This document shows, piece by piece, positions 1 to 64,000 of a stretch of 64,000 bases of DNA; the stretch's first letter is position 1, and each line of letters opens with the position of its first letter. The translations under genes and the position numbers were made by a program. Source of the stretch: Nemertoderma westbladi. Lineage: Eukaryota > Animalia > Xenacoelomorpha. The notes under the pieces are model-generated. The model did not search any database. It was given only the letters and a program-made list of their open reading frames with translations, and had not been told where the DNA came from. Location of the stretch: positions 1-64,000 of the forward strand of contig JAUCBJ010002021.1 of assembly GCA_032718475.1 (NCBI GenBank). Direction: 5' to 3'.

Positions 1-40
1 CACAGCACATGTTAAAGTAAGTAACATCAAGCCCAAATGT

Positions 41-1777
41 GTGCTGTGCGACGGGCCCCACCGTTTAAATGCGTGTGATAAATTCCTGAGGAAATCACTA
101 AAGGATAGACGTGAAGTCATGTGGGATAAGCGGTTGTGTTATAATTGCCTCAGACGAGGACACCAACGGCGAACCTGTAACTCCGACGCAAGGTGTGCAA
201 AGTGCGGCGCAAAACATCATATCTTGTTGCACACGGAATTCGAACGAAACAGCCCGAGTCAGGTAAGTGAGTCCGAACTACATGTCCAATTCAGTGATGT
301 GAACGACACTGATCAATCTGAGATGGAAGGATTCTATATGGACGAGTTCTCCGACCAAAACGAATCCTGTTACCTAATAAACACCACCACAGTGTATCGA
401 GCACTCGTGTATGAGAAAGACACAGACAGCGACCTTACCTTAACTACTTCCGATCAACAACCATCTTGGAAAGCGCCAACTTCCAATATAGGAATCCGAG
501 AATTTCCTGTAGTCCAGTTACGGGTCCACGGACCTCAGAAGAGCTATATAGTGAACGCCCTCCTGGACTCCGGTAGCACAGGAACATTCATCGATAAAGA
601 ACTAGCCGAAGTCATCTTTGCTGGACAACCCAAGTTCCGAACCAAGCTAAACATGTCAGGGATCATGCAGGTTTGGAATTCTACTGTAGCTGCCGACTAT
701 TATATAGGTGAGTTGTCCACCCCCCAGGACGAATTAGGAGAACATAGCATCAGGTCAGTGAAAATGGTGGCTATAAAGAACTTCGCTACTACTCAAGCAG
801 ACCTTTATAATTGGGACGAGGATGAGAGCATCCAACATCTTAACATACCTCGATTCCAGACTGATTATCCTGGAGTGCAAATACTCATCGGCCAAAACGC
901 GCTTGAGGCGCTGGAGACATTAGAGAAACGGCCTGCTCAACCGCAGCCACTACAGACCTATGCGGTAAGAACTAGAGTAGGTTGGTACCTTACTGGACCT
1001 TCCCGTAGAACGCTCAGGGAAAGACTGCTTCAAGATCGCGTCTGCCAGGTGAGTGAATGGGAAGATAATACTAGTGAGGGAGACGACCCAACTGAGGGAA
1101 CACCACACTCCTCAGATAATGACAATCTTAGCTCCAATGTAGATCAATGGAGATATTGCCCCAAGAAGTTTAATCCAACGGACATCGCTTCCAGAGGAGC
1201 AACTCCTCAAGAACTGACAGATACTATAGACCGGTTAGGTGAACCCGACTTCCTGAGTAAGGAGAATGAATGGCCTCCCCATCTTACTCCGACTGAGATT
1301 AGACCAGCCAAGGGAGCGGAGAAAGTCGAACCTGAAACCCGGACGGGTGGATCGGAGTTATTTGAACCCGGGATAGATCTGTCGGTATTACATGTTGCCA
1401 GGGACGACGCCGTGGATCTGGGCCTCCCCTCTGCGAGTGGATCCTTCATGAAGATCAGAGAGAACGATTGGAGCTCTGGAACATCAGACGTCTCGCAGGG
1501 ACTCTCACCTCTCCTGCAGAGAGCGACGGACCACTATAGCTCCTGGAATCGGCTTTGTGACACCGTCATATACTTTGAGCGATGTTTCTATCGTCACTAT
1601 TCCAGGACGAAGAGGAAACCTGGAATTGTATTCAGGATGCAGCGACTCAATCACCCAGTCGGTCGTTTGTGTTTATCGGAAGGGAATGGAGGACTCTCCG
1701 GAAACTGTGGAAGGCAAGATTCTCTTCCCACGACCACCTCCCTAATCCTTCAAACATCTAGGGACTCCATAACGTAA
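41..1777 (+). pseudogene. gag C-terminus + aspartic protease fused across deletions to post-RNase H and integrase C-terminal remnants
   Basis: 578-aa ORF aligns in three blocks to 26600-27690, 29460-29930 and 31330-31467 of copy C. Confidence 0.88.
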
Positions 1778-3428
1778 CAACATATGGAGTGGGTGTGTGA
1801 CTCTATTATTTTATATTATTATTATTATTTTTATATTTATGTATGTATTACTATGTAATTTTATTATAATCGTTTTATTTAATTTAGTAGAATATTATTT
1901 AGCGATTATTTTGTAGAATAGTGCAATATATTCGTGTTTATTACGTACGTCATTACTTATATTATATTTAGTGCGACGGCGAAGAGATAATTATTTTTTC
2001 TCTTTCCTTACTGTCCGTATTATACTATAAATACGTAACTACAGTAAGATGAAATGTCTGTACTTATTAAAGTACAATAAAGCCACTACTATATTTAGTA
2101 TTATTGGTAGGCAGAGTATTAGGAATGCAAAGTTCAGATCCTCGTGTCTCGGCTAAACCAAGCTCTGGGTAGACCTTGGAAACGACTTGCCTCTTCACAC
2201 TGACATTGCTTCGTGCGATATTGCTCTCATACCGTATATTAAATAATACATATAGTAGCGTGATGTCCCTTTAACAGTAGCGTATAACGCAAAATAAATC
2301 TGTTAAACCCTTTGACCATCTGTAATTCTAGTCGATTAAGATATCGCGGCACCCACCGATATACTTGAAAGACAAATTCTAGAATCAGTGGTTAACGTCC
2401 CCAGACAAGTTCTGGAATAAATCGGTGCCCATCTCAAATATTAATTAATTAATATTTGCAAAATCTAATAAATCAAAAGCTGTAAAATTCAGATCCTTCA
2501 ATAATTCTAGTCAATTAAGATATCGTAGTATTTACCGATATTCTTAAAAAGACAATTTTCTTAGAATTAAGGATCTTGTGCCCCTAGACATGTTCTAGAA
2601 TCAAAATATGTCCATTTAATTATCAAATAATAAAATTTCAGGGAATAAATTTAAATTCATGCCTTTTAATGAATTTAATAAATTGCCATTTTACGCAATT
2701 TATAAAGTTCCCAAAATTCCATTAATTAATAGATCAAGGGAGCGGAGATTTATCTTATCATGCGTATGAGAGTGTGAAAGTCTCCCAAACATAGTTAATA
2801 GCCGATAAAATTCTTAAAGTCATGTATAAACAGGACATTGACTATTAAAGAATTCCTATTAAATAACATCCCAGATCTGTATGCATTGGAATTACTCTAA
2901 TTCTACCGCTAGCTTTGTATAATGTCACCATAGCAACAACCATGCTAGAATTAGAATTGAGTTAAACGAACAATAGAAAGCTTGTCCCATTGAATAACAT
3001 AAGGAACAAATAGCACACTGCTAGTATCCAAGGATACATAATAATACAGTGACATTCTGGAAGGCATTGACTAACGGACAAGTGACCCGAGTGTGTGTAA
3101 TTTGTGACAAGTTGTGTGTGTGGTACTTGTGAGCTTATAGGCGAATGTTACTACTAAGGTGTGTTTACAGTAGCTAGTCGCAATCGTAAAAGTAACCTAA
3201 CTCTCCAAGGAAACCTGAAGTACATCTAAGCCTTTGGGACGGACAGTTGAGTGACTTGTGCCGGTTGTCGTTGTCGTTGTGCGGCTACGTCGTTGGCGAA
3301 AGTACAGCGGCGACGACACATCGGCGCTGAGGATCTCGTACTGTCCGGGGGTTGATTGGGTAGGCAGCGACGCCCGCTCGCCTAAATATAAACTCATTAT
3401 AATATGGATAAACTCATATATAGCAGAT

Positions 3429-4699
3429 ATGACGAAGTTGATGGAAGATGGTCTTGGTATCGGGGAGCGATATACTCTACTTTTACAAGCATTTGTTGAT
3501 AGCTTAATACGCGGCGACGTTAGTCCAACTACATCCAACTATATCGAACCGCCAATGTCCCAAGAGTAGCTCGCGCGATTTGGGCTATAGAAAATTTGCT
3601 GCTCGATATACGCGGCGTAATGGTACGTATATGGGCTTCTTAACTACTGGTCATCCTATCGATTTACACAATACGGACTATGTCGACTATATATCCTGCC
3701 CAGCGGAGTCGGAACCATAAACTGAAATTCGAATGCGAAAATTCTATTCGAAATCGACTCAAAAGAAAAGACACTAAAGAAACAAATGGACGCGGTAACT
3801 CCAACGTATATTTGGAATTCTTGATAGAAGCATTGTAACAACAAATAAATGTCACCCGCGTTTACCCTACCAGACGTGCGTCTTTGGTATTATTACGATA
3901 AATGCCCTAGACCCAACTAATAAACGGAAAGACATAAACATCCACGTAAACCGAAACTTGTTGACGTATCACCTATGCTCACTCGGCTCGAACGATCCTG
4001 GAGTAAACCTACGATCAGAGTCCCGGAATACTCGGTCAAGCCTCCTCATTCCTTAGTTGGACCTCAGACCTGCGATCCTGGTGGTGTCGCGGACCCTCGC
4101 GGACTGTATTCACTGTTCAAAGATCTAGTGCTACCCTAACAATTAATCGGTAACACTCCGACAGTGATTTCTAGCTAGCCGCCCATCTTACCTAGCCGGA
4201 TTGTGACGCGGACACCTAATATCACTATCCAACCGTATGGTCGTCCACGTTTAACGCGATACAACCCCTCATCAAGGTGAAGGAGAGCGTTGTACGAAAC
4301 GAGTTAAACGCTATTTTATAAAGATCAAAAAGGAAACCTGCGTTTGTTCAGATAAACGTAAGTTATAACAGTGAGTCCAATCGATAAACGAATTGGCCTT
4401 ATCTCAATTCGATTGGGAAATCCAGAATCTCTAAGAAGTTATCGAACTTGGACGATCCTATTCTCTGCGAGAGTTTTTGGATGAACGTATCCAGCTACGA
4501 GCGGAGGAAAATCTCTCGAGGAGAAGCATATCGAAACGGCAGATACCTCGACCACAATCCTACACCTTCTGATGCAATCATATTGCACCCTTCACCCAGG
4601 AGTTATGGCCCTCCTAGTAAAGTGGCTCCCCCCAAAGAGAAAAAGACTCTTGCTAGCCTCAAAAAACTGCGTAAACGCCGTCTGCGTAAGAAAGACTAA
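3429..4699 (+). pseudogene. Decayed remnant of accessory ORF3 (N-terminal part + basic C-terminus; exonuclease deleted)
   Basis: MTKLMEDGLGIGERYTL... matches the ORF3 start at 33134, and PSDAIILHPSPRSY...KKLRKRRLRKKD matches the ORF3 end at 37386. Several stops and frameshifts. Confidence 0.85.
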
Positions 4700-4777
4700 C
4701 TGTTTAGAGTATCTTTATGTTTTAGAAACTGTGATTTTTATATTTTATAGACTGAAAATCCCATTTTCTGGGAGCGG

Positions 4778-6007
4778 TGTAAAAGCCTTTGCTGAATTGC
4801 CCCGTTATTTTTATTATCTTTTACATTAAAATACTCTGTAGTTGATTTAATAAGTGTAAGAGACCGTATTATTGCTGTATCGGTGTTTTTAGAGGATCTA
4901 AGACCTATTTCCTCCGTATGTGTACTGTGAAAGGCATATTTTATGATTCTATGGCAATTCGTGACGCAAAGGGGTGATAGCTACTCTTGAACAGTAGTTA
5001 CTATGACTACGGTTAACAGCTGACATTCATACGTGTTGATTTCCTTTGTTCTACGGCGTCTCTCAGTTCAGTCAGCCAATTAGAGCGTTTTTGTGGCTCC
5101 TTGTACAGAAAATTTCCGAGAAATGACGCAATGCCTATGTATGTGCAGTGTTTACATTCAGTCTTGAGCCAAAGAAAGAACGGCTTGGAAGTATTTTGTG
5201 CTGTACTGCTTTTTAGTCTTACACTAGTAGGTTTAATTATAAAGGGCATATATCCTTTAACTTGAATATCTCTGTAAATATCTCAATGCTGACATACCGG
5301 TACTGATGTACCGATATACCTAACTGTTCAGTTGTTGTTTATACTGCTATTTACTGTCAGTTCTTCATAATATGGTTGATGAATTATTATATTTGGAATA
5401 ACGATAAATAACCCCGCAACCCAATATTCTTGATATACCGAAGGTAAGAGAGAAAGGTTACCAATAACGATTGTGACTTATGTTAAAGTGGTTTGAAGTG
5501 AATCTAATGTTATTTGATAGACCCTACATGAGTCAGCCTGTGTTCCTTTTATATGTGACTAAAATCAGTGAAGATTGGCAGATTAGTGTGCAGTATTGTG
5601 CAGCATTGTGTATGAGTGAGTCTGTTAAAGAAGCAATTCCTAAAGAATGCGCCATATATGTGAATTATAATTAAGCCATATCGTTGTGAGTAGTTTAAGT
5701 CATAACTCTGTTTATATAGATAAAGCGCCACGTCCTAAAGGAACTGTTAATATTACCGAAGGTGAATAATATTGTCAGAGATTATATAATACTGTCAGTC
5801 GAATAATACATTAGGCTTACATAGCAATAAAAATTAAACCGTCGAACCCAATCTCCCGGGAATATCCAGCGGGTGAATGGTCGCGCACGGATTGGTTTCG
5901 ACTAGTGTAGTGAATCAAATACTTGTCATAGACTAAAAGCAGATTTAATATCTAGAAGACATCTTGATTTGGTGGGTTAAACTGCCAAAGGTCTGAAAGC
6001 GCGAACA
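4778..6007 (+). repeat. 3' LTR of copy A
   Basis: Starts TGTAAAAGCCTTTG after the same CTGGGAGCGG tract as in copy C and ends GCGCGAACA. Diverged homologue of the other LTRs. Confidence 0.92.
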
Positions 6008-8650
6008 ATACGTGAGCGAAAGACTGAATCAAAGGCCTTGAAGAAGTCAACAAAGATAACAGCCAGATGCCTGTCTTTCTTTTTTGATAACTCTTCAATT
6101 ACCCTTCTAAGTGCCAAAATGGGTTCCATGGTCCGACGACCTTTACGGAACCCATTCTGATTTCCACGGAGCCGTCTCTCAATGGGATCCCTGATGCGAT
6201 TTAATAGAATTCTATTGTATAGCTTTGCAGCAATCGAGATCAATGAGATTCCCCGAAAAGAACCATAGAGTGTTAGGTTGCCCTTCTTGGGAACTGGCAC
6301 CAACTTATTTGTTTTCATTTCTTGTGGGACTCTTGTTGTTCGGTACATGTCTACTATGATGGGATAGATAAGCTTTAAACACTCAGGTATTTTAAAGACC
6401 TCAGGGGGAACACCATCTACTCCACTGGCACGATTGGTCTTAAAGCTCTTTGCAGCAGCCTTCACTTCTGCAAAGGAGATATCAACAATGGGAATATCTG
6501 GGAGTACAGACTCAGACACTTTTACTTCTATAAAGTTATCAGGCAATACCCTGTCATTATTGAGGTGCTTTTCAAAGTTGGCCTTCCAACCATTGAGGCG
6601 ATCCGCTGGAGATTCAGCTTTAACCTTGGTGGTTGGTTGGCTTTTTCGACCAGCAAGCAAGTTGATCGATCTCCATGCCTGGGATGATTGCCTGCTGTCG
6701 TCAGCATCATTGATGGCATCAACCTCTTGGTTTATTAGCTCCGGTAAATTAACAGAGTACTGCCTGTTCAGGGACCTAGATGCAGCCTTAACTGCATTGT
6801 TGGCCGCTGTAGTCTGTTTGAGTCGGGACTCTTTCTGCGCCTTGTAGAGGTAATTTCGGCACTTCTGAATTTTGTTGTCAGTCCAGGGGGCCCGTTTCCT
6901 GTTTCGAGGGTATACAGGAACTGTTTCTGCAGCTGCTAACTTAAGTGCCTCTGTGAAGGCAGTATAGCCCTCACAGTGATCTGCCGCCTCAGAGGCAAGA
7001 AACTCATATCTGTTCCTAAGCTGTAGTGTGAAGCTGGCTCTCACACTTGGCTGTTGCAACAGAGAGGACCAGTCATGCCGCGGCAAGGCAGATTTCATTG
7101 TTCTGCTAGCACGCAGACTAAGTCTTACCTTGGCCACAATAAGGCGGTGATCACTGGAGAAGGGTCGTAGTGTAAATGCATTACAGTCTTGTATAGAGCT
7201 CCTGTATTTCTTACGAAACAGGATATGGTCTATCTGGGACTTGTGACCACTGGGTCCACTATGAGTCCATAGCTTTCCAGTTCGCTTCTTGAACTGGGTT
7301 CCAGCCGAAAACAATCCAATTCCAGAGATAAAATCCTGAAGATGGACGGAATTTCGGTTAACACTATTGCTATAGACCCAGGGCGATGTAGGTGATTGAT
7401 GCAGACTTGCATTAAAGTCTCCCAGGAATGTTAAAAATGCATGCTGATCCACTCCATCAGTAGCTGCTTGTAGATTCTGGTAGAAATTTTCCACCTCCTC
7501 TATAGGGGCAACACAAGTTGGAGAGTAGCACACAATCAGAACCACCTTAGGAAACTTCTTAGCCAGTCTTCCAGAACATGAGAAGTGGCAACGGATGATG
7601 CGGTTAGAGATTTGGTCTATTTTGTCCAATGCTGCATGTGCAGTGTTCATTGAATAGTTCATCCATCAATAGAACAATTCCACCATTGCCACTATCATCT
7701 GCTGAAGCGAGGGCGAGTCGCCAACCGCCCCCCATGTCCTTAATCAGAACCTCATCAGTCTGTCCAGTCTGCATTCGGTGCTTTTGAACACCGACTGCAC
7801 TAAGAGAAAGCTTATCTGCCAAGGCAGTCAGCTCACCTTGTCGCATTGGGGACCCGAGTGTTAGGGTGTTTACTGAGGCTAGTCTAGTGACTTGCCTCAG
7901 ATTCACCAATGGCTTTGTTGGTCGGGGTGGAACATGAGAGTAGCCTCCAACTCCAGAATCCCTCTCCCCCTCACAGTCTGGCCTCCCTGGTGACCCAGGG
8001 TTTGGGCCAGAAAGGTCATCAGGAAAGGGACTCAAAGAATTGTTTGCCGCTCTCTCTCCAGTAGGGGGTGAGACAGGCAGCCGGTCAGGAGTTAACTGAC
8101 GCCTGTGAGGCCGATTGTGTCCAGTCATTCCACTGGCCTCTAGTGGCTGGACTTCCGCATTACTAATGTAATCCATAGTGGGGGTTGGTGGGTGCTTTTT
8201 TGCCGAGTCAGCTCTCGGGGCAAATACCACACCCTGGTTTGCCATTCCACAGGATGGGTGTCGCAGTGGAGTCAGATATGAGGTCTATCACCCATATCTA
8301 CTCTGGCGCACCTGACCCACCATTGGCTGTGCAGCTCATCTGCTGGGTCATGCCCTGTACCCATGCTGCCAGGTGCAGGTCGCAGTGAAGTGCACTCAGA
8401 GTGGACATGAGAACACTATACTCCTGACCAGCCATTGGTAGATCACCATCTGCCTGGCCAGGCCATATACCCCTGCAGACAAGTATATGGGTCCTTAATC
8501 CAGGACCAAGGGCGTTCATATCCCAGAACGAAGGGTGTCCTAGTTACAGGACCAGATTTGCCCTAGTAAGAGGGTCTATGCAGCTACAGGTGGCACCTCC
8601 TTTATGCTGCATGGATGTGGCAAGTTTTCCAGATCAATGACCTAGAAGAC
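6008..8650 (-). mobile_element. RTE-like LINE, 5' part (5' UTR, APE endonuclease, RT N-terminus), cut by the copy A LTR
   Basis: ORFs 7604-8245 and 5977-7662 (frameshifted): LGDFNA, SQIDHIL, SSDHRLI (APE); LVPVPKKGNL, RGISL, QNGFRKGR, FVDFFKAFDSV (RT). The last residues of the ORF track read into the LTR. Confidence 0.9.
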
Positions 8651-9430
8651 CTGACCTGATGATGGTGACACAAATCCACTCGAAGTATCACGGTGACACA
8701 CTAGCGCCATTCTTATTCGTAATTGAAGTTGATTATGTTCTACGCATGTCCTTAGACCATCTTAATAAAGATGGGGTGATGGTAACACCACTGGCTCAAG
8801 AAGTAGGGGAAGTCCAGCAAAGTACCTTACTGATCTAGACTTTGCTGTTGACTTAAGGGGTACTGTCATACTCACTAGAGGAAGCCCAAAGGCTCTTCTG
8901 CTCATTGGAGCAGGTTGCATCTAGTGTTGGTCTTTTTGAGAATTCCAAGAAGACCGAAATCTTGACAGACAACCTAGACAGCATTCCAGAAATGTCTCAT
9001 CGTAAGGGCTTAAGCTCTAAGGACGGCTTGCTTGAGCACGTGGATGACTTCTGCTACTTGGGATCGTGGATCAGACAGTAAGGTGAAGGAAGACCTTCGG
9101 ATACGTAAGGGGCAGGCATGGGCAGCGTTAAATAGTCTGTCCAGGATTCGGATTCATTGTGTCAAGTACAATGAACACATCTACAATCAGACTCTATACA
9201 ACATTGGAGGTGTTCCATTAGTATCCCCTAGCTTGACACTTGAACCGAACCGCCTCTGCTTTGCAGGACATTGTTTTCGCCGTGAGGATCAGCCAGTGCA
9301 TAATATTGGGATTTGGCGGCCTCATGGAGCGAATAAGCATACTGGACAGCCCATGACTTTCTTGAGACGCTTCTTAAAAGACACTGACATTGGAGATGTG
9401 GATGAACTAGCAATTGTCATGGGGTCATGA
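8651..9430 (+). mobile_element. RTE-like LINE, 3' part of RT (decayed), opposite orientation to the 5' part
   Basis: Translates to PDDGDT...GDTLAPFLFVIEVDYVLR, TDLDFAVDL, VGLFENSKKTE, HVDDFCYLGSWI, DLRIRKGQAWAAL, RLCFAGHCFR. Confidence 0.85.
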
Positions 9431-11079
9431 TGTGGCGGCGCAATTTTGTCGACAAGCTGGCACAGCATTCTTAATATATATGTAATATATATAATGCAGC
9501 TGCAATGCAGCATGCCGATCGTAGAAATAATTGGTAACAACAAAAAAACGAACCGAAAGCGAAATTATTTAGAACATTTCCATTTCCCGAGACATTCACG
9601 GATAGCTGAGTCACTTCAAGCAACATAAAGTAAAGAGTACAGTTTGAGTTAGATTACTTCAGCAATATAAATAATTTATTGGTTACTTTACAGTAAACTC
9701 ATAGTAAAAAGTGGCCGTTTGTGGTGTGACACTGCTAATTTGAGGTAAATCTACGTGAGTCACTTTGTAAAGATCCCCTTTACCGCTAAACTTAATATCT
9801 CCACTAAAAAGGACCGTGTATACTGTATACTCCAGTGGATATTTTGCCAATCGTCTTTCACTATTTCACCTACCAGCCAATCAGGTATTCATTCATATTG
9901 TATTGGCATGGTAGACTACTTACAGTAGACTGACTGATCACTGGAATGGCTACCAATGCCAATCTGGACAGAGAATGATAATCAGTATGAATAGGATACT
10001 AGATAGGGAATGGGATAATATAGCCTACTATGAAGTCAATGACTAAACAATATAAAAAATATGTTCTTGTTATATAGATTACAATGCACAGAGTGGCCTT
10101 TTATATTAATTATGTTTGAACACACTATTTTTTACAAATTGGCGCAAAAAATATAAATATTTATATAGTAATGATCAACAAAATTATTACCGGTAACTAA
10201 CTGGCAGTTCCGTTCCATATATATTCTATAGTTACTACACTAACTGAGCTACGTAGCCCAGCATAGTAACTTATTGTAGATAGATGACCATTCACATGCA
10301 CAGTACTCTAACTATTCGTAACGTAGCCCACACTACAATGTGCTGCGGTTAGATTAAATAAAAGTAATAATAATAATAGTAATTAGATCCTCTACATGAG
10401 AATACGACTTAACTATTGTTTGGGAAGAAAATAAGTGCCGGATATACCCTGATGGCCTTTATCATTCGTCAAATATCACTGTGAGTGAGTAGATATCGTC
10501 GAGTCTACGTAGTTCGAAATCCCTCCACGATTCTTGTACATGTCCTAAACTGATAATATCTACCTTCTCGGTTCAATCAAGCCCGCTCTGGGATCGACGA
10601 GGTATCCTGATGTCGGTAAATCCAGTCGATGGTTTGTTATAGATATCGTTTTAGTTTACTGTAAAGTACAGAATTAAGTATCTATATCCTTTATTGTTTT
10701 CTGGTTAGAATAGCTTCAACTTGTATAAATTATTATTTTGTAGATATAATTAAATAATTATATATATAATTTTCATTGCTGATTCTCTTAAGTGGAATTC
10801 GCTTCATGTTAAACTGAAAATTGGTATTACTAAATTCGCAATGCATAGAAAGTAATCAGATTCAGTTACTACTGTGTTTCCTAATGTCAATAACTAATAA
10901 TTCATTATTTCTACAAGTATTCGACTCGGTTGGAGCACGAATTAGTTCAATTTTAGCACAAATTTTTAGTGTGTGTTACTTTTAGTACTCAATCAGGATT
11001 GAGCACTGAGGCAGCAATTGATGGTATTTGCAGATGGGAGGCCATGAGGACGTAAATTACGGACATCAAAGATATTTAG

Positions 11080-12033
11080 TTCAATTCAATTCAATTTTTA
11101 ATTTGCAATATTCTATACACAACAATTAACATTTATAAATCACAGCAATACAGTTAAATAGTAGATATTGCCAGTACAGCAGAAAGATAGCAACGCTAGT
11201 GAAACATCTGCTGGTGCTAGGTGACAATATAGAATATAAAAATACACAAAAACATACCTACAGAAGTTATTTACACCGGACAGCAGTGCAGTCAGCGCAG
11301 ATGTTTACCCAGTAACCGTGGTAATGATCACCCACGGCACCCCACCAAACTCAGACAATCGAAGCAAATCAAACTGTGTCATATTTAGATGACGAACCCA
11401 ACTCCCAATCTCTAACCAAACATCATTTACGCATCGCGGATACGTAAAGGAGAAAATGAATTCAGCATTAATACGAGAAAATTAAGTTACACCAATGAAT
11501 ATTAAATAATAATTAATCAAATCAGAGAATTAGATATTGTTTAATTTTACTTATAAAAATTTTGCGCGGCCTAATTGAAGTGAGAGATTGCGGAAGATTA
11601 TTCTAAAGTACGGCTCCCTGATTGACTATAGAGCGTTGACCAATCACAAGATTGACACATTTAATGAAAAATTTGTTATTCTGTGCAGAGCGGGTTAAAT
11701 ATCTATGAACATTCCGGGTCAGCGTAAATCTACTAGCGAGTCTTGAGGAATCGTTACCATAAAATATGCTGTGTATGAATGGCGCTAGTTGGATATTTTT
11801 TTAAGAACATAATTTATGTGATTTTTCCAAGATAATTGAAAAATCAACAATCACACTTAAATACTTTATATTGTTAATTTCACTAAGAACACTAGTACCA
11901 ATTTTAATTGTTTGTGGTGACCCATTCAGCGGTTCGAAAATAAGATGCATTCAGTTTTATTAATATTTACAGATAGCCGATTTATTAAAAGCCAGCTATT
12001 TATCTTTTGAAGCTCGCTGTTTAAGCTCGCAAT
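11080..12033 (-). mobile_element. CR1/L2-like LINE, 3' part of ORF2 and 3' tail (decayed)
   Basis: Minus strand gives IASLNSELQKINSWLLINRLSVNINKT, KYLSVIVD and GQRSIVNQGAVL*NNLPQ. (ATTGA)n-type tail at ~11080-11095. Confidence 0.78.
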
Positions 12034-12648
12034 ACGGTGAATATATATAGGTAAATATATATATATGTTGGTAAATAATTAATATCGTGAAATTAAACAA
12101 CCAGATAACCTTGAATCTTTCAATAAACTTCCAATGTCTTAATCCCTAATCTTTAGCAAATATTAAAAAAAAAAAAAAATAATAATAATGATCCTATACC
12201 AGTACATACGTACCGACGTTACAATTATACATACAGACATTCAGGGAAGTTATGTAAAACAATCCTCATTTAACATGTATCGGTACCTATACTATAACAT
12301 AGTTGTGACATTACAATACTGCAATACATTAATAAATTGTTCTATAGGCATAATGTAAAATTAAGCTTAGGCCTAAAACAAAAATAAAACTTAAAGTTAC
12401 ACAGAAGCTACATTAAAACAGATTCCTGAACTGAACGTTATTCGTATCGAACAAGAGATTATATAATATACCACAGAGTCAATATCAGGGCCAGATTAGC
12501 GTCGATATTATCTACATAGGCCTAATAAAGATTTTACACCGAAGTTATGTAAAGCACAATTAGTCGACTGACGATTACCATGTACTGCTATAGTAATTGA
12601 GAATGTCATAAGGAAGCATAAGATAATGCAGTGCAAGAGTTTATTCGT

Positions 12649-13532
12649 TTATCCGGTACTTACAGAAACATCCAGTGTATCCACTATCGATGTTCCGGAA
12701 GATGACTGCGATAACGGAGCGTACCGGTTATTTATTCCGCGCGTGGTGTTACTGGATTCCGTGGGCGTTACCGGTATGGCGTTACCAACAGAACGGCCCG
12801 GGGTGACCGAGCCTTCTGTTAGCACCCCCCTCCTCCTATTGCTTCTCATAACCTGAAACCCCGATGGAATAGACGATTTCAGCTTGGTTAAGTCATCCTC
12901 GGTAGCAATCCGGATTGGCTTCAGGTCTTCGCCCACCTTCACTAGAATCTGACCGTTGATTGTAAAGTAAGAATGGATTAGGTTATCAGCTCTTAACCTG
13001 GCCCCCGATCTAAGCATCGACGCGCGATGTGGGGTGAGATGTTCCGATATAGAGATTGGAGATTTTAGGGATTTCTTAGCTTTGAGTGCTGCGAGGCGCG
13101 GCGCATGTCCTAGAAAACGCACAATGAGAGGTCGGGCCGGTTTATCAGGAGCCCCAGGAAACCGCGAGGGGCCTAGGCGATGAAAAACATCGACTTTATC
13201 CTGGTGGATACCGATGATTTTAAGTATACTTAGTAATTTTTCATACTCGATTTCCGACGACCGGGATTCAGCGAGACCGTGTATCAAAATGTTATGACGC
13301 CGTGAATATTGCTCCAGGTCATCGTTTCGTGCTGTAAGTACTGAAGTACTGAATTTGCAGATAGCAGATCTGCATTCTGATCTTGAAGTACAGCAATGTG
13401 CGATTTCAAAGATGAGATGCAGTCTGTATCCGTTTTTACGGCTTTAATGTCATCCTTAACACCTCGGAGTTCCCCCTTAATTTCATTCAGGGCTTGAAGG
13501 ATATCGTCACCAACATCCTTCCAAGCAGGCAT
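12649..13532 (-). pseudogene. LINE ORF1-type protein (coiled coil + RRM + CTD, Transposase_22-like), frameshifted
   Basis: ILQALNEIKGELRGVK coiled coil, then LEQYSRRHNILIHGL, FHRLG...RPLIVRF, ISISEHLT, YFTINGQILVK. These motifs are typical of CR1/L2/Crack ORF1. Confidence 0.8.
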
Positions 13533-14650
13533 TATTACAGTTTACAGTATTATGTAGATTGACTCAGTGTATTTCGTTTGATTCTAATTCCTTTGATGTA
13601 TGTTCTGTGAGTCTGAGAGTGCGGAAAAGCTGTATAGCTGCAGTACGGTAGGCTGGTTTACAAATTTACATCATGCAGTAGTAGGCCTACAGGTGTCTGC
13701 ACCCTGCACAGTAATGTACAGATGTAACCAGGTAACAGTGCAAGGTCGGGCTAAAATACCGTATTATTTTCGACCTAATCAGAAATTAATTACAGTAAAC
13801 TAAGAAATAGAAATCAATCAAAGGGGAAAAGAGCGCCTATCCAAGCATTCGTGATTTATTGGGCACACTTTAGTAATACACCAATCAGCATAACAATCCA
13901 TAGTTTATACTTACCAATTTCGTTCTTAACGCACAATTCACAATCAGCAGTCAAATAACAATCGCAATCTACAGTTTAGCTAGCAATTCACAACTCGCAA
14001 TTCGCAACTCGCAACGTAAAGGACGCAGATCTCTCCCGGCTACGTCTAGGCTTCCTAACTAACCCAATTCCTGCCCCCCTAATACTACAAAATAGAGACA
14101 AAACCTGGATCATCAGCCCCCAATTACTGCGCCGGCGTACCTGACCCACTCTACGCTGCAAACTTGCGCGCGCAATAGTAATCCCCCCAATGTTGCTTGT
14201 CTTTGAATCCTCCGCACTCCCGTCGTCGCTAACCCCCCGATGCACCTGCCGCGCTTACCGGTACCCTAGCCCTCCATCTGAATGAGTAGCTACCGTAGCG
14301 GCACATGCAAATCTCAAAGTCTGACAGTCTAAGAAATCCCGTAGGATTATTGTCGAAAGGAATCACATAGAACCATTTACTAAAGGGTAGAAATCATAGT
14401 TCCAATTTGTAATTAACAGCGATCATTGAGATTGATTGAGAAACACAATAAGAATCAAACAGAAATTGCAAATTAGCGAATCATTGCAAGAAAATCAAAA
14501 GGGCAGTAATTTACACAGAAAAACTAAGCATCGAATAGTTGAAGGTAAGCTGTGTGGTGGATGACTAAGGATGTGTGGAATGTGGAATTGAGATAGGTAA
14601 CAATGGAAGTAGGCCAATTTATAGGTATAGGTATGAATCGCTGGTTCAGG

Positions 14651-14800
14651 TAGATTATTTATGTGTTTAGAGTGATGAAGAAAACTGGCAGCGTCGGCGA
14701 AAAGCGTATTAAATATTGATGAAACATTTGGTAGATCATTTATAAAGATAACAAACAGGAGTGGCCCAAGCAAACTTCCCTGGGGCACACCAGTTTGGAT
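14651..14800 (-). mobile_element. CR1/L2-like LINE RT fragment (continues at 12033)
   Basis: GVPQGSLLGPLLFVIFINDLPNVSS..LFADAASF..HINNL, joining in frame to IASLNSEL at 12033. Confidence 0.85.
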
Positions 14801-14840
14801 CAGTAATTCAGAGGATCTAACGCCATCTACTGTAGTAAAC

Positions 14841-15150
14841 TGGTATAGTAACTAGTTCGGTTTGTATAGTATCTAGTTTGGTTGGTATAGTAACTAGTTT
14901 GGTTGGTATAGTAACTAGTTTGGTTGGTATAGTAACTAGTTTGGTTGGTATAGTAACTAGTTTGGTTGGTATAGTAACTAGTTTGGTTGGTATAGTAACT
15001 AGTTTGGTTTTTATAGTAACTAGTTTGGTTGGTAAAGTAACTAGTTTGGTTGGTATAGTAACTAGTTTGGTTTTTATAGTAACTAGTTTGGTTGGTAAAG
15101 TAACTAGTTTGGTTGGTATAGTAACTAGTTTGGTCTTTATAGTAACTAGT
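14841..15150. repeat. 21-bp minisatellite (GTAACTAGTTTGGTTGGTATA)n, about 15 units
   Basis: Directly visible tandem array; it accounts for three overlapping repetitive ORFs. Confidence 0.97.
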
Positions 15151-15301
15151 AGTACCATTATTAGTAGTCATTAGTAGCAGAATTCGCCTTCAGAAATAAA
15201 ATATGATATTGAACTTCGACAGGAGTACAGTAGTTTGTACAGTATAAGAGTAAAGGATTTCGGTTTTGAGTAAGAAGGCTTCATTAAGGAAGTAGAGTAG
15301 G

Positions 15302-15800
15302 TGTTCGCGCTTTTAAACCTTTAGCAGTTTAACCTGCCAATTTTAGTTGTCCTCTTGTTTATAAATCGACTTTAGCCTATATCAATTACCTAGTGTACTG
15401 AAGTTACATCAGCCGAAGCCAGTCCGTGCGCGACCTATCACCCACGGTTTTGGGAGACTGGATTCGGATTCCTTGAGAGTGATTGCGGTGTAGACCTACT
15501 GTATTATTCGATTGATCGTTACTATATAATCTCTGACAAATATATTTACTTTCGGGGAAATATTAACTGTTCCTTTAGGACGTGGCGTTTTAAGTATAAA
15601 AACAGAGTTATGACTTATACTAATCACAACTAGATGGCCACAGAGTTTCGTAAATAGCGCATTCTTTAGGAGATGCTTTATTAACCTTCACACTACTTCA
15701 CACGACTTCACACTACTTCACACTAATCTGCCGACCGTCGCTGAATTTGATCATATATAAGGAGGATCGCAACTGACACATGTAGGGATTATGAAATAGC
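15302..15800 (-). repeat. Truncated 3' LTR of copy B
   Basis: Near-identical to 40150-40648. Fused directly to gag at 15801, so a deletion removed pol, ORF3 and the first part of this LTR. Confidence 0.93.
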
Positions 15801-18800
15801 GGTAGTTCGGGCTCACTTACCTGACTCGTGCGGGTTCTGTCAAATTCTGTGTGCAGCAAGATGTGATGTTTCGCACCGCACTTAGCACACCTCGCATCTG
15901 AGTAACAGGTCCGCCGTTGGTGTTCTCGTCTGAGGCAATTATAACACAACCGCTTATCCCACATGACATTACGTCTATCCTTCAGTGATTTCTTCAAGAA
16001 TTCATCACACCCACTCAAGCGATGTGGCCCGTCGCACAATACACATTTGGGCTTGATGTTACTTACTTTAACCTGTGTTGTGTTGTGCACACTGGTTCTT
16101 TCATCGGGCTTTCTTCCATGAATTATCTTAGGAGACGTAGGAGGAGTTGTTACCTGTTCTCTCCTATCACTGGTTCGAGACTTAGATTTACTTACGTCTT
16201 TCCTCGTTTTATTGACATAATAAGATCTTTCAGTGTCCTTACTGCTGTTTTCCTCGTAGGAGGTTTGGCTTTCGCCATCGTCCGTATAACACACTGGTGT
16301 TACCTTTCTCCTAGAAACAGGTTTTTTACTCACCTTACTTTCCGGTGTCTTCTCTCTGGACTGCTTTAGGAGCTGTAATCTTACCTCTCCATTTAAGAAT
16401 GACATGAGATCAGCCATAGTAGGGTCTCTTTGTTGCTGGTCCATCATATAGAGAACCTTTTTGTCCCAGCGAGTACCTACTCCACCCTTTGACAAAATAG
16501 ATGCTACGGCTCCAACAACCATAGAACTCTGGTATTCTTAAGACTTACCTAACCAATCCTGCTGTCTACAGATCTCTTGAATCTCATCGGAAAACTCTAT
16601 AATCCCGCTGCTAAGAAACTTTCGGGGCGCTACTAATTTCGCATACAAATACCTAGCTATGTTTGTCCTATTCCCATACCTTATGTTTAGTGTATCCCAA
16701 ACTTGTCTTAATCCGTCTGGATGTCCAATAAACTTTAACGCCATTAACTTGGGAGGTCTTTCCAAGCACTCGATGAGGAATCGAAGTTTCTCTCCGTTGG
16801 ATAGTACAGAGTTCTGTATGTTATCTTTATAATATTCATTAAAAGGTAACCATTTCATCCCATCTCCATTGAACTTGACGACCTCTCCCACCTTCACCGC
16901 TTGACGGGCTTCGGTTCTAGCCAATTGACGTGTAAAACTTTCTTGAGCCATCGTATTATTTAATATCGAGTTATCGGTATATAAATTTCTTGGATTATGA
17001 TCAGATCTGTATGGGATATCATTATCAACGGGTTTATAATTACCCTTAATAGGGTTTACTATAGGAGTTTCTACTTCACTAGCAGTATAAATGCGTGTAG
17101 GCTCCACACCTTGCGCATGAAATACTTCAGACCTAACGGGTTGATACATTGTTACAGGGGGTGGTGGTATACCCAACCCATTTGTATATTTACTAATTTA
17201 TTGCGCTCTAAAGCAATACTTTGTTGTACTTCTTGCAACTCAAACCTACTCTCTCTCACTGTTCCCTTTAACTGCTGAACAGTCCCTTCCAATTCTCGGA
17301 CCTGCTGTGAAGACCTTTGTCTATGGTCTTCCAGTTGCCCGAGCAGGCGATTCATCCCCCGCCGTCCCTCATCCACCCACTCAACCGCTGAAGCGGGAGC
17401 CGCCAACATAGTAGCAGGGTGACGCATAGGGACGACGGGAGACAAGTCATTTATGTCTTGCTCGGCGTCCAGGACCGGATGTGGTTCCGGGGCTTGTCTA
17501 CTGTGCACAGGTAGTTTAGTACTGTGCAAAGGGAATTTAGAGTTAGGTTCTGGAAGTACAGGGGTCTCTATCCCAAGACTTCAATGACAGGCCTAATTAT
17601 TTCGGGCTCGTCTACTATAGTAGGGAGTCTTTCTACTCTAATAATTTGGTCTGTGGGCTCTTGATTACTTAAATCTACATTAGCCAGTTGCCTTCTCACC
17701 GCAGGAGGTAAATTAGGTAACTTCTGACGGTTTGTCGCTCTTCTACGTCCACTTGAACGAGATTTATTACCTCTACCTTCAGTATCTGTTGTATCACCTT
17801 CATCAGAGGAGGTGAATCCCTGTCTTCTGGGAGTAGATCGACTCAGTAGTTGCATCTGAGTAGCTGCCCTTTGTTTGTTCAAGTAATCTTGTTTCGCCTG
17901 AAGGTTCTCCAACTCTAGTTGGGTTGTCGCTTCAGATGCCTTCCTTTCTGCTTCTGCCACTGCTGCTTTTCTTTCAGCCTCTGTTGCTGCCGCCTTTCTT
18001 TCTAATTCTGCCGCTGCCGCTGCCGCTGCCGCTGCCGCTGCCGCTTTTCTATCAGATTTTGCCGCTGCCGCTGACCTTTCAGCTTCCGCCGCCTTTCTTT
18101 CAGCTTCTGCCGCTGCTGCCAACTTTCGGTCTTCTATTTGCCGTTTATTTATTTGTTCTTCTTGGTCCATAATGATGAGGATGCTTTCATCAAATTTAGC
18201 CTGCTCCGCAGCTAATATTTCAGCATCTAACGAGTCCAACACAAATTTAGCTCCCTCACTATTAGGGTGAAGTCCAGCTAGCCGTCTCCTTAGCTCTTTG
18301 TCACCTATAAATCATTGATAGTCCGACAGATAGATGTCAATAGCATCCTTCTTCTGAGGTTTTTCGGATATAGCTTCGCCTTCCACCTGAGAAAAGGTAG
18401 CGTCTGTTGATTCTCTGTGGGTCATGCGCTCAGTTAGCTGAACTTTCCATTGTGTCATTCCCTGGACTTTAAGACTCACCCGTTGGAACCAAGTTTTTAC
18501 GGCCACTTGCAACGACGTGTCTTGGCTCCTCTTCGAGGCTTCCTCAAAGGCTGAAAGGATTAGTCTGATCCGTAAAATTCGTTCTCGCACTTGATAAAGT
18601 AGCTCTCCCTGCTCTTGAGGTCCTTGATGTTGTTGAAATAGGTGATCTTCTAATCGCTCCAAAGAGCTGAAGAATCCCTGGACATATCCTGCTGCTGACC
18701 CCTTCCATACAGCTGGATCTCGGGTGTCCCTTACTATTCCCATCCTGTATAAGTCCTCCCAGGCAGCTTCTGATAAGGCAAACGGGAGTCCGGGTCTGGG

Positions 18801-19061
18801 GAAGTTCCATTGCGTCTCGACAATAGACCTCAGTTCCTCCATCGTGTATCCCGCATAACTGTCCCTGGTCGATCGCTTACTTCTCGCCCAATCGATTTGA
18901 TGTTCCTCCACAGTGATCAATACTCTAGTGAGTACGGCTCCAGGAAGAATTATAAGTGGATCTGGATAAACTGCTTCTGCCATCCTTACTCCGATCTCGG
19001 GCGTCAACTCTTCAGTGTCTGAACTACTAGAGTTATCGTGCCGTTGAGAAATAAGTTCTCG
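15801..19061 (-). pseudogene. gag of copy B (stops and frameshifts)
   Basis: ORFs 18312-19067, 17568-18242, 17152-17529, 16538-17176 and 15713-16522 are colinear with gag of copy C, including KFNGDGMKWLPF and three Zn knuckles. Confidence 0.92.
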
Positions 19062-19066
19062 GTTCA

Positions 19067-20235
19067 TGTAAAGGCTTTTGTGTAATTAGCCGGTTATTTT
19101 CCCCGTAAAGTACTCTGTAGTTAGTTTACTAGGCATAAAAAGGCCGTGTCCTTACTGTACTGGTGTTTTAGAGGACATAAAAGTAATTTCTTCTGTAGGT
19201 GTACTTTAGCGGACATAATCCGCAATTTTGTGACGCAATAAGCCGGATCCTCTTGAAAACAGTGTGGCTACCATGACGACGGCTAACAGCTGATATTGCC
19301 ACGTCGAACATTTCTTTGTTCTTTGTTCTCTCTTTGTTCGGTCGACCAATCAGAGCGTTTTTTGACTCTGTGTTGAAGGTTGGATACAGAAACTCATGAA
19401 TTCAGTGTATATGTTTTTGCCCAGAGCCTAAGAACACCGGCTTTTGGCACCTCCGTGTTTCAGTCTTTAGCTTAACATTAGTAGGCTTAATTATAGAACG
19501 TATATCTGTTATCTTATCTCACTTACTTAACAAAACAATCATAACAATTCAATTCAACTACAAACACCGCATTTTTACTGCTTTTACTGTCGGTTATTCA
19601 TTATATTTGTTGATGGAATATTATATCGGAATACTGATCAATAATCAGACACCCCAATCTTCTTGATATACTAAAGGTTAGAGAGACCGGATACATATAA
19701 CGATTGCGACTTACATTAAGTGGTTTGAAGTGAATCTAATGCTATTTCATAGGCCCGACATAAATTGTCTGTTGCTCTCTTTATATGTGACTAAAATTAG
19801 TGAAGGTCGGCAGATTAGTGTGCAGTATTGTGCAGCATTGTGTATGATTGTAACTGATAACAAAGCATCTCCTAAAGAATGCACCATATACGTGAATCTA
19901 TAGCCATTCCGTTGTGTCTAGTTTAAGTCATAACTCTGTTTACATATTTAGAGCGCCACGTCCTAAAGGAACTGTTAATATTTCCCGAAAGTGAATAATA
20001 TTTGTCAGAGATTATATATTACGATCAGTCGAATAATACAGTAGGCTTACACCTCAATCAAGTTAAGCTTCCGAATCCAGTCTCCCGGGTATATCCAGCG
20101 GGTGAATGGTTGTGCATAGACTGGCTTCGGCTAATGTAGTGTATCAAATACTCGTCATAGGCTAAAGACTATCTATCACCTAAAAGACATCCCAATTTGG
20201 CAGGTTAAACTGCTAAAGGTCTAAAAGCGCGAACA
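19067..20235 (+). repeat. 5' LTR of copy C (1,169 bp)
   Basis: TGTAAAGGCTTTT...AAAAGCGCGAACA imperfect terminal inverted repeat; about 10 differences from the 3' LTR by eye. Confidence 0.96.
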
Positions 20236-22135
20236 TTAATAGTTTTTATTCTTGATTGCACGTAGGCAATAAAGTTGAATGTACCGGTCGGACGGTGAAC
20301 TGTAGGCCTAACTGCCCAACCACCCGAACCGGTACTTACAGGTACCCAGTATTATTTCGATTGTGAAATATTGTATATTGTAGGCTGTTAGGGGATTAGG
20401 GATTGATCACCCCTTATTCCTTTGTATGGTTTACTTATTTCTGTCAGTTTTATTTATCTGTAAGTGTAATATTGAGCAGAGGGTGTGTAAGCCTGCTCAG
20501 ATTGTATAAATAATTTGTAGGCCGGATTGTTGTCTAGCTATTGTTAGGTCTGAGGCGATTGCAGTGTGTGTAGAGTGTCTGTCCGAAAAAGTGCTAGTTA
20601 GGAAGGTGGGGGCATCCAGTGCTGTAAGGTAAATCCCCCCCCCCCCCCCCCCGAAAGAATAAGTCGTACTACTCGGTTAGAACGCATACTAACTAACCAT
20701 TTCGGAGTCTGCACATACCGTAGTTTGTTTAGGCTTGATAGTAGTCTGTCAGTATTTAGTCTGCATTTTGTTTGAGTAGTTTGTACGCGTAGCATAATAT
20801 TTATTATTCAGAGTTTATGCGATTATTCGCAACATTCATATCCCCAAGTTTATTCCTGCAGTAATTGTGCTTGTTATACATACCGTTATAGTTAAACTAA
20901 CCCCGGTACTACATCAGGGCTGCTTGGCGTAGGTAAAGACTGGAGATTTTGTGCTTTGGTCACTCCGGCAGATACCGTGGTTCTTTTAGCTGTTCAAGTA
21001 TTTTTAACGACTGATTATTTGTTGTACAAGTACTTGTACCTAATTTAGGGTTTAGTGTACAGTACTTTCCGAAGGCAATTAGTGTGTAGGCAGTATATTT
21101 GTGTTGTAAAGTGGTTAATAGGCACGTTGGTTCTGGTAGACCGCGGTAATTAACTTCTGGGTAGGAACACTCCGTGATACATAATGTAGTACCTATAGCG
21201 ATACGGCTATAGGTCGTCAGACGGTGGTATTTTCCTATCTGGACAACGCAGTATATTTACTACTACTTATTATTTTCAAATACCGTAGTAACCTGTCCGT
21301 TGTAATAACCAGATATTCTAACCCTTTGTTAGGCTGGTTTGTAGATTCCCTGTAAACTTACCCTAAAAATTTGTATTTGTAATTTTTGTGTTTATTTAGA
21401 GATTGTAATCTCACCCCGATTGTACGTAATTTGTAGTAATAAGTAACTTAGGTAAATTAGAATTATTTGTTTTAGTGTCCAACAAGTAGCACTTCACTGA
21501 GAGCGCACAGCTTCTGTGTAGTGACTCCCCCCAGAAATAATAACATTTATTTCAAACATTGACAAAAAACCCATTTCAACGGGTATATATATATTATAAA
21601 TCAACTCAAACGATTTATAAATAGTAGGCCTGCCATATAATAATTAGGTCTAAATATCAGTTGGACTACTGCTTAAATAACGGTAATAAAGTAAGTTAAA
21701 GTAACCAAGTAACCCTTAAAATTCAGAAATTCAATTATTTAAATAATTGATATACCGGTATTCACGATAGGCCTATTATATATTTATAAATTTAGGCTGA
21801 AATTATACCGGTATTCTGTAATTAATTCTAGTTAATAATTATACTTATATATACTATAAGTGTAAACTGCATACCGGTATCCACGATAGGCCTATTATAT
21901 ATTTATATATATTTGTGCTAAAATTATATACCGGTATTCTGTGAAAAACCTAGTCTGTAATAAAATTTATATATACTATAAGCATACCGGTATTCTAATA
22001 TATTATATTATATATATATCAGGCTACACTGAGTAGCAGTATCGGTAATTAATTACTAGGCTAGCAGTTAATACTGAATTACTAGACTTGCTTAGACTGT
22101 AATATAGCAGTAGGCATACAACTGTGCAAACAAAC

Positions 22136-25100
22136 ATGTCTGATACTAAGCAGAACCTGTCAGACAGTTTATTAGATGTAACTATCTGCGACTCAGATAG
22201 GGGTGTAGAACCGTCTAGACCTAAGTTCAGTTCACCTCCCACTGTGAGGAAGGTCATCCCTCCTGTAGTAATATCAGACCCTAGGCTAGTCCAACATCGT
22301 AGGTCTATCATAGGCACTCGAGCTCAGGTCAAGCGGGACCAAGAAGCAGCGGAACAGCAACAACCCGCGAGCCAAGAACTTATTTCTCAGCGGCCCGACA
22401 GCTCCAGTAGTGCGGATACTGAAGAGCTGACACCCGAGCACGGAGCAAAGATGACGGATGCGGTTTATTCGGATCCCCTTCTCATCCTTCCTGCAGCCGT
22501 ACTCACTAGGTTATTGATTGCGGCGGAAGAACACCAGATCGATTGGGCGAGAAATAAGCAATCGACTAAAGATAGTTATGCGGGATACACAAGGGAAGAA
22601 CTGAAGTCTATTGTCGAGTCGCAATGGAACTTCCCCGGACCCGGACTCCCGTTTGATTTATCAGAAGCTGCCTGGGAAGACATACACCGGATGGGAGTAA
22701 CCAAGGAAACCATCGATCCAGCTGTGTGGAAGAGGTCCGCAGCCGGATACGCACAGGGATTCTTCAGCTCTATGGAGCGATCCTAAAGAGGTGAGGTCTC
22801 TATAGGGGGTCGCTAACAGGCGGCGGCGGACTCGTGAGGGTCTGGGGGCACGTTAAATCCCATATATAGTGCAGGGGAGATACTGAAGGCCCTCGTGTCG
22901 TGCGAACCATGAATCAACATGGTGCCGTGGTACCGTCTAGTCAGCCTGTTGCCGTACTGCCAGTCCTGTACACAGTAGGGGTGGTGGCTTAGTGTGATCT
23001 GTGGTTTATGTGGTCTATGTGGTAGGTCTATGTTTGGTATGTATGAGTTGACCAGACTCTTTACTGTCTCCGATCGGTTGCCAAAACGTGTCTTTTCCCA
23101 GGGTAGCACTATTGGAATGGAGGTGTTGCATCGGAATGGACAGGTTTCTGATGATTCCGTTGGTACTACTATTGGAATGGAGGTGGCACCCGGAATATCG
23201 GCTGCAAGGAGGGGTTGGTGTTGTAGTGTGGTCCGAGTGAATGATACTCTGGAATCTGTGGTTTGTGTGTGTACGTGGTATACGTGAGTGTATGTATGGC
23301 CTCTGCGAGTGGGTATGGGAACCCTTACCGGTTGGTTCAGTCGCCGCTGGTTATTAGTAGGACCATATCTTTACTGCGCCCCAGCATACTTTGTGCACAC
23401 AAAGTTATTTTGCCCTGACGGCAAAATAAGGTACTCTCGACTCTTTTATCAGTCGATACAATTTTGTCCCCTCTGATTTTGTCCCCGATTTTGTCTTTTC
23501 CGATTATGTCCTCTGTGTGTGCATGGTATGCGTCAGATTTGTGTTTACCATTGTGTACTTGATTTCGTGAGCATCTATTGAGTACACGTGTACAGTGACT
23601 GGTAAGTGGTTACTTGTTCCTAGCTTTCGAGCTAGTCAGTATTGTTTGCGGAACCGACTTCCCCTCAATACTGCCGGCGAGGCGGGTGAAAATGGTCAAT
23701 ATTCCATGTGGGTAGCGCAAGCCCGCTTGGGACAAGACCGTCGGTTTGGCTCAAGGGCGACCTTGATGCTCGATCGCTATCGACTGGTCCACCCGCCGGT
23801 TGACTCTCTGAGTTGCCTCAATGTACAGTCAGGCCACAGTAAGTTGACAGTAGCCGACCATCTGACTACACCGACGAGCTGTGCCGGTGTGATCGGGGGA
23901 TTGAAAAGTGAACCCAGGAAGCATCGGGCTACCCTACGGCCAGCTTGGTGAACTGGCCCCAAGGGTGGTGGGAAAGCGTCCGCCTCATGGGTGCGCCTCG
24001 GAGTCATCAGAGAGGAGCCCAGAAGGACGCAAGCGTAAAAGAACAACTGTTTCAACAACCCCAAGGACCTCAAGAGCAGGGACAACTGCTTTATCAAGTT
24101 AGAGAAAGAATTCTGCGAATCAGGCTAATCTTATCGGCCTTTGAGGAGGCTTCTAAAAGAAGACAAGACACGTCGTTGCAAGTTGCCGTAAAGACTTGGT
24201 TTCAACGGGTGAGTCTCCAGGTTCAAGGAACGGCTCAGTGGAAAGCTCAGCTGGAGGAGCGCTCAACCCATGGAGAATCAACAGACGCTACTTTTTCCCA
24301 AGTAGAAAGTGAAGCGACGGCAGAGAAACCGTATAAGAGGGATGCCATTGACATCTATCTGTCAGACTATCAGCGTTTTTTAGGAGATGAAGAGTTGAGG
24401 AGAAGGTTAGATGGACTTAGCCCTAATAGTGAAGGAACTCAGCGTGTGTTGGATGCCATCGATGTGGAAATGAGGGCTGCGAACCAGGCTAAATTTGATG
24501 AACGCCTCCGCATCACTAGAGTCCAAGAAGAACAAGTAAAGAAACAACGTATAGAAGACAGAAAGGCAGTGGCAGTAGCAGCAGCAGTGGCAGCGGCAGA
24601 AGCTGAAAGAAAAGCGGCAGCGGCAGCGGCAGCGGCAGAGGCAGAAGCGGAGAGAAAAGCGGCCGAAGCGGAAAGAAAGGCGGCAGTGGTAGCGGCCGAA
24701 GCGGAAAGAAAGGCAGCAGTGGCAGCTGCAGAGGCAGTGGCAGAAGCAGAACGGAGAGCGGCTGAAGAAACCACCCAACTAGAATTGGAAAACATTCAGG
24801 AGAATCAAGACTGCATAAATAAACAGTTAACAGCTAGTCAAATGCAGATGATGGGTCGATCTACTCCCAAAAGACAGGGATATACATCATCTGAGGAAGG
24901 CGATACCACCGATACTGAAGGCAAAGGAAATAGATCTCGTCTAAGCAGACGTAGAAGAACATCACACCGTCAGAAATTGCCTGATTTGCCTCCAGCTGTT
25001 AGAAGGCAACTAAATAACACCAACTTAGGTAGTACAGAACCCACAGACCAAATAATTAAAATAGAAAGACTCCCTACTATAGTAGATGAGCCTGAAATAA

Positions 25101-26830
25101 TTAGTCCTGTTCTTGAAATCACCCCTTCGGTGATAGAGACACCTGTGCTCCCTGAACCTACCTCTAAATTCCCTCTGCACAGCACCAAGCTACCTGTGCC
25201 CAGCAGAACAGCCCATGAGACAGTTCATGTCCTGGACTCCGAGCGTAATATTCATGATTTGTCGCCCGTTGTCCCTCGTCCGCCCGCTACAACGTTGGCG
25301 ACTCCCGCTTCGGCGGTCGAATGGGTGGATGAGAGACGACGGGGGATGGATCTCCTGCTCGGGCAGATGCAGGAGACCGTTCAGCAATTCAAGGGCACAG
25401 TAAGGGAAAGTAGGTTAGAGTTGCAAGAAGTGCAGCAAAGTATCGCGTTAGAACGCGATAAATTAGTAAATACACAAAAGGGTATACCACCACCCTCGGT
25501 AACGATGTGTCAACCTGTTAGGTCTGAAGTATCTCATGCGCAAGGTGTGGAGCCTACACGCATCTATACTGCTAGCGAAGTAGAAACTCCTATAGTGAAC
25601 CCTATTAAGGGTAATTATAGACCTGTTGATAATGATATTCCCTATAGACCTGATCATAATCCGAGAAATTTATATACTGATAACTCGATATTAAATAACA
25701 CGATGGCCCAAGAAAGTTTTACGCGTCAAATGGCTAGAACCGAAGCCCGGCAAGCGGTAAAGGTGGGAGAGATAGTCAAGTTCAATGGAGATGAGATGAA
25801 ATGGTTACCTTTTAATGAATATTATAAAGATAACATACAGAACTCTGTACTATCTAATGGAAAGAAACTTAGATTCCTCATCGAGTGCTTGGAAGGATCT
25901 CCCAAGTTAATGGCGTTAAAGTTTATTGGACATCCAGACGGATTAAGACAAGTTTGGGATACACTAAACATCAGGTATGGTAATAGGAATAACATAGCTA
26001 AATATTTGTATGCAAAATTAGTAGCGCCCCGAAAGTTCATTAGCAGCGGGATAATAGAGTTTTCCGATGAGATTCAAGAGATCTGTAGACAATTAGATTG
26101 GTTAGGTAAGTCTCATGAATATCAGAGTTCTATGGTTATTGGAGCCGTGGCTTCTACTTTACCGAAGGGTGGAGTAGGTACACGCTGGGATAAGAAAGTG
26201 TTATATATGATGGAACAACAACAACGAGACCCTACCATGGCTGATCTCATGTCATTCTTGGATGGCGAAGTGAAATTACAGCTCATAAAGCAGTCCAGAG
26301 AGAAGACACCGGAAAACAAGGTAAGTGAGAAACCCGTCTCCAGGAGAAAGGTAACACCAGTGTGTTATACAGACGACGGCGAAAGCCAGACTTCTCAAGG
26401 AGAGGATAGCGGGAAAGACACTGAAAGATCTTATTATGTCAATAAAATGCCTAAGTAAATTCAAGTCTCGAACCAATGACAGGAGAGAACAGGTAAGAAA
26501 AACTCCTCCTACATCTCCTAAGAGAATTCAGGTGAGAAAGCCCGAAGAAAGAACGAGTGTGCACAATGTTATTCAAAATAAGGTAAGTAACATCAAACCG
26601 AAATGTGCGCTATGTGACAGGACCCACCGTTTGAATATGTGTGATGAATTCCTGAAGAAATCATTAGCGGAGAGAGGGGAAGTCATGTGGGATAAGCGGT
26701 TGTGTTATAATTGCCTCAGACAAGGACACCAATGGCGAACCTGTTACTCTGACACAAGGTGTGCCAAGTGCGGTGCGAAACATCATATCTTGTTGCACAC
26801 TGAATTCGAGCGAAATAGTCCGAGTCAGGT
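22136..26830 (+). pseudogene. gag of copy C (long N-terminal extension, Ala/Glu/Lys coiled-coil repeat, capsid-like region, Zn knuckles)
   Basis: ORFs 22124-22786, 23945-26458 and the start of 26436-29171. Interrupted by a 1.25-kb insertion and by an ~8-nt deletion at ~26450 relative to copy B. Confidence 0.9.
22782..24035. mobile_element. Unclassified 1.25-kb insertion in gag of copy C
   Basis: Removing it restores ...SSMERLKEQLFQQ, matching copy B SSLERLEDHLFQQ. No recognisable ORF, TIR or TSD. Confidence 0.75.
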
Positions 26831-29800
26831 AAGTGATTCCGAACTACATGTCCAATTCAGTGATGTGAACGACACTGATCAATCTGAGATGGTAGGATTC
26901 TATACGGATGAGTTCTCCGACGAAAACGAATCTTGTTACATGATAAATACCGCAGTGTATCGAGCACTCACGTATGAAAAAGATACAGACAGCGACCTCA
27001 CCCTAACTACTTCTGATCAACAACCATCTTGGAAAGCGCCAACTTCCAATGTAGGAATCCGAGAATTTCCTGTAGTACAGGTAAGGGTCCACGGACCTAA
27101 AAGGAGTTATGTAGTGAACGCCCTCCTTGACTCTGGTAGTACAGGAACATTCATCGACAAAGAACTAGCCGAAGACATCTTTGCTGGACAACCCAAGTTC
27201 CGAACTAAGCTAAACATGTCAGGAATTATGCAGGTTTGGAAATCTACAGTAATCGCGGATTATTATGTAGGTGCGTTGTCCACCCCCCAGGATGAACTAG
27301 GAGAACATAGCATAAGGTCAGTGAAAATGGTGGCGATAAAGAACTTCGCTACCACCCAAGTGGAACCTTATAACTGGGACGAGGACGATTTCACCCAGCA
27401 GCTGGAAATACCTAGATTCGACACCGATTACCCTGGAGTGCAAATACTCATCGGTCAAAACGCGCATGAAGCGCTCGAGACATTGGAGAAACGGCCCGCT
27501 CAACCGCAACCATTACAACCTTATGCAGTAAGAACTAGAGTGGGTTGGTACTTTACTGGCCCTTCCCGTAGAACTCTCATGGAAAGATTACTGAAAGATC
27601 AGGTATATCAAGTGCGAGAATGGGAAGTTGAGAACAGTGAGTTAGACGATCCAACTGAGGGAACTCCATACTCCTCAGACAACGACGATATACACCAACT
27701 CTTCGATGAGGAGAATACAATCGATCTCCTTAAGGAAAACGAGACTTGGCAAAACCAAGTGAACTTATGTCAGCTCCTTCGTCCATCAGAACGAGACGAC
27801 TATAACGACGAACTTAATGACGTCATTGAACGTTATAATGCCAAGACTCGGGATGAACACGCCGTACGATTCTTTACTCAAGAGGCTGTAGAGCCCAATT
27901 CCTACGATAAGGCCCTATCGGTAGAGGAAGAAAGAGCCAAGCAGATCCAAGAGACAACTACACGTTTTCTTAAAGATCAAGGTAGATATGAGATCGGGCT
28001 ACCTTTCCGAAAGCGAGAACCAAAGTTCGTAAACAACAGACCCTTGGCAGAGAAAAGAATTGCTCAACTACATCGACGCCTTACGGCAAATTCTTCAGCT
28101 AAAGAAATGTATCAAACGCAGTTGAAGAAGTTTATTAGCAAGGGATATGCGGAGCTAGTACCGGAAGAAACACCTATAACTGAGAGAACGTATTATTTAA
28201 CTCACCATTACGTTCCCAAACCCGGTAAACCAAATGAGGTACGAGTGGTGTTCGATGGCTCCGCCCTCTATATGGGCCAATCCCTTAATTCTGAATTGCT
28301 ACCCGGACCCAACTTACTCCAATCATTGTTGGGAATACTTTTAAGATTAAGACAATATTCCATTGCTTTTGCCTCAGATATAGAAGGCATGTTCTTACAA
28401 GTCAAAGCGCTGGATAGGGATCGAGATAGCCTACGATTTCTGTGGTGGCCTGAAGGAGACCTCAACCAGAAACCGGTGGAGTACTGGATGACCATCCAAG
28501 CTTTTGGGATAATCTCGAGCCCTTCAAACGCCTGTTCCGTGGTGCGCACCACTGCGGATGATAACCGAGACGCCTTCTCTAAAGAGGTGATCGACAATAT
28601 CAAACGAGACATCTACAAGGACAATAATCTAAAGTCCCTTCCATCAGTCGAAGAAGCCATTGAGGTCGCTAAAGGAACGGTAGAGTGCTTAAAAAGAGGT
28701 GGATTTCGATTAACTAAATTCACCAGCAACTCCCGTGAGTTTCTGGAGTCGATCCCGGTAGAAGATCGAGGAGCAAAAGACCTGGATCTAATAAAGGATG
28801 ATCTCCCAGAAACTAAGACCCTTGGTTTGAAATGGGACACAGAAAGAGATATCCTGTTTTTCCAACTAAAACAGCGAGATAATCCAGTTCGGACTAAACG
28901 GATTTGTTTAAGTATCCTGAGCACTTATTTCGATCCATTGGGATTTATTAGCCCAGTTATATTGATTGCTCGGAGTTTAGTTCAACAAATGTGGCTTGAA
29001 AACCACTCATGGGACGATCCACTTAAGGGAGAATTATTAAAGAAGTGGATGAAATGGGAGGATTCTCTACCAGCCATCGAGAACTTTATAATTTCCCGTT
29101 CATATTTTGGTCATGTTCTACGTATTCCTATCAACTCCATGTGTTTGGAGACGCCAGCGATATGGGAATAGGTATAGTAGCCTACCTAAGGGTGGAAACT
29201 CCGGACGGAATCAAAGTCGCCTTGGTTACCTCTAAGGCATTGATAAACAACAAGTTGAAAGTTCCTCGAGCGGAGTTAAAAGCGGCTCTATACACTACAG
29301 CCATCGGCCGGAATGTAACAGAACAGATCGACTATCCACTGGAGAAAACTGTCTATTGGACCGATGCTTTACTCGTGTTGGAGTATATAACCAATGAAGT
29401 CTGTCAGTTCAGCGTCTTCGTTACCAACAGAGTAGCTATTATACTCAGTCGCACAACGATGGATCAATGGAGACATTGCCCCGGAACGATTAACCCAGCA
29501 GATATCGCCTCCAGGGGAGCAACTCCACAAGAACTGGTAGATACTCCAGACTGGCTAGGTGGACCCGGCTTCCTCTACAAAGAAGAAGAAGAATGGCCTC
29601 CTCATCTTACTACCACAGAGATTAGACAGGCCAAGGGAGCGGAGAAAGTCAAACCTAAAACTCGGGCGAGTAAATCGAAGTTATTCAAACCTATGGTAGA
29701 TCTGTCTGTACTACATACTTCCGGAGACGACGCTTTGGATCAGAAACCCACAGCCACAAATAAACTTGTTGTGGAAATCCGTGATAAGGATTGGAAATCT

Positions 29801-31467
29801 GGAATACCAGACGTCTCGCAAGGACTCTCACCTCTTCTGCAGAGAGCGATACATCACTACAGTTCCTGGAATCGACTCTGTAAGGCCGTTACATATTTAA
29901 AGAGATGTTTTCACCATCACTACTCCGGGATGAAAGCCAAAGGTGATACCGCTCCAATAACATCAGTGCAGGTCCATGTTATTAAAGATCTTCCCAAATA
30001 TAAGATACCGACAGGTTTCTGAAGGAGAAGATCAGTTATCAAGAGCATGACGAAACCAACAAGCAGATGCTGAGACTCCTGCAATGCTCTGAGGATTCCG
30101 ATAAGTATTTCCTGTTGTTGAAAAATCCACAGATGCGCTTAAGGGATCGTTTCTCTAGCACAATGATAGATGGGTTGATACGTGTTGGAGGAAGATTAAC
30201 GAATGCGCCATTATCCTTTGACACTAAGTTCCCCATACTCATTAGAAATCTTGAAATACAAGTCAAGATGATTGTAGATGTTCACAGCAAACTTTATCAT
30301 GCTGGTAGAGAACGAGTTCTTAGCGAAATTCGAACTCGCTATTATTTTTATAAACCCCGTAGAGCTCTGAACCAAGTTCTTAGGAACTGTATACCCTGTA
30401 GGAAAGCATTCAGTAGGCCTTTAACACAGCGAGAGGCAGAATTACCTAGGGAACGAGTAAGCTTCTATGAACCACCCAAAACTAATACCGGTGTAGATTT
30501 ATTTGGCCCTATTGAAGTATATCGTGCTAGGACTATAGTCAAGAGATGGTGTGTAATCTTTGTTTGTATGACTTGTAGAGCCATCCATCTCGATATGGTG
30601 AACGATTTATCTACCAACAGCTTTCTATTAAGCTTACGACGACAGATCGCTCGCTTTGGCACTAGTAACACGATGAGATCTGATAAGGGAACAAACTTCA
30701 TTGGTGCCAACAATGAAATCAAAGCTTACGTCAAAGATTGGAACCAAAGACAGGTGGACGATCAGCTACGAGTAACAGCATCTAGCTGGACCTTCAACGC
30801 CGCCGACGCCCCTTGGTGGGGAGGAAGTTGGGAGAGATTAATAAGAAGTGTGAAGACAGCATTTCACTTTATAGTGCCTTGCCGCGCGTATCTCACCGAC
30901 GAACTTTGGCGGACGTTAATGGAGGAAATCGCCGCCTATCTCAACGAGAGACCGCTTATGCCAGTCTCATCAAGTCCCGATTCCCTGGAAGCGCTAACAC
31001 CCGCGCACTTCCTACTGAAGAAACCTGTAGCCATGCTCCCACAATCGGAAATCACAGACGGAGACGAATACTGCCGGCAAACTTGGCAACTTATGCAGTT
31101 GTTATCCCATCGTTTTGCTGACCATTTCGAAAAACATTATCTGCCCACGCTACAACTTCGAACTAAGTGGTTTGCGCAGCAAGAAAACGTCAGCGCTGGA
31201 GACATGGTTCTTATTGTGGATGTAGATCTTCCACGTAAGCGGTGGCAGACAGGTCGTATAATCGAGACTCACATCTCGGATGACGGTTTGGTGCGATCGG
31301 TAGAACTCGTCGTCATGCGACGTAACTTCAAGAAACCGGGAATTGTCTTCGAGACACAGCAGCTCAATCGCCCAGCCCAGTTGGTCGCTTATGTTTACTG
31401 GAAAGAGACAGAGAACTCTCCGGAAACTATGGGAGGCAAGATACTCTCCCCACGACCACCTCCCTAA
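26831..31467 (+). pseudogene. pol of copy C: protease, RT, RNase H, integrase (frameshifted)
   Basis: ALLDSGS (PR); YYLTHH, VRVVFDGS, DIEGMFLQV and non-canonical YKDN (RT); LHVFGDAS, VPRAEL, YWTDA (RNase H); HHCC, GVDLFGP, RSDKGTNF, WGGSWERL, YLPTLQLRTKW (IN). Breaks at ~29110 and ~30020. Confidence 0.95.
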
Positions 31468-33133
31468 TCCAACAAACATCTAGGGACACCCCAACTTAAC
31501 AACGGGTGGAGTGGGTGTATGACTATATTTTATATTTGTTTTATTCTTTTATATTTATGTATGTATTATTATGTAATTTTATTTTAATCGTTTTATTTAA
31601 TTTTATTTAGTAGCATGTTATTTTAGCGATTATTTAGTAGATTAGTGCAATAGATTCGCGTTTATTACGTAATTACTTATATTATATATTTAGTGCGACG
31701 GCGAGAAACAATTCTTTTTCTCTTTCCTTACTGTCCGTATTACATTATAAATACGTGACTACAGTAAGATGAAATATCCGTGCTTATTAAAGTACAATAA
31801 AGCCACTACTATATTCAAGTATTATTGGTAGGCAGAGTATTAGGAATGCAAAGTTCAGATCCTCGTGTCTCGGCTAAACCAAGCTCTGGGTAGACCTTGG
31901 AAACGACTTGCCTCTTCACACTGACATTGCTTCGTGCGATATTGCTCTCATACCGTATATTAAATAATACATATAGTAGCGTGATGTCCCTTTTAACAGT
32001 AGCGTAAAACGCAAAAATAAATCTGTTAAACCCTTTGACCATCTGCAATTCTAGTCGATTAAGATATCGTGGCACCCTCCGATATACTTGAAAGACAAAA
32101 TTCTAGAATCAGTGGTTAACGTCCCCAGACAAGTTCTGGAATAAACTGGTGCCCATCCTAAATATTAATTATTAATATTTACAAAATCTGTCAAATTTTA
32201 GATCCTTTAAAATTCTAGTCGATTAAGGTATCGTAGCACTTACCGATACTCTTAAAAGGACAAAATTCCTAGAATCTAGGATCCCAGTCCCCAGATATGC
32301 TCTGGAATAAAATTACGTCTATTTAACATTAAATAATAAAATTTACGGGAATAAATTTAAATTCATATATTTCAATGAATTTAATAAATTGTCATTTTAT
32401 ACAATTTATAACATTCCCAAAATTCCATTAATTAATAGATCATGGGAGCGGAGATTCACTCTATTAAGTGTATTTGTGTGCGAGAATCTCCAATGTATAG
32501 TCAATAGCCGATAAAATTCATAGAATCATGTATAAAGGGGATATTGACCACTAAAGAATTACTATTAAATAGCATCCCAGATCTGTATGCATGAGAATTA
32601 CCCTAATTCTACCGCTAGCTTTCCATAATGTCACCATGGCAACAACCACGCTAGAATTAGAAGTGAGTTAAAAGAACAATAGAAGGCTTGCCCCATTGAA
32701 TAGCATAGTGAATAAATAGCGCACTGCTAGTATCCAAGGATACATAATAACAACGTGACATTCTGGAAGGTACTGACTAACGGACAAATGGCCCGAATGT
32801 GTGCAGTTTGTGGCATGAATAGTTTGTGGCATGGCGTGTTGTAGGCGAATGTTACTACTAAGGTGTGTTTACAGTAGCGAGTCGCAATTGTGAAAGTAGC
32901 CCTAACTCTCCAGAAAGAACCTGAAGTACATCTAAGCCTTTGGGACGGACAGTGGAGTGACTTGTGCCGGTTATCATTGTCGTTGTGTAGCTACATCGTT
33001 GGCGAAAGCACAGCGACGACGGTACATCGGCGCTGAGGATCTTACACTGTCCGGGGGCAAAAGAGGGGTAGGCAGCGACGCCCGTTAGCCTAATATATAA
33101 ACTCATTATAATATTGATAAACTCATAGCAGAT

Positions 33134-36100
33134 ATGACTGAGTTGATAGAAGATGATCTTGGTATCAGGGAGCGATATACTCTACCTTTACAAGCATTTG
33201 TTGATAGCTTGATACGCGGCGACGCTGGTCCAACTACTATGGAGGATGATGGTCGATATATCGAACCGCCAATGTCCCCGGAGCAACTTACGCGTGAATT
33301 GGATTATAGAAAGTTCACCGCTCGTTACACGCATCGTAATGGTACGTATATGGACTTCTTAACTACCGGCCATCCTATCGATTTACACGATACGGACGAT
33401 GTGGATACCGAAAGGGAAATGGTTTTATTTAAATATCATACCCAGCGGAGTCGGAACGATAAACCAAGAATAGAACACGAGAACTCTATTCGAAACAGAC
33501 TCGAAAGGGAAGACGTTGAAGAGCCGGATAAACGCAGCGACTTCAACGATTATCTGGAATTCTTGAGAGAGACATACCTCAATATTGCCAGTCAACAAAA
33601 TCTCGAAACTCGATATCCTCAAGGTATACATCATGATCCTATGATAGAACTCAAACGACTCTATTTCACTATGATGTATCTTACCGCCGATCGACCGCTA
33701 CCTGTCGTCCCAGATAGCTTCGAACAGATGGAGGAATATTGTAAAACTGGAGAACGATCACCCGCGTTTCCTCTGCAGGACGTGCGTCTTTGGTATTACT
33801 GCGACGAATGCCCTAGACCCAATCAGCAAACGGAAAGACATAAACATCCGCGGAGACGTTGCGCTAAACACAGTTTTACACGATATACTTATGGGAGTTT
33901 CGAGCGAAACCTGTTCGACGTATCCCCTACGGTCGCTCGACTCAAACGATCCTTGAACAAACCGATGATCAGAGTTCCGGAATACTCGGTCAGACCTCCG
34001 CATTCCTCAGTTAGACCTCAAACTCTTGATCCTAATAGTATCACGGATCCTCCCGAACTGTACTCACTGTTCAAAGATCTAGTGTTACCCGAACAGTTGA
34101 TCGGTGGCACTCCGGTAGTAGGCTCACTAGATATTCGCCAACCCTACCTAGCTGGATTGGGACGCGGTCATCTAATATCGCCGTTTAACCCATACAACCG
34201 TCCCGGCTTCACCTCGATCCAACCCGTTACGGAAGTCGAAGAGAGCGTCGTACGAAACGCATTAGACGCTATTCGGCAGAAAATCGGAAAAGGAACGTAC
34301 GATTGTTTGGAGAAACGTAAATTGCAACAACAAGTCCAAGCGGTGAAGGAATTAGCTTTCCCCAGTTCGATAGAGAAATACAAAATCTCGAGGAGGACAT
34401 CGAACGTGGACGAACCTACTCTTTACAAGAGTTCCTAGATGAGCGTCTACAACAACAAGCGGAGGAGAATCAGCTCGAGGAGAGACATATAGAACTGGAT
34501 GAGAGAGAAGAAGCAGCTTTAGCTCAACCCGAAGCGCAAATCCTTATGACGGATCTCTACTCTAAAACCATCCTTCATCCCTCGATGGTTCCCCATTTCG
34601 GAGACAAACTTTTTGCGACGGCACAACCCCAACCGGTTGATATCAACCTAAGATCTCGAGATCTTATCGCTGACGCTCCCATGTTGCAGCGTCCGCCCAT
34701 CGAAGCCGCTCGTGTTGATGGTATACTCGTTGAACCTCCCGACAATAGAGCGGATCTTGTCCGTCGCATGGTACACGATGTAAACATACGCGCTAGACCT
34801 TTACTGGACTCGTTTTATGGGATCAAAGATCACCCTTATTACGTCAATCTAGCACAATATTACATGGTAAAACCGGAAGATCCTACACATAGTCTGAAGT
34901 TTCTACCACTAATAAATCCTCTCGATCTTGTCGAACTCGAACAACTGCAGAAACATCTGGATCAGTTAGTTAAAGTAAACTCATTTCGAAAACCATATAA
35001 TGTTTCCAGAATAGAGAAAGAAACAATACCTCCGTATAATCTTGATGGATTCATCAAAACTCATTTAGTGCACTGGAATCTTGACGTGTTATTCGAGGAA
35101 GAAAGAATACAACGATATGGAGATGTGGAAACCTATACCACACAATATTTAAAGTATAGAGACCTACCTAATGCTAGCGAATGCGCTACCTTGTGGCATC
35201 CTGTGGGAATGACACTCGAAAATGCCACAAAAGAGTGGAACGAAACTCTTAACGTTATCGAGATGTATGGAGTTGTCACTTACGATAACGAAGGTAGCGT
35301 TCCGGTTGGAGAACTTGGAACTACGCGGATGATACACATACGAGGACTCGCTGGTTCTACCCACGTATTTACTCGAGCGTGTTCCGATGTGATTGATTAT
35401 TCTTTTGAAACTCTTACTGAGACACAAAAGAAACTCCGACATGGACAATTCGAACTCGCGCAGCGTTACGTCACCGATACCGAGCGCAAACCGGCCATGG
35501 GTATCGATGGATCGATGTTACCCCAACCCGTGCTCGAGATGTTGTTTAACGAAAGAATCCTTAAAATCGGCTCAGCTGTTTATGGAGACCTACAGAACGA
35601 CTTTCGGAATATGGAGAACATTCCATACCCCTTCGTTGATACTCAGCTGATTGCTCCCTGGGCAGAAGGCCGAGGTTTCTTCCGCACTATGTATGCCAAT
35701 ACACCCAGCGGAATTACTAAAGTACAACGAACCTCCATCGGACATCTTGCCTTTCAAGAATACAGATGGAATTTCAAGGTTGGAAATCCTATCAATTGCC
35801 AACAAGTATACAGAGATCATTATTCTCGTTTATACTTTGATGGACCATTGACCGCACCTGGCGCCATGTATAGCTTTATGAGTGTTCCACTCCGTCCCTC
35901 CTTAGCTATATACACGATCTTTGAAAACGCAGCACTTGCCGGTTGGCTAGCCGATGTGTGCAGTCGTACCATACGCGCCCATCCCTTAATACTTGGAACC
36001 AAACTCGCCAAGTTAGATGAACACAATAAATTCATCCGCTTCGAATGTTTCAGGCGCTTTCTGACTCCGTTCCGTAACGTTGATAGTCAGTTCAAGGACC

Positions 36101-37386
36101 GCGCTCTGACCAAACTCAGCCTAAGAGACTCGGCTGCGGAGAAGCTAAACAGCGCGGGATTTGCCCTCTTTCAGGACGTTTGTATACAGAACTTACATTC
36201 ATCTGTTATACAAAGACCCCGAATACCCACGGGTTATTCTGTCGTGGAAGTTCAGACAGTGGGTCCGCTTGCGGAGACAGCCGCACCTACCTCAGCTATG
36301 CAATTGGAAGACGAACCAATATGCTTAGAAGCTGAAGAGATTCAGCCTACAGCGCCCCGGAGCAGGGATAACGACTATATCTTAGAGTGGTATCAAGGTC
36401 CACAATGTCTCACCGCATACGATTATCGACACGCTAAATATGTTTCTCGAAAACATTGTCGATTATGCGCATCGAGAGACCATTTCACCCCTATGGACTC
36501 AGACGTACCCTGCTCCTATTTCCACGAACACCCGATGATGGAGATATATTGTGCGTATTGCAGACTTAATAACTCTCATATTTTTGCAGTCTGCCCCCAA
36601 TTTATGACTCAATGCCACCACTGTCAACTTAAAGGACATGCCAGTTATAATTGCCCCTTTAATCGCGATTTAGAGAGCGTAGATGAGATGATTACCCTGC
36701 GCTACATCCGAGCTTGGGAAGCGAACGCGGATTTACATTGTGAGTCCCGCCATCGCTACTACCCTGGACGCTCTTACGAGGGAGTTTACGCGTTCCATCC
36801 TTATTTATTTGCGTCTGTGGAACAAAAAACACGCACACCGAGTTACGAGATAATGAAGCGTGTTGGTGAGTGTATTTCCACCAAATTTGTTCGAAGATAT
36901 CTTAGGAACGTCAATCCTAACGATATTACTTCATACCATTTGATTAATTACATCCGTCAAGACCCTGAGTATGGCGATTTATTTATCAACTCGCACCCTG
37001 AGTTACAGGAAGTATCTCGACGGCCCTACGAATATCGAGCCCGAGAACGTGAGCTGGAAAGAACCATTAAACCAAGGAAGTTTCTCACCACTCACGGTCC
37101 GCCTACCGCCATTGTCCAGACGACCCGTCAAGGACCCGTAGGAGCTGCTGTCCTAAGACGCGCCCTAAAGGCCGTTAGACCTCGCTCCACTGAAGTTGAT
37201 ATCGATCAACCAGGTACCTCGACCGGCGGATACACCGATCGCAATCCGAAACCTTCTGATGCAATTGTATTGCACCCTTCACCCAGGAGTTACAGCCCTC
37301 CTAGTAAAGTGGCTCGCCCCAAAGAGAAAAGGACTCTTGCTAGCCTCAAAAAACTGCGTAAACGCCGTCCGCGTAAGAAAGACTAA
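33134..37386 (+). CDS. Accessory ORF3 (~1,420 aa; split here into 434 + 946 aa by a 1-nt deletion): DEDDy 3'-5' exonuclease-like domain, 3 CCHC-type knuckles, basic C-terminus
   Basis: VVTYDNEG; LPQPVLEMLFNERILKIGSAVYGDL..FVDTQLIA; SIGHLA; PLRPSLAIYTIFENA; CHHCQLKGHASYNC. Copy A reads through the junction in one frame (ELALSQFD versus ELA-FP/QFD). Confidence 0.82.
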
Positions 37387-37464
37387 CTGTTTAGAGTATT
37401 TTTATATTTTAGAAACTGTGATTTGTTATATTTTATAGACTTAAATCCCATTTTCTGGGAGCGG

Positions 37465-38634
37465 TGTAAAGGCTTTTGCGTAATTAGCCGGTTATTTTCC
37501 CCGTAAAGTACTCTGTAGTTAGTTTACTAGGCATAAAAAGGCCGTGTCCTTACTGTACTGGTGTTTTAGAGGACATAAAAGTAATTTCTTCTGTAGGTGT
37601 ACTTTAGCGGACATAATCCGCAATTTTGTGACGCAATAAGCCGGATCCTCTTGAAAACAGTGTGGCTACCATGACGACGGCTAACAGCTGATATTGCCAC
37701 GTCGAACATTTCTTTGTTCTTTGTTCTCTCTTTGTTCGGTCGACCAATCAGAGCGTTTTTTGACTCTGTGTTGAAGGTTGGATACAGAAACTCATGAATT
37801 CAGTGTATATGTTTTTGCCCAGAGCCTAAGAACACCGGCTTTTGGCACCTCCGTGTTTCAGTCTTTAGCTTAACATTAGTAGGCTTAATTATAGAACGTA
37901 TATCTGTTATCTTATCTCACTTACTTAACAAAACAATCATAACAATTCAATTCAACTACAAACACCGCATTTTTACTGCTTTTACTGTCGGTTATTCATT
38001 ATATTTGTTGATGGAATATTATATCGGAATACTGATCAATAATCAGACACCCCAATCTTCTTGATATACTAAAGGTTAGAGAGACCGGATACATATAACG
38101 ATTGCGACTTACATTAAGTGGTTTGAAGTGAATCTAATGCTATTTCATAGGCCCGACATAAATTGTCTGTTGCTCTCTTTATATGTGACTAAAATTAGTG
38201 AAGGTCGGCAGATTAGTGTGCAGTATTGTGCAGCATTGTGTATGATTGTAACTGATAACAAAGAATCTCCTAAATAATGCGCCATATACGTGAATCTATA
38301 GCCATTCCGTTGTGTCTAGTTTAAGTCATAACTCTGTTTACATATTTAGAGCGCCACGTCCTAAAGGAACTGTTAATATTTCCCGAAAGTGAATAATATT
38401 TGTCAGAGATTATATATTACGATCAGTCGAATAATACAGTAGGCTTACACCTCAATCAAGTTAAGCTTCCGAATCCAGTCTCCCGGGTATATCCAACGGG
38501 TGAATGGTTGTGCATAGACTGGCTTCGGCTAATGTAGTGTATCAAATACTCGTCATAGGTTAAAGACTATCTATCATCTAAAAGACATCCCAATTTGGCA
38601 GGTTAAACTGTCAAAGGTCTTAAAAGCGCAAACA
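37465..38634 (+). repeat. 3' LTR of copy C
   Basis: Near-identical to 19067-20235; preceded by a short purine tract GGGAGCGG and followed by the TSD GTTCA. Confidence 0.96.
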
Positions 38635-38639
38635 GTTCA

Positions 38640-40149
38640 GGTGCTGCTGCTATTTAACAGCTGCCTCTTGGTCCTGCTTAACTTGAGCCCTAGTGCCTAT
38701 AATAGACCTATGGTGCTTTACTAGCCTAGGGTCTGATACTACTACTGTAGGGATGACCTTTCTTACAGTAGGAGGGGACTTGGACTTTGGTCTGAGATGT
38801 TCTATACTCTTATCTGAGTCACAGATCTGTTTGAGTTGATTTATAAATATATATATATACCCGTACAATGGGTTTTGACAATATTTGAAATAAATGTTAT
38901 TATTTCTGGATAAGGAGTCACTACACAGAAGCTGAAGGCTCTCAGTGGAGTGCTACTTGTTAGACACTAACACAGATAATTTTACTTTACTAAGTTACTA
39001 ATCACTACAAATTACTTACAATTACAACAGGTTGAGATTACAATCTCTAAATAAACAATAACAAGTTACACGTGCAATTTTTAGGGTAATTTTACAAGGA
39101 ATCTACGAACCAGCCTAACGAGGAGTTAGAATTTCTGGTTCTTACAAACTGACAGGAAACTACGGTAGTTGAAAACAATAAAGCAGTAGTAAGTAAATTG
39201 TGTTGTCCATGTACCCGGAGTGTCCCTACCTAGAGGTTAATTACCGAAGCCAACCAGAGCTAACGTGCCTATTAACCACGTTACAACACAAATATACTGC
39301 CTACACACTAAATTACTTTCGGAAAGCACTGTACCCTAAACCCTAAATTAGGTACAACTACTTATACAACAAATAACCAGCAGTTAAATATACTTGAACA
39401 GCCAAAAGAACCACGGTATCTGCTGGAGTGACCAGAGCACAAAATCACCAGTCTTTACCTACGCCAAGCAGCCCTGATGTAGTACCAGGGTTAATTTAAC
39501 TATAACGGTATGTATAACAAGCTCAATTACTGTAAGAATAAACTTGGGGAGTTGGAGGTTGCGAATACTCGCAATATAATATAATAAATATTACGCTACC
39601 CATGCAGACTATTTAAATAAAATACAGACCAAATGCTGGCAGACTACTGTCAAGCCTATATAAACTACAGTATATGCAGACTCTGAAATGGTTAGTTAGT
39701 AGGCGTTCTAACCGAGTAGTACGACTTATTCTTTCGGGGGGGGGGGGGGGATTTACCTTACAGCACTGGATGCCCCCACCTTCCTAACTAGCACTTTTTC
39801 GGACAGACACTCTACACACACTGCAATCGCCTCAGACCTAACAATAGCTAGACAACAATCCGGCCTACAAATTATTTATACAATCTGAGCAGGCTTACAC
39901 ACCTTCTGCTCAATATTACACTTACAGATAAATAAAACTGACAGAAATAAGTAAACCATACAAAGGAATAAGGGGTGATCAATCCCTAATCCCCTAACAG
40001 CCTACAATATACAATATTTCACAATCGAAATAATACTGGGTACCTGTAAGTACCGGTTCGGGTGGTTGGGCAGTTAGGCCTACAGTTCACCGTCCGACCG
40101 GTACATTCAACTTTATTGCCTATGTGCAATCAAGAATAAAAACTATTAA
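38640..40149 (-). mobile_element. Leader and gag 5' end of copy B
   Basis: Reverse complement of the copy C leader; PPTVRKVIPTVVVSDPRLV matches the gag N-terminus. Confidence 0.92.
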
Positions 40150-41273
40150 TGTTCGCGCTTTTAGACCTTTAGCAGTTTAACCTGCCAATTTTAGTTGTCC
40201 TCTTGTTTATAAATCGACTTTAGCCTATATCAATTACCTAGTGTACTGAAGTTACATCAGCCAAAGCCAATCCGTGCGCGACCTATCACCCACGGTTTTG
40301 GGAGACTGGATTCGGATTCCTTGAGAGCGATTGCGGTGTAGACCTACTGTATTATTCGATTGATCGTTACTATATAATCTCTGACAAATATATTTACTTT
40401 CGGGGAAATATTAACAGTTCCTTTAGGACGTGGCGTTTTAATTATAAAAACAGAGTTATGACTTATACTAATCACAACTAGATGGCCACAGAGTTTCGTA
40501 AATAGCGCATTCTTTAGGAGATGCTTTATTAACCTTCACACCACTTCACACGACTTCACACTACTTCACACTAATCTGCCGACCATCACTGAATTTGATC
40601 ATATATAAGGAGGATCGCAACTGACACATGTAGGGATTATGAAATAGCATTTAATTCACACAAAACCAATATAATGTAAGTCACAGTTGCTACCGGTAAA
40701 CCTGTTCCTCTTACCTTCAGTAATCAAGAAGATTGGGGGTTTTATGATTATTTATCGGTATTCTCCAAATATAACAGCAATAGCCATTAACATAACAACA
40801 ATTAATAACAGAAGTAAAATAATGCGGTGAACAGTCAGTATGTGTTACATAATGCATGAAATGTTGTATGAAATATGTGTTCCGATGTGCAGTGAGATGC
40901 GGTGATTCAGTTAATAGTTTTACGTTCTTATAATCAAGGCCATCTGATGTTTCCTAGGCCAAAGTCTGAAACTTCTACACAGAAGCACAGAAAATTCCGA
41001 GCTGGTTCTGATGCTCAGAAAAAGGTAAACAAAGACCGTAATGCATTGCGAGGGTTTCCATAGGCCTCTGTCAGACATAAAGGGAAAATTGCTCTGATTG
41101 GCTGAATGGAGCAGAACAAAGAAAAATTCCACGTCCACAAAGAATCAGCTGATAGATTTCGTCACACCAGCTCCAATCCCTTCCCGTCGTGTAGATGGAT
41201 AAATTTAGGGCTATTTTAGAGTATTCTGCGCATTGCGGAAAAATGACTTGTTATGTCCGCAAAAGCTTTTACA
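40150..41273 (-). repeat. 5' LTR of copy B
   Basis: Minus strand TGTAAAAGCTTTTG...AAAAGCGCGAACA; GTAGG TSD adjacent. Confidence 0.94.
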
Positions 41274-42828
41274 GTAGGACATGTATTACATTGCGGTAGA
41301 GCTGAAGATAAAGATGGACCAATATTTGTAAAAAAAAGTCGTTAAAAACTTGTGCAATTTAAGATGGGGGTAGAAGCAATAATTGTGTTACTATCGGCAT
41401 TATTTTAAAATTTAACTTTAAAGGGGTACCGTGTTTCTTGTGATTGGTCAATGCTGAATTAATAAGTTTCCCAGTGCGGCGCATATTTAGCCACCTGATT
41501 TAAAAGTATTCTCATAGCATAGTAATTCGTTTATTCGTAACGTAGTAATTCGTTTATTCGTAACGTAGTAATTCGTAACATATTTCTGTATCGCACATAA
41601 GCTAAAGTAATTTACTACAGTAGCTGTGGGTTTGAGTGACATATACTGTATTTACAATAAAGTTTATTTTTTAGTCTTATCAATTTTAAAATACAGTACA
41701 AGGCGTTATCTAAGGTTTGCGTTGACCAAGGTTTTGTTATTTCCAACTTTTGTCGTTTTTTTTATAACTACAGTATATAATAATATATATCAAATATGTA
41801 CAGTAACATCTGAATTTCATTGAGAAACAGCTGAGATATACAGCATATAATAGTAAATTTTGACAACTTTGCTAAGTTTCAGACGTTATGGACTGTAGAA
41901 TCTGGTCATAATTGGTAAAATGATCAGTTGTCCCAAAGTTGAATATCTCTGTTTTGTAATCGAACTATTAACGATTAATTATAATTGTTAAAAGAGTCCA
42001 TAAAAAATTTTCATGTTACCATTTAAGGTGATTATATTTACTCTATTTGTAACAGTAATAATTGCTATAGTTTCTGAAGAAGGTTATATTCTGGAATTTG
42101 CCGTTATTAGCAATTATTTGGAACTTGTTTTGAGCATTACCGATAGATTATTACTGTATTAGAATAAATTGTTTTTGTAAGAGTAAGAATTCCAAATTGA
42201 AAATGCCAAAATGGCGCGAATGTTATGAAAGCCCACCATCGCGGCGATTCTACCCCTTTGAGCGCAGCCCTGTGAATCATAGCGAAAGAGATGAAAATAC
42301 ATGGAAAGAAGTTGAAAATCACCCGAAAGGTTTACTTATATCGCCCTGTTGACACCCCTTGCCATTTTTTCACCAGTCCTTTTTAGTGTATTTTAATGCT
42401 TTTTTGGTATTGGTGAATGTTCTAGAACATTAATATATATGTTTTTACGGTAGCTATTGTTTTTTACTAGTTAGTTAGTTTTAAAATATTTTTTTATATT
42501 GTTGGTAAGTGTTCAAGAACATGTCTATTATTCATTAAGGTAGCTACCGCTAGTGTTTTTGTTTTTTTACTTGCTAGTATTTTGAAATTATAAAAAAAAT
42601 GTGAAAACATGAAATTTCAGAATTACTGTTGCAGAATATTAATGTCCAAAAATATTGATGATATTTTATAACAGTTTACAGCGAATATTATTTTTTATTA
42701 TTTTTTAACATCATCGTGTGGTGGAACAATTTTCTGAATCTAAATTCAGGAAAATGTTAAATAAATGGTGAAGAAAATGATGACGGGGCGAAGTAGTACC
42801 CCCGAAAGAATCGAATGATGAGAATCTA

Positions 42829-43962
42829 TTGGAGTATGAAGAGAACAAACTTGATCATCAAACTGATATTGAGGATACCAATAATAATAATGTTTCAACG
42901 AAAGAACCTGCTATGGTTTATTTAAAGATAAAGATTGTAGGAATGGTTAAGTCAAGGAAGTTCTGGTTGGTTTTCGTACTGATTACCCTTATTATGACCA
43001 ATGCGGCTACGTTGGCGGGGTTGGTTACCTTAATACTAAATTACATGAAACGGAAGGCGGATCAACAGTCAAATAGGCCTAGTCAACAACAATATCTGGA
43101 GAAGGTAACTCCAGTACTGGTAGTAATTAATGGTAGTAATTATACGGTTTTAGACTCTGTCACATCTGTGTCGATTTCTGTGCCTGACTTTCCTTGTAGC
43201 GGTGAGAACGGTAACGGAACAGTTACCGGTTCCCCACCCGGTGTCGATCTACAGATCGAATGTGAAGACGGATGGTTAGTTATTCAGAGAAGGAAAAGGG
43301 AAAAGAGTTTGACTTCGGAATTCGATACACAATACGGGGATACCAGATACATAGACGGATTCCAGTCCGATTATGGGTATTGGATTGGTTTAGATAAATT
43401 ATCCAAACTCACCAAAGATGGCGCTGTTGAGCTTCGGATTGATGGAATTTGTGAAGCGTGGGAAGTGATGCAAGATGTCGAGCAACCCACATTTTATGAG
43501 GGGGTTGCTGTGTTGGGCAATGCTAAGCTCCACAACTATGATATTGAGTGTGATGGAACAAACAACAGCTGATTGTATTCGAGTTTTCGTGTTGGAGACG
43601 CATCAACAGGATACCAGCTGATGGTGGATGGTTTTAATGGTTCCGCCACAGATTTTGGGAGTAAGGAGAAAGCGTTGAAAACAGATTTATTATTGGAATA
43701 CAACAGATCCTCATTCGCATCCTATTACTGCAATAAGCAATGTTCGAGTGGCTGGTGGTACTGGAACGGAAAAGAAAGCAATAAGAAGTGGTCAAGAAGA
43801 GCTCACTTGAATGGAATTCGAGCCCCCGGCAGTGAGACGTACAACATTTCATTAGAGTATTGGAAGCTAAAGTATAAATTTTATTTTAAATATCATTTCC
43901 GAAGTATCTCAATGAAAATTAGGAGAAAAGAAGAAACGAATACAACGGAAACAATATTATAG
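42829..43962 (+). pseudogene. Intronless fibrinogen-related domain (FReD) gene with N-terminal hydrophobic segment and in-frame TGA at 43570-43572
   Basis: GWLVIQRR, YIDGF, YWIGLDKLSKLT, ELRID, YSSFRVGDASTGYQLMVDGFNG, GWWY, LNG, ISMKIR. FWLVFVLITLIMTNAATLAGLVTLIL is TM-like. Start codon uncertain. Confidence 0.82.
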
Positions 43963-45799
43963 AAGGGTACTAGGCCTATAGTAGGATTTGTGTCACCATT
44001 TTGAAAACGATACTTAAAGGGCTTATAGAAAACGTACCAGTATCTAAGTAACCGGATTTTATTTGTTCGTTTAATGAAACTTATATAATAAATGTTTTCT
44101 TGCCGAAAGCTTAATTTTTCTTTCATCCATTCGGTTGGCAAAAGGGTGGTTTTTATACAAGACTAGATGGCGGCTATAGAGAGTTCCAAATACAATTCAA
44201 ATACAACATGCCCGAGAATTTAGTGTCGAAATCAGTGGTATGCCCCCCCCCCCCCCCCCCCCCCTTAACTTTTTTACAAATCTTAATTGGGTGGAAGAAA
44301 TGCCTACCTCCCTTCCCAAGTGACTTCCGGTTTCGCTCAGGGAACCTGCCGTCGTCGGTCGTCAAGCGCCCTGTCGAAGATATACGTTAGACCCCGGAAG
44401 CAGTCAACAAGAACCCCCGGGTTCTTGTTGACTGAAATTTAATGGCATTCACTAGTAATGATATCTCACCAATAAATGCTATTGCACATACGGTGCGAAG
44501 TAGCGTAATCACCAAAAACACCTATAACCAAATAAATACGAGAGGTATGGTGAGTATAGGAGAGATAACATTTATTGTACAGTAGAAATGCCCCTGTAGA
44601 ATAAACTGTAGTATACCTCAATAATTAATGGGGTTCACGACTCAAATTCAAAACCAGATTAATTAGATGCAATAATATCACAGAAACACAATGGCGTTTA
44701 CAGAATTCAATACGATGCTAAAATAGCCGAGATATTAGTGTTTTCAGTTTAAAAATTATTCAAAATATGAAAACGATCTGTGATTGGTTGTGACGTCACT
44801 ACACGCCTCTGAATTCCATTTATATCAACATTCAGATACCTAAACACTATCTTTGTATAAATTGGGGCAGTTTTGTTACTGCAGGGACTGCTATATTGGT
44901 ACTGTAGTACAGCAGTCACCGCGGTACAAGCACTGCAGCACTGTATACTTGCTTATTTATACGGCGAGCGGAGATTAAACGGGACAACGTCAAAGCACAA
45001 GGAGGAGCGAACAGGGGTTCCCGGAACAACGGCAAGGAGGAGCGAATACGGCGAATGGGAGTACCTGGAGCCAGGGAGCCGCGAGCCGGAACGCCCATGA
45101 GAATGTCCCATTAAGCCTACTACTGTACTACGACCGTACTGACAAAGGAAGAAAATGATGTACGTATAGGCCTACATAGATATTATGACCTGACGGGTTC
45201 AGCCAAGAGGAGAATGACATTGTATCTGTATGGGCCGTATCAGATGCTGAGATGTGTACAGTCAAGGGGAATCGACCAACGGTTAGTGTTAACGCTCATC
45301 ATGAGGGTCTGATGATGAGTGCGTGACTCGACAAAATGCTAACAATGATACCGGAACTAGTGGCGACGTAGTCGCTTATGTATTGCTGCAAGGCGCTGTT
45401 AGAAACGACTGAACGTTGAACGATGTTTGGTTGCCTAACAGAGTTGGTTAAACTATCTTACTAGAAAGCATACAGCGTAGAGACACGATTGCCATTCGGG
45501 CTCCGCGAGTTATCATATCCCAAACGCTTTCGTTGACTCGGACTGCCCACATTTGAGTATCGATTCCACCAATTAGATTTAGTGCAATTCTACCAGTTGC
45601 TTAAAAGATTGGATTATAATGTATAGAGAGACTGATTAATACGGAATACACATTTCAGAGTCATTGAATGTTCATGGATTATTTATTCTAACCGCCCATG
45701 TGATGAATACCAGGATTTCACTTTTCGGTCGACTTTTTATTATAATTTTATATAGGCCCTATGAAGATTGTTTATTTTTTTACATTTCTCTTTATTAAG

Positions 45800-47417
45800 T
45801 GTGGGGCGAGCCACGAAGTGAGTGAGCCTTAGCGTAGGGGTACCATTAATCAACCTGTCGTTCTGTCGCGTTTTTTTTCAGTATTTTATTTTAAACGTTA
45901 ATAACTCGGCCAATCCTTGATGAAATCTATCCAAACTTGGTACACATGTTGTTTGGCAAAAGTTTGAAAATTTTCCAAGTAGAATTTGCGTGGGGCCTTC
46001 GTGCAGCATCAGTGTAACTGTTATTGCAGTTATAATAAATTTATTTATCCAAATTTAAAATGCGTTAAATTATTATTACTGTAGGATAAATCAGCTGGGT
46101 TTCTGGACAAATTTTGCAATACATTGGGGCAGTCTGCATGTACCATGTGTACCGGTACTGTCAGGCTGTACTCAATCCCTGAATCGAGAATCCTGCAATC
46201 CACAATCAGTCAATACTGCAATACTGGTCAGCCGGTACCATACACTGCAGACATGCCATATCATGTAATCTAATTAAAGCAACCGGCAACCCTTGCGGTG
46301 ATTATAGTTTAGGCCTAATTCAGTAATTAGCCCAGTACCGGCACCGGTAATAATAATATAATACTGTAGTTTAGATAGTTACCGCTAATCATTCAGTTAT
46401 TGGCACGGTACACCGTATTGCTGTACTGCCGTTGTAGTGCGCACCGTAGGTACAACCCTACTACCGGTACCGGCTGACCGGTGGCAACCAGCACTTCAGC
46501 ACTTGCAGACTTGCACAGCAACAGCACTACCGGCGATACACAGGTTGGAATTTATGTAGAGTTTGCTCAACAGTACAGATATAAAATAGTTATCTAAATT
46601 ATATATATTGCTATTGACAAGTATTGAAATATATACCGTTATTCGTGTTATCAGTATTTGCAACATCTGACATTGAAGAGGTGAGAGAAGATGAATACCG
46701 GCACTCAACAAAACCAACGCTTATCACAGGTCGGTATGGTTACCTCGAAACCGGCGCGACTGTCCACTCGAATACAACTTCAAAACACAAACGCCAACAA
46801 TAAACTGAAAGCGAATCGAACGTCTTCAGAAGAATCTGTCATTGGGACGAAGAAAAGGAAGCCGAAACCACGGGAATGGACCACAGCTAAGATTGAATGC
46901 TCCCATTGTCAGAGTTCCTGGACCGAAATTGAAACACCAATTGCCGATGGGCTTGATCTCTCAAACCAAAACTTCCTCTGCGGGGTTTGCGCGGCAGTAA
47001 AGATTGAAAGTCTGGAAGCTGGCATCCCTAGGTATTATTATTATAAAGAGCGTCAGCCTGCGTTTAATAAATATATTTTAATACAAAACAGGTCGAACGC
47101 AAAGAGGATTATAATGAAGACGAGTACTGCATTGATTATATTCCTATAAACCACCTGGCTTTGCATATTGAACGTGCGTTTGGAAATAAGTTCGTGCTAC
47201 CCTTCCGTGGGTGGTAGATGTCGCGGTTATGTATTGGTGGGTGGGGGGAGGGGAGGGGGGGGTGTGCAGATTAAAAGGGGTGAACACGTACTGTCCCCCT
47301 TTCTTAGATTAATTGGTGGTGTGGGTTAATCTCTCATAACCTGATTTTGTGATACAGTCGCACAATTTTAATTTGTATCTCATAACTGGGCCTCGTGCTG
47401 CGCGAAGGCCCCACGAA
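45800..47417. mobile_element. Insertion splitting a dispersed repeat; Helentron/DINE-like features
   Basis: Flanks 45693-45800 and 47418-47533 are contiguous in the copy at 51372-51577. Internal GTGGGGCCTTCGTGCAGCA (~45989) is the inverse of ~47395-47413. Also carries a Cys-motif ORF fragment (46691-47040). Confidence 0.5.
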
Positions 47418-47912
47418 CGTGTTTTATGGCGCTTATTTCTGTCTTATAACCTGTACATATACTAATTCGTTAATTGTTTTGGTTAGATTGAGCCCTTCTG
47501 TAACCTGTGTTTTTGGTGAAAACCTGGTATTCTAGTACAGTAGTAAAAGGTAAAACCTGGTGTTCGCCATATTCGCTGCTCCTTGCCGTTGTCCCGGCCC
47601 CGGGTACCTCAGTACCCCCCGTTCGTTGTACACCGTATTCGCTCCAACTCGTCGTTGTTCCGGCTGTCCGGGTACCCCCTGTTCGCCGTATTCACTCCTC
47701 CTTGCCGTTCAGCCGTTGTTCCGGGAACCCCTGTTCGCTCCTCCTTGTGCTTTGCCGTGGTCCCGTTTAATCTCCGTTCGCCGTATAAATAAGCAAGTAT
47801 ACAGTGCTGCAGTGTGCAGTGCTTGTACCGGTGACTGCTGTACTACAGTACTAATATAGCAGTCCCTGCAGTAACAAACTGCTCCAATTTATACAAAGAT
47901 AGTATTACAGTA

Positions 47913-47968
47913 GGGTAAATCTTTTCGACCTACGCGTAGGCCTACGCGTAGGTCGAAAAGATTTACCC
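47913..47968. mobile_element. 56-bp perfect palindrome with 8-bp direct flanks (minimal MITE)
   Basis: GGGTAAATCTTTTCGACCTACGCGTAGG followed by its exact reverse complement. TTACAGTA on both sides (47905-47912, 47969-47976). Absent from the left TIR. Confidence 0.85.
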
Positions 47969-48860
47969 TTACAGTATTAGCTATTTGGTATCTGAATGTT
48001 GATATAAATTGAATTCAGAGGCGTATAGTGACGTCACGACCAATCACAGATCGTTTTCATATTTTGAATAATTTTTAAAATGAAAACACAAATATCTCAG
48101 CTATTTTAGCATCTTATTGAATTCTATAAACGCCATTGTGTTTCTGTGATATTATTGCATCTAATTAATCTGGTTTTGAATTTGAGTCGTGAACCCCATT
48201 GGCACCAACATCTGACTACTCTCCAATATAGGTTACACCTTCACCTGTTACTTCTTTCTTAGCCGTGAGTGACCTGGTATTTCCCCTATTTACTAATAGT
48301 CCACTTCTATCGTAACAAATAACCAAATGTATTGTCCTTACTGTATTACATTCCTACAGTAGTTATTGCATCATTGTTCGGTCTGCCAATACATATTTAA
48401 CACCCGATTTTTAGGTCTCCAATATTCATTCACACCTTCTCAATGTCTTTGTACTCACATCATACCATCACTCACTCTGTAGCCAAGATGCCATCCTCTA
48501 TTGTTCTCTCACTTATTGTGTTACATATTATCTCCTACAGTATTCTCGTTTATCGGTTTGGGATTACTTCACTCACAATAGTGTCACCCTCCTCCCTTCT
48601 CCTCCCTTCTCCTTAGTGGTTGAGCCAGAATTTTTATTTTCGCTTTCATTCTTTAGAACCTTTAGAATCGTTACAATCTTATAAGTGATTTGTTGGTACC
48701 AATAGATAGCTGTCCATACAAGGATTCTAAATATGTAAAAAATTGTGAACTTGGTTGGGAATTACCTAAGATAGGGGCATTCGAAAGTTGCATGCATTTG
48801 CTTCCTATGCAGGCCATTTATTATTTAATAAACATTAATAAACAAACAAACAACGCATTC

Positions 48861-49130
48861 TCAAACACGGCGTTTTGACCTTTCGATTCCTTGGTGGGAA
48901 TCGTGGATCCGTTCTAGAACTTCCCTTCGACATTCCGGGGGAATTATAACCAATCCCCTGTCGATAGATAATTCAGTCCACACTTTTATCCGCTGTTGAA
49001 CAAGGCGATTGTAAACTGAGTCACCTTGAAAGTCACACACAATCGCACCAATTAAGGCCAACTTTATTCTTTAGGCGCTGCTACTTTCCTAATACGTTCT
49101 AGAACAGGGTCAATGTAAGTAGGATCAGTG
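48861..49130 (-). mobile_element. Gypsy-type pol fragment (integrase Zn-finger region)
   Basis: DPVLERIRK...ELSIDRGLVIIPPECRREVLERIHDSHQGIERSKRR. Confidence 0.8.
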
Positions 49131-49378
49131 TTACCTCTCGGATCGGTCCGGATCAGTGTTACCTTCTGGCAAAACAAAGCACATTCCACGACAGCCGACA
49201 TTCACACAGTCATTCTCGTCTGTTGGGTAGGGATCCGACACTGGTGTACGGGACAAGGCGTCAGGAATATTAACAGTGAGATTTACCTTTACGCCTTTGC
49301 ACCTCAATAGTGAACCAACTTAAAAAGTCCTTTTCACGCAAAACTCATATAATTACATAAAAAATTATATTAAAAAAA

Positions 49379-49482
49379 GCCCCCAAGGGATAGCACCGCT
49401 TCTCGTCTGATCAACGGAAGTTAAAACCCTTCGGCTTGGTTAGTACTCGGATAGGAGACCGCAATGGGACAAAGAAGGCTGT
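49379..49482 (+). pseudogene. 5S rRNA-derived sequence (pseudogene or SINE3 head)
   Basis: AGCACCGCTTCTCGTCTGATCAACGGAAGTTAA...GGTTAGTACTCGGATAGGAGACCGC follows the 5S box A/IE/box C layout; the ends are diverged. Confidence 0.8.
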
Positions 49483-50995
49483 TATATCATATTAGGGTGA
49501 GTGAGGGAGACTTGACTATAGGGGAGACTAGGACCAAAAACTATTGTAAATTATTTAACAATACCACACAAAAATGTGTAAAATACATGTTGGCTACACA
49601 CCCGCGCAACAATATACACAACAATATTATTAACAACAATATTAAATATACATATATATATTACGATTTTCAATTATAATACGTTTAATACATATTTTTT
49701 TTATTCTGCATTTTATTACTTTTATTTGAAAGTTGGTCAGTATTTTGAATACATAAAAAACTTTTAAGTAACCTAAAAACGCATAGATATATATTTCATT
49801 CAATAATATTATAATAAATTTAATAAAAAATAAAATTATTAATTAGTTAATTAATTTTATATCTCAATTATTTTTCTTTAATAATGCAGACGTTATTAGC
49901 CAAATGTCCATTATATTTAGACACTTTGAAAGTTGTTAAGAAACAAATTATTATCACTTAGAGAGAGAGTGGTCTTTAAATTAATAATACAACGGTGGTA
50001 TGAAAAAATCTTAAATGTATCGGACTATTTTGTTATTTATTTGGAAACAATTTGTTGGTAAGAAACAAGGCGACGACCTTTGTAAGAATTGGAGCATTCA
50101 GGGTAGTTATGGTAAAACTTATTTGGAGTGTGGAGAGGATTTAATGTATTAATTTGAAATCTGGGTTGGATTTCATCCAACCAGTTCGCCGGATTTGTTG
50201 AAAGGGAGTGATTGCCTAGCAACTGGTCCAAACAAAATTCCAACCTTGGTACAAACATTGCCAAACTGTCTGATATCTGAATTAGGTTAGATTAGGCACG
50301 ACATAAATTGTTTTATATTTAATGAAACCGTACATAAACAAATTTTAATTATTGATAATATTACACAACATTAAAGTTTTAAAACAATCCATACATCAGT
50401 TGCTGTGGTAGAGAGTAGACCATATAAATTGCACAACAACAGTAGGGACCTAGTCTCTGGAGTAGTTAAACGTTAAACCGGAAATTATGGATAAAAAACA
50501 CGTTTTATTGTTTTCGTAGTAAAATTATTATAATAGCGCGAATGAAAAAATGCCATAGTTTAATTAAGCGGAACGTTTAGATTTATTACTATAAATCCTG
50601 TGTAAACTATGGCATTTTTTTCATTCGCGCTAGTTATAATAAATTTACTACGATTACGTTATACAACTGGAAATTCAACAACATCTGTTTTATTGTTTTG
50701 GTTAGAAAGGCCACCAACAGTTGTCTGTTCCTTCCCTTTATGTACCGGTAACGTGAATGTATGCCACCTGTATGGCTTCCTGTTGTTTAGGCCTATCTAT
50801 ACCTTATGTGGCCCGTGTTAGTTTTGCAATATCCTTACCCTTAATTTAATTTGTAAAGTAGGTAAAATAACTACTGTAATAGAAGCAACAAACTATGTAA
50901 CGAAAACTGAAACACTACGAACTATATATCTAATTGATTTACTTCGAATTTACAACTACTGAGTAATTGTTGTGTCCCCCAAACGAACCAATGAA

Positions 50996-51092
50996 ATGTC
51001 TGAGAACCGAGAATCAATTAAAACAGAAGAAACGGCATCGAAGGATGATAAGGAAGCAGTAGAACAAACTGAGCCCGATGTTTCAACTCAGA
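50996..51092 (+). CDS. TCTE1: Dynein regulatory complex subunit 5, putative exon 1
   Basis: ATG...MSENRESIKTEE...STQ with a GTAAGT donor in phase 1, compatible with the acceptor at 52362. Confidence 0.65.
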
Positions 51093-52361
51093 GTAAGTTC
51101 ACCTCCTCAATAATACACCCTAGTTAATGGTTGTAAAACGTAATTGAAAAACTTTCGGTTGCTATTCGGTTAATCGGAATTAACGCAGATAAAGATCTGC
51201 TCTGTTTCGGCGCCTCCGCACTTATTTACTGTAAGTATTTTTGGATATTTCGATATTTTAATTGTCGCTTACTTTACTTGTACTGTATTTTTTTACAGTA
51301 AGTACACAAGTAAATAATGTATCTACTGTAATAGCCTAGCGCCCCTAACATGACTTGAAAATAAATGCTTTCGCCCATGTGAAGAATACCAGGATTTCAC
51401 TCGACTTTTTATTGAAATTTTATATTTGAAGATTTTTATTTTTTTTATTTATCTTTATTAAGTGTTTTATAGCGCTTATTTCTGTTTTATAACCTGTACA
51501 TATGCTAATTAGTTTATTGTTTTGGTTAGATGTAGCCCTTCTGTAACTGGTATTTTTGGTGAGAACCTGGTATTCTACACATGGGGGTAAACTGCAAAGT
51601 GAAATACAGTATAACGGCAGGAAGTCTGGTATTCTTCACATAGGCCAATAAATTTTTCGTAAGTTAAGTATATTATGTGTACAACTTACTACCGGTATCT
51701 TTGTGCGTACAATCTATGCAATCGCACCATGCAATCTACACATTGCTTGCTACTGTATGATGCAGCATGCATTAACAATGCTATGCCGACTTGACGACAA
51801 AATTGCGCCGTCACAACTCCCCATCCCCTCTATTTGTGCGCACAACCTACTACGAATCACTATTGGGATGATACAAGAAGGCTCCACTATATTTTCTTGT
51901 TACTATTAAGAAAGGGAGGGCGTCATATTCCGCGTGCCACAATGAGTTTAACGGCCCGTGAAGTTTGTCAGACTTTTTGCTGTTATACAGTAGTTTTAGC
52001 TTTGCTTGGAGTTTACCCAGTTTGCACTTTGAATCAACCACGTTTTCAATGTTACAGAAAAACTGAATCCAACAAAACCAATAAACGAATTAGTAGTTGT
52101 ACTGGTTATAAGAAAGAAGAAGCGCTATAATACACTTATAAGGATCAATCTAAAAAAATACAAATTCTTCATACTGCTGTAATATATATATAAAAAAAAT
52201 TTCGATCGAAAATAATTGAAATCCTCCTTTACATGGGCGCCACTGACTTCCTGTGTGCAAAGTCCAGTGATTTATTTACCTTGGTTACCTTTATTTACCT
52301 TGGTTGCCTTTATTTACCTTGGTTACCTTTATTTACCTTGGTTACGTTTTCTCCTCCCCAG

Positions 52362-52585
52362 TTGCCGCACCGACTCCGAGCCTACCCGACGACTCGTTTC
52401 AGTTCGCAGAAGGCGACGGAAATCCCGCCGCCGACGGCCGCAAAATGCGTCGGATTATCGCGGAAGACCCCGAGTGGACCCTCGCGACGGTGCCGATGTT
52501 GTCCGAGTTGGTAAACGATCACATCGTCGCCAACTTCGCAACTAATCCTATTCTCGATGACCTTAGAAAACCTGATAGAGTGAAG
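52362..52585 (+). CDS. TCTE1: DRC5 exon 2
   Basis: NPAADGRKMRRIIAEDPEWTLATVPMLSEL is the conserved DRC5 N-terminal motif; CCCCAG acceptor, GTTAGA donor. Confidence 0.92.
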
Positions 52586-53164
52586 GTTAGAGCTTATAAC
52601 TGATGATTTTTATAGATTTTATATCTACTGTAGTAGGCCTCCTATATTATATATCTATTGCCATACTCTACTTCTTACTGTATTTCCTCTTTCATCCTCG
52701 CATTTATTCTACCATACTTCGGCAGTAGATACTTAAACAAAATTACTACTACTACTAGGTCGAGCGAACTCGTACAATGGCAATGAGATCCTTCCAGGCT
52801 TCCACCATTACCGATCACACTGTACTATTCGGCCTTCTTAAAAGTAATGGCCTCTCTATCAGAGGCCTATTTGTCGTTTACCTATCACCCTATCAGAGGC
52901 CATGGTTGCCTGGTTCTACTTCTAGTGCAGTAGTGCTAATGTACCTACCGGTTACCTACACATACCGTAATTGTTGTGTAACAACCCGTTGCTATGGTTA
53001 CATGAATTTTACAAAATTGTGTTTTAGTTAAGTTTTAGTTAAATTTTTAACTTTTATTTAACTAGACACCTCAGAATTAGTTGAAAAAGTTAGTTAACTA
53101 GTCATTTTTAATTATTTAGTTGGGTTTAGTTAAATTGTCACTACAAAATTAGTTGAACAGCACT

Positions 53165-53590
53165 GCCATGTTCAGTATCCCTTTCAAGTTGATCTATATA
53201 TGTTGTGGCCGGTCGTCCACGACTACGCTTTCCATGAGTTGGTTGCCAGAGAAGTAGATCTGGTATGACCTAGTCTTTACTTCGCCAGCAGTGCCCACTG
53301 AATCTTAATCTGCGTTCACGGAGGGTGGTTGATACAGGCGGTATTGTACCATAAAGCTCGGCGTTTGTCATGTGTTGTCTCCAGCTGATGTTTAGGGCTG
53401 CCCTTAGTAGTCTTGTGTAGCAACCATCAATTCGTTGTTCAAGTGAGTTAGTCAGTGTCCAGGTCTCACTCCCGTATAAAAATACACTTTCCACTGTGGC
53501 TCGAAAGAACTTAGTCTTCAAGTGCCTGGAGAGATTTCATTTCCAAATTGTATCCATTTTTGATAGAGCTACCCAAGCCTTTGCTTTAAA
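53165..53590 (-). mobile_element. RTE-like LINE 3' fragment in intron 2
   Basis: KAWVALSKM..KTKFFRATVESVFLYGSETWTL..RRLRFSGHCWR..GRP. Confidence 0.88.
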
Positions 53591-53994
53591 GAAAATTACC
53601 GTTATTCTTACCTTACTTTACTCAACTTACTTTACTTTACTCAACTTACTTTTTTTTCCCAGATTGGGTTACTATATTTACAAATCTAAAAACATTACCT
53701 TATACAACTTTGCACAAAACAATATCCACCACCAACTGAAGACAAGAACATAAATTACCAATAAATGTATACGTATTGACAGTTCTACACCCAGTGCCCG
53801 GGGTCTGAGTCAGCATTTGCCAACACGAGGGACGTGTCGGCAACAGATTCCCGCATTGATCGCCTAGCCGCTGATCGGTAGCCGCGCAGGCACATCAAGG
53901 AAGAACGGAGGAGAGAGAAGATTAACTTTCTCCGCACCCATGATACACATCAACTTCTTGACTTTACTCAACTTACTTTACTCTACTGTACTCC

Positions 53995-54190
53995 TGTCAG
54001 TTTACTTTACATCCATCTAAGGAACTTCGACTGATTTCTCCCTCTATCCCATTGGCTGTTACTGTTTACTTTACTTCCATCCTAGGTACTTCGACTGATT
54101 TCTCCCTCTATCCCATTGGCTGTTACTGTTTACTTTACTTCCATCCTAGGTACTTCGACGGATTTCTCCCTCTATCCCATTGGCTGTTAC
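53995..54190 (+). repeat. 64-bp tandem triplication of the intron 2/exon 3 boundary
   Basis: Unit CTGTTTACTTTACTTCCATCCTAG|GTACTTCGAC(T/G)GATTTCTCCCTCTATCCCATTGGCTGTTA, three copies. Confidence 0.92.
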
Positions 54191-54371
54191 CGCACCTTTG
54201 GTTGGCGATGAGTCGTACTGGAAGCGATGTTGTAAGGCCAGGTGGCCTGTCTGTAACCCAACGGACTACCAAGGGAGTTTCAAGATCATGCTATTCCAAA
54301 AGTATATTGAGGATCTTATTGAAAATTATGTACCGTCGTCTGGGTCAGCAACTATTGCCTCCTTAGACGAG
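54150..54371 (+). CDS. TCTE1: DRC5 exon 3
   Basis: VLRRISPSIPLAVTAPLVGDESYWKRCCKARWPVC...; 222 nt, phase 0/0. Confidence 0.92.
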
Positions 54372-54421
54372 GTATTTAAACAGACATACCGTGCGTAGAC
54401 GTGGCGCATATTATTGCAAAT

Positions 54422-56270
54422 GGGTGATTCTCAATAAAAGTAGCCAAAATTGAAAATCATATTTTACATTGCTTCATGTGTCCTCAGAATTTTATCTAGT
54501 GAACAAAATTTGATGCGGTAAAGTTTTTCAGAAAGCAGATAATTTTATAATAGTGGTCAACTTGTGTGTAAGGTAATACACCCTCGTAATCATAGTTAAT
54601 TTTCAAATTATTTCTCAAAAATGCATATTTTTGAACTTAAAGTGCAAAATGTAGAATTTTGAACACTTCCCTGTGTTTATACTACACACACATACAAATG
54701 TAAAGATATTAGTCCGGCAGCAAATAGCACAAATTTTGGTGAACCGTGTTTTTTTATACCCATAAAATGTTTTATCGGTTTTGTACTCATTAGACCCTGC
54801 TGAACAATATTTAGGAGGGTGTCGCCCCTACAACCTTGAGCATTTCTCATAAATCGTGTTACCATGGTTACCGGGGTGTTTATCTGCAGCTGCCATGTTT
54901 TAAACACACAATGGTTACAGGATTTACCCGAAGCCTGACTAAACCAATGATTGCGAATTCGATGAGCTTATTTTCAAACCACTGTTACCCTGGTAACCGT
55001 TGCTAGAGGCAGTAATCTACGGTTCACGCCATAGCAAACACCAACTAACCCATTATGCGACCTCAGTATCAACATATTCCCTTAGTATATCGCATACTGA
55101 ACTTGTATTCGACAATTCGAGTCACAGTTATTATGACAACCGTTGCTACGGTAACTACTGTAGTATATCATAGCAACCAGCTACCAAAGTATTCTATGAT
55201 TATATGATAGTACTGTTTCAACATACCCCCGCTGTATGGTACATAGTGCATAGTGGGTTTATTGAACTTGGTTTCTAGCCACAGTTACCATGACAACTGT
55301 TGCTATGTAGACTAGACAGTGATTTTAAATATGATTTTAAAGGTCGTTGATATTCACAGGAACTATTGTAGAGGAATTAACTTTAGGTAAGTATTTTAGT
55401 TCACAATTTTTATTAATAATAAATTGATATATCAATTATCAAAGATCATAAGATCTTAATCCTGTAATCGAAATTGTTGAATCATTAACCCTATGGCATA
55501 TCAAATAGTTGGAAATTCAAATATACATAGTTATTATTATTATTTGTTTGTTGTTATTATTGTTGTTATTATTATTATTATTGGCCTTTTGAATGTGCAC
55601 TGCCTTTTTCTTCTCACTGTTAGTAGTGCAGTACTTACAGCAGTAAATGGGGAGTACAAAACCAAGAGGTAAAGTCGCGTTAGGTCCCAAAGAGCGTTAG
55701 GTGCCAATGCCATTTAGAGGAGCAGGTTGGTAAAGGAGCAGGTTACAGAGGCGTGCTGGGGGAACCAAAACAATAAACAAAAGTTAACACATGTGTTTTG
55801 TACTGGTCTTGGGTGGGTCTTGGGTCATTTGTTTTATACTAACCCCAGTAGTAATGTTAGTTAATAAAACTTAAACTTAAAAACAGCTAACATGGTAAAT
55901 TTATACCTTGTTACAGTACCTTATACTAATTTAATGTGTAAAATTACAGGCGCAGACACTGATATTGTATTGAATAATTGTATATGAATGATATAATTGT
56001 TAAATTACAGGCACATACAATGTCCATTTGTTTAAGGTGTGAGAAATAAGGCAATTATTACATATGAAATTGTTAAATTACAGGCAAGGACGTGGTATCA
56101 CAGGCTGGACAATTTTCTTTAGTCTGTTAAAATAAATCAAAGACCTAACAAGCTCGACCAATAACACCATTGAATTCAGCATTAAAAGATGTCTCAGAAT
56201 ATATATAGTTTTCCACACATTTATGAAATTCATTTTTTAACATAGTTTTGGCCACTTTTAAGAATCGCCC
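54422..56270. mobile_element. Non-autonomous TIR element in intron 3 (Harbinger-like termini)
   Basis: GGGTGATTCTCAATAAAAGTAGCCAAAA / TTTTGGCCACTTTTAAGAATCGCCC imperfect TIRs with AAT on both flanks. Confidence 0.62.
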
Positions 56271-56453
56271 AATGATAACTTTTCGTAGATTACATTATTG
56301 CTGACACCGCTGTGCTGTGCTTATTCTGATAAAATCTTTTCACCTCCCTATTCACTCACCCAACACACACCGATTATATTTTTACCTATTGTATAATTAT
56401 CTCGATGTTATAAGGTTACACATTGATTTTAACGAGTATTATTTATCTTTTAG

Positions 56454-56657
56454 GTCCTCCCATTGGCTAGCACTTATGTTCGCCGACTCGATATAAAACA
56501 GCTGTTGCCTCCGATCAAGGAATTACCCAGGATGGGTGAGGATATTTTGGACGATTCCGCCAGTACAGCCAGCGACATATCGGAAATTGACCACTTTGAA
56601 TTTGAGAATGTGTTCAAACAGTTACCGCATTTTGAGGATTTGAGCGTGACATACCAG
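56454..56657 (+). CDS. TCTE1: DRC5 exon 4
   Basis: VLPLASTYVRRLDIKQLLPP...DHFEF...LSVTYQ; 204 nt, AG/GT bounded. Confidence 0.92.
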
Positions 56658-56766
56658 GTGAATATTATCATATTCTTGCTCTGTGTAGACCTACCTACTA
56701 TAATTATATATAATATATATTTATAATAATTTATTTTATAGAACTAATTGAAATCTCATTTTTTAG

Positions 56767-56907
56767 GTGAAAGATTGCGGAATGAATTTTGAATGGAATT
56801 TATTCATATTTACCGGCCGTGACTGCCAGCTGTTGGCGAAGTCTCTCAACAGTTGCCGGACGTTGAAACGACTTTGTATCCATCATAGCAAAGTTGACTG
56901 CGATAAG
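56767..56907 (+). CDS. TCTE1: DRC5 exon 5
   Basis: VKDCGMNFEWNLFIFTGRDC...SKVDCDK, a highly conserved DRC5 motif. Confidence 0.95.
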
Positions 56908-57399
56908 GTGAGAAGAAACGTCTTTGTTGAGAGATCAAACCTCCCTCAAGTTATTATTACCAGCAATAATTTAAAGTCCATCCTCACTCACATGATTGCT
57001 CTACTTTCTCGTAGGCTTTTCTCGCCTTGAGTTATCGAAGAGTAAAATGCTCCAAAAAATTTGAATGTTATAAATAAAATACAAACTAAATATATTCCGA
57101 ATTGAATAAAAATGAAATCTAATAAAATCACAGTACTTTTAAATTAGTTGAAAAATTAAAATGGTAAATATCAATTGAAAATTAATATTTTTAAAGGGTA
57201 CATTCATAATAAAAGTAGTTTTTTATATTTGTGTACGCTTACTAACGTTATTTAATGGGTCTGGCTGATGGCATAAGGAAATTATAGTTTTGAAATCAAA
57301 GGTTACTACTAACTAACCCCAATTAAAAGTTAATACTCAAAGTCAATACTAGTCAATAATAACAAAGTTAATACTATTTATTTAAATTTCAACGGCGTG

Positions 57400-58625
57400 G
57401 TATCGCAAGCCTGCAGATACTGGGCTCGTTCTCAATGCCACTGCGTGTTCCCCTGAGTTTTACAAACGCGGAGTAATTCAAGGTATATTTATTTCATCGC
57501 ATCTTTAATATACCGCTATTGGGGATGCTAAGAATATGCTTAGTAATAACCAATATACTGATGCTGCGGTCGAGCATGAGCTAGCCGCAGTTCAAGCCGC
57601 TAGGGGGCGTGCAAGTAGTTCTGGGGGCGAGCGGCACCACCAAGGTCCGTAACCCGGTGGACCAGGCAGCTGCTGATGACTAAAAGCCCATTATCTGTAA
57701 GTTTGAGTACCGAGGTCGGGCAACCGATCTGTTTGTTCGAAAGTTGCGTGGACTTATACCCAGGTCTTGCACACGGGCCAGTTCGGTACGTTTTCACTAC
57801 GTCTACCCTGCGCCAGTCACTCCCTTCTCTAACAGATCAGATCCCGTCCCGGATATCCTTGCATCTAATGTCGTTTACTCTTTCTCTTGTCCCTCTTGTA
57901 CTGTGTGTACTTGTACTCTTGTACTTGTGGGGAATATGTTGGACATACCATCCAACACTTGTTTGAACGCGTTAAGCCCCGTTCACATCCAACGGTGCGT
58001 GAGCGGTTAAGTAGTCTAACGGTATTGATGCGGTAAGTCAGCCGGTCACTACCCGGAGCTCGTTCACACCCAACGGTACCCACCGTTGCGGTAACTGATT
58101 GTCTATCTGTCGACTGTGAATTCAATAGGAAATTACAGTACATTAATTGTTTTAACATTGTTTAAATGGGCTGCGGTAAATCACGCGGTGTACCGTTCCG
58201 TTGGATGTGTACGGGCCTTTAGACATCACCAGGATGGGACGGCCAAGGATGGGAGCGAACAGGGTAAGACTGTGCACAACCACATCATGACGCACCGCGG
58301 CGAGCCCTATACATATTCGCTGACTGACTGGCGTGAATTATTTTAACATTTCAAAGTAATTACTAGACACCCATTGCGGCCAGTCTTGCAAAAGCTTAAA
58401 ATGTATTACATTCAAACACACAGGAACGTGAAACAGAAACAGATACAGAAACGTGATTGGCGTAAGTTTGCGGTGCTGCTTCCCAGTGGTTAGTTACAGA
58501 CCTCTATTTTCATTTCAATACTCGTTCTGTCTCCCTTTGTAAAATTTCTCTCTAAATTCCCTGGCTTGGCCTCCTGAGAATGCCTTCAGCTGCGGGACGA
58601 AACCTACCGATCAGCTGGCTGCTGT
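57400..58625 (+). mobile_element. Penelope-like element remnant (RT C-terminus + GIY-YIG) in intron 5
   Basis: SNVVYSFSCPSC...CGEYVGHTIQHLFERV/RHH...VHNH matches the PLE GIY-YIG pattern. Hammerhead-like CTGAGAATG..CGAAAC downstream. Boundaries approximate. Confidence 0.7.
57975..58218. mobile_element. Harbinger/Tourist-type MITE inside the PLE endonuclease
   Basis: TIRs AGCCCCGTTCACATCCAACGG / CCGTTGGATGTGTACGGGCCT with TTA TSD; removal restores the ERVRHHQD frame. Confidence 0.85.
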
Positions 58626-58849
58626 CAGCTGATCACTGATTGCATGCAACGTCTAAGTCTTGTTGCTTTTTAGTTTTTTACATACTTTGGTACATACTAA
58701 CACACCTAGCGGAAAGGTTTTTACTTAAGGTGCTTCATAAATATAAATATAATTCGTATTTATTTAAATATTAATATAATTAATTGAATACATTTTTTAA
58801 CGCTATGGTTTTTAATTATTCTGCTTAATAATTTAATGTTGCTTTCTAG

Positions 58850-59015
58850 GTAAGAGTGCTAGTAAGCCACCTACTAGATCACCCGACACTGGAAGAATTC
58901 GACCTGAAATACAACAAGATTGGAGACAGTGGGGCCAGAGCTTTGGGTAAACTTATCAACAGACGTAGTTGCCTCACGAAACTTATAATCAGAGATAATA
59001 AAATAGGACCCCAAG
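58850..59015 (+). CDS. TCTE1: DRC5 exon 6 (LRR region)
   Basis: VRVLVSHLLDHPTLEEFDLKYNKIGDSGARALGKL...DNKIGPQ with a phase-1 GTAACT donor. Confidence 0.93.
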
Positions 59016-59542
59016 GTAACTAAATATCTTTTATACGAAATAATTAGTTGTTAGTTTAAAAGTTTAGTTGAAATAGAATACCTTGTAAAAATATATCATT
59101 AATATTTCAAAATGATAAAAAACGATAGCTCTAAATCGAGTTGCTTTTCTCTACCAAATTAGACGCCCATGTAAAGAATACTAGAGATAGAGAACTAGAT
59201 TGTTCATGTTCGGTCGAAATTTTATTGAATTTTTATACAATGATGATTTTTTTTCCCTTAACCTGTACTAATTCGTTTATTGTTTTGGTAAGATTCATCC
59301 CTTCGGTAACCTGGGTTTATAGTGAAAATCTCGTTATTCTTCCACATTGTGGTAAACTGCAAAGTGAAATATAATTGCAGAAAGTCGGGGTGTATGTGTG
59401 AATTTAAATCATTTATGCAGATTTTAGTGTTACTAACCTAAAATGTGGCGTTGCTTATAATAATAATAATATATGTGACTGTGATTATTGATACGCCCTA
59501 AATAAATAAATAATACACTATCAGTTAAGGTGGCTGAGTGGG

Positions 59543-62500
59543 CGCCTAACCAATAAAATCATATCTCCTTAGGTGCTGGTGCTATCGGATACGCCATACG
59601 CCCTAACTAAGTATACCATATCATATCTCCTTAGGACTGGTGCTATTGGATACGCCCTAACTAAGAATATCATATCTCCTTTAAGGTGCTGGTGCTATCG
59701 GATACGCCTAACCAATAATATCATATCTCCTTAGGTGCTGGTGCTATCGGATACGCCATACGCCCTAACTAAGTATACCATATCATATCTCCTTAGGACT
59801 GGTGCTATTGGATACGCCCTAACTAAGAATACCATATCTCCTTAGGACTGGTGCTATTGGATACGCCCTAACTAAGAATACCATCTCCTTAGGTGCTGGT
59901 GCTATCGGATACGCCCTAACTAAGAATATCATATCTCCTTAGGTGCTGGTGCTATCGGATACGCCTAACCAATAATATCATATTTCCTTAGGTGCTGGTG
60001 CTATCGGATACGCCATACGCCCTAACTAAGTATACCATATCATATCTCCTTAGGACTGGTGCTATCGGATACGCCCTAACTAAGAATATCATATCTCCTT
60101 AGGTGATGGTGCTATCGGATACGCCCTAACTAAGAATATCATATCTCCTTAGGTGCTGGTGCTATCGGATACGCCTAACCAATAATATCATATTTCCTTA
60201 GGTGCTGGTGCTATCGGATACGCCCTAACTAAGAATATCATATCTCCTTAGGTGATGGTGCTATCGGATACGCCATACGCCCTAACTAAGAATACCATAT
60301 CATATCTCCTTAGGACTGGTGCTATCGGATACGCCATACGCCCTAACTAAGAATATCATATCTCCTTAGGTGCTGGTGCTATCGGATACGCCCTAACTAA
60401 GAATATCATATCTCCTTAGGTGCTGGTGCTATCGGATACGCCTAACCAATAATATCATATTTCCTTAGGTGCTGGTGCTATCGGATACGCCCTAACTAAG
60501 AATATCATATCTCCTTAGGTGATGGTGCTATCGGATACGCCATACGCCCTAACTAAGAATACCATATCATATCTCCTTAGGACTGGTGCTATCGGATACG
60601 CCATACGCCCTAACTAAGAATATCATATCTCCTTAGGTGCTGGTGCTATCGGATGCGCCCTAACTAAGAATATCATATCTCCTTAGGTGATGGTGCTATC
60701 GGATACGCCATACGCCCTAACTAAGAATACCATATCATATCTCCTTAGGACTGGTGCTATCGGATACGCCATACGCCCTAACTAAGAATACCATATCTCC
60801 TTAGGTGCTGGTGCTATCGGATACGCCTTACCAATAATATCCTATCTCCTTAGGTGCTGGTGCTATCGGATACGCCCTAACTAAGAATATCATATCTCCT
60901 TAGGTGATGGTGCTATCGGATACGCCTTAACTAAGAATATCATATCCCCTTAGGTGCTGGTGCTATCGGATACGCCCTAACTAAGAATATCATATCTCCT
61001 TAGGTGCTGGTGCTATCGGATACGCCTTACCAATAATATCCTATCTCCTTAGGTGCTGGAGCTATCGGATACGCCCTAACTAAGAATATCATATCTCCTT
61101 AGGTGCTGGAGCTATCGGATACGCCCTAACTAAGAATATCATATCTCCTTAGGTGCTGGTGCTATCGGATACGCCTTACCAATAATATCCTATCTCCTTA
61201 GGTGCTGGAGCTATCGGATACGCCCTAACTGAGAATATCATATCTCCTTAGGTGCTGGTGCTATCGGATACGCCTTACCAATAATATCCTATCTCCTTAG
61301 GTGCTGGAGCTATCGGATACGCCCTAACTAAGAATATCATATCTCCTTAGGTGCTGGAGCTATCGGATACGCCCTAACTAAGAATATCATATCTCCTTAG
61401 GTGCTGGTGCTATCGGATACGCCTTACCAATAATATCCTATCTCCTTAGGTGCTGGAGCTATCGGATACGCCCTAACTAAGAATATCATATCTCCTTAGG
61501 TGCTGGAGCTATCGGATACGCCCTAACTAAGAATATCATATCTCCTTAGGTGCTGGTGCTATCGGATACGCCTTACCAATAATATCCTATCTCCTTAGGT
61601 GCTGGAGCTATCGGATACGCCCTAACTAAGAATATCATATCTCCTTAGGTGCTGGTGCTATCGGATACGCCCTATCTAAGAATATCATATCTCCTTAGGT
61701 GCTGGTGCTATCGGATACGCCTTACCAATAATATCCTATCTCCTTAGGTGCTGGAGCTATCGGATACGCCCTAACTAAGAATATCATATCTCCTTAGGTG
61801 CTGGAGCTATCGGATACGCCCTAACTAAGAATATCATATCTCCTTAGGTGCTGGTGCTATCGGATACGCCTTACCAATAATATCCTATCTCCTTAGGTGC
61901 TGGAGCTATCGGATACGCCCTAACTAAGAATATCATATCTCCTTAGGTGCTGGTGCTATCGGATACGCCTTACCAATAATATCCTATCTCCTTAGGTGCT
62001 GGAGCTATCGGATACGCCCTAACTAAGAATATCATATCTCCTTAGGTGCTGGTGCTATCGGATACGCCCTAACTAAGAATATCATATCTCCTTAGGTGCT
62101 GGTGCTATCGGATACGCCTTACCAATAATATCCTATCTCCTTAGGTGCTGGAGCTATCGGATACGCCCTAACTAAGAATATCATATCTCCTTAGGTGCTG
62201 GTGCTATCGGATACGCCTTACCAATAATATCCTATCTCCTTAGGTGCTGGAGCTATCGGATACGCCCTAACTAAGAATATCATATCTCCTTAGGTGCTGG
62301 TGCTATCGGATACGCCCTAACTAAGAATATCATATCTCCTTAGGTGCTGGTGCTATCGGATAAGCCCTAACTAAGAATATCATATCTCCTTAGGTGCTGG
62401 TGCTATCGGATACACCCTAACTAAGAATATCATCTATCCTTAGGTGCTGGAGCTATCGGATAAGCCCTAACTAAGAATATCATATCCCCATAGGTGATGG

Positions 62501-64000
62501 TGCTATTGGATACGCCTTAACTAAGAATATCATATCTCCTTAGGTGCTGGTGCTATCGGATACGCCTTACCAATAATATCCTATCTCCTTAGGTGCTGGA
62601 GCTATCGGATACGCCCTAACTAAGAATATCATATCTCCTTAGGTGCTGGAGCTATCGGATAAGCCCTAACTAAGAATATCATATCTCCTTAGGTGCTGGT
62701 GCTATCGGATACGCCCTAACTAAGAATATCATATCTCCTTAGGTGATGGTGCTATCGGATACGCCTTAACTAAGAATATCATATCCCCTTAGGTGCTGGT
62801 GCTATCGGATACGCCCTAACTAAGAATATCATATCTCCTTTGGTGCTGGAGCTATCGGATACGCCCTAACTAAGAATACCATCTCCTTAGGTGCTGGTGC
62901 TATCGGATACGGCCTAACTAAGAATATCATATCTCCTTTGGTGCTGGAGCTATCGGATACGCCCTAACTAAGAATATCATATCTCCTTAGGTGCTGGAGC
63001 TATCGGATAAGCCCTAACTAAGAATACCATCTCCTTAGGTGCTGGTGCTATCGGATACGGCCTAACTAAGAATATCATATATCCTTAGGTGCTGGTGCTA
63101 TCGGATACGCCCTAACTAAGAATATCATATCTCCTTAGGTGCTGGAGCTATCGGATAAGCCCTAACTAAGAATACCATCTCCTTAGGTGCTGGTGCTATC
63201 GGATACGGCCTAACTAAGAATATCATATATCCTTAGGTGCTGGTGCTATCGGATACGCCCTAACTAAGAATATCATATCTCCTTAGGTGCTGGTGCTATC
63301 GGATACGCCATACGCCCTAACTAAGAATACCATCTCCTTAGGTGCTGGTGCTATCGGATACGGCCTAACTAAGAATATCATCTATCCTTAGGTGCTGGTG
63401 CTATCGGATACGCCCTAACTAAGAATATCATATCCCCTTAGGTGCTGGTGCTATCGGATACGCCCTAACTAAGAATATCATATCTCCTTAGGTGCTGGTG
63501 CTATCGGATACGCCTTACCAATAATATCCTATCTCCTTAGGTGCTGGAGCTATCGGATACGCCCTAACTAAGAATATCATATCTCCTTAGGTGCTGGTGC
63601 TATCGGATACGCCTTACCAATAATATCCTATCTCCTTAGGTGCTGGAGCTATCGGATACGCCCTAACTAAGAATATCATATCTCCTTAGGTGCTGGAGCT
63701 ATCGGATACGCCCTAACTAAGAATATCATATCTCCTTAGGTGCTGGTGCTATCGGATACGCCTTACCAATAATATCCTATCTCCTTAGGTGCTGGAGCTA
63801 TCGGATACGCCCTAACTAAGAATATCATATCTCCTTAGGTGCTGGTGCTATCGGATACGCCCTAACTAAGAATATCATATCTCCTTAGGTGCTGGTGCTA
63901 TCGGATACGCCTTACCAATAATATCCTATCTCCTTAGGTGCTGGAGCTATCGGATACGCCCTAACTAAGAATATCATATCTCCTTAGGTGCTGGTGCTAT
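59543..64000 (+). repeat. 50-bp tandem satellite (~89 units, runs off window) made of the intron 6 acceptor + exon 7 start
   Basis: Unit ATCATATCTCCTTAG|GTGCTGGTGCTATCGGATACGCCCTAACTAAGAAT. The part after AG continues exon 6 in phase as GAGAIGYALTKN, the expected next LRR segment. Confidence 0.95.

Follow-up and report, generated by a model that had tools for sequence, protein, structure and literature searches.

A large BEL/Pao retrotransposon of Nemertoderma westbladi with a selected accessory gene predicted to encode an RNase D-like domain followed by three Cys/His knuckles

What does the long open reading frame behind the integrase of a very large retrotransposon in Nemertoderma westbladi encode, and why is it kept? 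The window, the whole stretch of 64,000 nucleotides of contig JAUCBJ010002021.1 (assembly GCA_032718475.1), contains an element of 19,568 bp with LTRs 99% alike, flanked on both sides by the 5-bp target-site duplication GTTCA (19062..19066 and 38635..38639). The 5' LTR (1,169 bp, TG...CA, 19067..20235) and the 3' LTR (37465..38634) share 99.06% identity, with 10 mismatches and one gap between them. On the same forward strand lie the gag region (22103..26458; DUF1759, E=3.6e-11 in Pfam), the gag end and pol (26355..31467), an AT-rich spacer (31468..33133) that is non-coding and contains two ~165-bp repeats, and the third open reading frame, ORF3 (33134..37386). The pol part holds Cys/His knuckles, protease (a weak match to Asp_protease_2), an RT region, Pao RNase H (Peptidase_A17, E=1.5e-16 and 4.8e-14) and integrase (Integrase_H2C2, and DUF5641 with E=7.8e-20). 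These Pao-type domains in the order PR, RT, RH and IN, together with the LTRs and the target duplication, bear out the BEL/Pao identity given in the preliminary description. The very large genome of ~18 kb reported there also stands, at 18.3-19.6 kb versus 4.2-10 kb described for the family (PMC8742986); the accounts of the family give a median of 7.4 kb and a maximum of 22.8 kb among automatic calls (PMC8742986, PMC3118150).

As far as those accounts describe Belpaoviridae/Semotivirus (PMC8742986; de la Chaux and Wagner 2011, PMC3118150), its members share with the present element the LTRs, gag, PR-RT-RH-IN, Pao-specific Pfam domains and an optional third gene, which is env-like there whereas the one here is nuclease-like. 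Unlike in known Belpaoviridae, a TGG-type tRNA primer site is not visible: no tRNA-Arg/Gly primer-binding site was found after the 5' LTR, where an AT-rich run without TGG stands, as in copy B, and a direct search for a self-priming match of this run to the LTR found none. The integrase used as query had no match among viral contigs. The gag region is split by a 1,254-bp insert (22782-24035) that is absent from other copies, which join across the insertion point. In addition, gag-pol has three frame changes, the RT catalytic motif reads YKDN and Pfam did not detect RVT_1 in pol. The examined element, with neither an intact RT motif nor an open gag-pol, is a decayed copy, and this decay bears on its activity, not on its BEL/Pao ancestry.

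ORF3 lies after integrase (end 31467) and before the 3' LTR (37465), inside the GTTCA-bounded element, in agreement with the placement first proposed. It is split over two sense frames that overlap, 33101-34438 (with its first ATG at 33134) and 34321-37386, giving ~408 and ~1008 codons on the two sides of a single break near 34,360. Because another copy, copy A, crosses the position of this break in one frame, a single ORF of ~1,416 aa is likely the state of the family, close to the ~1,420-aa accessory protein claimed earlier. Of the env-like features sought in ORF3, signal peptide, membrane anchor and fusion-protein homology, none was found; the 19-residue hydropathy windows reach a maximum of 1.19, so that no membrane segment is present, and no Pfam family matched. 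Judged by these properties ORF3 is not env, as had been stated. A Cys/His cluster, CDEC...H...C..H, a putative zinc site, is present near its N-terminus (33800..33871, forward strand), but has no family match in Pfam. The basic C-terminus KKLRKRRPRKKD (37348..37383, forward strand) was likewise located as described and is a predicted nuclear localisation signal.

The middle of ORF3 (35200..35970, forward strand) is predicted from profile, alignment and structure-atlas matches to be an RNase D-like domain of the DnaQ superfamily. The quoted motifs of a WRN/Mut-7/EXD/RNase D-type exonuclease were all found in their places: VVTYDNEG at 35272-35295, ILKIGSAVYGDL at 35557-35592, VDTQ at 35635-35646 and YTIFENA at 35911-35931. 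On the forward strand, the ExoI Asp lies at 35284-35286 and its Glu at 35290-35292, the ExoII Asp at 35587-35589, and the ExoIII Tyr at 35911-35913, followed at 35923-35925 by the claimed Glu in place of the usual Asp. A distant protein, P0002, has the same layout of nuclease and three knuckles and shares these D-x-E, D and Y-x3-E residues with ORF3; although they are only ~27% identical, neither protein has lost the Tyr or any of the four acidic positions. This link has E=4.9e-4 across the whole library and is one of three matches at that level. Another of the three, P0001, was dropped as a low-complexity false match.

Homology to RNase D was found with several profiles. The NCBIfam RNase D model matched the domain with E=0.0032, and hhalign aligned the pair of ORF3 domain and P0002 to E. 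coli RNase D with E=5e-5 and the ExoII Asp in register. When 301 bacterial genomes were searched with a profile, 66 had matches, 63 of which began at profile positions 104-117, and all 30 of the best matches checked fall inside RNase D genes. In the ESM Atlas, the ORF3 domain and P0002 scored 0.92 and 0.94, with PF01612 in 24 and 25 of 30 matches, respectively. With an RNase D profile made from 30 sequences that had been chosen without ORF3, ORF3 scored 11.2 bits versus at most 1.6 in 500 shuffles, and here the ExoI D-x-E was in register with both RNase D and P0002. The ExoII Asp is invariant in 56 of 56 alignment rows. Membership in the DnaQ superfamily is, from these comparisons, almost certain.

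The statistical homology lies mostly in the ExoII region. Two insertions cause the ExoI and ExoIII of ORF3 to match the RNase D register only in some alignment modes: ExoI is in register in two of four modes and out of register in the alignment with 54 bacterial PF01612 rows. P0002 aligns with RNase D at all three motifs in four of four modes. The pattern PL-x6-Y-x3-[DE], which also arises in 230 of 5000 shuffles, is weak taken alone and leans on P0002, which has PL-x6-Y-x3-E in common with ORF3. Another possible ExoI, near 35395, lacks the Glu and was discarded for that reason. Pfam found no exonuclease family in ORF3, including the DNA_pol_A_exo1 match that had been expected, and HRDC was not detected; PDB sequence searches with the domain gave chance matches only, and PHROGs weak ones only. 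AlphaFold on the single ORF3 sequence reached a pLDDT of 30.8. A second model, from an alignment including the 54 bacterial PF01612 rows, which are misaligned at ExoI and ExoIII, reached 61 and was confident around ExoII only; its WRN/RNase D fold matches were not counted, since a model fed RNase D rows makes them circular.

The domain resembles the RNase D/Rrp6/WRN/EXD/Mut-7 enzymes (PF01612) in the ExoI D-x-E, the ExoII Asp followed by P..DTQ and the PL-x6-Y before ExoIII, and differs from them in the ExoIII Glu for Asp, the two insertions, the attached knuckles and a similarity below Pfam detection. With Y-x3-E and not the canonical Y-x3-D in both ORF3 and P0002, the motifs place the domain as DEDDy-like, not as a canonical DEDDy member. 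Because P0002 carries the same residues, the replacement of the fourth Asp by Glu probably characterises the lineage. No report of a Klenow D501E variant that stays active was found in the literature searched. The reading frame of the domain is unbroken in the examined copy, and we lean narrowly towards a catalytically active enzyme.

Three Cys/His knuckles follow at 36457-36654. All are present as claimed, but only the third is the canonical CX2CX4HX4C, the first being CX2CX4HX9C and the second CX2CX5HX4C. The zf-CCHC match expected for them appeared as zf-CCHC_3 with E=0.01, but fails the Pfam family cut-off. Among known structures, the P0002 knuckles resemble those of retroviral nucleocapsids (E about 1e-4) and, with a weak score, Air2 (E=0.064); those of ORF3 are predicted to bind RNA. 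Together with a conserved downstream stretch (36457..36840, forward strand), the triple knuckle module also occurs in proteins outside the element, in P0002 and, twice, in P0003. Length-limited word-indexed protein searches gave 3,426 candidates for ORF3, 0 at E<=0.001, and recovered P0002 alone with the ORF3/P0002 pair alignment and P0003 alone with P0003 as query. Scans of viral contigs, metagenome contigs and phages found no relatives, and a plasmid scan found one match only, at E=6.

Is ORF3 a gene of the family, or a host gene fragment carried passively? Copy A, offered earlier as proof of membership, retains a decayed remnant (3400..4700, forward strand) with the N-terminal part and the tail, but a deletion there has removed the counterpart of 34495-37223, and with it the nuclease and every knuckle. 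Family membership and selection rest on contigs of four public runs. Among the 40 differences listed, beside which there are 331 further ones, 27 are synonymous versus 22-33% expected (P<=7e-6; rough pN/pS 0.2), and the excess is strong in both ORF3 halves. The count over all 40 is the figure relied on; a post hoc split at 99%, chosen after seeing the table, gave 27 synonymous changes among 35 segregating differences and none among 5 near-fixed ones, all from the same listed set. The five motif codons show one difference among those listed, a synonymous one. Against copy A, the N-terminal part of ORF3 has 80/297 third-position versus 102/613 other differences (P=2e-4); the spacer 31468-33133 shows no codon-position bias (P=0.74). 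The synonymous excess among the listed differences supports purifying selection on ORF3 across the family, as a family gene that is not neutral, and ORF3 is very probably maintained for a function. In runs X4 and X5, contigs pass directly from 33501 to 36306, and in runs X1 and X3 from 34494 to 37252. Copies without the nuclease thus exist, and ORF3 is dispensable in cis. These deletion derivatives, the missing Pfam match and the low single-sequence pLDDT would suit a passive fragment or a protein with no exonuclease relative. The synonymous excess in both halves and four lines of homology (ESM Atlas, NCBIfam, hhalign and the 301-genome profile search) stand against this very improbable reading, which is already largely refuted.

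ORF3 thus reads as a selected accessory gene whose product carries three Cys/His knuckles behind an RNase D-like domain. RNA silencing is the main check on animal retrotransposons, and Mut-7/Nibbler-type enzymes trim small RNAs. We propose that the ORF3 nuclease acts mainly in blunting host RNA silencing of the element, to which we give a probability of about 40%. As the 1.67-kb non-coding spacer parts ORF3 from pol, a separate, subgenomic message may be made. The basic tail would drive nuclear import of the product, its knuckles would bind RNA, and the D-x-E, D and Y-x3-E residues would bind metal, making it a likely RNA-directed 3'-to-5' nuclease. Speculatively, it might act on antisense RNAs, on small RNAs, or on the ends of RNAs from the element where these supply the silencing machinery. 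A silencing-related role was also raised for rotifer DEDDy ORFs (PMC5408684). Against the proposal stand fold relatives such as EXD1 and Maelstrom, described in that account as non-cutting members of RNA pathways. Among the public runs listed with the element, none is recorded as RNA.

The Glu at the fourth acidic position, with the knuckles and the basic tail, would also fit a weak or non-cutting nuclease, in which case ORF3 might bind the long genomic RNA as an adaptor for its export, transport or stabilisation, in the manner of Egalitarian/EXD1 or of CERV, a protein of Cer1. CERV, a separately encoded nuclear accessory protein, is required for genomic RNA export as its report describes (PMC10309623). 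A genome of 18 kb would presumably depend on efficient export. Four acidic positions and a Tyr kept at the low identity to P0002 are more typical of a metal site in use, and we regard this reading as tentative.

The nidovirus exonuclease permits a larger genome, and ORF3 might similarly trim RNA or cDNA 3' ends or proofread for the reverse transcriptase. The size of the element beyond the family range suits this, and 3'-end processing was proposed in the accounts of the rotifer ORFs (PMC5408684) and Dada transposons (PMC3706591). However, ORF3 is separate from Pol with no evident path into the particle, much of the extra length is ORF3 itself and non-coding spacers, and its nearest sequence matches, 30 of 30 best checked, are RNases and not polymerase proofreading domains. 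This role is unlikely, and proofreading is the least supported among the three functions proposed earlier. The knuckles suggest single-stranded substrates, and arenavirus NP exonucleases are of the DEDDh type; both points make it quite improbable that ORF3 clears double-stranded RNA or cDNA by-products to keep innate sensors silent, although the arenavirus NP exonuclease, of the same superfamily, is described in that role (10.1101/2021.02.01.429129, PMC3429428).

The precedent named for rotifers is real: ORF3 of Juno, Vesta and Terminons (Rodriguez et al. 2017, PMC5408684), as described there, is also a non-env third ORF after pol, RNase D-like and DEDDy-type with an altered acidic motif. That motif is DEED by its description, whereas the present one is D-E-D-E with Tyr. 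The rotifer hosts are the bdelloid LTR retrotransposons Juno and Vesta and the Terminons, and the host here is BEL/Pao; the present ORF3 is set further apart by its ~1,416-aa product, in which the nuclease is fused to three knuckles. Purifying selection is seen here, whereas for the rotifer ORFs that account detected no significant deviation from neutral evolution inside the genome (PMC5408684). The nematode precedent named with it was not found, the word 'nematode' having 0 occurrences in PMC5408684. Dada DNA transposons of Laccaria and Ectocarpus also carry a DEDDy exonuclease, but inside the DDE transposase and with all four DEDD residues by their description (PMC3706591). CERV of C. elegans Cer1 is, by its description, comparable to ORF3 in that an animal LTR element encodes it separately as an accessory protein and in that it has a role in the nucleus; RNA export was demonstrated there, and the available account states no nuclease domain (PMC10309623). 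We found no literature report of a DEDDy-type ORF3 in BEL/Pao.

It is possible, if doubtful, that a large BEL/Pao lineage encodes an active D-E-D-E RNase D-like enzyme with a triple knuckle module that suppresses small-RNA or nuclear-exosome silencing, which would help explain its very many copies and would be a further independent capture by retroelements. The published rotifer cases are extended to another superfamily, with evidence of purifying selection that was lacking in the rotifer study. ORF3 would offer a naturally occurring D-E-D-E version of the active site. Anti-silencing proteins are known from few animal retrotransposons, and ORF3 is a concrete candidate in an abundant BEL/Pao family.

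ORF3 (33134-37386, plus strand) is a genuine, selected, non-env accessory gene that combines an RNase D-like domain with a triple zinc-knuckle module. The surrounding BEL/Pao element measures 19,568 bp (19067-38634), which includes a 1,254-bp gag insert (22782-24035) that has no second copy in the window and across which contigs from other element copies join; with the insert subtracted, the length is 18,314 bp. Window self-comparison revealed an LTR pair (19067-20235 and 37465-38634) with 99.06% identity over 1,170 columns (10 mismatches, 1 gap). Both LTRs start with TG and finish with CA, and GTTCA lies on either side of the whole element. The Pfam domains DUF1759, Peptidase_A17, Integrase_H2C2 and DUF5641 follow in BEL/Pao order. 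This copy is decayed, as gag-pol contains three frame changes and the RT motif reads YKDN. No TGG-type tRNA primer-binding site was found after the 5' LTR (20236-20262); the AT-rich run there has no match of at least 8 bases to the element's own LTR and recurs at the corresponding place (about 40119-40149, minus strand) in copy B, a further copy of the family. The leader before gag (20236-22135) is about 1.9 kb long, non-coding and 84-86% conserved in copy B.

The element is nested within copy B, an internally deleted minus-strand member of the same family, which self-comparison places in two parts split by the insertion (15302-19066 and 38635-40763), its LTR parts being 98% alike. A decayed copy A occupies 1-6010 by the same comparison. 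Pfam searches also identified a truncated minus-strand LINE with endonuclease and RT (5977-8284), a LINE ORF1-like minus-strand frame of 264 aa with a weak baculovirus FP-like match (12649-13443), and a fibrinogen C-terminal domain frame (42784-43572, E=1.1e-6), which is probably a host exon. A 21-bp repeat array lies at 14841-15150, and 59545-64000 is a satellite whose ~50-bp units form a 99/149-bp higher-order structure.

The integrase ends at 31467 and is followed by a 1.67-kb AT-rich spacer (31468-33133), which contains two ~165-bp repeats (32014 and 32178) conserved in copy A and may provide ORF3 with a promoter or with splice signals. ORF3 itself comprises a pair of sense frames, 33101-34438 and 34321-37386 on the plus strand, which overlap, and a TATA-like run is seen about 40 bases upstream of its ATG. 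The window copy changes frame near 34,360, but copy A stays in a single frame at that position, so the family state is likely a single ORF about 1,416 codons long. The motifs quoted in the preliminary description were all found in place, and its view that ORF3 is not env-like holds, with no membrane segment (maximum hydropathy 1.19) and no env match in the family search. It had also cited a remnant in copy A; an ORF3 remnant is present there, but copy A lacks 34495-37223 and is therefore silent on the nuclease and knuckles.

The expected Pfam exonuclease match to ORF3 did not appear even at E=10, and a PDB sequence search with the domain returned chance matches only. NCBIfam gave an RNase D match spanning the ExoII region (E=0.0032). 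In the ESM Atlas the domain scored 0.92-0.93, with PF01612 on 24 of 30 matches, a lead only, as the 160 shared features fall below the tool's guide of 170. Searching 1.84 billion representatives yielded three matches at E<=0.001. P0001 was dropped as low-complexity noise. P0002 (648 aa, unnamed, ENA) carries a nuclease followed by three knuckles, with pairwise E values of 1e-10 and 1e-5. P0003 (633 aa, unnamed) carries the triple-knuckle module twice; its N-terminus resembles a decayed exonuclease. No Pfam family was found for the knuckle module and the conserved stretch downstream. The window and P0002 domains were combined into a profile, which matched RNase D of E. coli with E=5e-5. Run against 301 bacterial genomes, this profile found matches at E<=0.1 in 66, of which 63 fell in a single profile region; all 30 fetched matches lay inside RNase D genes. 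In the reverse test, a profile was built from 30 sequences, namely RNase D of E. coli and 29 others chosen by Pfam alone; its score was 11.2 bits for ORF3 and 7.4 for P0002, versus at most 1.6 for 500 shuffles. AlphaFold models of the domain gave no independent support and were not counted.

The ORF3 stretch is present, whole or in part, in five of the seven public runs listed (four studies), none on record as RNA. Contigs over the 1.5-kb nuclease-plus-knuckle stretch number 5,296 in X1, 2,047 in X3, 60 in X4 (organism A) and 25 in X5 (organism B); X1 is possibly the window's own source. Many are less than 90% alike, and only four indels are listed, in one contig apiece. Among the best-supported 40 of 371 differences, which are tool-picked, non-independent events with 331 further ones outside the listing, 30 are third-position and 27 synonymous, where 22-33% would be expected (P from 1e-9 to 7e-6; pN/pS roughly 0.2), with 15/20 synonymous in the nuclease and 12/20 in the knuckle region. 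Against copy A, the N-terminal part of ORF3 differs at 80/297 third and 102/613 other positions (P=2e-4); the spacer has no codon-position bias (P=0.74). Beside these figures, it is very improbable that ORF3 is passive cargo. Deletion joins in contigs (33501 to 36306 in X4 and X5; 34494 to 37252 in X1 and X3) count against a need for ORF3 in cis.

All 56 alignment rows share the ExoII Asp, and the ExoI D-x-E is in register with RNase D in the RNase D profile comparison and in two of four modes of a further alignment. At ExoIII, P0002 is in register with RNase D in 4/4 alignment modes and also aligns pairwise with the window protein, whose ExoIII is placed through this bridge; the PL-x6-Y-x3-acid spacing is identical in all three. 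Both the window protein and P0002 have Glu at the usual Asp position. This Glu is probably the family state, because its codon shows no difference among the 40 listed of 371 and one loose-end row (two X1 contigs) also reads Glu. The proposed DEDDy assignment therefore stands in part: RNase D homology is supported by NCBIfam, the ESM Atlas and the profiles, but by its sequence the domain is DEDDy-like and fails the strict ExoIII test, since Glu replaces Asp. Four acids and the Tyr are kept between the window protein and P0002 at about 27% identity, which favours a metal site in use. The odds that the domain would be catalytically active seem slightly better than even, and a non-cutting export or transport adaptor is a possible but somewhat unlikely alternative.

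The rotifer precedent mentioned in the preliminary description is real and published: PMC5408684 describes DEDDy-like ORF3s with a DEED motif in the LTR elements Juno and Vesta and in Terminons, their function untested and with no significant departure from neutrality, an account repeated in PMC6431247, PMC5718144 and PMC6338049. In Dada DNA transposons a DEDDy exonuclease lies inside the transposase (PMC3706591), whereas the DEDDy-like domain of the window element is in ORF3. The ICTV profile gives BEL/Pao genomes of 4.2-10 kb with env-like third genes only (PMC8742986), in contrast to the non-env third gene and greater length found here. PMC3118150, PMC6238403 and PMC12440569 do not contain the word 'exonuclease' in their main text. 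The concept thus has precedent, and no report of such a gene in BEL/Pao was found in a search whose scope ended short of most subscription papers, Repbase, Dfam, GyDB and the PMC3118150 sequence supplement.

ORF3 would probably be expressed from a separate message, because the spacer parts it from pol. The P0002 knuckles resemble those of nucleocapsid and Air2, which bind single-stranded RNA; clearance of double-stranded by-products is a distinctly improbable role. The basic tail is predicted to act as a nuclear signal. A replication or proofreading helper appears an improbable role. The simplest reading, to which we assign a probability of roughly 40%, is that the ORF3 product would be an RNA-directed 3'-5' nuclease acting outside the particle, which would aid the element by trimming silencing RNAs or eliminating them.
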